From the NCBI GenBank assembly GCA_965279035.1, contig OZ257142.1:1856001-1920000 (forward strand): a stretch of DNA of 64,000 bases. Reading direction: 5' to 3'. The DNA comes from Bacteroidia bacterium (GTDB taxonomy: Bacteria > Bacteroidota > Bacteroidia > M30B66). Each line of letters opens with the position of its first letter. Position 1 is the stretch's first letter. Under the pieces are notes generated by a model. That model worked only from the letters and a program-made list of their open reading frames with translations. It made no database searches and was not told where the DNA came from. The position numbers and the translations under genes were made by a program. Positions 1-64,000 of the stretch are shown here, in pieces.

Positions 1-2
1 AA

Positions 3-3000
3 GATGGAGCTGCAGGTAGTGAATCAGATAATACCAAAATTGTTCTCAGAAATTGGGATATAAATGAAGCATCTGCCGGAGGAAGTAATTTAGCAATAAC
101 TACTCAGTGGAATGCTCCAGTTGCACAAACTGGACAAGAAGCAAGCAATTTTGTAAGAGCGGATGCAAGTCGTTGGATTGGAAATTATACTGGTGGAGTA
201 TGGACTCAGAATGCTTCATCTTTAGCAGGTAGTGATCCATATACGTATACGGCATCTGGTTTTACCAGCTTAGGTATTTTTGAACCGGGAATTCAAAATG
301 CATTTTTACCAATTCCTATCATAACAGGCTATTCACCTACATCTGCTTATACTGGTGAAGTGATAACCATTACAGGTTCTAACTTAAATACATTAACCTC
401 CGTAACGATAGGTGGTACAACTGCTGTTCTTACTACACCAGCACCAACATCATCAACTGCTTATTATATTGTTGGTAGCGGAACATCAGGGAATGTTGTA
501 GCAACGAATGCTTTTGGCTCTTTTACAGCTTCAACACCATTTACTTACTTAGGATATATTACCAATAACCCAAGCGACTGGAATACTGGTTCTACATGGT
601 TAGGTGGAAATGTTCCAATTGCGAATGCAACTACAACTGTAAATCACGCGATTACGATTAATGCAGCTGTTGTTAATTCTCCAAATTCGATTACGATCAA
701 CTCTACAAAATCAATCACTTTTGGTGCTAGTGGAGGAGTAACTGTTAATAATACACTCACTAACGGTGGTACAATCGATATGACCTCAGGAGGTGTTCTT
801 ACCATGGCTTCTGGTTCAACATTCGCCAATGGTTCTTCAACCTTTACTGGTGGAACAGGAACCGTTGTATTTGCTGGAACAGGAACTGTTACGAGCGCAA
901 GTGGAGTTCCATTTAATAATGTAACGTTGAATGGTTCTGTCAATCCAAGTGCTGGTAGTTCAATTGCCGGAACACTTCGAGTTAATCAAAGTGGTTCTAT
1001 CAATACCAATGCGTTAAGTTATGGTGCTGCATCTACCTTATTATATAATGGAACTTCAGCTCAAACACCAAATGCATTAGAGTTCCCATCTTCAAGCGGT
1101 CCTGTTAATTTCACAGCAAACAATCCAAGCAATGTGTATCTGCCTTTTAGCAGAACAATTTCCGGTGATTTTAGAATATTGACTGGTACAGTTAGCAACC
1201 TGAGTGGTTCGGCCGTTACTTTAACAATGAGCGGTTCGAATGCAACTCTTGAAGTTACAGGTACTCTTCAAGGTACTGATGTTGGAGCTGGTAACGACAT
1301 AAATCTAATCGTAAGTGGTGCTCTTACCTCCATTACTGGTAGCAACGTTACAACCTTGAAAGTCCTCAATGCAACCGTAAATAGTGGTTCAACCTTAGCA
1401 CTTGCTCGAAGCAATGTAGAGGTTCGCTACGGAGCATTCAACATCAATGGTACTGGTACACTTCGTATTGATGCCAATGGAAATGTTGCTGCATTTGATG
1501 CAAATAGTCGTGTTCCAATTTATGCTTCTACAGCAAACTTGGTTTACAATAGCGGTGGATCTTATGGTCGTTATGTAGAATGGTCAACATTGAGCGGTCC
1601 TGCCGGATATCCTGGAAATGTGATAATCCAAAATGGTACAACGCTGAATATTGGAACACCTTCGACCGATCTTGGAATCTATAGCAACTTGAGCTTAGGT
1701 CAAACTGGATCTGCTGGTTCATTAAACATGCAATCAACACCACAAGGAATTACTGTTGGTGGAGATGTAACAATTGGTAGCAATACTGGAACAAGTACTT
1801 TAACATTATCTACGAATGCATCAAGTCCGGCTCTACGTTTATCAGGAAACTGGAATAGAACTTCGAATGGTGCTTTTGTAGGAACTGGTTCTAATGGACG
1901 AGGTGTTTTCTTCGAAGGTGGAAATGCTCAAACGATCACTGCACCATCTACAGAAACATTTGAGTATTTATTGATCAATAAAACTTCAGGAACTAATGTA
2001 ACATTGAACAGTCCAGTAGTTGTGAATGCAACACTAACATTTACTTCTGGAACAGTAACATTAGGAAGTAATGATTTAACAGCAGCAACTCAAACAGGAG
2101 GAAATGTTACTTCGTATGCAATCACCAATGGTGCAGGTAAATTGAAACTGAATGTTAACAATACCAATATTTTCTTCCCTATTGGACCGAATTCAACTAC
2201 GTATGCTCCAGCTACATTGAATCAGGCTTCAACAGCGGAAGTGATAGGAGTAAGTGTTGCAAATGCACCTTCATACACACCTGCAGTAAACGATAACACT
2301 CAAATGGTAACCTTAGAGTGGAAAATGAATGAGTCGGTTGCTGGATCGAATTCTTTGATGACTCAATTCCAGTGGGCATCTTCTTCCGAAGCAGGTAGCT
2401 TTATTCGTGCAAATGGTGTTTTCCATGGTACATGGAATGGCACTACTTACACAGTTCGTCCAGCAAGTGCTACAACAGGATCGAATCCTTACATTTCTAC
2501 TTCAACTGTAAACTATACATCAACACTTAGCAATCAAAACTTTGTGGTTGGAAACATCAGTGGAATCATTGGTTGTTTCTCTACTGTTGCAAATGGAATT
2601 TGGAATGATGCAAATACTTGGTCAAGTGGAGTAATACCTCCAGGTGGCTCAAGTGTATGTATCAATAATACCATTACAGTTGGTCCGTCCGATCCAGATG
2701 TTACTGCTTTAGGAGTTACCATTAATGCTTCTGGTTCAATTAACTTGGATGTTGCAAGAACATTGACCATTTTAACTACTGGTGCTTTAGTAAACAACTC
2801 CGGTTCAAATCAGAATTTTGGTTTAGGTAGTGTATATGCAAATGGAGTTTTATCTATTGCTGGAGCAAATGTTTTCCTTCTTCCTAATTTAACATTAAAC
2901 GGAAATACTACAGTAACAACATCTCCAACGATTTTATCAAACCTAACCTTGAATTCAGGTGCATTCTTAACAGCATCACCTACTTACGGTTCTAACGCAA

Positions 3001-6000
3001 CCTTGATTTATAATACAGGTGGAAGTTACACTGTGAGCAATGAGTGGACTGGTAATTCGGCTACTCCGGGATTAGGTATACCTAAAAACGTAACGCTTAC
3101 AGGAACTACCTTGAACATGCCTACTAGCGATAGAGGAATTGGAGGAAACCTTAGCATTAGCAGCGGTACGGTGAATATGAATGGTACTTCGGGCGATTTA
3201 TATGTTGGTGGAAATTGGACGCGTGCTTCATTTGCTACGTTCAATCCAAATGGTCGTGCTGTGTTCTTTAACGGTTCTACCAACCAAACCATTTCAGTTA
3301 CTTCAAGCGGTACTGAAACATTCTCTTACTTATTAGTAGCTAAATCGGGAGGTAACTTGATTTTAGATAATACGAATCCGACGAATGTTACAGTAAGTGC
3401 TTCTTCAGGAAATGTGTTACAACTCAACTCCGGAACTACCATTGATTTAAATGGTAACACCATGTCACTCACTGGTACATCTGGAAATGTGAGCCTGCTT
3501 GGTGGAGCAAATTCAGTTATAGGTTCGGCTAATTCTGTATTCGCAATTTCAGGAGGTTTGAAAACTATTGTACCTTCAGGTGGAGCTACACTTAGCTTTG
3601 GATCGAATGTGAAAGTTGCTTTAAGTAATGGAATCAATTTCGGTTCATCCACATCAACCATAAACGGAACATTACAAATTGCTTTAGGTGGATACGTTAG
3701 TGGAAATGCACCTACTTATGCAAGTGGTTCAACTCTACGTTATTTCTCTGGTAGCACTTATGGCCGCGGTTTAGAATGGAGCACGAATTCAGGACCAGGT
3801 TATCCATACCATGTGACTGTTGATCAAAATGGAACAGTTACAACAGCCGACTTAAGTACAGGATCTGCTACTTGTCAACTAGCTGGAGACCTCACCTTGA
3901 ATAATGGAGGAAATATGACAATGGGAGCAATGACGAGTCCATTGATCATTCTTGGTAATGCTGTTATAGGAGGAGCTTCAAGTGGAACATTAACATTAAG
4001 TTCTGCTGCTGGTGGAGATGTTCGTATTGCTGGTGATTTAACCCGCAATGCAGGAGGAACGCTCACTCAAAACGGAAGAGAAGTTGAAATGAACGGTACA
4101 ACTGTTCAAAATATCAACGGAGTAACCAGCTTTGCATATCTAGCAATCAACAATTCAGGTGCTTCTGTTAAGTTAAATGCAAACTCTACCATTAGTAATC
4201 GTTTGCGTTTAACGAATGGTTCATTCGATTTAAATGGACAAACTTGCACTATGGCGAATGGTTCTAAAATCCTACGGATTAATGGAACGATGACAGCTTC
4301 TCCAAGTGTTGCCCCTGGCGATTTGTATGATTTGGAATATCAAGCAAGTGTGGCAAGTAGTTTCGAGTTTATTTCAGCCAATGATGCTGTTCGCGATTTG
4401 ATCATCACTACAGGTAATACATTAACACTAGGTGCTAGTCGCACATTCAACCGAGATTTAACATTGAGCGGTGGTGATTTGAATTTGGCAACTTATACAC
4501 TTACTGCTAGAGGAAATGCTGTGGCACCTTCATTCTCTGGTAGCATTACAGTAAGCGGTGGTGGTACACGAACTATTACTGGTGCTGCAGGTTCTGGTTT
4601 TGATTTCACTGGATTTGGTGCAAATAACCCAACCAAATACACTAAAACAGTATCAACGTTTGGAGGAACACTTCTTAATTTTGATTCGAATGTATTGGTA
4701 CGCATTGGAGATGGTTCAGTTGACTTTGGATCAGGAAGTCCAACTACCATTAACGGAGTCCTTCAAGTATTGCTTGGTGGTTCTGTAGGACAAATTTTGA
4801 ATCCATGTTATTACGGATCAAACTCGATTTTGAGATTTGCTAATACAGTAGATTATCAAGTTGGAGTAAATGATAAAACTTGGGCAAGTGGTTCTATTTC
4901 TTCAGGTAATCCTGGTATTCCATACAATGTGGAGGTAAACGATAACGGAACTGATCTTCAGTTACAGGATACACGTGCATTGAGAAATAATCTAGCAATC
5001 ACCGATGGTACATTTACTTTAACTCCAGCATACACCAGTACGTTCAATATTGGTGGTAACTGGACACGTTCGGGTGCTACTAGCGCATTTAATCATAACA
5101 GCAAAAAAGTGGTATTTGACAAACAAGCCGCTGGTAATCAAACAATCACTGTTAGCTCAGGAGTTACTGCCGAAACATTCTACGACCTAGAAGTTTCTCC
5201 TGTAACTGGTAATTTGCAAGCTGGATCTTCATCCGCCTTGAATGTGTTGAATACGCTCAATTTCGTAAGTGGTAAATTGGATATTGGAGCAAATCGCTTA
5301 ACAATTGGAACCGCATCAGCAAACGGTAGCATAACAAATGCAAGCAGTTCGATGTATGTCATTTCGAATGCAACTGCGGGTGGTGGTAATATTCGCCGCT
5401 ACACAAATACAAACGCAACATTCGACTTCCCAGTAGGTGATGCTGGTGGATATAATCCGGTTTCTTTAACATTGAGCAATGGTGGACAAGCTGGTGCTTA
5501 CATTACTACTACAGTAGTTTCAGGAATGCATCCAAATATGACGGCTCCTGCACCAACGATTTACATTGCACGTTACTGGTCAGTAGAACCAACTGGATTA
5601 GCTACGAGTCCTGTTTACGACATCAACTATACTTACATTACTGGTGATGAAGTAGGCGTAGGAACCATGTACCCTGTTAAATACAGTACAGCAACAGCAA
5701 CTCCAGGATGGCAAAGTTGTCCAGGCTCTTTAGCTGCTGCCGTTACAGGAACTGCAGGTGGTAATAACGTTCCAACAAAAACGTTCTCATGGACTGGTTT
5801 AACAACCTTCTCCGATTTCTCTGGAGCTGGTGATGGTTCACCTCTTCCAATTGAATTGTTAAACTTTACTGCTACTCCAAAAGGCGAAGTTGTGGTGTTA
5901 GATTGGTCAACTGCTTCAGAGATTAACAATGATTACTTCACGTTAGAACGTTCTGATGATCTTGTTAAAATTGAATCAGTTGGTAAAGTAGCTGGAGCTG

Positions 6001-6395
6001 GAAACAGCACGAATATTCTCAATTACACGTATTCTGATAAAATGCCTTTGAGTGGAGTAAGCTATTACAGATTACGCCAAACCGATTTTAACGGAAGTAC
6101 TGAAGTGAGTGATTGGGTTCCAGTTACATTTAACAAAGGCAATACGGCTTTAGATTTTGGTTTCTTCTTAACTAATCGTGGTGAGAACTTCCTTCAATTT
6201 GGAATTGCCAATACAGCACCTATCACTTCATTAGAAGTTATTGATGCAACAGGTAGAGTGATTGTGAATGAGGTGTTTGAAACAAGAAACAGCAATACAA
6301 GCAAAACGCTTTACATGCCTGAAATTGCACCTGGTGTATATTTCCTTCGTGTTCAAAGTGGCGGACAACAGTTAATTCGCAAGTTTGGCTGGTAA
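3..6395 (+). CDS. Giant T9SS-secreted surface/adhesin-like protein (5'-truncated by window edge): IPT/TIG domain, beta-helix-like repeats, type A CTD
   Basis: Frame is open from nt 3 (DGAAGSESDNTKIVLRNWDINE...), so 360 is not the start. IPT-like PIITGYSPTSAYTGEVITITGSNL; repeated TYGxxSTLxY..EW and GNWxR motifs; C-terminal PLPIELLNF...YYRLRQTDFNG and PGVYFLRV..KF typical of T9SS cargo. Confidence 0.85.
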   Translation, partial: DGAAGSESDNTKIVLRNWDINEASAGGSNLAITTQWNAPVAQTGQEASNFVRADASRWIGNYTGGVWTQNASSLAGSDPYTYTASGFTSLGIFEPGIQNAFLPIPIITGYSPTSAYTGEVITITGSNLNTLTSVTIGGTTAVLTTPAPTSSTAYYIVGSGTSGNVVATNAFGSFTASTPFTYLGYITNNPSDWNTGSTWLGGNVPIANATTTVNHAITINAAVVNSPNSITINSTKSITFGASGGVTVNNTLTNGGTIDMTSGGVLTMASGSTFANGSSTFTGGTGTVVFAGTGTVTSASGVPFNNVTLNGSVNPSAGSSIAGTLRVNQSGSINTNALSYGAASTLLYNGTSAQTPNALEFPSSSGPVNFTANNPSNVYLPFSRTISGDFRILTGTVSNLSGSAVTLTMSGSNATLEVTGTLQGTDVGAGNDINLIVSGALTSITGSNVTTLKVLNATVNSGSTLALARSNVEVRYGAFNINGTGTLRIDANGNVAAFDANSRVPIYASTANLVYNSGGSYGRYVEWSTLSGPAGYPGNVIIQNGTTLNIGTPSTDLGIYSNLSLGQTGSAGSLNMQSTPQGITVGGDVTIGSNTGTSTLTLSTNASSPALRLSGNWNRTSNGAFVGTGSNGRGVFFEGGNAQTITAPSTETFEYLLINKTSGTNVTLNSPVVVNATLTFTSGTVTLGSNDLTAATQTGGNVTSYAITNGAGKLKLNVNNTNIFFPIGPNSTTYAPATLNQASTAEVIGVSVANAPSYTPAVNDNTQMVTLEWKMNESVAGSNSLMTQFQWASSSEAGSFIRANGVFHGTWNGTTYTVRPASATTGSNPYISTSTVNYTSTLSNQNFVVGNISGIIGCFSTVANGIWNDANTWSSGVIPPGGSSVCINNTITVGPSDPDVTALGVTINASGSINLDVARTLTILTTGALVNNSGSNQNFGLGSVYANGVLSIAGANVFLLPNLTLNGNTTVTTSPTILSNLTLNSGAFLTASPTYGSNATLIYNTGGSYTVSNEWTGNSATPGLGIPKNVTLTGTTLNMPTSDRGIGGNLSISSGTVNMNGTSGDLYVGGNWTRASFATFNPNGRAVFFNGSTNQTISVTSSGTETFSYLLVAKSGGNLILDNTNPTNVTVSASSGNVLQLNSGTTIDLNGNTMSLTGTSGNVSLLGGANSVIGSANSVFAISGGLKTIVPSGGATLSFGSNVKVALSNGINFGSSTSTINGTLQIALGGYVSGNAPTYASGSTLRYFSGSTYGRGLEWSTNSGPGYPYHVTVDQNGTVTTADLSTGSATCQLAGDLTLNNGGNMTMGAMTSPLIILGNAVIGGASSGTLTLSSAAGGDVRIAGDLTRNAGGTLTQNGREVEMNGTTVQNINGVTSFAYLAINNSGASVKLNANSTISNRLRLTNGSFDLNGQTCTMANGSKILRINGTMTASPSVAPGDLYDLEYQASVASSFEFISANDAVRDLIITTGNTLTLGASRTFNRDLTLSGGDLNLATYTLTARGNAVAPSFSGSITVSGGGTRTITGAAGSGFDFTGFGANNPTKYTKTVSTFGGTLLNFDSNVLVRIGDGSVDFGSGSPTTINGVLQVLLGGSVGQILNPCYYGSNSILRFANTVDYQVGVNDKTWASGSISSGNPGIPYNVEVNDNGTDLQLQDTRALRNNLAITDGTFTLTPAYTSTFNIGGNWTRSGATSAFNHNSKKVVFDKQAAGNQTITVSSGVTAETFYDLEVSPVTGNLQAGSSSALNVLNTLNFVSGKLDIGANRLTIGTASANGSITNASSSMYVISNATAGGGNIRRYTNTNATFDFPVGDAGGYNPVSLTLSNGGQAGAYITTTVVSGMHPNMTAPAPTIYIARYWSVEPTGLATSPVYDINYTYITGDEVGVGTMYPVKYSTATATPGWQSCPGSLAAAVTGTAGGNNVPTKTFSWTGLTTFSDFSGAGDGSPLPIELLNFTATPKGEVVVLDWSTASEINNDYFTLERSDDLVKIESVGKVAGAGNSTNILNYTYSDKMPLSGVSYYRLRQTDFNGSTEVSDWVPVTFNKGNTALDFGFFLTNRGENFLQFGIANTAPITSLEVIDATGRVIVNEVFETRNSNTSKTLYMPEIAPGVYFLRVQSGGQQLIRKFGW

Positions 6396-6415
6396 TATTA
6401 GAATCGAATCCATTG

Positions 6416-6447
6416 AAAAAGCCGTCCTAGTTTGGACGGCTTTTTTT
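6416..6447. terminator. Bidirectional intrinsic terminator
   Basis: AAAAA-GCCGTCC-tagttt-GGACGGC-TTTTTTT between convergent genes. Confidence 0.9.
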
Positions 6448-6626
6448 ATATGTATTCATTCAGCAATTACTCCATTGAATAGATAAAATCAATGCATGCT
6501 TAGGAATTAGATGATTCTAAGTATGATTGGGAAGTAAAGGATTTGATGAGATAGTTCCTTTTATAGAGTCATTCTTTTTCTTAAAAGAATGCTTTAGATC
6601 GAAGGAAATGAATCGAGCTCTTATTC

Positions 6627-7157
6627 TTATTTGATTCCTTCAAATTCAAACTGAAACTTAGTGGCAAATTTTTCCTGTGCTACACTTAGTTTTTGATTTA
6701 AGATTTCCTCTTGAGAGCGAACACGTTCTACAATTAGATTAAGCTTAGTTATATCCCCATCGGAAGCTGTATCCCCCTTTAAAAAAATATCAATCATTTC
6801 TTTGTATTCATGATGGAATACATTGTTATAAAACTGCAGTAAATCAATCGCCGAGTTTCTTAGTAAGGAATCACCTTCATAGTCGCTTAGTTGATTGAGC
6901 ATTGCTAATGAAGAATCGGAACGAGTGACCAATGCATGATATTGAAGCAAAACTTCTTGTTCTGTTCCATTATCGAAAGCATCGGTCAATTTAACCATGT
7001 TTCGGATGGTTGCATTCTGATGATCAACAATAAAATCGTTGTATTCTACTGGGGTGTAGAAAATTATTTCACCCGCATGAGCTCTTTTAGGGGAGCAGGA
7101 GGGAAGTAAAAGGACGATACAAACGCAACAAAACAGCGATGAAGCAACCTTGATCAT
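6627..7157 (-). CDS. Hypothetical all-alpha lipoprotein
   Basis: Likely start MIKVASS at 7157; hydrophobic stretch ending LLLPS-C lipobox; helical mature region. Confidence 0.65.
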   Translation of the reverse strand: MIKVASSLFCCVCIVLLLPSCSPKRAHAGEIIFYTPVEYNDFIVDHQNATIRNMVKLTDAFDNGTEQEVLLQYHALVTRSDSSLAMLNQLSDYEGDSLLRNSAIDLLQFYNNVFHHEYKEMIDIFLKGDTASDGDITKLNLIVERVRSQEEILNQKLSVAQEKFATKFQFEFEGIK

Positions 7158-7210
7158 GAATTCAACATCTTCGATGGCAAAACTACTCAAAAGAGTGGCT
7201 TAATATCAAT

Positions 7211-7246
7211 AAAAAACGCCCTGTTCCTTTGTTAGGAACAAGACGT
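7211..7246 (-). terminator. Intrinsic terminator of the 7275..8087 gene
   Basis: Minus strand ACGTCTTGTTCC-taacaaa-GGAACAGGGCGT-TTTTT, fully paired with G-U. Confidence 0.8.
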
Positions 7247-7274
7247 ATTTGAAAACAGGTATGTTGAATGTTTT

Positions 7275-8087
7275 TTATCTCGAAACGTTAAATTTCTTAA
7301 CGATATCGCCAGTTGAAGTATGAATTCGAACAAAATAAACTCCAGCACTAATTCCTTCTAATGAAAGTTGTACTGGAGAACCATACGTTGCTTCTGGGCG
7401 ATATTGCTGAACCAAACCTCCTAAAGCATTCATTACTGTTATTTGAGAAACTGTTCCCATTGATTCTGGAATTCGAATAAACAAATTGCCATCACGAACA
7501 GGATTTGGGTATAATGTTAAATCAGATGAAACCGTCGAAGAATTCGTTGTGTTTGAAATATCCATACGATTCTCAAGAACAGGACTTGTTAATTCGATAT
7601 TGGCATCTACTGTATTTCCAGTTAATCCTCCATCTGAAATAACAGCATGTGAGATTCTTGGTTCAACGTCTGTCGTAGGATTGGTATTAGCTTGAAATAC
7701 ACCTGAAATATTATCAACTGTAATATAATGTACAGTTAATAGTTGAATGCGAACAGTTGGATTGTATGAATATGGACGAATGAATGGACGAACATTTCCA
7801 CCACGAATAATAATGTCAACGTCCACTTTCCCATCTTTAAACTGAGAAATTTTCATGTCCTGTGCAGGATTCTCTTTCGGATTAAGAATCTCAATGGCTT
7901 CAATTCGTTGATCAGTTAAAATCTGAAGTGAAACATGCAAATCACGCGAACCATCATAGGTTCCATCGTTTGGTATCGTTATAAACACCGGTGAATTCCA
8001 TGTTTCTTCTTTGCCTGCCTGCAGGTTTAAGGTTTGAAAGGATGCTAGTGCAACCAATACGACTCCAAGAAAGTAGCTACGGTTCAT
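7275..8087 (-). CDS. T9SS type A CTD protein with an unrecognised N-terminal domain
   Basis: Signal peptide; CTD LTLYPNPV...AGVYFVRI...VKKFNV; -7 element TATATTTG at 8111-8118 (minus). Confidence 0.85.
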   Translation of the reverse strand: MNRSYFLGVVLVALASFQTLNLQAGKEETWNSPVFITIPNDGTYDGSRDLHVSLQILTDQRIEAIEILNPKENPAQDMKISQFKDGKVDVDIIIRGGNVRPFIRPYSYNPTVRIQLLTVHYITVDNISGVFQANTNPTTDVEPRISHAVISDGGLTGNTVDANIELTSPVLENRMDISNTTNSSTVSSDLTLYPNPVRDGNLFIRIPESMGTVSQITVMNALGGLVQQYRPEATYGSPVQLSLEGISAGVYFVRIHTSTGDIVKKFNVSR

Positions 8088-8342
8088 AACGGTGTGTTTT
8101 AGTGAATAATCAAATATACGTTAAGATTTTAACCTGACACAGAACACTAATCGATCAGTATCGGAATAATTTAGCAACGAAGTTTTCGTCAACTTAGTTT
8201 TCCTTAATGTTTAAATGCCACATTTCCAGCAGTATATAATTTGTTACTGAGGGCAATTTTATCGGAATTCTCTAAAAACACAATTTTTTAAAGTAGGTCG
8301 ATGACGTTCAGAATCGTCTATTTTTGTTCACAGACACGTGGT

Positions 8343-9779
8343 ATGCAACAGAGTAAACTCATACAGTTACTGAAATCCCTTTCCAAAAAGGAATTCAAGG
8401 AATTTCAAGGCTATGTGTCTTCGGAGTTCTTCAATAAGAATCAGCAGTTGATTCGTTTGTTAGATCATTTATCACATTACCAAGGATATTTCGATACTTC
8501 CAAACTCGATAAGGAAGTATTCTTTAAGAAGCACTATCCAACCGAAAAACTGGAAGAACAAAAATTTCGCTACTTACAAAGCGACCTCACCAAATTACTT
8601 GAGGATTTTATTGCCTATTCGCAATACAGTAAAGACAATTTTCAACGGAAATACTTTTTACTTGAAGCACTCAATCAGCGAAATCAAGACAAATATTTTC
8701 TTCAGGAATTGGATGCTATCAAAGAGCAGAACGACAATTCACCGTTTCGCGATTCTGTTTATTATTTCAACCAACATAAGATTAGCGAGCTTTCCTATCA
8801 ACATACTTCTGAAAAACGAAACAGAGCTTTTGACTCTTCCCTTCAAGAAGTCATCGATAATTTAGAAATTACCTACCTCGCTCGTGGGTTTCGTTATTAC
8901 TGCGAAATGATCAATCGTCGTAATATTCTCAGCGTTGAATACAACCTGAGTTTTTTTGATGAAATGGTGAAATACTTGAACAACGCCATTTTTGATTTCG
9001 TTCCTGCAATTCGAATTTACCGTTTAATTCACAAGGCCTTAACCGAACCTGATAATCAGGAGAATTATGAAGAGTTGCTCAAATGTTTGAACGAAAACTC
9101 TCATTTATTCAGCAAAACCGAACAAAGAGGCATGTACGTTTTTGCTCAAAATTATTGTATCAAACGTATCAATCGTGGTGAACCTGGCGCTTTGAAACAG
9201 ATTTTTGATTTGTATCAAGCAATGGTTGATCGGGATTTGATCTACGAAGGTAATTATGTGAGTCAGCCCGATTTTAAAAACATTGTCACAACCGGTTTGC
9301 GATTGGGAGAAGTAGAGTGGGTGAGTGGTTTTATTGAAGAATTCCGTGGCAAACTCAATCCTGAATTTAGTGAAAACGCCTTCACATATAGTATGGCTTG
9401 GGTGCATTTTACACGAAGAGAATTTGATAAAGCGCTTCGGATGCTTTTACGTGTAGAATTCAATGATGTGTATTATCACCTTGATTCGAAATCGCTATTG
9501 ATGAAGGTGTATTTCGAAATGGAAGAATTTGACGCATTCTTTTCTTTGGTAGATGCATTCAAAATATACCTACGCAGAAATAAATTCATTTCAGAGTTTC
9601 AACGTGAAACATATCATAACTTCATCTTGCTTCTCAATAAACTGATGAAAGTAAAATTGAGAAACAATGCAATGTCATTGGCTTTGCACGAAGAAGTATG
9701 TTCGACAAAACCAGCAGCAGATTTAGTTTGGCTAAAAACTAAATCAGAAGAGCTGATGAAAGTTGCTAAACTGACTTAA
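8343..9779 (+). CDS. Conserved hypothetical cytoplasmic alpha-helical/TPR-like protein (SKLIQLLKSLSKKE..F..YVSSEFFN type)
   Basis: TATTTTTG -7 element at 8319-8326 favours ATG 8343; no signal peptide; helical-repeat C-terminal half. Confidence 0.75.
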   Translation: MQQSKLIQLLKSLSKKEFKEFQGYVSSEFFNKNQQLIRLLDHLSHYQGYFDTSKLDKEVFFKKHYPTEKLEEQKFRYLQSDLTKLLEDFIAYSQYSKDNFQRKYFLLEALNQRNQDKYFLQELDAIKEQNDNSPFRDSVYYFNQHKISELSYQHTSEKRNRAFDSSLQEVIDNLEITYLARGFRYYCEMINRRNILSVEYNLSFFDEMVKYLNNAIFDFVPAIRIYRLIHKALTEPDNQENYEELLKCLNENSHLFSKTEQRGMYVFAQNYCIKRINRGEPGALKQIFDLYQAMVDRDLIYEGNYVSQPDFKNIVTTGLRLGEVEWVSGFIEEFRGKLNPEFSENAFTYSMAWVHFTRREFDKALRMLLRVEFNDVYYHLDSKSLLMKVYFEMEEFDAFFSLVDAFKIYLRRNKFISEFQRETYHNFILLLNKLMKVKLRNNAMSLALHEEVCSTKPAADLVWLKTKSEELMKVAKLT

Positions 9780-9849
9780 TCATCGAACTATTCATTGAAT
9801 TCAACAACTTTCTTTTACTTACATTGTTCATTGCATCTAATCTAAACGT

Positions 9850-10698
9850 ATGAAACATTCAATCACTTTCGTTTTTGCCTTTTTTCTCGCAACATTCGGA
9901 TCTGTTCAAGCACAAAAAAGCTGTTGTACTCAACCCATTCAAGATGGATCAACAGAAGCTTTAGCGATGAACGCTTCTTTTCAGGCAGCACATGAAATTC
10001 CATTGCCTTTGAATTATGCTCCTTCAATAGGGAAAATGATCACCTATAAAGCTGCCGATGGACAAGCTGCCAATGCCTTTATTGTTCCTTCTGCAAAACC
10101 TTCAAATAAAGTGCTTATTCTTTGTCACGAATGGTGGGGTTTGAATGATTATATCAAACGCGAAGCGGAAGAATGGAGCAAAGAATTGGGTATTACAGTC
10201 TATGCTGTTGATTTATACGATGGCAAAGTAGGAACTACGCAAGAAGAAGCTGGTGCCTTAATGAGTAAGTTAGATCCCAAACGAGCTAGTTCCATTGTTA
10301 GCGGCTTGCTTAGTTATATTGGCACAGTAAAAGAAATTGCCACATTGGGTTGGTGTATGGGTGGAACTTGGTCTTTTCAAACCGCTTTGCTTGCGGGAAA
10401 TGATGCTAAAGCCTGCGTGATGTATTATGGTTTTCCTGAACAGGATGCCGCTAAAATCAAAATGCTAAAAACGGATGTCTTGTATATTTATGCTTCGCAA
10501 GATGATTTTATAAAACGTCCAGCAGTAGATGCTTTTGCTGAAGCCATTGTGAAAGAAAGTGGACGTAAAATTACCGTTGTACCTTTCGAAGCGGTTCATG
10601 CTTTTGCCAATCCAAGCAATCCGAAATACAATTCAGAAGCTTCGGCAATTGCTAAGAAACTAGCTGTAGCTACAATTAAAAAAGGTTTAGGGTTATAA
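9850..10698 (+). CDS. Dienelactone hydrolase family protein (exported)
   Basis: HEWWGLN, nucleophile GWCMGG, catalytic HAFANP; signal peptide. Confidence 0.9.
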   Translation: MKHSITFVFAFFLATFGSVQAQKSCCTQPIQDGSTEALAMNASFQAAHEIPLPLNYAPSIGKMITYKAADGQAANAFIVPSAKPSNKVLILCHEWWGLNDYIKREAEEWSKELGITVYAVDLYDGKVGTTQEEAGALMSKLDPKRASSIVSGLLSYIGTVKEIATLGWCMGGTWSFQTALLAGNDAKACVMYYGFPEQDAAKIKMLKTDVLYIYASQDDFIKRPAVDAFAEAIVKESGRKITVVPFEAVHAFANPSNPKYNSEASAIAKKLAVATIKKGLGL

Positions 10699-10713
10699 GT
10701 AACCATTCAAATC

Positions 10714-10753
10714 AAAAAAAGCCCTCTCTGTAGTATCGGAGAGGGCTTTTTTT
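10714..10753. terminator. Bidirectional intrinsic terminator
   Basis: A7-GCCCTCTC...GAGAGGGC-T7 between convergent genes. Confidence 0.9.
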
Positions 10754-10770
10754 ATGCTTTTATTTGACGA

Positions 10771-11703
10771 TTATGCTTGATAAAATTTTTCTGTATCTCG
10801 AATTCCATCTTCATACGAAGTGGCTTTCCAACCAAAGTGTTTTTCGAATTTTGAAGAATCGAAATGGTAGGGAGAATCATACTGATAGAGCATTTCAACG
10901 GATTCTCCAATCACAGGAATAAACAATCCTAAAATACGTATCAGAAATTTAGGTAAGGTAGATACTTTCGATTTTCCTTTGGTGAATCGCGCTCCAATTT
11001 CGGCTAATTGTTCTCCACTTAAACCCGGATTGTAGGTTGGTACATGCCAAGTTTGACCAAATGCCGATTCATCACAAGCAAGTGCATATAAGGCTGCCCC
11101 AGCATCGGGAGCATAGGTCATTGAATGGGGAACTTTAGGGTTAACCATCCATTGTCCATTTTTACCAGCCCGTTGATTTTTTAGCATGAGCTGATGATAG
11201 AAACTAACCGGTTCTGCATAAGGGCCATAAAAATCGGCACTTCGAGCAATGATGCCTTTAAGTTTTCCTGCCTTGATTTCAGCTAAAAACATGGATGCGA
11301 TTTCGGCTCTAACTTCTCCTTTTTTACTCACCGGTTTGAATGGTGTTTCTTCAGTCATTTTTCCTTGAACACGCCCATACATATACACGTTATCAAAAAA
11401 GATGATTGGAATATTCAATTCGATACAGGCATCCAACACATTGCGCATGATAAGCGGCCATTCTTTTTGCCAAGTACTCGTTTTATATTCTATTCCAACG
11501 AGAAAGTAAACAATCGAAGAACCTTCAATTGCTTTCAAGACAGAATCTTTGCTTTTAACATCAGCACTTCGGCTTTCACATTGAGGAGCTGATTTACCTG
11601 ATCGGGAAACGAGTCTTACTTGCTCTCCGTTTTTTAAAAGTATGGGTAAAAGATTTGATCCGATTGCACCTCCGGCGCCAAGTATTGTATGAATTCCTTT
11701 CAT
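10771..11703 (-). CDS. NAD-dependent epimerase/dehydratase (atypical SDR)
   Basis: Rossmann GAGGAIG; DNVYMYG; ARSADFYGP. Confidence 0.88.
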   Translation of the reverse strand: MKGIHTILGAGGAIGSNLLPILLKNGEQVRLVSRSGKSAPQCESRSADVKSKDSVLKAIEGSSIVYFLVGIEYKTSTWQKEWPLIMRNVLDACIELNIPIIFFDNVYMYGRVQGKMTEETPFKPVSKKGEVRAEIASMFLAEIKAGKLKGIIARSADFYGPYAEPVSFYHQLMLKNQRAGKNGQWMVNPKVPHSMTYAPDAGAALYALACDESAFGQTWHVPTYNPGLSGEQLAEIGARFTKGKSKVSTLPKFLIRILGLFIPVIGESVEMLYQYDSPYHFDSSKFEKHFGWKATSYEDGIRDTEKFYQA

Positions 11704-11761
11704 TTCAATTTTTATTTTAAGTCAAAACTAAGTTGAGATACTATGTTAGCATATTGAATTT

Positions 11762-11800
11762 AGGTGAATGCACTTTATTCGAAGGTGAATCACCTTTATT
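11762..11800. promoter_or_regulatory. Tandem palindromic operator-like sites upstream of the SDR gene
   Basis: AGGTGAATGCACTTTATT / AGGTGAATCACCTTTATT at 21-bp period; AAGGTGA-A-TCACCTT is a perfect 7-1-7 palindrome; -7 TAGTTTTG at 11723-11730 (minus). Confidence 0.5.
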
Positions 11801-11817
11801 TCATGTTGAACCGAAAC

Positions 11818-11849
11818 AAAAAAGCACGTATGAAGTTCATACGTGCTTT
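11818..11849 (-). terminator. Intrinsic terminator after the desaturase gene
   Basis: AAAGCACGTATGAA-G-TTCATACGTGCTTT inverted repeat with T-run on minus strand. Confidence 0.8.
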
Positions 11850-11870
11850 GATTTTTTTCAAACATTCAAA

Positions 11871-12950
11871 CTAGCTATGAGAAGGAATGTTCATTTGTCC
11901 TAAGGAACGCAAATGGTTTATGTGAGAATGAAGTGCGTTTCTCATTTTACGATGTTCAATGTACTTAACTCCAAATTCATCACAGGTTTTTTTGATGATT
12001 TTACTGATGGCTGGATAATGAACGTGTGAGATTTTTGGGAATAGATGGTGTTCAATTTGAAAATTCAATCCACCTACAAACCAGCAAATAAATTTATTGC
12101 GAGTTGCAAAATTGGCAGTAGTTTTCAATTGGTGAATAGCCCATTCATCTTCTATTTTATTAGCAACTGGTTCTGGAAACGATGTTTCTTCAACCGTGTG
12201 AGCTAATTGGAAAACAACACTCAATACAACGCCAGCAAACATTCCATAAATAAGAAATCCTAAAGCCCAAGCACCTAAACCAACGGTATAGATTGGAACA
12301 AGCACAAAGATTCCAAAGTGAATGACTTTAAACGCCCAAAAGCTAATATGATCGGCTAATTTCATTTTCTTAAGCGGCATACTTCCTACTTTTTGAGTGA
12401 AGTATTTTTTATAATCCGTAAAGAAAATCCAGTAGATATAAAGCAAAGAATACGCAAACCAGAAATAGATATGTTGGTATTTATGCATCTTTAAATACTT
12501 CTGCGAATCACAGAGACGTAGAAAAGGACGAGCGTCAATATCATCATCTATTCCATCAATATTGGTATAGGCATGATGAATTACATTGTGTTTGGTATTC
12601 CACATAAATACGTTTGCTCCCAAAAAATTGAGCGACAAACCAGCTAGTTTATTAATCCAGCTGTATTTACTAAAGCTTCCATGTGCACCATCGTGCATTA
12701 CATTAAATCCGATAGAAGCAGTTAATCCACCTAAAAGAAGGCACTCAACTAAGGCAAAATACCATACTGGAGTAAAGAAAACTAGGTGTGTATAAACAAG
12801 TAAAAAGCTAACAACAAGAATGATTGCTTTCAAGAACAACTTATAATTCCCTGTTGTTGCTGCGCCCACTTCTTGGAAATAGGCAGTTATTCTTTGTTTG
12901 AGTTCAGAATGAAAAGAACTATTGGTAATCGTGAATTTAGGAGCGGCCAT
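11871..12950 (-). CDS. Membrane fatty acyl desaturase (linoleoyl-CoA/delta-6-like, DesA3-like)
   Basis: Three His boxes HDGAH, HNVIHH, QIEHH; TM segments. Confidence 0.93.
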   Translation of the reverse strand: MAAPKFTITNSSFHSELKQRITAYFQEVGAATTGNYKLFLKAIILVVSFLLVYTHLVFFTPVWYFALVECLLLGGLTASIGFNVMHDGAHGSFSKYSWINKLAGLSLNFLGANVFMWNTKHNVIHHAYTNIDGIDDDIDARPFLRLCDSQKYLKMHKYQHIYFWFAYSLLYIYWIFFTDYKKYFTQKVGSMPLKKMKLADHISFWAFKVIHFGIFVLVPIYTVGLGAWALGFLIYGMFAGVVLSVVFQLAHTVEETSFPEPVANKIEDEWAIHQLKTTANFATRNKFICWFVGGLNFQIEHHLFPKISHVHYPAISKIIKKTCDEFGVKYIEHRKMRNALHSHINHLRSLGQMNIPSHS

Positions 12951-13162
12951 GTTTCATTTTTAAGTTCGTACTGCACCAATTTTTCAAGGGAAAAATAATC
13001 ATCTCTCAAAAAACGCGTAAATGTAATTCATAATTGAATTCAACTAATAAGTGTTAGCCTAGTACTTTCGAACAAGACTTGTTTATATAGTTAAACGATT
13101 GGAATTCAGCTGCCAAACAATGTTAATGGAATCTCAATATTAGAAAGCATTTGATTGAATTT

Positions 13163-14491
13163 CTAGGTTGTTCTCGGGCGACGATGACCTCTCCAGCGAT
13201 TCCGTGTTCTCACTTCGGCACCGACACCTGCAGCTCCAGCTAATTGTGATGCTGATTTTTCACGGTCGGCCCTAGGAGGTCGTTGTGCTTGAGGTTTTTT
13301 CTTAGCCTTAGTAGTTGAATTTCGCGGACCACTCATGATGACTTCAGAACCAGTGCTCAATGGCCATGGGTGATTCATCATCACCGGAACAACCTTATTG
13401 ATTAATTTCTGAATGTCGCGTAGATATTCTTTCTCTTCTTCATCGCAAAACGAAAAGGCAATTCCACTTGCTCCGGCACGACCAGTTCGGCCAATTCGGT
13501 GAACATACGTTTCGGGAATGTTGGGGATTTCGTAATTGATTACGTGTGAAAGATTGTCCACATCAATTCCACGTGCTGCAATATCAGTAGCAACTAATAC
13601 ACGTGTAACACCTGATTTAAAATTTCCTAAAGCGCGTTGACGGGCATTTTGTGCCTTGTTACCGTGAATCGCTTCAGCAGAAATTCCTGCTTTGTGCATG
13701 TCTTTCACTACTTTATCAGCACCATGCTTTGTGCGTGTAAAGACCAATGCTGAAATGATTTTCTTATCCTTCAATAAATGAACAAGCAAGTGTTTTTTAT
13801 CGTTTTTATCGACAAAGAAAATCTGCTGTTCAATGGTTTCTGCTGTTGAAGAAACCGGCGTTACTTCTACTTTCACAGGATTGGAAAGGATCGTATCGGC
13901 TAATTTCTGAATCTCAGGAGGCATAGTCGCTGAGAAAAAGAGCGTTTGGCGTTTAGCAGGAATTTTTTGTAGGATCTTTTTCACATCGTGAATGAATCCC
14001 ATATCGAGCATACGATCGGCTTCATCGAGCACGAAAATTTCGAGGTGTTGCAAATGCACAAAACCTTGATTCATCAAATCAAGTAAGCGACCGGGAGTAG
14101 CGATTAGGATATCTATTCCACGTTTCAGAGCATCGGTTTGTGGGCGTTGAGGAACTCCTCCAAAAATAACGCTGTGACGAAGGTTGGTAAATTTCCCATA
14201 GGCCGTCATGCTTTCACCAATTTGGATGGCTAATTCACGTGTTGGTGTGAGAATAAGCGTCCGAATGTGCTTGTTTGAAGAAGGTTTGGGAGGTGTGTTA
14301 AAAAGCTGCTGAAGAATTGGAATCGAAAAAGCAGCAGTTTTTCCGGTTCCTGTTTGTGCACAACCTAAAAGGTCTCTACCCTTTAAAACATCGGGTATTG
14401 CTTGTTCTTGAATGGGTGTGGGTTGAACATAACCTTCTGCTTTCAAAGCACGGAGGATAGGTTCGATCAGTTGTAGTTGATCAAAATTCAT
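13163..14491 (-). CDS. rhlE: DEAD-box ATP-dependent RNA helicase RhlE-like
   Basis: Q motif [34 protein letters not shown]; basic C-tail. Confidence 0.9.
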
Positions 14492-14648
14492 AATTTGTTT
14501 TCAGGCGTCAAAAGCCTTCAAGCACTGATACAGCGAAGGAATGGGTGACCTGTTGGAAATTCTGGAACTTGCCAGAACAGGGGTGAAATTCTCCCTGAAA
14601 TTGCCAGACGGTAATACAGGGCTCAGTGGTGAATCGGCGGCAAAGATA
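14492..14648 (-). promoter_or_regulatory. Promoter (-7 TATCTTTG) and long GC-rich structured 5' leader of the DEAD-box helicase
   Basis: CAAAGATA at 14641-14648; nested inverted repeats 14523-28/14623-28, 14593-97/14617-21, 14549-53/14577-81, 14561-65/14572-76, hairpin 14503-17. Confidence 0.55.
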
Positions 14649-14677
14649 GTTGAAAGAACTGAGGCTTCGACATGAAA

Positions 14678-16018
14678 TTAATTCTCCTTCATAGGAAGTA
14701 TCCAATCGGGTGTATGCCAAGGAGAATAGGTAATGTTGGCTAAATTGGTTTTGGGATCGACAAAAGCTTGAGGTTTTCTTCCGTTCATTCCTACTAAAAT
14801 ATCAGCAGTTATAATTGGTTCGTAATTTAAATACCGGCGTAAATCCTTTTTGAGAAACATGCTGAATTTATATATCATATCGGCATTCTGCCCCATCATA
14901 TTGATTTGCATCGTATTAATCATGCGACCGATATTGATTTCTTGTGGAGGATCCTGTTCTAGTTTACGTGCATAAAATTTAACACTCACCTCTTTCGTGT
15001 ACGATTTCATCCGCCAGCCAAAAAAGTTTGCTTGCCCATTCCAATCCACGTTTTTTGAAACTAACAAATACCGAAAAGGAAGAAGCAATTGAATTAAAAT
15101 AAATCCGCAAATTAAATTTCGAACAAGTGGTTTTATTGGGAAAAGAATCGTTTCCTCTGCCGATTTTTTTAACTGAGTAAGTTGAATTCCCATGTCCTCT
15201 AATCCGATCCTGCTCAATAATTTTCGCAACTTATCGGGTGGAGCAAAAAGCAAATTGGCGGCAGTCATTGCTAAAGGAAAAACTCCAATCGTTCCACCTT
15301 CACCTATGTTGAACATGTAATGATTGGTAACATGGAAAATAATGGTAAGTATTGTCGCGATAAGAAAGCTCTTACGATTCCAAAGTAAAAAGCCAATCAC
15401 TAAGTCGAAAATCAATCCTCCGTAAGTTAAGTAATAAACGATCACATCATTTTGGAAGATTGGAATTGTTGTATTCATGTACAACAACGATCGTGGAGGT
15501 TGTTGAAGAAAAAGCCAGTCGTGGTTGAGTTTGACAATTCCTCCAAAAAAATAAACGAGGACAACGAGAAACTGAAATAAAAATAATTGCCAGTATGGAA
15601 TGACTTCTTTACCAGTACTATCGCGCTTAGGAGTAAAAAAGAGAAAGCATGAAGTAAGCATGAGGAAGAAGTAGAAGTGATTATTGAAATAGGCTTCTTC
15701 CAGAAACGTGAGGTAGGCAAAGGAAAGAACGAAGATGATAACACCAATTCGCATTGTTTTGCGAAAGATGAGGAGAGCTGGTCCAATGAATGTGCAATAA
15801 AGAATGAACTTCATTCCACCAGCAGGAAGCGGTTTTATGAAAGGGAGATAATCGAATGTGAAGAGAAAGCGAGGAGCAAGAATTCCTGCTTCAATAAAAT
15901 GAGCCGAAACATACACGTAAAATTGGAGCAGTAAAGCCAAAGCAAAAGCTACTCGAAACAAGTTCAGCGGTAATGCATCAACAGGTTGAAACAAACGCTG
16001 CGTGAAACGATTCATCAT
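14678..16018 (-). CDS. HTTM-domain / vitamin K-dependent gamma-carboxylase-like membrane protein
   Basis: FRVAF, YFNNHFY, YFFGGIVKLNHDWL, FHVTN, IGVFP, QLLLPFR, FGWRMK, NGRKPQ motifs; multiple TM helices. Confidence 0.85.
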   Translation of the reverse strand: MMNRFTQRLFQPVDALPLNLFRVAFALALLLQFYVYVSAHFIEAGILAPRFLFTFDYLPFIKPLPAGGMKFILYCTFIGPALLIFRKTMRIGVIIFVLSFAYLTFLEEAYFNNHFYFFLMLTSCFLFFTPKRDSTGKEVIPYWQLFLFQFLVVLVYFFGGIVKLNHDWLFLQQPPRSLLYMNTTIPIFQNDVIVYYLTYGGLIFDLVIGFLLWNRKSFLIATILTIIFHVTNHYMFNIGEGGTIGVFPLAMTAANLLFAPPDKLRKLLSRIGLEDMGIQLTQLKKSAEETILFPIKPLVRNLICGFILIQLLLPFRYLLVSKNVDWNGQANFFGWRMKSYTKEVSVKFYARKLEQDPPQEINIGRMINTMQINMMGQNADMIYKFSMFLKKDLRRYLNYEPIITADILVGMNGRKPQAFVDPKTNLANITYSPWHTPDWILPMKEN

Positions 16019-16040
16019 CTATTAAAGCAGGAATTGAATA

Positions 16041-16541
16041 TTAAGCGAATTGACAGATAATTCCACCCATCAACATCATGGTGAGTACCCAAAATCCTCC
16101 ATTGATGAAAATATATTTAAAACTTTTACGCTCGAACAAAGCAGTTACGCCAGCAGCTGGTAAAAGGAGGAATAATCCCGACATAAATCCATGTAAAGCA
16201 CCGTGTTTAAACGTGCGGAAATTATGGCCGTGTTGATCCATGAAGTTTTTATAATAGCCTCCAATTTCGGTTGTTGGATCCAACACTCCAGGTTCGTTTG
16301 CTAATACGGAGAAAACATGGTATTGGTGTATAACTAAAAATTGAAGAATGAATGCGATGAAAACACAGAATAAATAGGTAACACCAAAGATGACAACCAT
16401 ATTTCCTTCTTTCAATTGTTCTGGAGATAAGCCTGCTGTTCTCATCCAAGCATTTCCAAAAACTTTAGGGTGATACCAAATCATTCCAACTAACATCGGA
16501 ATTAAAGCAGCAAGAAGCAGAATAGGAAAGTTTATGTTCAT
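16041..16541 (-). CDS. DUF1761 family membrane protein
   Basis: GMIWYHPKVFGNAW, RTFKHGALHG, LFERKSFKYIFINGG. Confidence 0.85.
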   Translation of the reverse strand: MNINFPILLLAALIPMLVGMIWYHPKVFGNAWMRTAGLSPEQLKEGNMVVIFGVTYLFCVFIAFILQFLVIHQYHVFSVLANEPGVLDPTTEIGGYYKNFMDQHGHNFRTFKHGALHGFMSGLFLLLPAAGVTALFERKSFKYIFINGGFWVLTMMLMGGIICQFA

Positions 16542-16582
16542 AGGTAGGGTTTTTTTTCAAAGATATATTTTTTCAATGCCTT

Positions 16583-17137
16583 TCAAAATCCTTCCCTATT
16601 TTCTATGTCCCAGTTTTGTTTTGAGAGTTCATATAATAGACCATCCAATCCATGAAAAACTTCCTCAGTTCGAAGTTTCATTCCCAATTTTTCTATTACA
16701 TGTATGGAGGCTTTATTCTCTTTTGCAGCACGAGCAATGATAGTATCTAATTCCAAATCATAAAAACCCGTGTTAAGCGATGCAATTGAGGATTCTGTAG
16801 CATAACCTTTTCCCCAAAATCGACGATGAAATCGATAACCCAAATCTGTTTCACCAGTGTTTTGCACTCTTAATCCACACCATCCAATAATTTCAGACGT
16901 TTCTTTTAAAATGCAAGTCCAACGGCCAAATCCATCTTTTAAATAAGAGATAGAAGGATAATTTCGTAGAAATTCTTCTGCTTGATGGATGTTTTCAAAA
17001 GGATCGTCACCAGTGTATTTCAACACTTCCCAATCTGCATTCAAGGCAAAAAAGTCTGGCGCATCTTCCACCCGCATTTCACGCAAAATGAGACGGTCAG
17101 TTTCTTTATGAAACGTGAAATCTAACTTATCGTCCAC
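16583..17137 (-). CDS. GNAT (RimJ/RimL-type) N-acetyltransferase
   Basis: ETDRLILRE, IGWCG, DLGYR..FWGKGYATE, NKASIHVIEKLGM. Confidence 0.9.
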   Translation of the reverse strand: MDDKLDFTFHKETDRLILREMRVEDAPDFFALNADWEVLKYTGDDPFENIHQAEEFLRNYPSISYLKDGFGRWTCILKETSEIIGWCGLRVQNTGETDLGYRFHRRFWGKGYATESSIASLNTGFYDLELDTIIARAAKENKASIHVIEKLGMKLRTEEVFHGLDGLLYELSKQNWDIENREGF

Positions 17138-18434
17138 ACTGAACTTTTTGAAAAGTGATTCCCTGATTTGTTTCTATGATGAGTGTATAGATTCCTCTGG
17201 ATAAAGCAGATGTATTCATTTCGGTTGTATTGCCTACTAAATGAATTTTCCCTAAAAGATCGATCAGCTTATAGGAAATGAATTTTTCGCCTTCGGAGCA
17301 TTCGATGTGCATTGATTCTTCTGCTGGATTGGGATAAACTCGAGGTTTTTTCAAATTTAGTGTGTTGATGGAACTTGGTTGCTCGCACATGATTCCATTC
17401 AATCTTCTCCAAATTTCATTATCCAATACGGTAGGAACTAAACCACCCAAGCCATTAGGATCATTTCCCATACGCACCAACACAATACCTTTAGAAGGAA
17501 CAACATTCAAGTACTGACAATTTTTCCCCAATGCCGAAATCATATCATCGGGAGCATTGGGCATCAAAGAACCTGGAATAACCAACTGAGAACCAGGCAG
17601 CATGTATGATGATTTTCCATTCAACCACCAGAGATATCCATAGGAAAGATTGTAATTCTGAGAAGTATTGGTCATTGCGTCGAAATAACTCATATCGTGC
17701 AACAGTGTATCTTGATTCCAAACACCACGATTTAAAATGGTTAGTCCAAAACGAGCAAAAGCCCGAGTGGTGCTATACATCACGTTATTGCTGCCAGTCA
17801 TAATGTATGCACTAAATCCCATTCCGAGTCGAGATCGAACATTGGCATTGTAGAATTGGTTCACCGTATTGCCTGTAGCACCAGCCATAACACCATCAAG
17901 CAATGTATAAGGAGCATTGTGATATGCCCATCGAGTTCCGGCATCTGCTAAATATTCAAGGCATGTATCCATGGTGCAATCGGGTTCAGGAACACCATCG
18001 TTCAAGCCACTGGTCATAGTGAGTTGGTTTAAAACAGTAATATTGACTTCTTGTTGAGGTGTTTCATTGGTCCAGCCAGTTCCTAGATAATTGCTGCTTG
18101 GATTATGTATGTTTAAAAAACCTTGTTCTTGTGCCATACCAACCATGAATCCGGTAAGCGATTTTCCTGCAGATGCCCAATACCAAAGGCTATCGCGTGT
18201 AAACGTTCCGTAATATGCTTCCAAGGCTATTTTACCATCTTTCAAAATAAGAAAGGATTTAGAATTGTTGTCGCCTACGTAATCGATTAACGATTGAATG
18301 GAATCTGTACACCAGCCTAATTCGGTAGGTGATATGGTGTCCCAATTCGGGCCAATGATAGGAGGGAAGTAAAGTGATTGTGCATTACTTGAAGTTGCAA
18401 ACCACACAAGGAGTAGAGTGAAAATTTTTTTCAT
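17127..18434 (-). CDS. Serine hydrolase (beta-lactamase/AmpC-like superfamily) with T9SS CTD
   Basis: SxxK in WASAGKS, YHN, LTMTSGL, YGYLWW; CTD VYPNPA...GIYTL. Confidence 0.88.
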   Translation of the reverse strand: MKKIFTLLLVWFATSSNAQSLYFPPIIGPNWDTISPTELGWCTDSIQSLIDYVGDNNSKSFLILKDGKIALEAYYGTFTRDSLWYWASAGKSLTGFMVGMAQEQGFLNIHNPSSNYLGTGWTNETPQQEVNITVLNQLTMTSGLNDGVPEPDCTMDTCLEYLADAGTRWAYHNAPYTLLDGVMAGATGNTVNQFYNANVRSRLGMGFSAYIMTGSNNVMYSTTRAFARFGLTILNRGVWNQDTLLHDMSYFDAMTNTSQNYNLSYGYLWWLNGKSSYMLPGSQLVIPGSLMPNAPDDMISALGKNCQYLNVVPSKGIVLVRMGNDPNGLGGLVPTVLDNEIWRRLNGIMCEQPSSINTLNLKKPRVYPNPAEESMHIECSEGEKFISYKLIDLLGKIHLVGNTTEMNTSALSRGIYTLIIETNQGITFQKVQCGR

Positions 18435-18473
18435 GCTTAGCAGACAGTATAAGTGAAAAGAGTTTAATGCGAT

Positions 18474-20279
18474 TTATTTTGGACAGCTAATACCTAATTG
18501 AATTGATGCATCAGTAATTCCAAGTTTCTCTGCTTGCCAAGCATCCAAACAGGCATCTGGAAGAAATAGCAATTGTTTGACTTGCGCTCGAATTAAATAT
18601 GAAAAAGCAAGTTTATCATCAAGCTGAATGGCTTTATTGCATTCATTTAGAGCTAGTTGAAGCAAGTTTGTATCGATGGGTTTATTTGTTTTAGATGGCA
18701 TGTTGAAATGAGAGATTCCTGAAGTTGATTGAATTTTAAAATTAAGCTCTTTGATTTTATTGTTTTTTTCAAAAGCCATTTTGCAATACGTTATAGCTAA
18801 ATTGGTATGAGGTAATGGATTTAGACCGGAAATAGTGCATGATTCTATTAAATCTGCCTTCGCTTTAATCAATTCATTTTTCTCGTTATACAAAACTGCA
18901 CGAACATTTAAACATGTGGAATAAATTGATTTAAATTCTTCAACTCGGCTATACGCCTGAATTACATTCACTGAACTATCAGCATATATCAAGGCTCTTT
19001 CAAATTCATTCTTATTGCTATAACACTCTGCTAAAGCTTCATACAAGGAAGCCATGGATCCAGAAAAATAAAGTAAGGCTTTTTTTTCATCCAGTTTATA
19101 CTCGGGATTTGATTTAATGTCGGTTATGAATTGGCTTTGATGTCCGGCACAATTCAAGTAATCAGAAATAGCTAAATCTATATTTCCCGCAGCTTTATAG
19201 GCATTACCTCTGAATGAAATTAAAAGTGGACTAGAAGGAAATTTTTCTAAACCTTCGTTATAATACAGGACTGCTTTATTGTAGTCTTCTAAATTATATG
19301 CTGCTATTCCTCTTTGATAATAATAGCTCTTTTGGTTAGCATCGCAGAGTTCATTTAGTTGAAGCTTTATGGTTTTAATTTCTGCGGTATCTGATTTAGG
19401 AACGAATTTTTGGGCAAGCTGATAATTGAAGCAACATGAATCCATGTTTTCTAATTTGTGCCAGCTCATCGCACGATACAAATAAGCCGTGTAATTAGAA
19501 CTGTCCATTACAATGGCATCTGTATACGATTTAATAGATAATTCGAACTCTTGTAAATAATACAAAACACTTCCTTTGTATGTGTGGTAGTCGATATTAC
19601 TAGGGTTGATTTTAATAGCTTCATTTAAATCGACGAGAGCTCTTGACCAATTGCTTTGATTGATGAAGAAATTGGCTCTAGAAAAATAAACAGCTGCATT
19701 TTCGGGTTCTTTTTCTATGGCAGTAGCAAAATCAGCTTTAGCTAAAGCTTCATAGCCAGCACGTTGATTTAGACCAGCACGTTGTATATAGCATTCTGCC
19801 CGTTCAGGCTTGAGTTGTATGGCTTTATCAAAATCACGCAAAGCACCAGCGTAATCTTTTTTGGTTTCACGCAATTCGGCACGCATTAAAAAGGCATTTT
19901 CATTCGTAGCATCTGCCACAATTGCTTTTGAAACAAGCTCTTCTGTTTTGCTTAATTGATTTTGACTTGCTGCAATCTGTGCTAAGTTGAGAAAACAATT
20001 GCTGCATTGTGGATTGATCTCAATGGCTTTTTGGTAATCGATTTTTGCTTCGTTTAATAAACCCAATTTGATTTGAGAAAATCCTCTTCCTCTCAGTGCT
20101 TTTTCATTGTTAGGTTCTTTCTGAATGAGCTCATTGTATAAATTGTAGGCTTTCTTGAATTCTGCTTTTTCGAGTAGAGAATCGGCTTGTTTTATTAGTA
20201 GATTGTTTGGTTGTGCAATTGACCTGATTGATGTATTAAAAAGTACAAGGAAAAATAAAATGATAGCCGAGTAATTCAT
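18474..20279 (-). CDS. Exported tetratricopeptide repeat protein
   Basis: Signal peptide; many TPRs (A..DY.KAI.INP pattern); C-terminal ACLDAWQAEKLG. Confidence 0.9.
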   Translation of the reverse strand: MNYSAIILFFLVLFNTSIRSIAQPNNLLIKQADSLLEKAEFKKAYNLYNELIQKEPNNEKALRGRGFSQIKLGLLNEAKIDYQKAIEINPQCSNCFLNLAQIAASQNQLSKTEELVSKAIVADATNENAFLMRAELRETKKDYAGALRDFDKAIQLKPERAECYIQRAGLNQRAGYEALAKADFATAIEKEPENAAVYFSRANFFINQSNWSRALVDLNEAIKINPSNIDYHTYKGSVLYYLQEFELSIKSYTDAIVMDSSNYTAYLYRAMSWHKLENMDSCCFNYQLAQKFVPKSDTAEIKTIKLQLNELCDANQKSYYYQRGIAAYNLEDYNKAVLYYNEGLEKFPSSPLLISFRGNAYKAAGNIDLAISDYLNCAGHQSQFITDIKSNPEYKLDEKKALLYFSGSMASLYEALAECYSNKNEFERALIYADSSVNVIQAYSRVEEFKSIYSTCLNVRAVLYNEKNELIKAKADLIESCTISGLNPLPHTNLAITYCKMAFEKNNKIKELNFKIQSTSGISHFNMPSKTNKPIDTNLLQLALNECNKAIQLDDKLAFSYLIRAQVKQLLFLPDACLDAWQAEKLGITDASIQLGISCPK

Positions 20280-20303
20280 ACTGCAAGCTAAAGAATTGGA
20301 TAT

Positions 20304-20460
20304 AAAAAAAGCAGCCGATTAAGACTGCTCGATTCACATGATTTTTTCAACCACTTTTACTAATAAATATGCTATAAATTCTGATTTCGTCCCGGAAACA
20401 AAAGCCTTTCGGTTAGATTGGATTGCTCCGGGTTCGAAATCTTTTTACAGTGCAAAAGTG
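20304..20460 (-). ncRNA. Candidate ~140-nt small RNA (promoter-like element, GC hairpin, own terminator)
   Basis: -7-like CACTTTTG (20453-20460), stem GATTTCG..CCCGGA/TCCGGG..CGAAATC (20383-20441), terminator GCAGTC-ttaatc-GGCTGC-T7; no usable ORF. Confidence 0.4.
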
Positions 20461-20669
20461 ATTTTTACAGATGAATTCAATTTAAAGTGCATGTGAATAT
20501 TCACACATTGATTTGATTGAAAATTCAAGCTAAGTTTTCGTTTGTGTTAAGAATAATCAACTTACCTGTTGTGTGGTTAACTAATTAATTTAATATTTTC
20601 ATATCAACCAATGAAATAAGGCTGTTTAAGCATCTTGAAAATAAAACATTCATGTTTGTCTACGACGTA

Positions 20670-20825
20670 TTACTTTCTTGTCTTGAAACAAGAAAGTAAC
20701 CAAAGAAGTTCAAGTCTGGACGATGCTGCTTGCGCTCAAAGCCTTTTTTCGACCATTCTGCAAAGACAATCATTTTTCTAATCAAAGTCGAAACACACCC
20801 TCGCCGCCCAGACTTAGCCATCGCA
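20670..20825 (+). repeat. Structured REP/MITE-like intergenic element with H-type pseudoknot potential
   Basis: 12-bp stem TTACTTTCTTGT/ACAAGAAAGTAA; loop CTTGAA complementary to TTCAAG (20709-14); outer stem AAGTCTGG/CCAGACTT; inner TTTCGAC/GTCGAAA. Only one copy in the window. Confidence 0.5.
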
Positions 20826-20867
20826 CTGATCCGTATCTAAACTTAATTTTAATTTAATATAATTTTA

Positions 20868-21834
20868 TTGAATTAGTCATTTAAGCAATAATCATTTTAT
20901 AAGTATATGGTTCTGCTTTTACCATTCTCATCATTAGATTTTCGAAGATTCCTTCATTCATTTTATGCCTGTTAAATCGATATGTATACTCATCAATATA
21001 AGGCTGTAAATGTCTAACAGAATGATGGACACCTCTAAGCCAAGCTTTAAACATCATTATTGTTCGATGGAGTTCTTTAAAATTCCTTCCTTTCTTCTCA
21101 GACTTTTCTTGAATTAGGTTCGGAAATTCAGACTCCAAGCCTTTATATCCAGCCCATTTATCAGTTCTAACATTCGCATTGGGAGCAATATGATCCCTCA
21201 TAAATTCACTCAAATTCTTTTTGTTAGCTGTCGCCACAACTTTCCCATAGAATCTTGATACGCCTCTTGATTTCTTTTCAATGGCTAGAACTACAACTTT
21301 TTTCTTTCCTTCATTTCTTCCAATGGATTTATCATCTTGTCCTCCAACATATGTTTCATCAACATCAACTTTCCCTTTCATTGGATTTTTCTTACTGCTT
21401 TTCATTGCATTCATAACCTTTTGTTTAAACAACCAACAAGTCTTCTGCCCCAAATCAAGCTTTCTACTTAGCTCAGTACTGCTTATTCCTTTCTTGCTAG
21501 TTGATACATAGAAAACAATATAAAAAGCCTTCAGAATTGAAAATTTACATTTGTGAAACAGTGTTCCAGATGTTGGCGATTCTAAATGCCTGCAAACAGT
21601 GCATTGCCGCTCGTAAAGACTAATGCCTTTACAAAAGTTTTTGTTCTTACATCGTCGACAGGAATAACCATTTGACCATTTCAAATTTGCCAAATATGCG
21701 TAACAACTTTCTTGATTTGGAAACTGAGCCTGAAAATCAAATAATGAAAGGCTTTTAAATTGTGCATTCATATTGTATCTTTTGATTGCCCTAAATTATT
21801 AAAGAAATCAATATTGACTAAACTACTAATTCAA
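20868..21834 (-). mobile_element. Complete IS1595-family insertion sequence (967 bp)
   Basis: 23-bp imperfect TIRs TTGAATTAGTCATTTAAGCAATA / TATTGACTAAACTACTAATTCAA; 8-bp target duplication TAATTTTA at 20860-67 and 21835-42. Confidence 0.92.
20881..21771 (-). CDS. IS1595 family (ISXO2-like) DDE transposase
   Basis: N-terminal Zn ribbon CRRC..CTVC, HTH, VDVDETYVGG, RTDKW..Y, YIDEYTYRFNR. Confidence 0.95.
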   Translation of the reverse strand: MNAQFKSLSLFDFQAQFPNQESCYAYLANLKWSNGYSCRRCKNKNFCKGISLYERQCTVCRHLESPTSGTLFHKCKFSILKAFYIVFYVSTSKKGISSTELSRKLDLGQKTCWLFKQKVMNAMKSSKKNPMKGKVDVDETYVGGQDDKSIGRNEGKKKVVVLAIEKKSRGVSRFYGKVVATANKKNLSEFMRDHIAPNANVRTDKWAGYKGLESEFPNLIQEKSEKKGRNFKELHRTIMMFKAWLRGVHHSVRHLQPYIDEYTYRFNRHKMNEGIFENLMMRMVKAEPYTYKMIIA

Positions 21835-21928
21835 TAATTTTATTTAAAGTCATCTTCAAACATAGAATATTGGCAAATGCGATTAACATTATTGAATAAT
21901 ATAATTAATTTCTAACAGTACAGCTGGT

Positions 21929-22999
21929 TCAATTTGAAGAAGGAATTTCTAAAACCACTTCATCACTTTGTGCGTGACCAGTACAAATCAATACCCAGCC
22001 TTGCATTAAATCATTATCGGTTAGGACTTCGTTTCGAACCATTTCTACTTTTCCTGAAATGCACTTTGCCATGCAGGTACTGCATCGTCCCGATTCACAA
22101 GACCATGGAAGTTCGATGTTGTTTTTTTTAGCGAATGCTAGAATCGTTTCGTTTGAAGGGATTTTTAAATGATACAGTTTGTCTTTGTAAGTGATGTTTA
22201 CTTGACGAATTCGGGTGCTGAATTTTGTTTGGATTTCTGAGGGGATTTCTTGGTAAAATAATTCCTGATGGAAATGTTCCGCAGGTATTCCCACACTGCG
22301 CGAAACAACTTCCGATAAGTACATGTAACTTTCAGGTCCACAAGAAAATACATGTGCATTTGATAAGGGAAAGTTCAAGGCGTTTTGCAAATAATTTTCT
22401 AAGAATTCTCCTGTCAAATGGGCATCGAAAATGTTTTTAGCATCACTAAGAAACCAATGAATTTGAAGTTGATTTGGAAATGAATCAGCAAGTCGATTTA
22501 ATTCATTATAGAAAATACATTCTTCTTTTGATTTACTGCTATAAAGCAAATGCAAGCGAACATTTTTCATCTGGAGTAATGCCGTTTGTAGCATACTCAT
22601 AATGGGTGAAATTCCACTTCCAGCTGCAATAAAAATCAGATCGCAAGGAGTTGTTATTTCAGGTAGTTTGAACTTTCCTGCTGGTTCCAAACACTCGATA
22701 CTATTTCCTAATTGCCAACGATCGAAAATCTCACGCGATCCTTCACCATTACTAATTCGCTTCACTGTGATACGAATCAATTCTTCCCCCGGAAGCGAAG
22801 AAATAGAATAGGAACGTCGAATCGGAAATGTGCTTGGTTTGAGGATAACCGTAAGAAATTGACCAGCAACAAATGTCAATGTTTTGCCATCTATTGGTTT
22901 GAAGTAGATACTCTTGGTGGATGGAGTTTCAAGTTCAATTCGTACAATCTCAAGCAATCGAAATTCACTCAACGTAAACGATGTTTTATTGTCGGACAA
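21929..22999 (-). CDS. FAD/NAD(P)H oxidoreductase with C-terminal 2Fe-2S ferredoxin (PaaE/Hcr-like)
   Basis: RRSYSISS, AAGSGISP, SCGP, CESGRCSTC...C. Confidence 0.9.
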   Translation of the reverse strand: MSDNKTSFTLSEFRLLEIVRIELETPSTKSIYFKPIDGKTLTFVAGQFLTVILKPSTFPIRRSYSISSLPGEELIRITVKRISNGEGSREIFDRWQLGNSIECLEPAGKFKLPEITTPCDLIFIAAGSGISPIMSMLQTALLQMKNVRLHLLYSSKSKEECIFYNELNRLADSFPNQLQIHWFLSDAKNIFDAHLTGEFLENYLQNALNFPLSNAHVFSCGPESYMYLSEVVSRSVGIPAEHFHQELFYQEIPSEIQTKFSTRIRQVNITYKDKLYHLKIPSNETILAFAKKNNIELPWSCESGRCSTCMAKCISGKVEMVRNEVLTDNDLMQGWVLICTGHAQSDEVVLEIPSSN

Positions 23000-24758
23000 G
23001 TCTTAACTGCTCTCCATTTTCAGCAGATAATATATACACACCTGCTGAGGGTAAGTGAATGGTTTCGGAATTCTTTAATTGAAATTCCTGAATGAGTTTT
23101 CCTTGAATCGAATAAAGCTTCATGTTCATTGGTTTTCCTGCATTTTTGACAAATACATCTTCTCCTGATGGTATAGGAAAAGCAGAAATTTTACTTGTGT
23201 TTTCAGATACTTGTTCCATTCCAACAAAGGCACTGAGTTGTGCAATGTGGTTGATTTCAGTACCTAAATGATGAGTAAAAGCTCCTCCAGCATAAAGCAT
23301 AGCTTGATCTACAGATAGACAATAAACAGTAGAATCAAAAACAGCAACGGGTGTTGGAAATTCATCTGGACTATTCCATTTCATGAGGTTCTTACCAAAG
23401 GTCATTAAATCATATTGATCAAAATCTCCTCCTGCATATAACATGTTCGACATGAGTTTAATGGTGTAAATAACTCCGGTGGTGTCGAGTTGGGCAATTT
23501 CGTTCATACCAGTTAAGGAAAGCCAATTACCGCCGCTGTATTGCATCATTCCGTAAACCTGTCCATTTTCCATAAAAGCTCCGGCAGCCGTTGGTTCATT
23601 ATTCCAATTTTCCACGTCGTACACCACAGTTCCGATACCATTTCCAATGGCTTCAGGCAACCCGTTAAATAGTTTGCCAATGTGGTTTGTGTTAACAGCG
23701 CCCGATTGAGTGAATTCTCCTCCGTAAATTAATCCATCGGCGGTTGTTTTGAGACAACGTACAGGACCATTTGGACTCCAGCTTAATGCAACCCATTCGC
23801 TACCATTCCATTTAGCCAAATTACTTCCGCTAGGTAAAGTGAAATCACCAGCAGCATATAAAGTTCCTTCGTGCCATTCAAGATCGTAGATTGTACCATT
23901 GATTGCAGTTCCCATTGGCACCCAAACACCATCTTGAATTCGAGTAATATTCGAAACAGTATGACTTCCAGCTTGACTAAAGTTTCCAGCCGCAATAAGT
24001 TGCTGATTAATCGAATCAAGAGCGTAAACCGGACCATTTGTCCCGCCTGAAGTTTCTGTCCATAGCCAACCTGCAAAACCCGAAATGTAGGTAGCGATAT
24101 GAGCTGCTGGTTGATTATCTGCTTGATTAAAAGCGCCTGCAGCGATGAGTTCTCCGTTTAAGTTTATAATATCGTACACATCGTTGTTGGTTCCATTAAG
24201 CAAAGGAATAACGGTTGTAGTTGGCGGGTAACCAGGTTGAATCCAAGCTAATTCATCTACTGTAAAACCATTCTGTGTTGCCCATTCTACAACTCCATTC
24301 ACTTGAATTTCGCGCACGTAAGCGAGATTTTGTTTCCGACAAATTTCCTGAGCGAGTGCATCTGCTCCGCTTTGTTCCATCAGATAACCAACAGCACAAT
24401 GCGTATTGTAATGATCAATAAAGACAGGTGTTTGATACGGTGCATGTTCGTTAATGGGGAATTTACCTACTTTACAATAAGCATCTAAAACGCTTAATAA
24501 ATGCATCCGATTGGCTTGCTGAGAAGCAGATAATGTTGAAGTCTTCCGAGCACTTAACACTTGAATCACATTGGATAAATGCAATTGAATGGCTTCATTA
24601 AAATTTTTAACAGAACAGGAATTTATTGACCATTCTTTGGGTAAATCGGTTTGTTTTAATACCTCTTTGTTTACACGCTGCATGCATTGGATAGTAGTTT
24701 CGGATGCAATGAGCGGTTGCATTAAGAAAAAAACAAGAAATGGAAACAGAATTTTCAT
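22986..24758 (-). CDS. T9SS cargo: uncharacterised N-terminal HCAVGYL domain + beta-propeller + type A CTD
   Basis: Signal peptide; PVFIDHYNTHCAVGYLM..ELAWIQPGY; repeated LYA(A/G)G(D/N)F blades; CTD AFPIPS..GVYIL. Confidence 0.8.
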   Translation of the reverse strand: MKILFPFLVFFLMQPLIASETTIQCMQRVNKEVLKQTDLPKEWSINSCSVKNFNEAIQLHLSNVIQVLSARKTSTLSASQQANRMHLLSVLDAYCKVGKFPINEHAPYQTPVFIDHYNTHCAVGYLMEQSGADALAQEICRKQNLAYVREIQVNGVVEWATQNGFTVDELAWIQPGYPPTTTVIPLLNGTNNDVYDIINLNGELIAAGAFNQADNQPAAHIATYISGFAGWLWTETSGGTNGPVYALDSINQQLIAAGNFSQAGSHTVSNITRIQDGVWVPMGTAINGTIYDLEWHEGTLYAAGDFTLPSGSNLAKWNGSEWVALSWSPNGPVRCLKTTADGLIYGGEFTQSGAVNTNHIGKLFNGLPEAIGNGIGTVVYDVENWNNEPTAAGAFMENGQVYGMMQYSGGNWLSLTGMNEIAQLDTTGVIYTIKLMSNMLYAGGDFDQYDLMTFGKNLMKWNSPDEFPTPVAVFDSTVYCLSVDQAMLYAGGAFTHHLGTEINHIAQLSAFVGMEQVSENTSKISAFPIPSGEDVFVKNAGKPMNMKLYSIQGKLIQEFQLKNSETIHLPSAGVYILSAENGEQLRLVRQ

Positions 24759-24864
24759 GACGTATTGATTATTGGAGAAAGATAATGAATGAAGAATGGA
24801 TTGTCAATGCAGAAAATCATTCATATTAGGTTTAATACATTTGGATTTCAAATTTTGAGGTTAG

Positions 24865-26709
24865 ATGCGAAAAGTAGTTTTAGGTTTTATTGGATTGATT
24901 TTTCATTTTCAACTAAGTGCAAATCAACCAGAACGAGTGGAACCAGCGAATTGGTGGGCAGGAATGAAATCTCCGTTTTTGCAAGTCTTGGTAAAAGCTC
25001 CACGTATTTCACAATTGAATGTTCGATTTTCTTATCCGGGTTTGCGTTTGTTGAAGTCTCATCCTGGCGATCATCCTGATTATTTATTTCTCGATTTAGA
25101 ACTTTCGGATCAACTTCAGCCAGGTGATTGTGAGTTTACTTTTTACGATTCTGCTAAACAAGCGAAAAAGCACTATCAATACACCTATCGTTTTCTAAAA
25201 CGCAACGAAGGTTCTGCTCAGCGCAAAGGTTTTTCGGGGAAAGATGTGATTTACCTCATTTGTCCCGATCGTTTTGTGAATGGCGATCAGAGCAACGATT
25301 CCAAACCCGATATGCCTGATAAACTCAATCGGAACGATCCATCAGGGCGACACGGAGGCGATATTCAAGGCATTATTCAATCGCTCGATTATTTACAAAA
25401 CTTGGGTATTACTTCTTTGTGGATTAATCCTTTGGTGGAAAACAATATGCCTCAGCATTCTTATCATGGCTATGCAATTACTGATTTCTACAAAATAGAT
25501 CCACGATATGGTGATATAGAACTTTACCTGAAGCTTGTTCAGGAAGCCAAATTGCGCGGTATATCAATCATTGCAGATCAGGTAGCAAATCATTGTGGTT
25601 CTTCGCATTGGTGGATGAAAGCACTTCCATTTAAAGATTGGATCAATTATTCCGATTCGGCTCAGTTTACCAATCACATGCGCAGCACCTTGCTCGATCC
25701 ACATGCTGTTGCTGATGATCGTACTTTATTCTCCGATGGTTGGTTTGTACCTACCATGCCCGATCTAAACCAGCGAAATTCATTCGTAGCAAACTACCTC
25801 ATTCAAAACAGCATTTGGTGGGTAGAAACTGCTGGATTGGGTGGAATTCGAATGGATACGTATTCCTATCCTGATAAGGCATTCATGAATATTTGGTCAA
25901 AACGAATTATGGATGAATATCCTAACTTTTCGATAGTAGGAGAGGAGTGGTCGGAAAATCCGGCTCTTGTTGCTCAGTGGCAAGCAAAGGATAAAGTTAT
26001 TTCGGGTGAATCGGCTTTACCTTCTTTGATGGATTTTCCACTACAAGCTGCATTAGTCAAAGCACTTACTCAACCCGAAAACTGGAACACAGGCTGGATT
26101 TTACTCTATGAAGCATTAGCAAATGATTTCCAATATCCACATCCCGAAAAGTTGGTGGTTTTTGGTGATAATCATGATATGGATCGTTTTTATTCGCAGT
26201 TGGGTTCGAATCCATCTTTGTTTCGTTTGGGCATGGTGTATTTGCTTACTACACAGCGTATCCCGCAAATTATGTATGGAACTGAAATTCTCATGCGCAA
26301 TGAAAAACATAATAATCATGGAGAAATTCGCAGCGATTTTCCTGGTGGATGGAACGCCGATTCGGTGAATGTCTTTTCTAAGCAAGGGTTATCGACCGAT
26401 CAAATTCAGGCATACGAATTTTTAAGCCGTCTGCTTAACTGGCGTAAATCATCCGAAGTCATCCATTCAGGATCAATGGTTCATTTTGCTCCCCAAAAAG
26501 GGGTTTATGTATATGCGCGTGAAAAGGGAACAAAATCGGTTTTGGTTTTAATGAATAAAGAGAATTCAGAAGTAACGATTGACCTGAGTCGTTTTTCTTC
26601 AATAATTCGTGATCGAAAAATTGCAAAGGATGTTTTGGCAGATCAAGAGATTTCGGTGAGTAAAGAGTTGATAATCTCTCCCATTTCGGCTAAAATAATT
26701 GAATTCTGA
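24865..26709 (+). CDS. GH13 cyclomaltodextrinase/neopullulanase (SusA-like)
   Basis: RVEPANWW N-domain, DQVANH, GIRMDT (nucleophile), VGEEW, NHDMDR; -7 TACATTTG at 24836-43. Confidence 0.93.
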   Translation: MRKVVLGFIGLIFHFQLSANQPERVEPANWWAGMKSPFLQVLVKAPRISQLNVRFSYPGLRLLKSHPGDHPDYLFLDLELSDQLQPGDCEFTFYDSAKQAKKHYQYTYRFLKRNEGSAQRKGFSGKDVIYLICPDRFVNGDQSNDSKPDMPDKLNRNDPSGRHGGDIQGIIQSLDYLQNLGITSLWINPLVENNMPQHSYHGYAITDFYKIDPRYGDIELYLKLVQEAKLRGISIIADQVANHCGSSHWWMKALPFKDWINYSDSAQFTNHMRSTLLDPHAVADDRTLFSDGWFVPTMPDLNQRNSFVANYLIQNSIWWVETAGLGGIRMDTYSYPDKAFMNIWSKRIMDEYPNFSIVGEEWSENPALVAQWQAKDKVISGESALPSLMDFPLQAALVKALTQPENWNTGWILLYEALANDFQYPHPEKLVVFGDNHDMDRFYSQLGSNPSLFRLGMVYLLTTQRIPQIMYGTEILMRNEKHNNHGEIRSDFPGGWNADSVNVFSKQGLSTDQIQAYEFLSRLLNWRKSSEVIHSGSMVHFAPQKGVYVYAREKGTKSVLVLMNKENSEVTIDLSRFSSIIRDRKIAKDVLADQEISVSKELIISPISAKIIEF

Positions 26710-26749
26710 AGCGCATTTTCCCTTCTTTTGTGCGAGAATTTCATGTTAT

Positions 26750-27637
26750 ATGATTCGTTTTATCATTGTTTTTTGTTTGTGTACTATGACGCTTTCGGCT
26801 CAGAAGAAAGTTCCCGGAAATGGTCGAATTCAACGTTTTCCACTCTTCCCATCAAGTCAAGTTGCACCACGCGATATAGATGTTTGGCTACCTGAAGAGT
26901 ATCCGCTAAAAGGACCGTATTCGGTTATCTATATGCATGATGGGCAGAATCTTTTCGACTCTGCTACAGCTTATGGAAATATTCCTTGGAAAGCCGGAGA
27001 AGCTGCATCTTTATTATTACGGAATAAGAAAATTGCACAATGCATCATCGTTGGGATTCACTCTACTGAAAAACGCTTTTTAGAATACAATCCTCAATCA
27101 GTTTTCAAAACACTTCCTGCTACTCTTCAACAAAAGTTGATCACCGAATACCAAGGTGAACCTATTTCGGATGCTTACCTGTTATTTATCGTCAAAGAGT
27201 TAAAGCCTTTTATTGATAATACATTTTACACCAGTCGTTTACAAGAGAATACATGCATTGCTGGTTCCAGTATGGGCGGATTGATTTCTCTTTATGCTCT
27301 ATGTGAATATCCAAACATATTTGGTGTTGCAGGATGTATTTCAACACATTGGCCGGTGAGTTTAAAAATGAATGATGCCCGAATTCCGAAGGCGATAAAA
27401 GCCTATTTAACTAAGAAATTGCCTATGGATGGAAAGCATCGAATTTACTTTGATTACGGTACTGAAACGCTAGATAAACAGTACAAACCGTATCAAAAGG
27501 AAATTGATTTATTGATGAAGGAAAAAGGGTATTCTAAAAAGAATTGGGTAACGAAAGAATTTCCTGGAGCAGCTCATACTGAAGCATCATGGCAAAGCCG
27601 ATTTCCGAGTGTTCTCAAATTTATGTTAGCCAAGTAA
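26750..27637 (+). CDS. Alpha/beta-hydrolase putative esterase
   Basis: YMHDGQNLF, GSSMGG, DYGT, HTEASW; start MIRF at 26750 gives a signal peptide. Confidence 0.88.
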   Translation: MIRFIIVFCLCTMTLSAQKKVPGNGRIQRFPLFPSSQVAPRDIDVWLPEEYPLKGPYSVIYMHDGQNLFDSATAYGNIPWKAGEAASLLLRNKKIAQCIIVGIHSTEKRFLEYNPQSVFKTLPATLQQKLITEYQGEPISDAYLLFIVKELKPFIDNTFYTSRLQENTCIAGSSMGGLISLYALCEYPNIFGVAGCISTHWPVSLKMNDARIPKAIKAYLTKKLPMDGKHRIYFDYGTETLDKQYKPYQKEIDLLMKEKGYSKKNWVTKEFPGAAHTEASWQSRFPSVLKFMLAK

Positions 27638-28501
27638 TCAGGGTTCTGTTTTAATGATAAATGTTGAGTAATACACCATGTTGGGTAACTCAATGTATTT
27701 TTCTATAGAAGATCGAATAGTTACTGTTGTTTCATAAGGAACAGATAAGGACGATTCGGTTGGTTTCCAAGGTTTATCAAAGTTGATAAGCAAAATATCA
27801 CCTTCACCACCACCAACAGGTTTATATCCAGCAGTAGAACCCGGAAATTCCTGAACATTGAATTCACTTTTGAGAATATCGTAACACTTAGATATACTCT
27901 TTGATACAGCCGCAACTTCCACAATTTTCAAAAATTGATCGGAAGAAAAGTCACCCGTTACTTCTGTTCCAAATTCCTTACGAGCAACCAACTCTACGAT
28001 ATTTCCTGTAGGATCTTCGAAATAAATAGAACGTGCATTTTGTGCAGGATTCGAAACGATTTCAGCTCCAGTTGTTTCGTCTTTTAGGATGTTTACCGGA
28101 CTGCTTGGACCGTTGAGGTATTTTCCATTTGGATTTTTAAGCCAATCCAAAGTCTTTTCTATTTGATTTTTAGGAATCAAAATGCTGAAATGATTAACAA
28201 TAGGATCGCCGCTAGCTAATAAATTAAATGTTAATCGGGAATTCCCAAGCTTCACTGTAAAGCCATGAAGTGTAGTATCGATGACTTGCAAGTGCAAGGA
28301 GCCTTCCCAAAATTCACGCGACTTTTCGACATTATTTGTCTTGATTTCTAATTCTTTAATTTCTAAAGATTGCGAAGGATAATCGATTGTTTTTAAATCT
28401 TCCTTTTTACATGAAGAATAAACACAAGTCAATGCGATCGTAATCAAACTAAGGATTACAAAACTTTTATATTGAACAAACTGCTTTCTTAAGATACTCA
28501 T
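27638..28501 (-). CDS. VOC/glyoxalase-like lipoprotein
   Basis: Lipobox VYSS-C then KKED; HFSILIP and SIYFEDPTGNIVEL VOC motifs. Confidence 0.75.
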   Translation of the reverse strand: MSILRKQFVQYKSFVILSLITIALTCVYSSCKKEDLKTIDYPSQSLEIKELEIKTNNVEKSREFWEGSLHLQVIDTTLHGFTVKLGNSRLTFNLLASGDPIVNHFSILIPKNQIEKTLDWLKNPNGKYLNGPSSPVNILKDETTGAEIVSNPAQNARSIYFEDPTGNIVELVARKEFGTEVTGDFSSDQFLKIVEVAAVSKSISKCYDILKSEFNVQEFPGSTAGYKPVGGGEGDILLINFDKPWKPTESSLSVPYETTVTIRSSIEKYIELPNMVYYSTFIIKTEP

Positions 28502-30090
28502 TTGCGTTTTGCCTTTTGTTTTGCTTGTAGTTTCGCTTTTTGTTTGGCTCTAGAAAGTTTCTTTTTCTCCGACTTGGTTAATTTGACCTTTTTAGTTTGT
28601 GTAAAGTATTCAGGAACTGTATCGTCTTGAGAATAATCACGATCTAAAGCGAAACTCAACCCAACACGAATCACAGGACTTGCTTCCCACACTTCGCCTT
28701 CTAAATATCCGCGCGTTTTATAACCAGCTTGGAAAGCCAGCGACATTGGGTGAATCCAATCTTTGGTTAAAAGTAGATTTCCGCTTAAAATGGCAGCTCC
28801 TCCCCAATTAATGGGAAGTGATGATTGTGCAATCCAATCTTTAAAGAAATAGCGTTGTTTCCAAATGCTAACATGCGCATTGAGACTGAAGTTAGTGCTT
28901 CTTTTTAGATTGAAGATTTTAACACCACCACCATATGATTCGGAGAAATTTCCTGTTCCGATTCGGCTATAAAGCTGAATCATTTGACAATGTTTTGTTA
29001 GTGTGAGCGAAGGAATCCATTCAGGACCAAACGGTGTAAATCCTAATCGAACCCAAGGCAAAGCATATTTTCCATATCCCAATTTGATAGCTGGTGTAGC
29101 CATCGAATCTTGTCCTTGAATCATGTATTTATAAAACACACTATATAATGCAGTATAGAACGTTGGATTGGTAAAAGTAGCAATGGCGTAATCTCGTTTT
29201 AGATCGCTTGCTTTGTATTTGTAGTCGCTATAAAAACCAAATTGTCGGTTGGTATAATACAGCCAATTACCAGCTGCTGAATTTCCAGGTTCTTGGTTTG
29301 AAGATAATGATAGAACGCTTGCTAAACCAGCCATTTGCGCCCGAACCAAATGAAGTGATTCTCGGTAGTTGAGCGATTTTCTTTGCATCCACCTTAATGA
29401 AATCTGATCAGAAGCAATCGATCCTGCATCCAAGGCGGCTCCTGATATTTGAGCTAATTGCATGCGTGAAGCTTGATCTTCAATTACCGGCCTATCGTAT
29501 TTCATGCTACCAACCGGTTTCCATAATGCAAGCGGGTAGGGCGGTGTGAATGAATAGCCAACTCCTTTCAGCTTAAACTCACGTGTTCTTCCCATCGATC
29601 CAAAGAAATCTTCTTCAGCCGATAGTAAGAGTGATTCAATAGGTGCATCAATCAAAAAGATTTTTCCAAAACGATACAAAATTGACCAGGTAACTTCCGA
29701 TCGTGTGGTATCACCTCGCCAACGGACAGGTAAGATCGAATCTTCCCAAGCGCTCAACTTTTTTTCAAGTGTTAAAACAGATGGAATACCTGCATTGGCA
29801 GTCATTGGCCAATCTAACAATACATTGTATTGAATGCGATCGCTGTATTGAATTTTGAATTTTCTAATTTTTCGTGCTGGGCGAGGTGGGCGTAAAACAG
29901 CACCATCTTTTAGTACACGTTGATTTTTTTCTTTAAAAAGTGAATCACGCCAAAACTCAGTCGTATCAACGCGTATCGTATCTTTTTTAGGCTTTATTGT
30001 ATCACGAAAAGTAGCTTGTGTACGGTTAGGTACCTGAGCTTTGCTTATCAGTGGGGAAATAAGGATTATCAGGAGGAGAATTCTTCTCAT
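28498..30090 (-). CDS. Exported hypothetical protein, probable C-terminal beta-barrel plus Lys-rich tail
   Basis: Signal peptide; amphipathic beta-strands ending VIRVGLSFAL; tail KKVKLTKSEKKKLSRAKQKAKLQAKQKAKRK. Confidence 0.6.
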   Translation of the reverse strand: MRRILLLIILISPLISKAQVPNRTQATFRDTIKPKKDTIRVDTTEFWRDSLFKEKNQRVLKDGAVLRPPRPARKIRKFKIQYSDRIQYNVLLDWPMTANAGIPSVLTLEKKLSAWEDSILPVRWRGDTTRSEVTWSILYRFGKIFLIDAPIESLLLSAEEDFFGSMGRTREFKLKGVGYSFTPPYPLALWKPVGSMKYDRPVIEDQASRMQLAQISGAALDAGSIASDQISLRWMQRKSLNYRESLHLVRAQMAGLASVLSLSSNQEPGNSAAGNWLYYTNRQFGFYSDYKYKASDLKRDYAIATFTNPTFYTALYSVFYKYMIQGQDSMATPAIKLGYGKYALPWVRLGFTPFGPEWIPSLTLTKHCQMIQLYSRIGTGNFSESYGGGVKIFNLKRSTNFSLNAHVSIWKQRYFFKDWIAQSSLPINWGGAAILSGNLLLTKDWIHPMSLAFQAGYKTRGYLEGEVWEASPVIRVGLSFALDRDYSQDDTVPEYFTQTKKVKLTKSEKKKLSRAKQKAKLQAKQKAKRK

Positions 30091-30182
30091 GCGTTCTTGT
30101 GGGCGGATACAAAACTATCCAAACTCTACGAAATTCAAACATTTAAGTAAGGGAGTTTCCAACAGTCTCAAATTCAGGGAAA

Positions 30183-30869
30183 TTAACCTAAATGTTTCAA
30201 TGCTTCTCGCCGACTTAGGTTAGAAATTGGGTTGTTTTCGACGAATAAAACGACTTTTTTGGGGAATGATTTAGCCAATTCTCTTAAAGACCAACCGATC
30301 GCTTTGCGAATAAAAAACTTTTTTTCGTTCATTCGATTTTGAATCAATTGAAATTGAAGTTCGATGTTGGTTTCTTTCTTATACTTCAATTGAATTAAAA
30401 TGCTGGCGCGCTGTAGCCAGAAGTTGGAATTGTAATTCCATCTCAATGCAGTTGGAGATAGAAGCTCAGGATATTTTTGACAGACCGATGCAGTTAAAAC
30501 AGGACTAATAAAATCAATTGTATCCCACCAGGAATGTTTAAGCATCAATTCTTCAAATAATACTAAGTGGTGTTCATTGAACTGTTTTCGTTGATGGAAG
30601 AGGCATTCCATAGCGAAGTAATGATATTCCCGAATAGGTAAATCCCAAAGCATTGGAACTAATTCTTCGCAGGTTTCTAGTGTTGGTTTGTTGAATTGAT
30701 TGAATAATGAACGCGTTAATTCTGCACGTATCGGTTTCTGAATTCCAAGATATTGAAATTGATATTTCATATACGCCTCCATTGCAGAAGCTTTATCTGT
30801 ATTGGCTGCTTTTTGAAAGGCGATTTGAACTTTTTCAAACCATTCATGAGCCGAAAGTGTCGATTTCAT
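30183..30869 (-). CDS. DNA alkylation repair protein (AlkD-like HEAT-repeat glycosylase)
   Basis: MEAYMK, SWWDTID, FFIRKAIGWSLRE, LSRREALK. Confidence 0.88.
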   Translation of the reverse strand: MKSTLSAHEWFEKVQIAFQKAANTDKASAMEAYMKYQFQYLGIQKPIRAELTRSLFNQFNKPTLETCEELVPMLWDLPIREYHYFAMECLFHQRKQFNEHHLVLFEELMLKHSWWDTIDFISPVLTASVCQKYPELLSPTALRWNYNSNFWLQRASILIQLKYKKETNIELQFQLIQNRMNEKKFFIRKAIGWSLRELAKSFPKKVVLFVENNPISNLSRREALKHLG

Positions 30870-30894
30870 CTTGCCAATATAAATCCCTTTTAAC

Positions 30895-30931
30895 AAAAAA
30901 AAGACGCAAAGAATTTCTTCGATGCGCCTTT
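30895..30931 (-). terminator. Intrinsic terminator after the pirin-YceI operon
   Basis: Minus strand AAAGGCGCA...TGCGTCTTTTTTTT. Confidence 0.7.
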
Positions 30932-30946
30932 CTATGGGTTGGGTTT

Positions 30947-31477
30947 TTATTGTTTAACGTATTGTATTTCTGCTGCAATTCGAACATCTTCACTAACTAA
31001 TACACCACCAGTTTCGGTAGCTGCATTCCATGTTAAGCCAAAATCTTTTCGGTTAATACTACCCGAAACAGTAAATCCTGCTTTTAGATTTCCCCATGGA
31101 TCTTTGGCAATACCTCCTAACTCAGCTTTTAAACTTACTGATTTAGTTACATCACGTATAGTAAGATCGCCGTGAATAGTGAATTCTTCCTCATTTTTCT
31201 TCTCAATCGAAGTCGATTCAAATGTCATGTACGGAAATTTCTCAGCACTGAAAAAGTCATCCGATTTTAGATGAGCATCACGTTGCTCATTTCCAGTATT
31301 GATAGTATTTAACGCAGCTTTTAAACTGATTTTAGCTGTCGAAAAATCATTTTCTTCGGTTGTAACTTCACTTTCAAATTGACCGAAACTGCCTGTTACA
31401 GTTGTGATCATTAAGTGTTTTACTTTAAACTGCAATTCACTGTGTGTTGGGTCGAGCACCCATTTTGTTGAACTCAT
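30947..31477 (-). CDS. YceI family polyisoprenoid-binding protein
   Basis: WVLDPTHSELQFKVKHLM, RDAHLKSDDFF, INRKDFGLTWN. Confidence 0.95.
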   Translation of the reverse strand: MSSTKWVLDPTHSELQFKVKHLMITTVTGSFGQFESEVTTEENDFSTAKISLKAALNTINTGNEQRDAHLKSDDFFSAEKFPYMTFESTSIEKKNEEEFTIHGDLTIRDVTKSVSLKAELGGIAKDPWGNLKAGFTVSGSINRKDFGLTWNAATETGGVLVSEDVRIAAEIQYVKQ

Positions 31478-31502
31478 GATTGATTGGGTTTATGTGTATT
31501 TA

Positions 31503-32366
31503 TTAAAGATTCATTGGAACTTCCATGACCAAAATTTCGGATTTTTCGAGCGTCTCAAATTGTAAGGAATCTGTTTCCCAAACACCCATTCCATCACGTT
31601 TATTAAGCACATTTCCATTGATACTCAAACTACCTTCTAACACAAAAACATAGATTCCGTTTCCTTGTTTCTTAAGTTGATAGCTAGTTTTAAATCCCGA
31701 GTCAAAACTGCCTAGATGAAACCAAGCATCTTGATAAATCCAAACACCTTCATCCTCCGCATTGGGAGAAAGAATTTGTTGAAGTTGATTGTGTCGATTT
31801 GATTTTGGAAAATGGAGTTGATCATATCTCGGTTTTACATCCCGTTTATTTGGATACACCCAGATTTGAAGAAAATTCACCAGCTTTTCTGTATTGCGGT
31901 TATACTCTGAATGAGTAATTCCCGATCCAGCACTCATCACTTGAACATCATTTTCTTTGATCACTTGCACATTACCCATGCTGTCTTTGTGTTCCAAATC
32001 GCCCGATAATGGAATGGAAATAATTTCCATGTTATCGTGTGGATGTGTTCCAAACCCTTTTCCTCCTGATACGATATCATCATTCAACACGCGTAACACT
32101 CCAAAGTTCATTCGCTCTGGATTATAATACTGTGCAAAACTGAAGGTATGATGTGTGTCGAGCCAGCCATGATCTGCATGTCCACGTGTACTTGCTCTAT
32201 GAATCACTGTATTTTTCATGATAATGTGATTTTCAATTGGCAAATGATTGAAGCCAATGTCTTTGGATTGATTATTCAAATTGTTTTTTTCACTTTTCAA
32301 AATGCCCATACTATTGAAAAGTGCAGTTCCTAATAAACTCTTTCGAAGGAAATCTTTTCGATTCAT
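31503..32366 (-). CDS. Pirin family protein (YhhW-like) with N-terminal extension
   Basis: RGHADHGWL, FGTHPHDNMEI, MSAGSGITHSE, FLQIW; -7 TACATTTG at 32390-97 (minus). Confidence 0.93.
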   Translation of the reverse strand: MNRKDFLRKSLLGTALFNSMGILKSEKNNLNNQSKDIGFNHLPIENHIIMKNTVIHRASTRGHADHGWLDTHHTFSFAQYYNPERMNFGVLRVLNDDIVSGGKGFGTHPHDNMEIISIPLSGDLEHKDSMGNVQVIKENDVQVMSAGSGITHSEYNRNTEKLVNFLQIWVYPNKRDVKPRYDQLHFPKSNRHNQLQQILSPNAEDEGVWIYQDAWFHLGSFDSGFKTSYQLKKQGNGIYVFVLEGSLSINGNVLNKRDGMGVWETDSLQFETLEKSEILVMEVPMNL

Positions 32367-32501
32367 TTTGAAATTGATTGTATGTACAGCAAATGTATGA
32401 ACATTTAATTAATTACGGTAAATTGAATGCTAAAATTATGTTAGAATTTTTCAAAGCATTGTTAGTAAGGGAAATAGGGATTTGGCAAATTGATTAATGC
32501 A

Positions 32502-35252
32502 TTATCGCATCAATAATATGGAGCCGTAAAGATGATAAGGTTTGCTTTGTTTATCTCGGGCGTTGAGATTGTATAAATACACACCATCAGGCACCATTTT
32601 ACCAGAACTCATTGTTCCGTTCCAGCTACCGTCGGGACTTGTAATTACATAGATTTCTTCACCCCAACGATCAAATATTCGAAGATTTAATTGTGTGATA
32701 TGATATCCTACAATTTGAAAAACATCATTAACATGATCTCCATTGGGAGTAAAGCTATTAGGAACAAAAAGTTCGGGCTTTAATTCTACGAGAATTGTAT
32801 GTGTTACAGTATCGATACAACCTGATTGATTGCTGCAAACATGATGAATAACTTGCTCCGATTCTTCATTAAACGTAAGAGTTGAATTATCGGGTAAGGT
32901 GATTTCAGTTCCATTGAGAAACCAAGAACACTCATCGCTTTCATTTCCTAATGGAACCAGCGTAACATCCATTGGAAGAAGTCCCGTTTCTGGTATTTCC
33001 ATATTGAAAGATGCATTAACGGATATATCTTCTACAGTAACAGTATCTGTATCCGTATTGCAAAATCCAACATGGGTTAATATATAAACTCCTGCTTGTG
33101 TAATGTTTATGGATTGTTGAGTAGATCCAGTAGACCAATGATTACCTGTTGTTGAAGCAGACTGCAATTGCACAACTTTCGGTAGACAAGCTTTAATTAT
33201 AGGATTTCCTAAAATTTCAGCAGTAACTAATCCTTCAGCTATAAAATTTGTAGATGAGGGAGAGCTTATACAGCCATTGTTTTCAGCAGTTACATAATAA
33301 GAACTAGTGGTTGAAGAACTTACTTGATATGTCAATCCATTACCAATCACATTGCTTAATGCAACATCCGAATACCAAGTGATGATTGGTGCATCTGAAA
33401 TTGCCGTAATGACTGGTAGTTGAGTTCCAGCACACCATTGAACTTGAGCTGGTAATGTTGGAGGAACTGGGGTTTGATTTTGTGTAATTACAAAACTTGA
33501 ACTTGTCGATTGGCAACCATTTATTCCTTGAACAGCATAATACGTTGCAGAGCCTGATGGTGGTGTGAATGAATTCCCTGTTCCAACCTGAACATTTAAT
33601 GCGGCATCACTATACCAAGTTACTGAATAACCAACCGAGGCAGTTGTTGTAATTGGAGTGATAGCAGTTCCATTACAAAAAGCATGAGTGCCATTCAGCA
33701 CTAAGGCCGAAGGCTGAGCAACAACCGTAATATCATGGGTTGCTGTGGCTGAACAGCCTGTTGTTCCTACAGTATATGTGATCGATTGTGCTCCATTTAA
33801 TCCGGTTGGGTTGAAGGTATTACCACTTACTCCTGTTCCTGTCCAAATACCACCCGAAGTGCCAGTTAATAAGGTATTTAGATTTAAACTTGGGGAAGAT
33901 GAGCACACATTCGTTGCTGTCCAACTGGCATCAGCTGTAGCGATAACATTGATTGTATGACTCTGAGTAACTACACAATTCCCTGAACCAACAGTATAGG
34001 TAATTGTTTGATTTCCATTCAATCCACTTGGAGAAAACGTATTTCCTGTAACACCATTACCAGTCCATGTTCCACCACTCGTTCCAGTAATTAAATTGTT
34101 GAGGTTAATTGAGGGATCGCTTGCACACATTGAAGATGGATTCAAGGTCCAATCAGCATTGGCACTTGCAACTACAGTCATGTTTTGAGTACTCGAAGCC
34201 AAGCAGGCTCCTGATCCAACAGAATACGTAATAGCAATGGCTCCGTTTAATCCTGAAGGATCGAAGGTATTTCCTGTAGCTCCTGTTCCCGTCCACGTTC
34301 CGCCGGTAGTTCCTGTGATTAAAGTGTTGAGGTTAATTGTTCCTCCTCCTGAACAAACCGATTGAGGAGTCCAGGTTGCATTTCCACCACTTGTAATAGT
34401 GATGGTTTCAGTTTCACTTACAGCATTGGCACAATTGGGTGAGAATGTATAGGTTATATCCACATCGCCCGATAATCCGGAAGGAGAAAAAAGATGTCCT
34501 GTAACTCCTGGTCCTGTCCAAGATCCTCCTGGAGTTCCAGTAACCAATGTATTTAAATCAATACTTGCTGCACCTGAACACATGGGAGCAGGTGGTGTCC
34601 AACTAGGATCATACACGTTGAAAGGTGCATTACAGCCGTTGTTTGAATATGTGGTAACACCGTTTTCATCGAAATTAGCTAAAGCACCATCTCCACCAAC
34701 CAATTGAGAACCGAAGTAGGAAACGGTTTGAGTACAACCAGCTGGACTACTAAAAGTCATGGTGAAATATCGGATTGTGCTTGCTGTATTTGAAAAATTT
34801 CCCCCTGAAAATGTGGAACAATGAAAAATCACATACAGTGTATCCGAAAGTCCAGCAAATGTGGTTGTTGTTGGATCGAAATTAATTCCTGTAATAAGTA
34901 ATACTTTAGAATTTGCGGGTAAAATGCCACCAGTAGGTTCTTTTAAAAATCCGCAATTCTGAATAGTAGCATTCATTTGCGCTACTTTGTTTGCAGTAGC
35001 TGCATTTTGACATATTCCCGACCATGTATTAGACGTCGTTGCCCAAGAAACAGAAAGGGAAGAAGTTGTTAATGGTGATGGTCCTACAAGAAATCGGACA
35101 ATTTCATTCTGCCCTTCTTGAGCACTTGGCCCACATGCATCAGCTTGAATAGCTTGAATACGAAAGCACGAATTGGTTGTCTGTGCCTGCAATGAACAGG
35201 ACAGAAATAGGATGAACAATGAACAGAAAATAATCAGAGGCTGCTTCCTCAT
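32502..35252 (-). CDS. T9SS type B CTD (gliding motility-associated C-terminal domain) repeat protein
   Basis: FVPNSFTPNGDHVNDVF...IFDRWG...WNG...GVY...LMR; Cys-rich N-domain; Ig-like repeats. Confidence 0.9.
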   Translation of the reverse strand: MRKQPLIIFCSLFILFLSCSLQAQTTNSCFRIQAIQADACGPSAQEGQNEIVRFLVGPSPLTTSSLSVSWATTSNTWSGICQNAATANKVAQMNATIQNCGFLKEPTGGILPANSKVLLITGINFDPTTTTFAGLSDTLYVIFHCSTFSGGNFSNTASTIRYFTMTFSSPAGCTQTVSYFGSQLVGGDGALANFDENGVTTYSNNGCNAPFNVYDPSWTPPAPMCSGAASIDLNTLVTGTPGGSWTGPGVTGHLFSPSGLSGDVDITYTFSPNCANAVSETETITITSGGNATWTPQSVCSGGGTINLNTLITGTTGGTWTGTGATGNTFDPSGLNGAIAITYSVGSGACLASSTQNMTVVASANADWTLNPSSMCASDPSINLNNLITGTSGGTWTGNGVTGNTFSPSGLNGNQTITYTVGSGNCVVTQSHTINVIATADASWTATNVCSSSPSLNLNTLLTGTSGGIWTGTGVSGNTFNPTGLNGAQSITYTVGTTGCSATATHDITVVAQPSALVLNGTHAFCNGTAITPITTTASVGYSVTWYSDAALNVQVGTGNSFTPPSGSATYYAVQGINGCQSTSSSFVITQNQTPVPPTLPAQVQWCAGTQLPVITAISDAPIITWYSDVALSNVIGNGLTYQVSSSTTSSYYVTAENNGCISSPSSTNFIAEGLVTAEILGNPIIKACLPKVVQLQSASTTGNHWSTGSTQQSINITQAGVYILTHVGFCNTDTDTVTVEDISVNASFNMEIPETGLLPMDVTLVPLGNESDECSWFLNGTEITLPDNSTLTFNEESEQVIHHVCSNQSGCIDTVTHTILVELKPELFVPNSFTPNGDHVNDVFQIVGYHITQLNLRIFDRWGEEIYVITSPDGSWNGTMSSGKMVPDGVYLYNLNARDKQSKPYHLYGSILLMR
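33720..34605 (-). repeat. Four tandem ~73-aa intragenic repeats (approximate bounds)
   Basis: Units C....INLN.L.TGT.GG.WTG.G.TGN.F.PSGL.G...ITY.VG. Confidence 0.8.
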
Positions 35253-35351
35253 TATCTAAAAACGGAACCCTACAAAGTTACACTAGAACCTGAATTTTCC
35301 GTCTTATTATATTGTACTTCGAATGTTAACAATTTGTTCTGTAATCAAGCA

Positions 35352-37511
35352 TCATTGCGCCTTAATAAAACGCGCATTCATATTGCCTGAAGCGCTTCGA
35401 ATGCTTAAGATAAATGATCCTGTTGGAAGGTTTGAAGTATCAATTGTCCAACTCTTTCCTGTCATGATGGTTTTGGTAGAAGTTTCAACCAATCGACCTT
35501 GAAGATCAAACACTTGAACCAAGCATTGTCCATGAATTGCTTCTCCAGTTTTTACAATGTTTAGCTTTTCGTTTGCTGGATTGGGATATACCGAAAGTCC
35601 ATTTTCGAAATCCATTCCGTTTGTTAATCCAAGTGGAGGAATGCTGTCGGAGTTCGGAGCACCTGGTGTTGGATAAAACAACAATTTCCAATTATCAGCA
35701 CCATCTAAATAGCGTCCAAATGTTTTTCCTTCACTCATTGCAGGATATTGCGCTCCATCAATGAGTGTTTCTCCATCAGGAGCAAAAATTCCAACAAAAC
35801 CTCCAGTTTCGGATAAAGTAAAATTCAAATGCAGAGGTCCTTGAACTGTATTTTGATCAGCCCACAAAATCTTAAATGAACCAGGCTCCATCGTCATTTG
35901 AGCCGTAATTTGAGGAAACTGAAACTTGGTTGGATTGCTAATTAAATCTGTGATATAATATCCAGAAAGGTTGACTGTTTGAGTATCTGCATTGTAAATC
36001 TCTATCCAATCGTCCAATTGTCCATTCGGATCGGGGTAATTTGTATTAAATGCATTGAGCTCATTAAGGTAAATCAAAGGAGGAACGTAGCTTGGAATAT
36101 TGTCATTGTCTTTAATCACAATAACAACAGTACTTGTATCTCCAATTTGCAATCCGTTTGACACTTGAATTATCGTAAATGTCACATATTCGTCGGGTTC
36201 AATTTGAGTATCGTTATACGGTGTTACGAGAAAGTCGAGTAGGGGATTTCCAGCTTCTGTTTGTAGTAATAATTGACCATTACTAACAGCTGGTGTTGCG
36301 AAATAATCGTTAAATACACCGGCTCCATTGTTTGCTCCAATAAAAATGAAATAAGATGATGATGGAGTTGGACTGATATTCATTGAAACAGGAACACCAG
36401 CTTGACCTTCGGTGATAGTTAATGTATCTGTCGAAAAATTGATTCTCGAAAAGTTCTGATCAGTACTGATTAATGTTACAGCAATGGCATCTTCGGTTCC
36501 TACGGTTAATCCTCCCGATAAAGCACCAATGACGAAAGTTACGGTTTCATTCGTTTCGGGTAAACCATCTGCCAAGGCTTGAAAAGTAAACGAAGCTGTG
36601 GTTGCGTTTGCTGGGATATCGATGGTTATTGTTCCTGAAATATTGGGTGGATTAGTATTGTAATCACTTGCTGTTATACCAGGAAATTCGAGCACATTGA
36701 GAACCACACTTTGAGGTGAAATTTGAGGTGAACTTATGTCGAGTGTGATGGTTGCTAGTGATCCTCCTTCGATAACACTGGTGCTCGTTTGAGCAAATTC
36801 GATGCTTGAGGCAAATGGTTGAGATGTACTTGAATTCCAGTTTGGCCAAGAACTAACCTGAGCTGGTTGTCCATTATCGAGAAACCAATAATTGATGTTG
36901 TAAATAATGGAAAGCATTTCAGGACCTGTCACATTCAAAGGCGAAATAGATAAATATCCATTATCGATATTGATGGTTGTTATATCCATGAATGCCAATG
37001 CGGTTTGTCCATTTACTAATGGAGCAGGTAAACAGGTACGAAATTCAAAATAGGGAATAGAGTCGCAAGTTGGACGCCATGTATTATTGCTTATTCCGGC
37101 AATGAAAGATGGTTGAGTTGATATTCCAGTATAAGCTAATATTTGTTCTCCTTGTCCCAGCGAATACCAAATTCTACCAGTTGCTGTTCCAGGACCAGTA
37201 ACAGTCATCCCACTTCCATTATCTTGAAGTTGAAAAATAGTTCCAACGGGTAATGCTGAATCAGGACTAGTCCAAACAACTGTTTGTTCGTTGCTGAGCA
37301 AATGAGCGCCTGTCCATTTATTATCAGTGAAACTGATTTGAGTTGCAGGAGGAAGAACTTCGGTAGTTACTAGTGCAAATGCCATTTGAGCATCACCTTG
37401 ATAACCAATAAATGCAACAGCTCCCGGAGAAAGTGTTTGAGCTTTCATTGAAACTCCCAACATGAAGCAATAGAAAACGATGAGCGTAGTAATACGATTT
37501 TTCATGCGCAT
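35352..37511 (-). CDS. T9SS cargo paralog 1: FTDN domain + 2 Calx-beta-like + lamin tail domain + CTD
   Basis: GAVAFIG..ISFTDNKW; YLNELNAFN..DDWIEIYN..LHLNFTLS..TPGAPN LTD; VYPNPA CTD; -7 TACATTTG at 37531-38. Confidence 0.85.
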   Translation of the reverse strand: MRMKNRITTLIVFYCFMLGVSMKAQTLSPGAVAFIGYQGDAQMAFALVTTEVLPPATQISFTDNKWTGAHLLSNEQTVVWTSPDSALPVGTIFQLQDNGSGMTVTGPGTATGRIWYSLGQGEQILAYTGISTQPSFIAGISNNTWRPTCDSIPYFEFRTCLPAPLVNGQTALAFMDITTINIDNGYLSISPLNVTGPEMLSIIYNINYWFLDNGQPAQVSSWPNWNSSTSQPFASSIEFAQTSTSVIEGGSLATITLDISSPQISPQSVVLNVLEFPGITASDYNTNPPNISGTITIDIPANATTASFTFQALADGLPETNETVTFVIGALSGGLTVGTEDAIAVTLISTDQNFSRINFSTDTLTITEGQAGVPVSMNISPTPSSSYFIFIGANNGAGVFNDYFATPAVSNGQLLLQTEAGNPLLDFLVTPYNDTQIEPDEYVTFTIIQVSNGLQIGDTSTVVIVIKDNDNIPSYVPPLIYLNELNAFNTNYPDPNGQLDDWIEIYNADTQTVNLSGYYITDLISNPTKFQFPQITAQMTMEPGSFKILWADQNTVQGPLHLNFTLSETGGFVGIFAPDGETLIDGAQYPAMSEGKTFGRYLDGADNWKLLFYPTPGAPNSDSIPPLGLTNGMDFENGLSVYPNPANEKLNIVKTGEAIHGQCLVQVFDLQGRLVETSTKTIMTGKSWTIDTSNLPTGSFILSIRSASGNMNARFIKAQ

Positions 37512-37588
37512 GAAATTCTGTTTCTAAAAACAAATGTACGTCAAAAAGCCTGTAGGGTTGCTTTTCAATTCATTAGGATGGATTCCAT

Positions 37589-37623
37589 AAAAAAACGGCC
37601 TGCTCAAATCGAACAGACCGTTT
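37589..37623 (-). terminator. Intrinsic terminator
   Basis: Minus strand AAACGGTCTGTTC-gattt-GAGCAGGCCGTTTTTTT. Confidence 0.85.
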
Positions 37624-37641
37624 CAAAGTTCATTGAAGAAC

Positions 37642-39768
37642 TTAATGTTTTACAATCAACTTTTTATAAGTACGATCTTTTCCAGAACCAACACGAACAA
37701 GGTAAACTCCCGATGCAAAATTGCTTGTATTGATTTGCAATTGTGTTGAGTTTTGAGGAATAAGTTGATTTAGAATTTGACGACCATTTATATCAAACAC
37801 ATGAATTTGGGAATTTGTAAGTGAGCTTGATAATGAAACTTGAACAAATTCATTTGCTGGATTGGGAAAAAGATTGAATTCAAAAGCAGAAACCGTTTTG
37901 ATTCCAGATGTTGCATTGGAAGCTCCCGGTGTAGTAAAACCGTCTTCGAAAACAGTTAATTCACCATCTACTTCGCTATCATATCCATACGATTGATTTG
38001 GACCTAATTGTTCATAGGTTAAAGAATCAATCAAATCTCCATTTCCAGCATACAATCCAACATATTCTCCTGCTGGAGATAAGGTGAAATTCGTATGCAG
38101 TGGACCTTGAGCAATCGTATTATCAGCCCAAACCAATTTGAAACCACCAGCATTTATTACTGTACTTGCTGATCCTGTAGGAAACTGATATTTATTGGTT
38201 ACAGTTATATCATCAGTAATAAACAATCCTGCTAAATCGGCTGGTGTAGAAGCAGCGTTATAAATCTCAATCCAGTCATCAAATTCGCCATTCTCATCGG
38301 CTATTGTGCCTGTATTGGAAGCCATCACTTCGTTGATGTATAAATCACTTACAACAGGTGCAGCATCATTATCTAATACTGTAATGGTTTGAGTTGCATT
38401 TAAACCAGCTTGAAGATTACTGCTAAAGGATGTCAAACTCAAATTCAAACTCTCTGGAGATTCAATGTCTGTATCATCATTCACATGAAATGTAAAACTA
38501 TAGGTAGTAATTCCGGAAGCCAATGAAACAGCAATGACTCCTGATGCTGCAGCCGGATTTGTAGTATAGTCAGCTGCACTTATTCCATTTTCTGTTAATT
38601 GAATGGAGAATGTCTGTGAACTTGAAATAGCTGGTAAAATTTCCAATTGAACAGTAATGTCTGATTGTCCTTCGGTTATTGTTTGTGTAGTTGAAGTAAA
38701 ACTCACGAAAGAAACTCCGGCAGGTTCAGTGATTTCGAAATTCAAAGTATTACCCGATCCGATAGTAATTCCTGCTGTTGAAGATGAAATCGTTAAGGTT
38801 CCAGATTCGGTTCCTTCGCTTAATCCATCTGCAATAGCAGCTAAGTTTAATGAAATAAAAGTGGAGCCGTTCGGAATTGGAATCGTAACCGAATTAGCAC
38901 TAAATGCTGGTGTAGACTGTAAATCAGCAGAACCTACAATTCCGCTTAAAGTAAGTGTAACGGTTTGTGAACCAAAACTCGCAGGGCTAATGCTAAACGT
39001 TACATTTTGTGAGGATCCTCCTTCGGAGAGACTTAAAAATCCACTTTGGAAATTAATTTCAGAAGGTGCTGGAGTGTCGAATGTAAATGTCCATGCAGGC
39101 CACATTTCAAAACCACTTAGTGTTGGATCATTATCATATTGCCAATTTTCTGGATCCATAATAACCGCTAAAATGTCGGCAACAGGTCCGCTTAGGTCGG
39201 GAGGAAAAAGGTATCCATTATCAGTACCAGTTGAATCTCCAGTGATGGCTAATGCATTGATTCCTTCTTCTAATGGTGCAGGTAAGCAAGTGAAATTAGT
39301 ATTTCCAACACCTGTTGTATTACAAACAGGAAGAAAAATATTGACACTGATAGCAGCCACAAAACTCGGACTTGCACTCGATCCTGTATAAGCTAAAATC
39401 TGATCACCACCAGTAGCCAAACCATTCAATTCGCCAGTTGCAGTTCCCGGACCGGTTACTAGTTCAATATTATGTCCTGCACCAGGAATGGTATCTTCCC
39501 GAAAAATAATGGTAGTACCGATTGGAACACCTCCTACTGGTGCAGTCCAAACAACTGTTTGCTCATTTGTAAATAAAGCAGTTCCACTCCAGCCATTATC
39601 AGTAAAACTGATAGTTGTTCCAGCTGCAATGTCTTGCAAAGTCACAATGGCAAATCCATCAGGGGCATCACATTGCATTGATAGAAATGCAATTCCCCCA
39701 GGTTGAACTTGTGAAAATGCCGTTAATGAAAAGAGGCAAATAATGAAAGAAGATAAAATTGATCTCAT
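37642..39768 (-). CDS. T9SS cargo paralog 2: FTDN domain + 2 Calx-beta-like + lamin tail domain + CTD
   Basis: Start MRSIL (39768) downstream of -7 TACATTTG (39784-91); ISFTDNGW; INEVMASN..DDWIEIYN..HTNFTLS..TPGASN; LFPNPA CTD. Confidence 0.85.
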   Translation of the reverse strand: MRSILSSFIICLFSLTAFSQVQPGGIAFLSMQCDAPDGFAIVTLQDIAAGTTISFTDNGWSGTALFTNEQTVVWTAPVGGVPIGTTIIFREDTIPGAGHNIELVTGPGTATGELNGLATGGDQILAYTGSSASPSFVAAISVNIFLPVCNTTGVGNTNFTCLPAPLEEGINALAITGDSTGTDNGYLFPPDLSGPVADILAVIMDPENWQYDNDPTLSGFEMWPAWTFTFDTPAPSEINFQSGFLSLSEGGSSQNVTFSISPASFGSQTVTLTLSGIVGSADLQSTPAFSANSVTIPIPNGSTFISLNLAAIADGLSEGTESGTLTISSSTAGITIGSGNTLNFEITEPAGVSFVSFTSTTQTITEGQSDITVQLEILPAISSSQTFSIQLTENGISAADYTTNPAAASGVIAVSLASGITTYSFTFHVNDDTDIESPESLNLSLTSFSSNLQAGLNATQTITVLDNDAAPVVSDLYINEVMASNTGTIADENGEFDDWIEIYNAASTPADLAGLFITDDITVTNKYQFPTGSASTVINAGGFKLVWADNTIAQGPLHTNFTLSPAGEYVGLYAGNGDLIDSLTYEQLGPNQSYGYDSEVDGELTVFEDGFTTPGASNATSGIKTVSAFEFNLFPNPANEFVQVSLSSSLTNSQIHVFDINGRQILNQLIPQNSTQLQINTSNFASGVYLVRVGSGKDRTYKKLIVKH

Positions 39769-39824
39769 GAATTGAAATTTGTACAAATGTAATGGATTAA
39801 TAAAAACGGGAATCCATTCTCTTT

Positions 39825-41756
39825 TTAGTCGAAAAACACCCAGTTGAAACCGATTTTTAATAAGCGGTCGGGGAGAGGATAATACGGTATAACATTGGCT
39901 TGCATGCCAGCAATTCCGGCATTCACATGTTCCATCATGGCAAATATTCTTGCCCTGCGGATTTTAACACTCACATAAAAATTCGCTTGAATGAGTCCTT
40001 TATTTAGTTTATCATATTGAAGATAAAATAATCCACTTTGAGGCTGATATGCATTCGCTCTGAACAAAGAGCATCCGATTACATCTATTCCTATTCTCCA
40101 TGGAGTTGATTTGCCAATTCGTCCTTCTCTAAAAACACTTTCTTGATATTGGAATTCAGGCAATCGAATCACATTAGTTCCTGAAACTTTTTGATATAAA
40201 ATGCGGCTATATAAGTGCCACTTACGAAGATGAATTTGATTTTCTACTTGAGCAGAAAGCACATTGATTGCAGATGAGAATTGCGCTGGAGCTGCATTTT
40301 GACTCATGTACACCCAGTTTCCAATAAGCTGGTTGCTAACTTTTATTTCGGTATGAAGTTTTGGCAGTTGGATGGTACCATACACTTTGAGCAGATTGAT
40401 TTTCTTAAATGAATTGCTCCAAGTTCCAAAATTCGAAATGAATCGTTGAAGCTGGTAAACAGGTTCTTGACGATAACTTTCAATTCCAGCTTGAATAACA
40501 AAGGTTGATTTCGGTTTCAATAAAATGTTCCCAGCTAGTTGAAGATCACCACTGTTATATCCAGAATAGAAAAGTTCTGTTTCAGCATGAATTTTCAATT
40601 GTGGTCGAAACGTATAATCGAGTTTCCCTCCCAAACTTTGATTTAGTACATGCAGGTTATAGGACTGACCTTGAATGGAATCATTCATCCACACATGTGC
40701 ACTTTGTTGTTTCAAGAAAGCTTTTGCTTCCCAATGCATTTGATGAGCAGTATCCGAAACATTACTCAGTTTAAGTAAAGCAGCTTCACTTTCCCATTGA
40801 CTATTGTAATAATCAAGAAATTTTCTTCCCGAATCTGCAATGCTTGTGTAATAGGTATTTACCGGATTTTCATCATCGTATGAATGCCTGTTGAAATTAT
40901 ATTGAAGCGTATGTTGAATTCTTAGTGAAGCTCCTTTCTTTTCTACTTTATTTGAATCTACATTCGGTCGAAAGAGATCATAGGTTTGTCGCAATAGAAA
41001 ACCATTTCGAAAGACTTTGTTTCGAGCTTTTAACAGATTGATTGGATAAAGCTGTCGGTTATTTACTGTATTCGTTTGGAAAGTAGAATCACCTTCGGCA
41101 GTTATTCCTCCATTTTCGAAAGAAGCTCCTTTGTGATAAACAATGCCTGCAAATGCTTGATATCTTCCTTTTCCTGGACGATACCACGCATGAAATCGCA
41201 AAGCAGAATGAGCTGCTGTTTGTCTCAGATACGTTCCCGCTGAATTTACCCGTTGAAAATCAAGTCCGAAATTGAGGGCTTTTCCAACATTTTGTGTGTG
41301 TCGAATTTTGAAAAATGCTTCCTGCTTTCCTCCTTGCGTATAAGATGCTTCGGTATAAGGCGATTGTGCATCATAAAAACGCATGTCTTTCAAATCGAAA
41401 ACATAAGGCAGAAAAGTTCCAAATCCCCAATTAAATCCTCCATTAAAACGAGGCTGAAAATTCAAATCCTGAATGGCAGTTCCATTATTTCCAAGGGTTG
41501 AATTGATGAATTGGTTTCGATAAACTGGCAAGTAAAACTGGAAACGATCGAGTGAATACGTAATCCGTTGCAACCTGTTTTGTCCCGACTCAGAAATCTC
41601 CAGGCCGCCCATTTCTACACGTGAAGTATCTCGACTAACGCCCGAAGAATCAAAACCCGATTTCATTGATCCATTGCCGGTATTGTTAGTCCCGAATTGA
41701 GCATGGACACACACAGTGCTAAAAAGAAAAATGAAGATGGTCAGCCGTTGAATCAT
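39825..41756 (-). CDS. Putative porin (Bacteroidota Porin_10-like beta-barrel)
   Basis: Start MIQRL after -7 TACTTTTG (41762-69); LGNNG, PYTE, HTQN, ENGGI motifs; C-terminal GFNWVFFD. Confidence 0.8.
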   Translation of the reverse strand: MIQRLTIFIFLFSTVCVHAQFGTNNTGNGSMKSGFDSSGVSRDTSRVEMGGLEISESGQNRLQRITYSLDRFQFYLPVYRNQFINSTLGNNGTAIQDLNFQPRFNGGFNWGFGTFLPYVFDLKDMRFYDAQSPYTEASYTQGGKQEAFFKIRHTQNVGKALNFGLDFQRVNSAGTYLRQTAAHSALRFHAWYRPGKGRYQAFAGIVYHKGASFENGGITAEGDSTFQTNTVNNRQLYPINLLKARNKVFRNGFLLRQTYDLFRPNVDSNKVEKKGASLRIQHTLQYNFNRHSYDDENPVNTYYTSIADSGRKFLDYYNSQWESEAALLKLSNVSDTAHQMHWEAKAFLKQQSAHVWMNDSIQGQSYNLHVLNQSLGGKLDYTFRPQLKIHAETELFYSGYNSGDLQLAGNILLKPKSTFVIQAGIESYRQEPVYQLQRFISNFGTWSNSFKKINLLKVYGTIQLPKLHTEIKVSNQLIGNWVYMSQNAAPAQFSSAINVLSAQVENQIHLRKWHLYSRILYQKVSGTNVIRLPEFQYQESVFREGRIGKSTPWRIGIDVIGCSLFRANAYQPQSGLFYLQYDKLNKGLIQANFYVSVKIRRARIFAMMEHVNAGIAGMQANVIPYYPLPDRLLKIGFNWVFFD

Positions 41757-41835
41757 CGCCGCAAAAGTAGCAGATTTCCTGAGCTTGTTAGATAGCCTAT
41801 TGAAATTCAAAAGGCTTGATCGATCGTTTAATTTC

Positions 41836-41863
41836 AAAAAAAATCCCGCCGACGGGCAGGATT
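41836..41863 (-). terminator. Intrinsic terminator of the small SD/sORF unit
   Basis: AATCCTGCC-cgtc-GGCGGGATT-TTTTTT on minus strand. Confidence 0.85.
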
Positions 41864-41895
41864 AAAACCGTGTTGGTCTGTCGACCGGTTTTGCA

Positions 41896-41943
41896 TTACA
41901 GACCGGAGCAAAGGATGTGCGCCGAAGTTCTATAATCAGACAT
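41896..41943 (-). CDS. Candidate 15-aa small ORF MSDYRTSAHILCSGL with a perfect extended Shine-Dalgarno
   Basis: Minus strand GAAAGGAGGTGT-GC-ATG; GGAGG 5 nt before ATG; TAA at 41898-41896; terminator ~30 nt downstream. Confidence 0.45.
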   Translation of the reverse strand: MSDYRTSAHILCSGL

Positions 41944-42012
41944 GCACACCTCCTTTCGATTCGTTAGTATAGTAGAATGACAAATTAAATGAAAGATTGT
42001 TTGGTGATGGAT

Positions 42013-42049
42013 AAAAAAAAAGAGGCTGCTCTTGTGGAGCAACCTCTTT
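42013..42049 (-). terminator. Intrinsic terminator of the 2822-aa gene
   Basis: Minus strand AAAGAGGTTGCTC-cacaa-GAGCAGCCTCTTTTTTTTT. Confidence 0.88.
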
Positions 42050-42066
42050 CAATAAGAAGTGATATG

Positions 42067-45000
42067 TTAGTGAGCAACTACCACACGAATAGTTCTTGTG
42101 GTTTTGTTATCACGAATTACTGCTAGGTATGTTCCTGCTTTCAAGTCGGAAGTGCTGATTGTTTCTACCGAATTTGTAAGCGTTTTTCTAAGAACCACTT
42201 TGCCAGTGATGTCGGTTAATTCTAACACCGCTTGACGTGAATCAGAACGAAGAATTTTTACCAATTCGTTGGCTGGATTCGGGAAGGCGATGAGTTGATT
42301 TCCGTCCGTTACATTAGCAATTCCTGTTACATCATCTGTAATAGCAATTTCGTAGCTCGAAGTAGAAGTACAACCACCATTGCTGATCGAAAGCGTTACG
42401 GTGTAGATACCTGTTTGCATGTAAGCGTGCGATACATTTGCACCAGCTACCAGGCTTGTTTGATCACCGAAATTCCACGTGTATTCAGCACCAGCAATTT
42501 GAACTGTGCTAAATTCTACGATGGCTTTATCAAGGGAGATGCTCGAAGCAGAACTTGTGATACCGGCATTTTCGAAAGCTTCAAATCCTTGAATATCGAT
42601 CAAAGTAGAGTTGAATTCAGTTCCATCATACGATGTTTCCATTGAGTACGATTGTGGAGCCAAGCCAGTGAAGATGTATTCTGCCATCACTGAATCTTTC
42701 GCCATGACTACTTCGCCTGCGGTGTTTTTGATACGAGCTTGCATTGGGTAGTTCTGGTTAGGATTGCTTAGAATCACTTTTCCTGTGTTTTCGTTAGTAC
42801 AAGAACCAGTTGAAGAATAAGCGAATGGAGCCATGAAATGCAGACGGAAACGTGTTCCAACAAATGCAGGATCGTTGGTAAATGAATAGTTCGAAGAAGC
42901 ATTCATGTTGTGGAATTCACCTGTTTTACGGTCTTCCAAGAACACACGAACTGTTGGATCGAAGTTATCAAATAGGTTGAGGTCGAACGAATAGGTTCCG
43001 GCAGTAGCCATCACCACACCTAAATCAATTACACGAGCAGTGTTAAGAACTGGTAAATACTGAGTAGTAAATTGATCATCACCAAGCATAGTGTATAATT
43101 CAAGTACTTCACTTGAAGGCATTCTTGGAGAATCGAATCCGAAATCAACGCCATCTGTTCCTGTTTCACCAAAACCAACAACGGCATCAAAACTAATTTG
43201 ATTTGGATTGGTTAAACGTAAACGTAGGATTGAATATGGACTATCGTTATCGAGGAACTGAGTTGAGTTACCCGGATAATTTGGAACACGTTGATTGGAG
43301 TTGAAACTAATAGATCCAGCACCGCTTACTTGAGCTAAGAAACCTTGACCAGCACCAATTTCTGCTGAGTTAAATCCTGCAACGATATTACCACTAAGAA
43401 CTCCTAATCCTGACATAACAACATACGAGCTGGAGTTATATGGAATATTTCCTGAGAATGACCATAAGTAAACAGAACCAAGGTTCGCGTTTGTAGCTTT
43501 TAATGAACTGTATGATAATGCAGATGGATAAGGATTTCCAAGCAAGTTAAAGGTGTTTGAACCATTCACTGTAACAGGAATATTTACTGTTCCTTCATTC
43601 GAAGTACCAACAAATTTTACGTTTCCGTTACCTGCATACGTTTGAATATATCCTCTTCCTGGAGTCATTACAGTAGGACTAGTGATTGCAGAACCCCAAG
43701 CTAATTGTGGATTTGTTCCGCTACCAGCAATTTGATTATCATACTGATACACGTTATTTCCGTAATTAGAAGCTAAAACAGAAGTTGTTGCAGCTGTAAC
43801 AGGAGAGCTCCAGTAATTGTATCCACCGTAAAGAGATCCACTACGATTGTAGTTGATATTTCCAGTAACAGTACCACTGTAGTTTTTAGTTAAATCGGCT
43901 GTTGCAACACCGCCGCTAAGTAGTACGGAGTTGTTTTCGAAACTCATATTACCATTACTAGCTACCGATACACCAGCTCTAACAGCTACAACACCGTAGA
44001 AACGAGTGAGTGACAAAACAGCACCAGTATTCAAACCACCTTCGTTAAAGCGAAGTGTACCAGTTCCTAAGAATCGTGGAGCAGTAGTTTGCAAATACGC
44101 ATAGAAACCAGAACGATTGATATAGCTTTTGTATGTAGCACTTGCAGTCAATCTCAATTCAGCACCAGCGTTAATGGTAATGCTTGGAATGTTGTTATTT
44201 CCAATAGAATTGATGAATTCAACTCCGTGAACGTTTTGAGTTCCATTAATCACTGGGTAAACATTGCTAACCAAGGTTGGAATAATAACAGTTGAATTAA
44301 CTGATGGAGTTGTTAATGCCGAAACATCACCGCCTGACCAGTTTGCCGCATTTGTAAAGTTATTATCTGCCGCACCTGTCCAATAAAGACCGTTCGTAAC
44401 AGCCATTTTGATAAACTGAGCAGGAGCTGCATTTCCAGCAGTAGTTCTTGCCAAACGGATATATACAGTAGAACCTGGAGTTAAGCCAGTTGCAGCAGCG
44501 TAAGCCATGTTAGCAGCAGCACCGCCAGAGTTACAAGCAACTTGAGAAAGTCCTGTTGAACATGTAGTAGCAGTGAAAATTTGAACCAATGCACTCGTGA
44601 TGTTTAACGATACAGTTGGATCATTATGTTCTTGAGTAATGACGTGAACCTCACCATTGGCAGGAACTACAGCACGGAACCAAATATCTTTATTAATTCC
44701 AACACAAGCAGCACCTGGACTAGCCGTAGCACCTGTTAAAGAACGAAGAATGTAGTTTGGAGTGCTTGTTACATTAATTAAACCTGCAGGAAGATTTGCC
44801 AAACAGATATCATTCGTAATGGCCGGGTCAACGGTAACTAAAATTGCAGTTGGACTTGTATTACAAGCAATTAAGGTATTGGTTGCTGTTACATTGTATG
44901 TCACCGTAGAGAATGGTGCTGCATACACTGTTAAGATTGGAGTTCCTAAAACATATGGAATTGTAAGAGCAGCATCTGTATATAAATCTGATGCAGGACT

Positions 45001-48000
45001 CCAAGTATAATTTGTATTAGCAAGTGGAGCAGTAACTTCCAACATTCTTGATGGATTTGAAGCATCAATGGTAGTTGAAGTAACATTCGTTACTGGTAAA
45101 GCGGCAGAGGCTGCTACCAAGTTATTGAATGAATTTACAGCTGTTGCTGATACAGCATTTAATGCAGTATTTACGGAAGTACTTAAAGAAATCCAAGGTG
45201 AGCTACCATTGTATAAAGCAAGACCAGCTTCAGGTAAGCTGTTCAATTCGCTAGTCAAGTAGTAATAATTGACAGTTGCATTCAATCCAGTATTAACTGT
45301 TGGAGTAATTGTGAACTTACGTAAAACACTCGAAGAAGAACATCCGATGTCTTGGCTATTTCCAGTATTACGGAGAACAACTGTAGAACCTGGTTGAGCA
45401 CCAGCAGCAGTAATTTCAAGACCCATTCCACCAAATTGTTGAAGGGCATTTGTTAGAACACGTGTTGTTTCAACGTTTCCAAGAACATTGTTGGCATCAG
45501 TTTCTGAAATTGTTGCTGTTGCACTCAAGATGACTTTGTTTGCACCTGTTGTAATTCCACCTAATGAACAATCTAAATTTCCTGTACCAGAAATCTTCAT
45601 ATTACCCGAAGTCAACGTAACACCATTGGAATTGCTGATTGTTACATTGTTGAATGATTCACCTGCAGCGTATGAAGTACTGAATGATTGTGCTCCAGAT
45701 GTTCCATTGAATTCGAAGGTCGAAGTTCCGGAAGCAATCATATCAATTGTGCGCGAATCTGTAAAGTCGCCAGCTATTTTGATTGTATTGCCATTCGGAG
45801 TGAATTTTCCAGTAGAAGTCCCAGCAATTGTAAAGTCACCTTTGATGATTACATTGGCACTTCCACTTGAAGGTTGAACCTGAGTTACAGTTGTTCCACT
45901 AGTTTGAATGCTTAGGTTATTGATAGACGCTTTGATAACAGAAGCTGATCCACCTGAACCATCCTGACGAATATTCGCTGTACCAGTAGCTCCATTTAAA
46001 ATGATAGAACCAGTAAAAGAATAGCTCGCAGTATTTCCAGCACACTCTAAATCTCCACCTATAGTGATTGTGTTTGCATTATCGGCAAATGAAGATGCTC
46101 CAGCATTGGTGTTCAATTTAATATCATCGCTCAATACCAAGTTTGTTGTTGCAGCTAATGATAATGAACCCGTTTTTAAATCGCTACCAGAAGAAATTAA
46201 TGTACCGCTAGTATTGGCAACGTTCATCAACAAACGTCCTGCATTGATTGCATTTCCATTTCCAACCAATTGCTGTGTATTAGAGCCATATGCTTGAAGA
46301 TTCACATACGTATTGTAATTGGTAGAGTAGGTAATGGTTCCGTTTACAGTGATGTCTTTTTTGAAGAATACAACACTGAAAGTTGTAGAAGCATTTACAC
46401 TTGCATTGGTAAATGTGTAATCACCTTCAACGCGATATCCACCAATAATACGTTTAACACCAGCACCAGTAAAGGTTAAGTTACCGTATTGATTGTTTGT
46501 AGATGTTGGAACGGCGATGTCTTGATTGGATAATGAACCGTATACAACCGTAGTGTTTGGCTCAATACCATTCAATGTTGGAACAGTGGCATTGTTTAAG
46601 TTCAATGTTGCTGTACCTTCCAAGCTATCAACTACTCCAACAAAAGAGAATGCATCAGGAATAGTTACAGTACAATTAGTACGGATTAACACTTTTGAAT
46701 TTGATCCTGAAACAGTCCAGTTTGCACCAAGAGTTGCTGTAGTTAAACGGTGTTGAACGATGAACGTTTGGTTTGATGCAGTGAAAGAAGTTGGGTTTGC
46801 ACCAGTTCCATCATTATTAGTCCACCATGAACCTAATTGGTCTAAGTTTCCAGTTGAATCAGAATAAAAAATAGATGGTGTGAAGTTGATTGGAGTAAAA
46901 GTAACATCATCAACTCCTAAACCATCACGAGTTCCAAATGTACCAGTATTATTATGTGTCCAACGAACCCAAGTAGAAGCTCCATTCGCAACAGATGCAG
47001 GTAAAAATACTGTATCCATAATAGCTTGACGATAAGCACCAGCATTTCCATTACGAGGATTATCTGTGGATGTTGTTCCGTAATCAGGTGAGTAAAAATT
47101 TAGAATACTTGAAGATCCCCAAGTTCCAGTTGCTAAGCTTGTTGCTGTAGAACTGTATTCGAATTTCAACTTATCACGTGCAGGAGCACCGCCATTCGAT
47201 GCATTTCCTGTAACACCTCTTCTCCATTGTTCTCCGTTGTAATTCACAATAAGAGCGTTAAAAGTTGTTCCAGTAGAATTTGTGATTTTGAAACCTACTT
47301 TTACATCAGCCAAACCACTAGTAATGGATGAACCTAAGGCACGATCAGATGTTGCTCCAGTTCCAAAACTGTAAGTGTCTCCAGTCGATAAATTACCATC
47401 ACCAGCAGTTAAAATCAAGTTTTGGTTGGTTCCTGTTTCAAGGTAATAAGCACCTGTACTTACTTCGGTACTTGTTCCAGAGACAATTATGTTATTGAAA
47501 TCAGTTGTAGCACTTGGAGTACCAATGACTGTTACAATTACAGCATCATCATTATCAGTGATGGTTACGTTTTGAGTGATTGTAGTTCCAAGATATAAAC
47601 CTGCCGAAGGATTGGAAATGTTGATTGTTGCAGTTTCGGTTCCCTCATTCAAGTTGTCATTTACCACTGTAAATGTGCTTGTTCCAGTTGTTGCTCCAGA
47701 AAGAATTTTAATCTGAATTCCAGCTAAAGTACCATCTCCATCAACCAAGGTATAATCACCTGAAGAAATGGAAGTACCTGTTACCGTTAAATCAACCGTT
47801 TCGTTGCTTGTTAAAGTAGAATTTGAAGTTGCAGTAACTGTTATGGCTGTTGTTCCAACTTCTGTTCCTGCACTTGCACTAACACTTACGTTAACAGTTG
47901 GAAGCAAAGCTCCATTTAAGATTACATATTGAGTGTATCCGGATGTTGTTGTAAGAGTAATGAGTTTGTTATTGTATGAACCAGCAGCAAGATTTGCTTT

Positions 48001-50535
48001 CAAACGAACATACACCGTTGTAAGAGCAACTGAACCTGCTGTTGGATTTAAGTTCAATGAATTGACAAACGTTCCACCTGAAGTTAGGCTAATTTCATAA
48101 TTAGCATCAACATTCAATGCAATTGGATTAACACCTAAGTTAGAACCACTCACTGTGAATGATTGCTCAACCGATGGACCAGTACCAGGACCAGAACCAG
48201 CATAGGTAAATCCATTTAAAATGGTAGATCCAATATTAATTTTTGGAGCGCTTGCTGAAATTGGTGCTAAGGAAATTCCTTTAACTGTGTTTGTTCCAGT
48301 TGCAGTGTATAAAGTAACGTTTGAAGGTGTGTTAACGTTAATAGTTGTATTATAACCGGCTAAGTCAGTTACTTTTATAATACTGTTTGCTGCAGTAGCA
48401 CCACCTCCTGTTGAGAAGAATATTTCAGCTCCAATTCCTAATCGCAAAGCTGTAATTCCAAAACCACCACCAGCTGCTGTATATGATCCATTCGCAGTCC
48501 AAAGACCCGCAACTAATGAATATTTTAATATTCCAGTTGCAGTTACAAAATACATCACATCGTATGTAGTTCCATTCACTCCGGATTGAATCATATAGAA
48601 ATCTATAGGAGTAATACCAGAGGAAGCGAATCCATTTAATGTTGTTGCTGTAATATCTGTTGGAGTAGCAAAACTTACAACTGTATTGGTTGCAGAATTG
48701 GCCATTGAATATACCGTCCCTCCAAAAGCTTTCGCACATCGTTTATTCGCAGCAAAGGTTGGTGTTGTAGCACCTCCATTTGAGAATAATCCTATTTGAT
48801 CAATAATATAATATGCAGAGTTATCAATAGAAGTAGCTCCACGTGTTTGGTTACCTGTTGTACCAGCGTATGTAGCTGGAAGGTTAAATACAAAATTAGA
48901 AGTCAAGGTACCTACACCACGAGGTAAAATAGTATTGATATTACCTGCTGAAGTAGTTGTATTGTGTCCAACAAAACTCAATAATGTACCATCGTTTGTA
49001 GTCGCTAAATAACCCGCCGATGTAGCACTTCCTGTAAAACGTAAAGAATTAGCACCTGAAGTTCCATTGATACTGTATGTATTAATGGCTGATTGAGCAG
49101 CAGTAGTTCTATTAATTTCAACAATAGAAGCAGTTGTATTAGAACTAGTATTATCTGCTATTTGGAATAATGCCAAATTGCTCAATGTGAAATTGATTGC
49201 GGCTGTAACTGTCCCACTTGCAGTAATCGATGAACTTGCTCCACCACCAGCAATACCAATTGTTTGACTAGAATATGTTGCTTGAGCCATTCCTGCTTTC
49301 AAACGCACATAAAAAGGAGTTGAAGCAAGAGTAGCTGATGAATAAGGTATCAAAGCAGTAGCTCCAAAGGTGATATTATCACTTGAAACTTCGAAAGCAG
49401 CTGAGCCTGTTATTGTAATATTGTTAGGCGCACCAGTTAAACTAGCACCAGTTAGATTAAGTGTTTGTGAAGTTGAAGGTCCAGACCCCAATGGATATGT
49501 AAAGCCTGTTAATGAACCAACACTCGGTGTTAAGGTAGGTGATGCAGAAGTAACGGTTCCAGTTGTTGAAACGTTTATTGTTGTTGCTCCACCACCAGCG
49601 AGTGTTACTCCTGTTACTGGTCCATAAGTAGCTGCAGCAAGTCCAGCTTTTAAACGAACATACGTTGTTGTTGATGCTAATGCTCCACCTGAATAAGCAA
49701 CAGTATATGAATTACCACCAGCAGCAGTAATTCCGTCTGAAGAAACTTCGAAATTGGTTGTTCCAGCCACTGTAATGTTTCCAGCTGCAGGACTTAAACT
49801 TGATCCAGTAAATGTATATGACTGCCATGCAGATGGACCAGCTCCTGTATAATTAAGTCCGGTAATAGCAGCAGGTTGAGATATTGTTGGACCTGTTCCA
49901 GTAAGTTTAACATCATCTATACGAATAGCTAATGTTCCAGTTTTTACAAATCGAATTTTTAATCCATTGATTTGAGCACCTGCAGGTAAGGTTAAGGATT
50001 TAGAAAGATACCATCCAACAGTAGCACCTGCAGCTTCATTAAATAAAGCTCCAGAAGTATTGGCAACAACTTGCCATGCAGCACCATCCCAATAATCGAC
50101 AGAAAAAGTTGCATGTGATGCAGCATTTTCTTTACGATAACCAAATTGTAATGTCAAACCAGTATAAATAGAAGCATTGATAGATTCTATCGAAAAACCA
50201 TAAGCACCAGAAGTGGTTGTTTCAAAAATATTTCCTCCACCGGATGCTCCTGTATAACCAGAAGAAACATTTGTTACACGGAGATCTGCTGGATTAGTTT
50301 GAGCTCCGTTAGAATAGGTGAGGTTAGCTCCAGCTCCATTGTTTTGGAAAGTTGCAGGAGCAGTACCGCCAACATAAGCAACAATAGTTGTTGTACCGGC
50401 TGGGGTTCCCATATTCTCCGTGAATATGGTTGTTTGACCGAATCCAAGATTGACTGAAATGATGATCAGCAAGGCTGCCAAAATTCCGCTTGGAAAGTGA
50501 AAAATTCGGGATCGTTTCGTAAGAGTTGATTCCAT
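42067..50535 (-). CDS. Giant (2822 aa) multi-domain T9SS surface protein: three Ig-like YVRLKA repeats, propeller-like domain, Calx-beta-like, beta-helix, PKD, type A CTD
   Basis: Signal peptide ..LGFG/QT; 3x GPS..Q......GxxL...YVRLKA; FTVVNDNLNEGTET; GDTYSFG..SDRALG..GEQWR; YTWNFGD..HAY...GIYTVTL (PKD); AFPNPA CTD. Confidence 0.88.
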   Translation of the reverse strand: MESTLTKRSRIFHFPSGILAALLIIISVNLGFGQTTIFTENMGTPAGTTTIVAYVGGTAPATFQNNGAGANLTYSNGAQTNPADLRVTNVSSGYTGASGGGNIFETTTSGAYGFSIESINASIYTGLTLQFGYRKENAASHATFSVDYWDGAAWQVVANTSGALFNEAAGATVGWYLSKSLTLPAGAQINGLKIRFVKTGTLAIRIDDVKLTGTGPTISQPAAITGLNYTGAGPSAWQSYTFTGSSLSPAAGNITVAGTTNFEVSSDGITAAGGNSYTVAYSGGALASTTTYVRLKAGLAAATYGPVTGVTLAGGGATTINVSTTGTVTSASPTLTPSVGSLTGFTYPLGSGPSTSQTLNLTGASLTGAPNNITITGSAAFEVSSDNITFGATALIPYSSATLASTPFYVRLKAGMAQATYSSQTIGIAGGGASSSITASGTVTAAINFTLSNLALFQIADNTSSNTTASIVEINRTTAAQSAINTYSINGTSGANSLRFTGSATSAGYLATTNDGTLLSFVGHNTTTSAGNINTILPRGVGTLTSNFVFNLPATYAGTTGNQTRGATSIDNSAYYIIDQIGLFSNGGATTPTFAANKRCAKAFGGTVYSMANSATNTVVSFATPTDITATTLNGFASSGITPIDFYMIQSGVNGTTYDVMYFVTATGILKYSLVAGLWTANGSYTAAGGGFGITALRLGIGAEIFFSTGGGATAANSIIKVTDLAGYNTTINVNTPSNVTLYTATGTNTVKGISLAPISASAPKINIGSTILNGFTYAGSGPGTGPSVEQSFTVSGSNLGVNPIALNVDANYEISLTSGGTFVNSLNLNPTAGSVALTTVYVRLKANLAAGSYNNKLITLTTTSGYTQYVILNGALLPTVNVSVSASAGTEVGTTAITVTATSNSTLTSNETVDLTVTGTSISSGDYTLVDGDGTLAGIQIKILSGATTGTSTFTVVNDNLNEGTETATINISNPSAGLYLGTTITQNVTITDNDDAVIVTVIGTPSATTDFNNIIVSGTSTEVSTGAYYLETGTNQNLILTAGDGNLSTGDTYSFGTGATSDRALGSSITSGLADVKVGFKITNSTGTTFNALIVNYNGEQWRRGVTGNASNGGAPARDKLKFEYSSTATSLATGTWGSSSILNFYSPDYGTTSTDNPRNGNAGAYRQAIMDTVFLPASVANGASTWVRWTHNNTGTFGTRDGLGVDDVTFTPINFTPSIFYSDSTGNLDQLGSWWTNNDGTGANPTSFTASNQTFIVQHRLTTATLGANWTVSGSNSKVLIRTNCTVTIPDAFSFVGVVDSLEGTATLNLNNATVPTLNGIEPNTTVVYGSLSNQDIAVPTSTNNQYGNLTFTGAGVKRIIGGYRVEGDYTFTNASVNASTTFSVVFFKKDITVNGTITYSTNYNTYVNLQAYGSNTQQLVGNGNAINAGRLLMNVANTSGTLISSGSDLKTGSLSLAATTNLVLSDDIKLNTNAGASSFADNANTITIGGDLECAGNTASYSFTGSIILNGATGTANIRQDGSGGSASVIKASINNLSIQTSGTTVTQVQPSSGSANVIIKGDFTIAGTSTGKFTPNGNTIKIAGDFTDSRTIDMIASGTSTFEFNGTSGAQSFSTSYAAGESFNNVTISNSNGVTLTSGNMKISGTGNLDCSLGGITTGANKVILSATATISETDANNVLGNVETTRVLTNALQQFGGMGLEITAAGAQPGSTVVLRNTGNSQDIGCSSSSVLRKFTITPTVNTGLNATVNYYYLTSELNSLPEAGLALYNGSSPWISLSTSVNTALNAVSATAVNSFNNLVAASAALPVTNVTSTTIDASNPSRMLEVTAPLANTNYTWSPASDLYTDAALTIPYVLGTPILTVYAAPFSTVTYNVTATNTLIACNTSPTAILVTVDPAITNDICLANLPAGLINVTSTPNYILRSLTGATASPGAACVGINKDIWFRAVVPANGEVHVITQEHNDPTVSLNITSALVQIFTATTCSTGLSQVACNSGGAAANMAYAAATGLTPGSTVYIRLARTTAGNAAPAQFIKMAVTNGLYWTGAADNNFTNAANWSGGDVSALTTPSVNSTVIIPTLVSNVYPVINGTQNVHGVEFINSIGNNNIPSITINAGAELRLTASATYKSYINRSGFYAYLQTTAPRFLGTGTLRFNEGGLNTGAVLSLTRFYGVVAVRAGVSVASNGNMSFENNSVLLSGGVATADLTKNYSGTVTGNINYNRSGSLYGGYNYWSSPVTAATTSVLASNYGNNVYQYDNQIAGSGTNPQLAWGSAITSPTVMTPGRGYIQTYAGNGNVKFVGTSNEGTVNIPVTVNGSNTFNLLGNPYPSALSYSSLKATNANLGSVYLWSFSGNIPYNSSSYVVMSGLGVLSGNIVAGFNSAEIGAGQGFLAQVSGAGSISFNSNQRVPNYPGNSTQFLDNDSPYSILRLRLTNPNQISFDAVVGFGETGTDGVDFGFDSPRMPSSEVLELYTMLGDDQFTTQYLPVLNTARVIDLGVVMATAGTYSFDLNLFDNFDPTVRVFLEDRKTGEFHNMNASSNYSFTNDPAFVGTRFRLHFMAPFAYSSTGSCTNENTGKVILSNPNQNYPMQARIKNTAGEVVMAKDSVMAEYIFTGLAPQSYSMETSYDGTEFNSTLIDIQGFEAFENAGITSSASSISLDKAIVEFSTVQIAGAEYTWNFGDQTSLVAGANVSHAYMQTGIYTVTLSISNGGCTSTSSYEIAITDDVTGIANVTDGNQLIAFPNPANELVKILRSDSRQAVLELTDITGKVVLRKTLTNSVETISTSDLKAGTYLAVIRDNKTTRTIRVVVAH

Positions 50536-50664
50536 TGGATGTTAGTTAGGAGTTGGTTGTTTTACAGATACAAAAAAACAACAACTGAATGAACTTACTA
50601 ACCATCCTTTGTTACTTAATCTTGGTTCAATTTTAAGTTTTCTGCACAAATTCAGCCTTAAAAA

Positions 50665-50682
50665 TTAACATCAATTTAACAT
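50665..50682. promoter_or_regulatory. 7-4-7 direct repeat TTAACAT-caat-TTAACAT (OmpR/PhoB-type box candidate)
   Basis: Perfect heptamer repeat at 11-bp period, 130 bp upstream of the giant gene start. Confidence 0.45.
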
Positions 50683-50760
50683 TAGGGATGTTGTTTTTAA
50701 AGTTTTAAAAGCAGAAAAATCTAAAATCAAATACGAAGAATAAAGTATAAGGTTATTCTT

Positions 50761-52899
50761 TTATTTCCCAACGAAAACAAACTTCTTAAATGCTGTTCCT
50801 TGCTGAGATTGAATGCGTAATTGATAGATTCCTGGGGTAAACGAATCTAAAGGAAAAGTCATTATTGAATTAGCATTTTTGAATGACATGCTTTTCACAT
50901 TTTTACCATCAATCGAAAATAGATCGATTCGAACATCCTGATTTTGGTTGGAAAATGAACGCTGACGGATGCTAATATATTCTGAAGCAGGATTTGGAAA
51001 TAGTTCAAATTGATCAAGTTCTGTGCTTACAATGGCTGATAATTCATTGGAGACGTTAGGCGTTGTCATTCCTTGATCGAACAAAATCCAAGGAGCTCCA
51101 CCATTAATTTGTCTTCCCCAGCTTTGGTCTGTAGTTAAAGCAGGTACACTCACTGAATCGATGATTTGAATGGTGCCGGCAGATTCACTCAGAATGATTT
51201 TCTCACCCGCAGCCGAAATTTTAAAGTTCGTATGCAAAGCTCCTAATTCAACCGAATCATCAGCCCAAACTAATTTATAAGAACCTGCAGGCATAATGGT
51301 TTCCAAACTTCCTGTAGGGAATTGATATTTTGACAAGTTGTTTTCATCATCGCTGATGTATTTACCAGCTAAATCAATCGAATTGAGTGAAGCATTATAT
51401 AACTCAATCCAATCGCTAAACATACCATCGGGCGATGAAATAGTTGCTGAATTGGATGACATCACTTCATTAATGAAAATGGAATTTGTTGGAGGAATCG
51501 GAGTATCGTTATCTTGAATGATGAGATCAAACGCATCTTGAAATCCTGCAATAAATCCTGCACTCGGATTTTCTATGCTCATCGTTAAGGTCTCATTGCC
51601 TTCTATGGATAAATCATCTACCGTTGAAATTGCGATGGTTGTATCTGTTAATCCAGCGGCAAATGCAATAGTAATTATTCCTCCGCTTGGACTTGGTGAA
51701 CACGAATAATCAGCAGAAGTTAATCCAGCTCCTTCGCTTAAATGAACATCAAAACTCCCACTTTGAGAAGCTGCAGGTTCTAAATGAACAATGACTGAAT
51801 AAGAATTTCCTTCGGGAATTTGCATGCTTTCAATTGAAAACTGAATTGTGGAAGCATTATTCAAATCGTTCACAATAAGTAATGTTTGAGATTCGCTTCC
51901 GATCGAAAGTCCTGCACTAATATTATTAATATTCAAGGCACCTGTTTCTTGTCCTTCAGTTATTCCATCTTCATTTGCAGCAATTTGCACAATAAAAGAA
52001 ATGGCTCCAGCTGGAATAGTCACTGGAATTGATGCCCCGCTGAAAGTTGGAGTTGATGTTAAATCGGCTGATGTCAACATTCCAGTAAGCAATAAATTAA
52101 GGGTTTGGATACTAGAAGTTGCTGGGTTGAAATTCAATTGAATTTCTTGATATGGTGCACCTTCGGTCAAGGTAATTTCACTTTGTTCTAAGGTAACTAC
52201 CGATGGAGTTTGTCCAGTAAATGTGAAATTCCAAGCTGGCCAAACTGTATTTCCTGCTATAGCAATATCAACTGATGAGGTCCAGTTTGCTGAGTTGAAG
52301 ATGGCATCGTGAATTTGAGACGCAGTACCATTGAATCCATCGAGATTGAAAAATAAATTTGGAATGATATCTCCTAAGTTGATTGGAGCTTGTGCCGATT
52401 CGCCCAATACGAGGGGAGATGGTAAGCAAGTTATATTGGTATTAGGAGTTCCGGTTACACAAATCGTTTCAAAACTGCTGTTGCTAATAGCTGCAATAAA
52501 GGATGGACTGGAATCCGCACCGGTGTATGCTAAAATTTGTTCACCGGCTGAAGATAAATTGGGTAATTCACCAACAACAGAACCTGGACCTGTGAGGAGT
52601 GAAAGTCCATTGGCAATATTATCATCGGCAATATAAACGATTGCTCCCGCTAACAATACATTCGAAGGACTTGTCCATACGAGGGTTTGTTCATTTGCCC
52701 ATAAGGCAGTTCCGTCCCAGCCATTATCAGTAAAAGAGATGGAAGTGTTAGCTGGTAAATCTTCTAAAGTCACAAATGCAAATCCATCAGGAGCTGAGTT
52801 TTGAAAACCGACAAAAGCAATTCCACCAACATTGGGCACTTGTGCAAAAAAATTGATGAATGTGATAGTTGTAAGAAAAGTAAGTAGCAGTTTTTTCAT
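50761..52899 (-). CDS. T9SS cargo paralog 3: FTDN domain + 2 Calx-beta-like + lamin tail domain + CTD
   Basis: GGIAFVGFQ..PDGFAFV..ISFTDNGW; INEVMSSN..DWIELYN..HTNFKIS; LFPNPA CTD. Confidence 0.85.
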   Translation of the reverse strand: MKKLLLTFLTTITFINFFAQVPNVGGIAFVGFQNSAPDGFAFVTLEDLPANTSISFTDNGWDGTALWANEQTLVWTSPSNVLLAGAIVYIADDNIANGLSLLTGPGSVVGELPNLSSAGEQILAYTGADSSPSFIAAISNSSFETICVTGTPNTNITCLPSPLVLGESAQAPINLGDIIPNLFFNLDGFNGTASQIHDAIFNSANWTSSVDIAIAGNTVWPAWNFTFTGQTPSVVTLEQSEITLTEGAPYQEIQLNFNPATSSIQTLNLLLTGMLTSADLTSTPTFSGASIPVTIPAGAISFIVQIAANEDGITEGQETGALNINNISAGLSIGSESQTLLIVNDLNNASTIQFSIESMQIPEGNSYSVIVHLEPAASQSGSFDVHLSEGAGLTSADYSCSPSPSGGIITIAFAAGLTDTTIAISTVDDLSIEGNETLTMSIENPSAGFIAGFQDAFDLIIQDNDTPIPPTNSIFINEVMSSNSATISSPDGMFSDWIELYNASLNSIDLAGKYISDDENNLSKYQFPTGSLETIMPAGSYKLVWADDSVELGALHTNFKISAAGEKIILSESAGTIQIIDSVSVPALTTDQSWGRQINGGAPWILFDQGMTTPNVSNELSAIVSTELDQFELFPNPASEYISIRQRSFSNQNQDVRIDLFSIDGKNVKSMSFKNANSIMTFPLDSFTPGIYQLRIQSQQGTAFKKFVFVGK

Positions 52900-52947
52900 G
52901 GTATCAAGCTTAATCGAATGGATATCGGTTTATGTACTGAAATGAAT

Positions 52948-54111
52948 CTAAAAAAGGTATTGCCAACCAATTCGGTATTGATTTACCCAATCGGGAGCAT
53001 TGATTGCTTCTGACTGAATAACATGAATGTATTGAGCTTTGATCATCGATCTGAAACCATTGATTTGATATGCCATTGCAGCTGAAATACGTTCATTTGT
53101 ACCAATCAACAAATCGTTTGCATTATAGCTTTCATAACGTCCCGAAAGTATCAAATTTAATGGTCGAATATGATAGTTAAGTTGAGCAGCATATCCTCCG
53201 GCAAATACATTTCCTCCCGTGTTTTTTCTAGAATTTCCGTAGAATAAATAACTCGTTGAATCTTGAGGAGTCATTTTCATTCGGATAATTTCGAACTGAG
53301 CAGAAATTCCATTCCATTGGGCTGCTGCATCAAAACCAAATGATGTTTTTTCTCCATCAATGAGTTTAATTCCATAACCACTAACAGCACCAGCAGGGAA
53401 AAAGGCTCCTTGAGGTAATTTCCTATTCGTATAACGACCACTCAAACCTAAACCAAACATGGGTTTTTTCACATGACGTGTATCAATTTCCTGATAACGA
53501 TATTGAGTTGGCCAACCTACATTCAAACGTCCGGTATATTCCAAGGCTCCGCTAGCATCATTATCACCTTTCAAACTCACTTCACCTAAACCAGTATAAA
53601 TACCGAGATTGATTGAAGCCCGTTGTTTCCAAAAGCTTTTCGAAAGTTCAGCGCCCACATCACGCATACTTGCGAAACTTCCACGTAAAAATTCGGGACG
53701 TTGCCAATAGACAGAACTTGTAAATGGAGTTAAATCGGAACGTGACCAAGAGATTTTTCCATATCCCATGCGGATATCGAACCATTTCAATCCTTTATAC
53801 ATCATCCAAGCATCCATCAATCCGGGGTTTTCTGGATCGTTTGCACCAGCAATGATATCGGCAATATCGAATTGAATTTGATATTCCCAGTTTTTACCTC
53901 TACGACCGTCAATTTGAATTTGAGCATCGCGCAGGTTAAAGCGGTTTTTACTTTTATCTAAAACCCCCGTGGATAAATCTCGGTAATTGTAATAAGTAGA
54001 AAAGCAACCCGAAATTTCTAAGGAATTATCTCCGTTTCCTACAGCCGTTTGAGCGTGTGATTGGAATGAAAATGCCCAAATAAAAACAATCCAAATTCTA
54101 TTTAACTTCAT
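52948..54111 (-). CDS. Outer-membrane porin, probably phosphate-selective porin O/P (OprO/OprP)-like
   Basis: Start MKLNRI (54111) with signal peptide; RFNLRDAQIQIDG, LMDAW..Y, RDVG motifs, Arg/Lys-rich strands; C-terminal WQYLF. Confidence 0.7.
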   Translation of the reverse strand: MKLNRIWIVFIWAFSFQSHAQTAVGNGDNSLEISGCFSTYYNYRDLSTGVLDKSKNRFNLRDAQIQIDGRRGKNWEYQIQFDIADIIAGANDPENPGLMDAWMMYKGLKWFDIRMGYGKISWSRSDLTPFTSSVYWQRPEFLRGSFASMRDVGAELSKSFWKQRASINLGIYTGLGEVSLKGDNDASGALEYTGRLNVGWPTQYRYQEIDTRHVKKPMFGLGLSGRYTNRKLPQGAFFPAGAVSGYGIKLIDGEKTSFGFDAAAQWNGISAQFEIIRMKMTPQDSTSYLFYGNSRKNTGGNVFAGGYAAQLNYHIRPLNLILSGRYESYNANDLLIGTNERISAAMAYQINGFRSMIKAQYIHVIQSEAINAPDWVNQYRIGWQYLF

Positions 54112-54820
54112 ATGAACTTGTTTTTGGATCGTTAAAGAAATACAGTCGATGACCATCATCACTCAAGATTAATAATCGCCCATCAGGTAGAAATGCCAAG
54201 CCTTCTGGATTTAAAACAGGTAATTTATAGCGTTTGATGATTGTTCCTTTTTTCCAATCAGTTAGCCAGAGTTCTGCTTTTTCATCACTCAATAACCAGA
54301 GGGATTTACTATTCCAACAAGCTGAAGAAACATCACCCGGAACATTCCATTGAGTTCTGCTAATCTCTTTGAGATCCTTATCGAGAATGAACATCCAAAC
54401 AGGTTCTTTCTCAGTGAATAGTAAGTATTGATTTTCGTTAGTTTTCGTAATCCCTTCGAAGGATTTATTCCTTCCACCTTCGTAAGGAATATAGTTGGTA
54501 CTAACCAATGAAAAATCACTTATCAGGTATTTTTTGATAAAACGATTACGCTCTTCAACTACATATACATACTGTTCATCAGCATAAACACCTTCAGCAT
54601 CCACCAAATTTGTCGTTGTTGAACGAAGCACTTTTCCATCCCAATCGGTTTCATACAAACCACCATGATCACTCACGATAAATAAGGATTTACCATCAAA
54701 CGAAACAGCCACATCCGAAGGCTCAGGAATCGAAAGAGCGATAGATTTTATTTCCTTAAGTGAGATAATTTCTTGTGCTTCTAAGGAACTAATTAGCAAG
54801 AAAATAAATAGGTATTTCAT
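54098..54820 (-). CDS. SdiA-regulated/YjiK-like beta-propeller protein (exported)
   Basis: PEPSDV, LFIVSD, DAEGV, NKSFEGIT..EKEP, NPEGLAF blades. Confidence 0.85.
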   Translation of the reverse strand: MKYLFIFLLISSLEAQEIISLKEIKSIALSIPEPSDVAVSFDGKSLFIVSDHGGLYETDWDGKVLRSTTTNLVDAEGVYADEQYVYVVEERNRFIKKYLISDFSLVSTNYIPYEGGRNKSFEGITKTNENQYLLFTEKEPVWMFILDKDLKEISRTQWNVPGDVSSACWNSKSLWLLSDEKAELWLTDWKKGTIIKRYKLPVLNPEGLAFLPDGRLLILSDDGHRLYFFNDPKTSSYEVK

Positions 54821-55380
54821 TGGTTGGGATTTCCAGGAGTAGGGTTGGAGGGATAAATCCAGTTATTAACTCCATCGGGAGTACGTGCATTCGACATATT
54901 ATCTTCGGTTTGTAAACCAAATGAAGTGCTATCAACAACGAAGGAAACGTTATTCACTTTATGATAAAGTGCCACATGTTCACCCGAAGATGATAAACCG
55001 AAATTGGTATGAATCTGTGGTGCTAAACGTATAGAATCATCACAAAAAATCACTAAGAAATCACCAGGGCCGATAGTTCTTTCGGGCAATTCAAATTTTT
55101 CAGGATCGGCTGGATTATCCGAAATAAACCAGGTTCCTTGTTTTAAGGTATATGATTGTGACGCAGAATTATAGAGTTCAATCCAATCACTTGTATTGCC
55201 TAAATCGGTCGTCAATAAAGAACCCTTTGCAAGGACTTCATTTATTTTAATGTAATAAAAAGCATTCGAATCTGATGGTGTGATAATAATTGGATCCTTT
55301 TCAAAAATTCGATCTTTTGTACACGAAACGAAGCTGAAAATGGAAATGAATACGAGTATTGGAAGCGATCTAAATTTCAT
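54817..55380 (-). CDS. Lamin tail domain lipoprotein
   Basis: Lipobox FVS-C; IKINEV..SDWIELYN..HTNFGLSSSGE..TPGNPN. Confidence 0.88.
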   Translation of the reverse strand: MKFRSLPILVFISIFSFVSCTKDRIFEKDPIIITPSDSNAFYYIKINEVLAKGSLLTTDLGNTSDWIELYNSASQSYTLKQGTWFISDNPADPEKFELPERTIGPGDFLVIFCDDSIRLAPQIHTNFGLSSSGEHVALYHKVNNVSFVVDSTSFGLQTEDNMSNARTPDGVNNWIYPSNPTPGNPNQ

Positions 55381-55387
55381 AGAAAAA

Positions 55388-57607
55388 TTAATGAATGACC
55401 ATTACTTGTTGAGTTTTCGAACGCAATGAATTATTTACGTTAACATAGTATATCCCATCTTTTACATCTGTCAACATCGATAATTGTTGATTCATCCCTT
55501 TGGATAAAACTATACTTCCTCTGTAAACTACTTTTCCTGTTTGATCAATTACCTGAATGCTTGCTTTTTCGTTTTCATTTCCTGAAATCTTTAAATCAGA
55601 AAGACGTGAAACAAGCGAAGGATAAATTGAAAGTGATAGCGAATGATCGATCATATTGATTCCAGCACTCGTATCAGGAACAATCGGATTGGTTAATCGT
55701 GTGAAAGCTCTACGATACCAATCAGCCAATTGCGCATCATGAACTACTAAAGTGTTCTCGTCATTTTTTGTATTGGCATTGTTCGACCAATTGTGAGATC
55801 CAGTCCATACAATCGGATCACTTTCCGAACCTGCATCTACCACAAAAAACTTATGGTGCATGATGACATTGGTATCGGGATTCACTTTTAAATTTGCTCC
55901 TAACGTGCTAAATAAACTAGCATATACTGTTGTCGTTGTTGCATCATCAATATAACATTGTGAATTTACACCTTGAGTAGTTACCGAATCAATCGCTTGA
56001 GCAATTTCGGCTCGTGTAATTAACATCGTAGCAATATGAAGACTATCATCAGCAGTCAAAATGGTTCTTACTAATTGGTCGTTTGTATTATCGCTCGGAC
56101 TGAAATAACATTCAACACGTTTACCACCAATAGTAAATTCATGTGGTGTATTATCTTGTTTAGCTGATCCAAATCGTGAATTCAATGTATCCGGTAAATC
56201 ACCGTTACTTCCCCACATTTCTTCAAATTCTAATTGATAGGTGCGTGCTAAAGTTTGATCTTGAACAATGATTACGTTATTCGGATCTCTATTTATTTGA
56301 CGATCTGTCCAATTGGTGCTGCCTGTCCATACAATTGGTTTTGCTGGATTTGTATGATTGGCATCGATCACGACAAATTTATTATGCATGATGGTATAAC
56401 TACCGCCAGTTGGACTTACTATTTTCGGGATAGCTGGTAGTAAATCATTTACTCCAAAGTTTGTTGGAACCTGATTTCCATCGGAAATGAATCGCACTCT
56501 CACACCACGATTGTAAGCTGCATTTATAGCTGCTGAAATAGAAGAAATGCTCGCATTATCGAAATCGTAAATGGTCAAATCCAAGGTTTCTTCTGCACGA
56601 TTGATATAGGCTACTAGCGAATCGTCGAGTAAGTTTAATTGAGCTAATTGAGGCAGATTAGAACCATTGGCAGTATCAACCGGGTGATTGAAATAGGCTT
56701 TAATCCAACCCAAAGAATTTGATTGTGTGCCAAAAACTTTTATCGGTCCATACGCTGTATTCCCATTTGCTGAAGAAGATACTTGGTAATAATAAATTTG
56801 TCCGGCATCAACAGTAGATAAATCAATTGTATGATTAGAAGTTGGTGTATTATCGACTTCAGATCCTAATTCAAGAGCAGGAGTTAATCCATAATTAACT
56901 ACCGTTGTTCCTGGGATATTCGTTGTCCATGAAAATGTAACATTATTTTGTTGAATGTTACTTAATGTTACAGCAGATGTAATGTTGATTCCATCAGGAG
57001 TGATGAAATCATTCATGTCTCTTGCTAAAACTTGATATATAGTATTGTATTCGGAACAAATTCCAACCAAATCAATCGAACCAACTGGAATTGTTTGTCC
57101 AACTAATGCAGTTCCATTTTTTACATATATAGTAGCTTGTTCAGCTCCATATGAAAAAGTATATGAGGTATTTCCTGTAATAGTACTTCCTCCATCCGAA
57201 AACACAACACCATTTAATCGAACCAACTCACTTTCGAGCGTTTCGTTTAGCTGTGATGGCGTAACCAATTGTGGAGTAGGAAGCGTCGTTTGTCCAAAAG
57301 GGGTTGAAGCCGTTACCGGATTGAGTTCAAACAGTCCGTTAAAATCGACTATCGTTCCGCTCACTTCCACACTGTCGCCTCGATTTAATTGACTAGCAAA
57401 AGAAGTACTGTAGATTGCTAAACCACCTGTTCCATCTTCAATATACCGTATCAAACCCAATTCAGAACCGTTGGTGATTACACCTCGGATTGTTACGTTT
57501 GCGTTAATTCCTTGAAGTCGGGCATCGGCAATTGTTGTCTGACTGTTAACATTGCCGGAAAATAAAATACAAACAGCGAAGAAAAATTGATTGAAAAAGT
57601 AGCGCAT
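55388..57607 (-). CDS. T9SS-secreted phospholipase D/Nuc-superfamily enzyme with N-terminal OB folds and FN3-like domain
   Basis: Two HxKxxxxD motifs (MHNKFVVID..GSTNW; MHHKFFVVD..GSHNW); OB-like TTIADAR..VTIRGVIT..GDSVEVSG; SWTT..YG..YYYQVSS; CTD SIYP..GIYYV. Confidence 0.88.
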   Translation of the reverse strand: MRYFFNQFFFAVCILFSGNVNSQTTIADARLQGINANVTIRGVITNGSELGLIRYIEDGTGGLAIYSTSFASQLNRGDSVEVSGTIVDFNGLFELNPVTASTPFGQTTLPTPQLVTPSQLNETLESELVRLNGVVFSDGGSTITGNTSYTFSYGAEQATIYVKNGTALVGQTIPVGSIDLVGICSEYNTIYQVLARDMNDFITPDGINITSAVTLSNIQQNNVTFSWTTNIPGTTVVNYGLTPALELGSEVDNTPTSNHTIDLSTVDAGQIYYYQVSSSANGNTAYGPIKVFGTQSNSLGWIKAYFNHPVDTANGSNLPQLAQLNLLDDSLVAYINRAEETLDLTIYDFDNASISSISAAINAAYNRGVRVRFISDGNQVPTNFGVNDLLPAIPKIVSPTGGSYTIMHNKFVVIDANHTNPAKPIVWTGSTNWTDRQINRDPNNVIIVQDQTLARTYQLEFEEMWGSNGDLPDTLNSRFGSAKQDNTPHEFTIGGKRVECYFSPSDNTNDQLVRTILTADDSLHIATMLITRAEIAQAIDSVTTQGVNSQCYIDDATTTTVYASLFSTLGANLKVNPDTNVIMHHKFFVVDAGSESDPIVWTGSHNWSNNANTKNDENTLVVHDAQLADWYRRAFTRLTNPIVPDTSAGINMIDHSLSLSIYPSLVSRLSDLKISGNENEKASIQVIDQTGKVVYRGSIVLSKGMNQQLSMLTDVKDGIYYVNVNNSLRSKTQQVMVIH

Positions 57608-57675
57608 ACCTTTGTTATGATTGAGTTCGGAAAAAAGACTCCGATTTACAAAGGTTCGGCTAGGGATTGCAAACT

Positions 57676-57715
57676 AGGTTAAGTGAAAATTAACCTTCTT
57701 TGCTTTTTAGGTTAA
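57676..57715. promoter_or_regulatory. Three TTAACCT heptamers upstream of the PLD operon
   Basis: AGGTTAA 57676-82, TTAACCT 57690-96, AGGTTAA 57709-15. Confidence 0.4.
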
Positions 57716-57739
57716 ATGTGAAATTGGAGAAAATCGATT

Positions 57740-59158
57740 TTACAACTCCTGATCACCAAAAAATCCTGAATGAAAATTCACAAAATACAATCGTTCTTGA
57801 GCACGTGTTGTGGCAGTATATAACCAGCGCAAATAATTTCGATCGAGCAATTCTTCGGTCACATATCCTTGATCAACAAATACACATTTCCATTGTCCAC
57901 CTTGTGCTTTGTGGCACGTTACTGCATAAGAAAATTTCACTTGAAGCGCATTCAAAAATGGATCAGCCTTCATCAATTTCATTCGTGCCGATTTGGTAGG
58001 AACACTGGAATAATCTTCCGCAATCACTTCACGTAGTTTTTTCTGTTCTGGCCATGGCAAACTCGCTTGTTCTATATCTAAGGTGTTCAATAATAAACGG
58101 ACTTCGATATCTGGTTCATCTGGATAATCGATGAGTCGGACTTGTGCATCCGCGAAGCGAAAACCACCTTTTTCGTAGCGTTTTCCTAAGCGTTGAATTT
58201 CCATCGTATCACCATTAGCAATAAATCCTGGTCCGCTCGTTTCGGGAAGCCAATGGTAGTTGTTCTTTACCACCATCAAATGATCACCGCTGCTTATTTC
58301 TTCTTCTTGCCAGCGTATTCGTGCACGGATTTGTTTGTTATAAAGGTTGGCATTTTTGTTTGATCGCGTAATGACTAATACTTCATCTGTACCATATTTA
58401 TTATATGCCGAATTCAAGGCATCTTCCAGCTCCATTCCGCTAATGCGCATCACATCCTGAAATCCTTCCGCCACCAAATTGGGAAAGGTATTCAAGCTCG
58501 CATCCAATTGATTTCGAATCTGTGTCGCATTAAATAAAATCCCACTTTCTAAACGCTGACGCATCACTTCGGTTAATCGACTTTCATCCACATGAAGAAA
58601 ATAATGTTCCCGTAATTCTTTGCTGTCTAACGCTGGACTTTCTTCCAAGCCAACTGGTGGTAACTGTGCTCCATCGCCAATTAAAATCAATCGACATTCA
58701 TTTCCACTCGTTACATATTGAATCAAATCGCCAAGCAGGTTTTGTTCTGTTTCGAAATTTTCTCCACCAATCATCGAAGCTTCATCCACAATGAAAACAG
58801 TGCGACGATGCTTGTTCTGTTGCATGGCGAAGTGCATTCCCAAATCGCCACTTTGTGCAAAGTAGATTTTCTTGTGAATGGTATAAGCTGCTTGTTTGGC
58901 GTAAGCCGATAGTACTTTAGCTGCACGCCCGGTTGGTGCTAATAAAACCGTCCGCAAACTAGTTAAAGGCAGCGTTTTTACTAATGATCGAACTATACTT
59001 GTTTTCCCCGTTCCTGCATACCCTCGAATGACAAAAACACGATTCGCTTCAGGTTTTGATAAAAACTCAGTGAGTTGACGAAATAGCAATGCCTGTCCCT
59101 CGGTTGGAGGGAAGCCGAGGTGCTTTTCTAATAAGCCGATAAAGTCGCTCTTGGTCAA
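57740..59158 (-). CDS. ATP-dependent RecD-like SF1B DNA helicase
   Basis: GYAGTGKT, LAPTGRAA, VDEASM, GDGAQLPPV, RQ, HKAQG, YTATTRA. Start probably TTG 59158, because -7 TATCTTTG (59183-90) overlaps the ORF-track start. Confidence 0.9.
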   Translation of the reverse strand: MTKSDFIGLLEKHLGFPPTEGQALLFRQLTEFLSKPEANRVFVIRGYAGTGKTSIVRSLVKTLPLTSLRTVLLAPTGRAAKVLSAYAKQAAYTIHKKIYFAQSGDLGMHFAMQQNKHRRTVFIVDEASMIGGENFETEQNLLGDLIQYVTSGNECRLILIGDGAQLPPVGLEESPALDSKELREHYFLHVDESRLTEVMRQRLESGILFNATQIRNQLDASLNTFPNLVAEGFQDVMRISGMELEDALNSAYNKYGTDEVLVITRSNKNANLYNKQIRARIRWQEEEISSGDHLMVVKNNYHWLPETSGPGFIANGDTMEIQRLGKRYEKGGFRFADAQVRLIDYPDEPDIEVRLLLNTLDIEQASLPWPEQKKLREVIAEDYSSVPTKSARMKLMKADPFLNALQVKFSYAVTCHKAQGGQWKCVFVDQGYVTEELLDRNYLRWLYTATTRAQERLYFVNFHSGFFGDQEL

Positions 59159-59211
59159 TCCGTGGTTTTGGGCTAAACTTGCCAAAGATAGAGAAGCTCA
59201 TTACTTAAGCG

Positions 59212-60081
59212 ATGTTTCATCCAACTCCACTTGTACAATATGCCGATCCTGCATTTAGTCAGGAACGAACCCGACATTGCCGTTTACGATTACAGGTGTC
59301 TGAGCATGAGTTAAGTCTGGCTGTTTACGATCCATTGGCAGATGCTTTTCCTTTAATTGAACGGTATCCTATTCGTAAAGGATATGCTCAACTAAAACCA
59401 CAGGAAGCACTCGCTCGAATTTTACAGACACATGCTTTAACGCGACTTGAATTTCAATCGGTTGAGGTCATTTTAGTTACTCCCGAGTATACACTTGTTC
59501 CTGCAAGTTTATTCGATTCGAATCAGGCTAGCGATTTTCTTCAACTCAATCATTCCATAAAAAACGAAGATGTTATAAGTTGGGAACGATTCGATACGCA
59601 TGATTTGTATTTCGTGTATGCTTGGCCCAAAAGCTGGCAACAGGTTATTGAAGCTCAATTTCCAAGCGCTCGGATTCGTCACTACACTTCACTGTTAGCG
59701 AGTGGTTTACTTCCCGATTCATTAGGACAAACAATTGTGTTTGTTCACGTTCAGGATTTTAGAGAAGACATTATCGTTATTGCAGATGGAAAACTACTCC
59801 TATTTAATAGTTTTCAATTTCAAAGTCCAGAAGATTTTCTGTATTTCATCATCTTGACTTATGATCGATTGTCGCTGCAACGCGATACAATTCCATTGCG
59901 ACTATTGGGTGAAGTGGAATCGGGATCGGCCATTTATGCCTCCTGTTACAAGTATATACGGGATGTGAATTTTATTCCTCGACGATCGGCAGGTTCAATC
60001 CCCAATCCTGAAGGAGTAACTGAAGCTTTGCCGGCCCATTTTTATTTTAATTTATTACACTTGAGCGATGCGGATTATTAG
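59212..60081 (+). CDS. DUF3822 family protein
   Basis: TLVPASLF, LLLFNSF..PEDFLYF, YIR; typical position between recD-like gene and rsmD. Confidence 0.85.
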   Translation: MFHPTPLVQYADPAFSQERTRHCRLRLQVSEHELSLAVYDPLADAFPLIERYPIRKGYAQLKPQEALARILQTHALTRLEFQSVEVILVTPEYTLVPASLFDSNQASDFLQLNHSIKNEDVISWERFDTHDLYFVYAWPKSWQQVIEAQFPSARIRHYTSLLASGLLPDSLGQTIVFVHVQDFREDIIVIADGKLLLFNSFQFQSPEDFLYFIILTYDRLSLQRDTIPLRLLGEVESGSAIYASCYKYIRDVNFIPRRSAGSIPNPEGVTEALPAHFYFNLLHLSDADY

Positions 60082-60622
60082 CGGAAAATGGCGTGGGAAA
60101 ATCATTCAAGCTCCCGAAAACTTGCCAGTTCGACCAACCACCGATATGGCCAAAGAAAGTTTGTTTAATTGGATGCAAACACGCATTGATTTGGAAAACG
60201 CAACGGTGTTTGATCTTTTTTCGGGGACAGGAAATATCACCTATGAATTATTGTCACGAGGCGCTGGAAGAATTGTTTCGGTTGATAAAGATCCGAGCTG
60301 TGTGAAGTTTATCAAGAGGATGAGTGATCAGTTGCAAGCAGGAATTGTCGATGTTTTTCAGGCAGATGCGCGCGTAGCGATAAAACGGGTGCATCAAAAA
60401 TTCAGACTCATCTTTGCTGATCCTCCTTACGAATATCCCGATCACGAAAAGCTGAGTCTTGAAATATTAGAACTTCATCTTCTCGAAGAAGATGGTTGGT
60501 ATATACTTGAGCATCCTGCATCGGTTGTACTTTCGCATATTCCGGGCTATTCCGAAACTCGGCATTATGGGAAAGTCCACTTTTCTTTCTTTCAACAAAC
60601 GCCAATTTTGAAAGTCGTATGA
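60068..60622 (+). CDS. rsmD: 16S rRNA (guanine966-N2)-methyltransferase
   Basis: MRIISG, RPTTD..KESLFN, DLFSGTG, DPPY. Confidence 0.95.
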   Translation: MRIISGKWRGKIIQAPENLPVRPTTDMAKESLFNWMQTRIDLENATVFDLFSGTGNITYELLSRGAGRIVSVDKDPSCVKFIKRMSDQLQAGIVDVFQADARVAIKRVHQKFRLIFADPPYEYPDHEKLSLEILELHLLEEDGWYILEHPASVVLSHIPGYSETRHYGKVHFSFFQQTPILKVV

Positions 60623-61080
60623 AACGTATTGCTGTATTTCCAGGTTCTTTCGATCCTTTTACAATCGGTCACGAAAGCATTGTTCGACGCGCGCTTGATT
60701 TGTTTGATGAAATCATCATTGCTGTTGGAATCAATTCAACAAAAGCCAATCTTTTTAGTATAGAACAACGCATGGCTTGGATTAAAGCAGTGTTTCAAGA
60801 TAGCAATCAAGTGAAAGTCGACAGTTATGAAGGCTTAACGGTTGAATACTGTAAACGACAAAATGCTCGTTACATACTTCGTGGATTGCGCACTTCGGCC
60901 GATTTTGGATTTGAACGCGGCATTGCACAAGTCAATAAAGCCATGGTGCCGAGTGTGGAAACAATATTCATTTTGGCTTTACCCGAACATTCAGCAATTA
61001 GTTCTACCATTATTCGTGATATCATCCGCAATGGAGGAAATGCACAGCCTTTTGTCCCGAAAGCAGTTCAGTTTGCGTAA
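60619..61080 (+). CDS. coaD: Pantetheine-phosphate adenylyltransferase
   Basis: FPGSFDPFTIGH, RGLR..DF..E, ISST. Confidence 0.97.
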   Translation: MKRIAVFPGSFDPFTIGHESIVRRALDLFDEIIIAVGINSTKANLFSIEQRMAWIKAVFQDSNQVKVDSYEGLTVEYCKRQNARYILRGLRTSADFGFERGIAQVNKAMVPSVETIFILALPEHSAISSTIIRDIIRNGGNAQPFVPKAVQFA

Positions 61081-62422
61081 ACTCACCATACTGCTCGCTT
61101 TTGCATTGAGTGGTTTGAATCTTACTGCTCAAAAAGTAGGAGTGCTGGAAGTTCATTTTCCCATCTTTCCAAATTATAAGCTTTCACTGATTTCCTACCC
61201 CGGAATTCAATCATTAAGTATCAATAAAACAATACAACTTGATACCAACGGATTTGCTACGTTTTCTGTTGAAACTTCTTTAGATGCGGCCTATTTTGAA
61301 GTATTTCTGCTCGAAACGGATTGGTATTTCGAGGTGTATATTCCAGCAGGTGATACATTAAGAGTAGGCTTGAATAAACAGAATAATACGGTTGTTTTCC
61401 CAAAAGATCCTGCTTATCGGAATCAGCGAATAGTACAGTTAAATGCTTTTGTTGATGATGAGTTGAATCGATTTTACTCAAGCAAAAGAACAAAAGCCGA
61501 TAAATCCAGATTAGTCCTCTTGGCCGATTCGGCACGAATAGCAACAAAAGAAAGTAAGGATTCCTATTTACGAGTTTGGGCACAATTGGTTTTGGCAGAT
61601 ATGGATGAAGCCTCTGGACTTATTTCCCGCCAGAAATTACTCGTTTCACTCATTCCATATTTATATCCTTCACCCGGAAATCCAGCTTGGATGAAGGCTT
61701 TCAGTCATTTTTTCGATTCCGATTTACTCAATCGAATGGCAAGTAAACAAGGACTTTCATACCGAAACGCCATCGTATCAAATGATTATAATGGACTAAA
61801 GCACTTATATCAAGAAGATTCTTTACTTAAAGGAAATCCCGAATTAACCAATTGGTTGTTGCTAAAAGGCATTTATGATCTTGAGAATATCCATGGTAAT
61901 AAATTGGAGCAATCATACAGTCTACTTTTAAAAATGAAGCTTGATTCGAGTTTGTCTCCATTGATTCAACAAGAAGTGAATCGAATTATAGCTAGCGTTC
62001 AGCCTAAAATCAAAGGAGAACCATTTCCCGATTTAGGCTGTGGAGATCAACCTCAGTGGAATCAAAAGAAATGGAATGGCTTGCCCGTTTTTCTAGCTAT
62101 TTTGCCTAATGATTCTCCCAATTCGCAATTAATTATTCGTCAATTTGCTGCGTACCAAGTCAAGTATGGTAAGGAAATGCATTTTGCAATTCTTCTTCCT
62201 ACGGAGGATGATAAAGAACTCAACTTGCTTCAAACCCAATTTCCCGGATTGAAATTGGGAAGTATGAATACTTGTCGAGAGCAGATTCAGGCCATTCTAC
62301 CCATTCTCAATCGGACAAACTTTATTTTGATAGATCGAGAAGGAAAGGTGTATCAAAATCCAGCCGAAGGACCTGAAACCGATGTAGAATCGGCGTTTTT
62401 GGGATTAATCAAACAACCTTAA
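61073..62422 (+). CDS. Exported hypothetical protein with C-terminal thioredoxin-like fold (TlpA-like, no CxxC)
   Basis: Likely TTG start overlapping the coaD stop (LRKLTILLAFALSG signal); GEPFPD and FILIDREGKV TlpA-like motifs. Confidence 0.65.
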   Translation: MRKLTILLAFALSGLNLTAQKVGVLEVHFPIFPNYKLSLISYPGIQSLSINKTIQLDTNGFATFSVETSLDAAYFEVFLLETDWYFEVYIPAGDTLRVGLNKQNNTVVFPKDPAYRNQRIVQLNAFVDDELNRFYSSKRTKADKSRLVLLADSARIATKESKDSYLRVWAQLVLADMDEASGLISRQKLLVSLIPYLYPSPGNPAWMKAFSHFFDSDLLNRMASKQGLSYRNAIVSNDYNGLKHLYQEDSLLKGNPELTNWLLLKGIYDLENIHGNKLEQSYSLLLKMKLDSSLSPLIQQEVNRIIASVQPKIKGEPFPDLGCGDQPQWNQKKWNGLPVFLAILPNDSPNSQLIIRQFAAYQVKYGKEMHFAILLPTEDDKELNLLQTQFPGLKLGSMNTCREQIQAILPILNRTNFILIDREGKVYQNPAEGPETDVESAFLGLIKQP

Positions 62423-63044
62423 GCGATTTTCTAGCTTGAAGTACATCGATGATGGAAGGGTAGGTATTGTCTTCTACTTCTTGCCATTGTTGAGGTGTTT
62501 TCCAAACAGCTTCGGTTATATCTTCTTCCGTTTGAGGAATGGTAGGCCATGCTTTTAAGGTAGTGAACCGATACCATACTGTTTCTTTCAATACGTCTTT
62601 TCCTTTATGAAAATAGGTATGCCAGGTTCTGCATAGTTCACCCATATTGCTTAAATCGGATATGCCTGTTTCTTCTTCAATTTCACGTTGTGCAGCATTG
62701 GGAAGATTCTCATCGGGTTCTACTTTTCCTTTCGGTAAATCCCAACAACCCAATCGAAAAATAAATAATACTTGATGATCGGGCGTTTCTACAATTCCTC
62801 CAGCAGCCATAATAAAGAGATATTCTGATTTCAAGAATGCGAGTCCTTGCTTCATATCGAGAGCTCTCATAGAAAGTTGCTGACATTCATCCGAAGCTGT
62901 TTTCAAGTGATAAATTGCCTCAAACAGCTGTTCTTTAGAGGTTCCTGTATCAATAATTAAATTATTGGCTTGTGGTTGAATGCCTTGCGAATTGTTGAAA
63001 AATAAGGCTTTTCGGTTCAAGTAAACAGCGTATTTTTGCGTCAT
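62409..63044 (-). CDS. NUDIX hydrolase
   Basis: WDLPKGKVE...AAQREIEEETG Nudix box. Confidence 0.92.
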   Translation of the reverse strand: MTQKYAVYLNRKALFFNNSQGIQPQANNLIIDTGTSKEQLFEAIYHLKTASDECQQLSMRALDMKQGLAFLKSEYLFIMAAGGIVETPDHQVLFIFRLGCWDLPKGKVEPDENLPNAAQREIEEETGISDLSNMGELCRTWHTYFHKGKDVLKETVWYRFTTLKAWPTIPQTEEDITEAVWKTPQQWQEVEDNTYPSIIDVLQARKSLKVV

Positions 63045-63699
63045 GCTTTACAATACTGATACTGCCGCACAGTTGGCAGATTTTCTATTACAAATTAAAG
63101 CCATTAAGCTTCAGCCATCCAAACCATTTATTTGGGCATCAGGATGGAAGTCTCCTATATATTGTGATAATCGTCTCACTCTTTCATTTCCTAAGGTGCG
63201 AACGTTTATTCGTCAAGAGTTGGCAAAAGCAATTTCCGACAAGTTTGAAAAGCCGGATGTGATAGCTGGTGTTGCTACTGGTGGAATTGCGCATGGAGCT
63301 TTGGTAGCACAAGAGCTTGGATTACCTTTTATCTATGTTCGTTCTGCGCCTAAAGGTCATGGAATGGAGAATTTGGTTGAAGGGAAAATTGAACCAGGTC
63401 AAACCGTTGTGGTTGTGGAAGATTTAATTTCTACCGGACAAAGCAGTTTGAAAGTAGTAAAAGCATTGCGCGATGCCGGATGTATTGTGAAAGGACTTGT
63501 TTCTATTTTTGATTATGGGTTTGACGTTGCCGTTGCTGAATTCAAAGAAGAGAAATGTACTTTTTACAGTTTGAGCAATTACGATAGTTTACTTGAACAG
63601 GCTGTCAAAAATAAATATGTTGCCACCGAAGAGATCGAACAACTCCGCAGTTGGAGAGATAATCCGGCTAGTTGGGGTGCAACATTGAAAATCGCCTGA
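63043..63699 (+). CDS. pyrE: Orotate phosphoribosyltransferase
   Basis: WASGWKSPIYCDNR, VVVEDLISTGQS PRPP motif. Confidence 0.97.
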   Translation: MLYNTDTAAQLADFLLQIKAIKLQPSKPFIWASGWKSPIYCDNRLTLSFPKVRTFIRQELAKAISDKFEKPDVIAGVATGGIAHGALVAQELGLPFIYVRSAPKGHGMENLVEGKIEPGQTVVVVEDLISTGQSSLKVVKALRDAGCIVKGLVSIFDYGFDVAVAEFKEEKCTFYSLSNYDSLLEQAVKNKYVATEEIEQLRSWRDNPASWGATLKIA

Positions 63700-63704
63700 A
63701 TTGT

Positions 63705-64000
63705 ATGAAACTGGAAACAAGCTGGAAAGCCGTTCAAGCAAGTCCTGAGCAAGTCTTTGCATTTTTATCGGATATGAATAATATGCAAAAGCTAATGCCT
63801 GAGCAAGTTATTAATTGGACTTCAGATGCTGAAGCGTGTCAGTTTACAATAAAAGGAATGGCAGATCTTGGATTAAAGATCATTGAACGAAATGCCAATT
63901 CATCCATCAAAATGAGTTCTCATGGGAAAACACCTTTCCCTTTTACTTTGAATGTTGGAATTCGGCCTCTAGATCAAGTTTCTGAGGCTCAATTGCAATT
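63705..64000 (+). CDS. SRPBCC/START-like protein (3'-truncated by window edge; absent from the ORF track)
   Basis: Open frame MKLETSWKAVQASPEQVFAFLSDMNNMQKLMPEQ... starting 5 nt after the pyrE stop. Confidence 0.75.
   Translation, partial: MKLETSWKAVQASPEQVFAFLSDMNNMQKLMPEQVINWTSDAEACQFTIKGMADLGLKIIERNANSSIKMSSHGKTPFPFTLNVGIRPLDQVSEAQLQ

Follow-up and report, generated by a model that had tools for sequence, protein, structure and literature searches.

Leader-peptide attenuators, such as the trp, his and thr leaders, and small RNAs, such as SgrS/SgrT, RNAIII/hld and SR1/SR1P, carry short open reading frames (ORFs), and in type I toxin mRNAs with a masked Shine-Dalgarno sequence (SD), a very short ORF is combined with an SD that is tied up in long-range pairing within the molecule. 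The closest described system in Flavobacteriales and other Bacteroidia is the extended SD of rpsU, which serves the autoregulation of bS21 and has been characterized by the Fredrick and Ortega laboratories (PMC9976891, PMC13000453, PMC13000457). In the mechanism published for Flavobacterium, the anti-SD is hidden under bS21, bS18 and bS6, and formation of an SD-ASD helix of 13 bp requires that bS21 be missing or displaced; for Bacteroidia, the extended SD-ASD helix and bS21 are described as mutually exclusive on the ribosome (PMC13000457). A mimic of the SD/ASD duplex, P6 of OLE RNA, is reported to be bound by bS21 in Halalkalibacterium (PMC12054373).

As presented in PMC9976891 and PMC13000453, the current view limits SD-dependent control in Flavobacteriales-type bacteria to the autoregulation of rpsU, the reason why a class that makes no use of SDs retains the anti-SD is a question in the field, and the published genome screens covered the start regions of annotated genes. 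Because these screens were confined to annotated gene starts, a unit built around a 15-codon ORF, such as the one described here, would have escaped them. In our literature search, no SD-bearing small RNA or mini-ORF was found to be reported in Bacteroidia, with the qualification that the supplementary SD tables of the Fredrick laboratory (Figures S7-S11) may list orders comparable to that of the window. The unit analyzed here is a conserved orphan SD of rpsU strength in genomes in which rpsU and rpsR are SD-less and is, as such, a second candidate partner for the hidden 16S tail.

Anatomy of the unit

The unit occupies positions 41966-41836 on the minus strand of the window (that is, the whole stretch of 64,000 nucleotides that was analyzed), where it is present in a single copy of about 130 nt. 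It consists of the 12-nt extended SD GAAAGGAGGTGT (41957-41946), a GC spacer, the ATG at 41943, a 15-codon ORF that encodes MSDYRTSAHILCSGL and ends with TAA (41943-41896), an internal anti-SD segment, GCACATCCTTT (41920-41910), and an intrinsic terminator (41836..41863), in which the hairpin AATCCTGCC-CGTC-GGCGGGATT (stem 41863-41842) is followed by a T-run on the minus strand only. The initial annotation had listed the SD, the spacer, the start codon, the ORF and the terminator, and all of them are present in the window sequence at these minus-strand coordinates. The GGAGG core and the AUG are separated by 5 nt, which is the canonical spacing in SD-using bacteria, and there is no A at -3.

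The unit had also been described as insulated from both neighbors, and this description holds. The upstream gene, a 2822-aa T9SS cargo gene with a C-terminal Por_Secre_tail domain, ends in an intrinsic terminator of its own on the minus strand (42011..42050; a 14-pair stem, 42050-42018, followed by a T-run), so that the unit is separated from it. Downstream and outside the unit, the Porin_10 gene (ATG at 41756) is preceded on the minus strand by a promoter-like box, TACTTTTG (41769-41762), which also precedes the porin in relatives that do not carry the unit.

The putative transcript of the unit would start downstream of a candidate -7 box, TTAATTTG (41981..41988, minus strand), a weak assignment with one mismatch to TAnnTTTG, which we take to be the promoter -7 consensus. 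A perfect TATTTTTG is found 5 nt before the conserved TAAC in the homologous unit of the genome G019, the counterpart in G021 is TTTATTTG, and judging from these boxes, the candidate promoter appears convincing in G019 only. On the opposite strand, no promoter-like site was found across the unit. A scan of the whole window with Rfam 15 yielded no matches at the gathering score, and the best sub-threshold matches, to sRNA71 (24.5 bits; threshold, 50) and anti-hemB (19.6 bits; threshold, 49.5), are driven by the terminators.

Distribution and conservation

Both BLAST and a covariance model (R2) detect homologues of the unit in four of the 24 species genomes of one Bacteroidia order (G003, G004, G019 and G021). 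The copies belong to only three independent lineages and are located in three different gene contexts: between the T9SS cargo gene and the porin in the window, G003 and G004; between a csp-like gene, which it follows, and a convergent pgi-like gene in G019; and after a gene for a P-type ATPase with a CPC motif and convergent with a bioD-like gene in G021, the csp, pgi, bioD and ATPase names being derived from ORF translations rather than from a family search. The unit is independent of its neighbor genes.

Alignment of the homologues reveals a near-invariant block, TAAC-NAA-NN-GAAAGGAGGTGTGCATGTCT(G/A)ATTATAG (41930..41966, minus strand), that extends from about -22 to +14 relative to the AUG, a span that would approximate the size of a 30S footprint. 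A 26-mer within this block is identical in the window, G019 and G021, with one base different in G003 and G004. Outside the stretch from TAAC to +14, the unit diverges, and the rest of it is unalignable in G021, the helicase orthologue of which is 64% identical to that of the window. Conservation in relatives had been named initially as a check of the unit, and the SD, the spacer, the AUG and the first 14 nt of the ORF are indeed kept across the three lineages. Furthermore, an approximately 90%-identical relative from the independent freshwater run X5 covers positions 41873-42050 with six mismatches and three indels in 178 nt, compared with 47 differences in 454 nt and 24 in 192 nt in the flanking coding pieces, so that the unit is better conserved than the flanking genes.

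The distribution of the unit is patchy. Neither BLAST nor the covariance model detected it in the near relatives G001, G002, G005 and G006, with helicases 89-91% identical to that of the window, all of which are fragmented genome bins, and the search for the orthologous position in near relatives by way of the T9SS tail domain gave a best identity of 38%, with doubtful orthology. The regions upstream of the porin in the porin-anchored relatives L001, L002, L003 (65% identity) and L004 (49%) do not contain the unit. With up to three mismatches allowed, the 26-mer was detected in two of a sample of 400 Bacteroidia genomes, both belonging to this order, and in none of 390 genomes outside the order and no viral contigs. 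The covariance-model search recovered no further members, the next matches, with E-values of at least 0.037, being the 3' ends of csp-like and other genes that have similar terminators. Given this patchy distribution, a core ribosomal role is unlikely.

Pairing with the 16S tail and SD usage in the order

The 3' end of 16S rRNA, ...GGAACACCTCCTTTCT, was read in two relatives from the order, G019 and G021, and is the one assumed in the initial annotation; the tails of these two genomes were used throughout. The SD forms 12 consecutive Watson-Crick pairs with the tail in the window, G003, G004 and G019 type and 13 pairs in G021. The duplex energies, calculated with ViennaRNA duplexfold, are -21.4 and -21.9 kcal/mol for the G019 and G021 tails, respectively, next to a published rpsU range of 9-13 bp and -14 to -21 kcal/mol that was obtained with another program (PMC9976891). 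The pairing between the SD of the unit and the tail is of rpsU grade, and the same 12-mer, GAAAGGAGGTGT, precedes rpsU in the genome G159. The gap between the complementarity and the AUG is 2 nt in the unit compared with 5 nt (G098) and 7 nt (G159) in two inspected rpsU genes, and the last two or three SD pairs may need to come apart before the AUG can be placed in the P site. The ORF of the unit is unrelated to bS21, and rpsU resides at other loci in G001, G019 and G021. No SD was found before rpsU in these three genomes of the order or before rpsR in four (G001, G003, G004 and G021).

The exact 12-mer occurs once in the window, and none of the real genes there has a comparable SD in front of its start codon, as had been noticed initially. 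The rarity of the motif itself has to be qualified, however, because the window contains three matches of at least 11 nt to the complement of the 16-nt tail, compared with 0.11 expected from shuffled sequences. The two matches outside the unit lie inside long T9SS cargo ORFs, at 788 on the plus strand and at 39535 on the minus strand, the latter on the V-G-G-V-P codons GTA GGA GGT GTT CCA, so that, by coding accident, the SD motif alone is not unique.

At the level of the order, the expectation that SDs are rare is borne out. Among the 24 genomes, the exact 12-mer has 11 matches, namely the four units, four 16S genes and three sites inside coding sequence, compared with seven matches of the reversed control, and an 8-mer followed by ATG is no more frequent than its reversed control in 19 of the 24 genomes. 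Both comparisons indicate that SDs are not in general use in the order. On inspection, nine look-alike 8-mer sites in the order all turned out to be coding or high-G+C sequence. A looser pattern, an 11-mer followed by 1-9 nt and ATG, is found in 53 of 150 genomes, with 71 matches compared with about 65 for the reversed control (a hand count); among the 35 loci of this pattern that were inspected, two are rpsU and none is unit-like. A look-alike in G088 was rejected; it has neither a terminator nor ATTATAG.

Predicted folding and masking of the SD

The predicted fold of the unit has an energy of -43.3 kcal/mol (z = -2.9), with one of 200 shuffles as low, and for the unit body without the terminator, the z-scores of the homologous copies range from -1.5 to -3.2. 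The minimum-free-energy (MFE) fold of the window copy contains the SD:anti-SD helix that had been proposed initially, in which GCACATCCTTT pairs with AAAGGA.GGTGTGC and would mask the SD. Pairing of the SD is predicted for each of the five copies, with the probability of being unpaired between 0.04 and 0.24 (0.22 for GGAGG in the window MFE fold). The duplex in the window has an energy of -16.6 kcal/mol, which is reached by 1.6% of shuffles; the corresponding fractions for the duplex of the SD with downstream sequence are 0.016 in the window, 0.028 in G021 and 0.08 in G019, where the masking duplex is not significant. The anti-SD core matches the real 16S tail CACCTCCTTT at nine of 10 bases in the window and at seven of 10 in G019; in G021, it is degenerate and lies elsewhere. 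The position of the masking partner thus differs among the three lineages.

Two further stem-loops are predicted. Stem-loop 1 (41895..41936, minus strand) is formed by helix b/b', in which ATTATAGA (41936-41929) pairs with TCTGTAAT (41902-41895); this helix would be either an alternative to the SD:anti-SD helix or part of a pseudoknot with it. Helix b/b' encloses the anti-SD, and its 3' strand, TCTGTAAT, takes in the stop codon. According to the folding model, the cost of enforcing helix b/b' is 4.1 kcal/mol in the window, 1.4 kcal/mol in G019 and 0 in G021, where the helix is not significant (0.29). In stem-loop 2 (41864..41892, minus strand), AAAACC/GGTTTT closes a G+C-rich apical hairpin, GGTC-GACA-GACC, and the same layout is found, with differing apical stems, in G019 (GGCC/GGTC) and G021 (GCACAC/GTGTGC). 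The initial annotation had suggested a switch between GGTCTGT/ACAGACC and AAAACCG/CGGTTTT; both pairings are present, GGUCUGU:ACAGACC in the MFE fold, but the switch is absent outside the clade of the window.

Across five sequences from three lineages, in an alignment fitted to our own structure, 96% of the cells are paired and five of the 27 pairs show compensatory changes, with none of 500 shuffles matching and slid controls at 36-51%. By the same counts, compensatory changes are seen in three of the nine terminator pairs and in one of the eight pairs of helix b/b', in which two pairs changed on one side and 97.5% of the cells are paired. RNAalifold run on a plain MAFFT alignment gives an unfavorable covariation term of +2.4 and, hence, no covariation support.

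A putative self-masked ribosome-binding site

The reading that we favor, while giving it somewhat less than an even chance, is that the unit is a small structured transcript, the working part of which would be a complete, self-masked ribosome-binding site for 30S subunits with a free anti-SD, that is, those lacking bS21; it could act as a sensor, a decoy or a bS21-gated mini-ORF. A sensor or sponge agrees with all the observations and is favored because the sequence from the SD to +14 is kept in three lineages, the pairing is of rpsU grade and the SD is predicted to be self-masked in all five copies. The feature under selection would then be the ribosome-binding site, with its extended SD, short spacer, AUG and about 14 nt downstream, rather than the peptide.

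In the resting fold, the SD would be masked by the internal, copy-like anti-SD segment. If the bS21 gating mechanism, which comes from Flavobacterium johnsoniae rather than from the order of the window, applies here, the RNA would be bound only by those 30S subunits, bS21-free or immature, in which the tail is exposed. On such subunits, the 16S tail (about -21 kcal/mol) could out-compete the internal mask (-13 to -17 kcal/mol), upon which the RNA would refold into the form with stem-loops 1 and 2 and load the ribosome on a throw-away mini-ORF. The output might be capture or reporting of ribosomes, as by a decoy or a sensor, or translation-dependent stabilization of the RNA.

In its strongest form, this reading would make the unit the first client, beyond rpsU, that bS21-free 'specialised' ribosomes have in Bacteroidia, a trans-encoded RNA that senses or soaks up free-tail 30S subunits by means of a self-masked 12-13-bp SD and a disposable mini-ORF, in a lineage with SD-less rpsU; we consider this form possible and, on balance, doubtful. 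If it is true, the anti-SD tail has a second regulatory partner, and ribosome heterogeneity is read by a dedicated small RNA. If the unit is only a lineage-restricted accessory small RNA, it still represents a new RNA family absent from Rfam. In either case, an RNA of 130 nt is a simple handle for asking whether bS21-free ribosomes have targets beyond rpsU.

Alternative explanations

The unit could be a micropeptide gene, with a functional 15-aa product that contains His9 and a nearby Cys and an extended SD that drives or gates its translation. The five copies share the same AUG, the ORF has 15 codons in four of them (hand translation gives MSNYRISAHILCTGL in G003 and G004, MSDYRTTAHNLCVVL in G019 and 29 aa in G021), M-S-(D/N)-Y and His9 are retained along with a Cys at position 8 or 12, and the location after the CPC-motif ATPase in G021 would, speculatively, suit a metal-binding peptide. 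However, the three substitutions that distinguish the window from G003 all change the amino acid (D3N, T6I and S13T), the comparison of codons 5-15 with G019 gives about three synonymous and eight non-synonymous base changes, that is, a dN/dS of about 1 (a hand count on a very small sample), and the 29-codon ORF of G021 is unrelated past codon 4; judging from these comparisons, the peptide sequence is not kept. Codons 2-4 have invariant wobble bases, which indicates selection at the RNA level rather than at the protein level, and the conserved CAC of His9 is also explicable by pairing with the GUG beside the SD. We therefore regard a micropeptide gene as unlikely.

An untranslated base-pairing small RNA, the purine-rich 5' end of which would act either on the 3' end of 16S or pre-16S rRNA, influencing its quality control or maturation, or else on CU-rich targets elsewhere, appears improbable as well. 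The 16S tail is the only trans complementarity found for the unit, the single-stranded-looking 5' leader and the terminator stem-loop are features of many small RNAs, and in F. johnsoniae, ablation of the anti-SD is reported to disturb the maturation of 16S rRNA in a bS21-independent manner (PMC13000453). Nevertheless, invariance through the AUG to +14 with exact spacing would be needless for a pure seed, and the patchy distribution speaks against a role in maturation. Nor was a second target found: in four genomes, the antisense 18-mer search returned only the units themselves and chance matches at three mismatches, and pairing was not in excess either between the unit and the rpsU start region (shuffle fractions of 0.94 and 0.61) or between the +4 to +14 block and the 16S body (0.16 and 0.26).

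It is quite unlikely that the unit is a bS21-binding RNA, in which the SD:anti-SD helix mimics the mRNA-16S duplex and titrates or senses free bS21, comparable to OLE RNA P6. This possibility is suggested by the masking strand of the window clade, CACATCCTTT, which pairs with the SD and equals the tail CACCTCCTTT at nine of 10 bases, by the precedent of P6 and by the lack of SD control of rpsU itself in the order. It is weakened by the degeneration of the mimic strand in G019 and G021, by the mutual exclusion of the extended helix and bS21 on the Bacteroidia ribosome and by the lack of similarity to Rfam families or OLE.

The unit could be a relic with little or no function, for instance the decayed start of a foreign, SD-led gene that persisted by chance or through recent transfer inside the order. 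This scenario accommodates the presence in only four of 24 genomes, with near relatives missing the unit, the resemblance of the site to the textbook ribosome-binding sites of SD-using phyla, the accidental origin of SD-like runs of 11-12 nt in the coding DNA of the window and the chance expectation of about 0.3 12-mers per genome (seven control matches in 24 genomes). Yet, the 26-mer is identical despite a helicase identity of only 64% and divergence of the rest of the unit, a pattern contrary to that expected from recent transfer or neutral decay; the terminator and two helices persist, with compensatory changes in their pairs, conservation in the X5 relative is higher for the unit than for the flanking genes, and viral contigs yielded no matches. 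A relic, accordingly, is hardly probable.

Least probable among these alternatives is a leader-peptide attenuator or a thermosensor, by which read-through into the downstream gene would be controlled. The short ORF, the alternative hairpins, with the GGTCTGT/ACAGACC pairing competing with AAAACCG/CGGTTTT in the window clade, and the intrinsic terminator are all in place, and the G019 unit follows a cold-shock-like gene, but in both G019 and G021 the gene that follows is convergent, the porin is preceded by a promoter-like box of its own that is conserved where the unit is absent, the ORF contains no run of regulatory codons and the competing hairpins are limited to the clade of the window. A type I toxin is disfavored because the peptide MSDYRTSAHILCSGL is hydrophilic, without a hydrophobic stretch or membrane helix, and no antisense partner is evident.

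The interpretation offered in the initial annotation is thus partly supported: of its four options, the sensor or sponge is now favored, whereas the micropeptide is weakened and the attenuator and the type I toxin are disfavored.

Comparison with known systems

The unit shares a sequestered SD and a very short ORF with the type I toxin mRNAs and differs from them in the hydrophilic peptide, the single copy and the lack of an evident antisense partner. Like the leader-peptide attenuators and short-ORF small RNAs, it contains a short ORF within a structured, terminated unit of about 130 nt with alternative pairings; unlike these, it lacks a regulated downstream gene in two of the three contexts, contains neither regulatory codons nor a conserved peptide and has no mRNA target among those searched. 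With OLE RNA P6, it may have in common an SD-like strand paired with a strand that copies the 16S tail, in P6 within a non-coding RNA linked to bS21 biology (PMC12054373). However, OLE is an RNA of about 600 nt from Bacillota with protein partners of its own (PMC12054373), the unit shows no sequence or Rfam similarity to it, and the mimic strand is well preserved only in the clade of the window.

In contrast to rpsU, the SD of the unit leads a non-conserved 15-codon ORF on a terminated unit of its own, with no ribosomal protein gene attached, and has a spacer of 2 nt rather than 5 or 7 nt, no A at -3 and a built-in, predicted anti-SD mask. Like the extended SD of rpsU, it offers 12-13 consecutive pairs with nucleotides ∼1532-1544 of 16S rRNA at about -21 kcal/mol, has an identical 12-mer in front of an actual rpsU gene, that of G159, and is a site of a kind found just once per genome, in a lineage in which SDs are otherwise avoided.

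An insulated gene in its own right

The unit occupies 41966-41836 on the minus strand, with the SD region and start TAACGAATC-GAAAGGAGGTGT-GC-ATG, a 15-codon ORF (MSDYRTSAHILCSGL, 41943-41896), two hairpin regions and, at 41863-41836, a terminator of 9 pairs followed by a T-run. For the complete 146-nt stretch, the predicted folding energy is -43.3 kcal/mol (z = -2.9), with the SD paired to GCACATCCTTT within the ORF. On one side of it lies the terminator of a gene whose 2822-aa product combines a PKD domain with a type IX secretion (T9SS) sorting tail, and on the other a Porin_10 gene that has its own box, TACTTTTG; an identical box precedes the porin in relatives without the unit. Since the SD, ORF, hairpins, internal mask, terminators and porin box can all be read in the window, the sequence statements of the initial annotation are borne out throughout. 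The Porin_10 gene is surrounded by a paralogous cluster (35352-39786, 42067-52899 and 55388-57607, minus strand) of secreted proteins, one of them 2822 aa long, that combine Lamin-tail (LTD), Calx-beta or PKD domains with Por_Secre_tail sorting domains. Elsewhere in the window, 14678-16018 (minus strand) encodes a 446-aa protein with HTTM and vitamin-K-dependent gamma-carboxylase lumenal domains (Pfam E-values 2e-38 and 8e-32).

The comparison set was a Bacteroidia order of 24 species genomes, reached via the porin. BLAST with the 155-nt unit yielded full-length homologues in the genomes G003 (93%), G004 (91%) and G019 (79%), and in G021 a 37-nt match over the SD and ORF start (92%). A covariance-model search recovered the same four genomes and no further members; its next matches, with E-values of at least 0.037, were unrelated terminators. 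In the window, G003 and G004, the unit lies between the T9SS protein and the porin, in G019 it is located 3' of a cold-shock-like gene, with a pgi-like gene converging on it, and in G021 3' of a P-type ATPase, with a bioD-like gene converging on it; the four gene names in G019 and G021 come from ORF translations and not a family search. The three differing contexts mark the unit, at the sequence level, as a gene in its own right and not a leader of the porin gene. In a relative from an independent freshwater sequencing run, the 178 nt that span the 5' two-thirds of the unit and the spacer upstream of it contain 6 mismatches and 3 indels; adjoining coding pieces from this run show 47 differences in 454 positions and 24 in 192. 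Neither BLAST nor the covariance model found the unit in the near relatives G001, G002, G005 and G006, nor did the motif turn up in viral contigs or in ~390 Bacteroidia genomes sampled outside the order. In G001, G002 and G005 (loci L135, L139 and L140), the terminator of a cold-shock-like gene, TCCTGCC-TCGG-CGGGA, resembles that of the unit, and the homologous csp-like gene of G019 is ~260 nt upstream of the unit; this likeness seems, from the sequences, to be confined to the terminator.

Conservation of the ribosome-binding site

The near-identity of the five copies spans the region from TAAC, ~22 nt 5' of the AUG, to ORF nucleotide 14, a block of about the length that a 30S subunit covers at a start codon. 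The window, G019 and G021 share the 26-mer AAGGAGGTGTGCATGTCTGATTATAG without a change, and G003 and G004 depart from it by one base; the SD-ATG spacing, whose loss in relatives the initial annotation had named as refuting, is kept. The helicase orthologues of the window and G021 share just 64% identity, and the middle of their units can no longer be aligned. Of the micropeptide gene proposed at the outset, the ORF is present, but its peptide is not kept: D3N, T6I and S13T separate the window from G003, codons 5-15 show ~3 synonymous and 8 non-synonymous base changes between the window and G019, and in G021 the frame extends to 29 codons, the TAA at which the other ORFs stop being out of frame there (all by hand reading). 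The peptide sequence, judged from these frames, is not conserved, a functional micropeptide is improbable, and we infer that the selected feature is the ribosome-binding site itself.

The motif by itself would be a weak argument, because the 64-kb window contains three tail-complementary runs of at least 11 nt, the unit included, against 0.11 expected from shuffles, and because the reversed-pattern control for the 12-mer gives 7 matches across 24 related genomes (~0.3 per genome); it is conservation that raises the unit above chance. In the window, the exact 12-mer is found a single time. The two other runs, AGGAGGTGTTC (11 nt, 788-798, plus strand) and AGGAGGTGTTCC (12 nt, 39535-39524, minus strand), fall on Gly-Gly-Val codons inside long ORFs of large secreted T9SS-type proteins, the second coinciding with V-G-G-V-P codons, and these extra runs probably stem from a codon bias for Gly-Gly-Val. 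SD-like sites within genes may nevertheless deserve a look in a lineage that avoids SDs.

An rpsU-grade SD that is not on rpsU

Studies of Flavobacterium johnsoniae describe Bacteroidia ribosomes as burying the 16S tail under bS21, bS18 and bS6 (PMC9976891, PMC13000457, PMC13000453), and present rpsU as alone in having an extended SD of this kind (9-13 bp, -14 to -21 kcal/mol; PMC9976891). They report that a 13-bp SD-tail helix excludes bS21 (PMC13000457) and that screens of annotated genes typically return one extended-SD gene per genome (PMC9976891, PMC13000457, PMC13000453). Among 150 sampled Bacteroidia genomes, two rpsU genes were found with the 11-12-mer of the unit, 5 and 7 nt before the ATG.

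The comparison with the 16S 3' end that had been proposed for the window genome was made in two relatives: in G019 and G021, the 16S genes have the 3' end ...GGAACACCTCCTTTCT, which pairs with the unit SD over 12 bp, or 13 in G021 (-21.4 and -21.9 kcal/mol). No SD was found at rpsU in G001, G019 and G021 (L021-L023) or at rpsR in G001, G003, G004 and G021 (L037-L040), where the A-rich start regions lie downstream of TAnnTTTG-type boxes, which suggests that bS21 autoregulation via an extended SD is absent in the order. By hand count, G019 bS21 keeps Tyr at position 54.

SD-plus-ATG patterns are not commoner than the reversed control in 19 of the 24 order genomes; commonness of SD motifs genome-wide, which the initial annotation had named as refuting its reading, was not seen in these relatives. 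The 12-mer has 11 matches in these genomes (four units, four 16S genes and three coding accidents). Together with the lack of an SD at rpsU and rpsR, this census leaves the unit as the sole SD of rpsU grade detected in these genomes, at a site other than rpsU. Two genomes, G008 and G015, have excess or unusual counts of SD-plus-ATG patterns and contain high-G+C stretches with SD-led genes (L074, L075, L078) that may be foreign DNA, phage or bin contamination. In several other Bacteroidia genomes of the class sample (loci L101, L104, L119, L126), the 11-mer AAAGGAGGTGT stands a few bases 5' of an ATG opening a 20-45-codon ORF outside long frames; these sites could be chance or analogous orphan SD units.

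Predicted structure and masking of the SD

The three lineages share a layout of a 5' SD region, stem-loop 1, stem-loop 2 and the terminator. Stem-loop 1 is closed by helix b/b' (AUUAUAGA with UCUGUAAU in the window, UUAUAGAAC with GUUCUAUAA in G019, AUUAUAGUU with AAUUAUAAU in G021), and stem-loop 2 has an A-run/U-run stem enclosing a G+C-rich hairpin of lineage-specific sequence. In a model-based alignment of five sequences from three lineages, fitted to a structure that we drew ourselves, 96% of cells are paired, with compensatory change in 5 of 27 pairs; none of 500 shuffles matched this pairing, and slid registers gave 36-51%. RNAalifold on the plain alignment of the five copies gave no covariation support.

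Predicted folds of all five copies leave the GGAGG core mostly paired (P(unpaired) 0.04-0.24). In the window clade and G019, stem-loop 1 provides the partner through its loop; in G021, the partner is the 3' side of stem-loop 2. The fraction of shuffled downstream sequences that reach the energy of the masking duplex is 0.016 (window), 0.08 (G019) and 0.028 (G021). For the window clade, the masked fold is favoured over the b/b' fold by 4-5 kcal/mol; in G019 and G021, mask and b/b' are compatible in folding.

Possible mechanisms

The reading that we tentatively favour, at somewhat less than even chances, is by analogy that of a self-masked complete ribosome-binding site for 30S subunits with a free tail, a sensor or titrator. 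The RNA would be opened and occupied only by such subunits, tail pairing (~-21 kcal/mol) outcompeting the internal mask (-13 to -17). From binding onward, we infer that the mini-ORF would be a by-product or a means of loading and releasing the ribosome, and that the RNA would serve to sense or titrate subunits that are immature or lack bS21, or that its stability would depend on translation; the putative gating by bS21 is borrowed from another order. Against this mechanism count the failure to find the unit in the four near relatives, the mere 2 nt between full complementarity and the AUG, and promoter evidence that is weak outside G019.

That the RNA acts by base pairing with the tail of 16S or pre-16S, to which the same 12-13-bp complementarity would apply, is about as doubtful as the micropeptide. 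Pairing was found neither with rpsU mRNA nor with the 16S body nor, in an antisense search of four genomes, with any other locus. There is a still slimmer chance that the helix of SD and anti-SD mimic binds bS21, by analogy with OLE RNA (PMC12054373), and a similarly slim one that the unit, patchily distributed yet with its 26-mer intact, is a decaying relic. An attenuator, as initially suggested, or a thermosensor is very unlikely.

Relation to known systems

In the Rfam comparison that the initial annotation had proposed, no family matches the unit, the covariance model derived from it finds only the homologues in G003, G004, G019 and G021, and our literature search found no description of an SD-bearing small RNA or mini-ORF in Bacteroidia. 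We class the unit, on present sequence comparisons, as an orphan extended-SD element and a candidate new small-RNA family. By analogy, its predicted working is the same as that of the rpsU extended SD, whereas its location, the defining feature of that family, is different.
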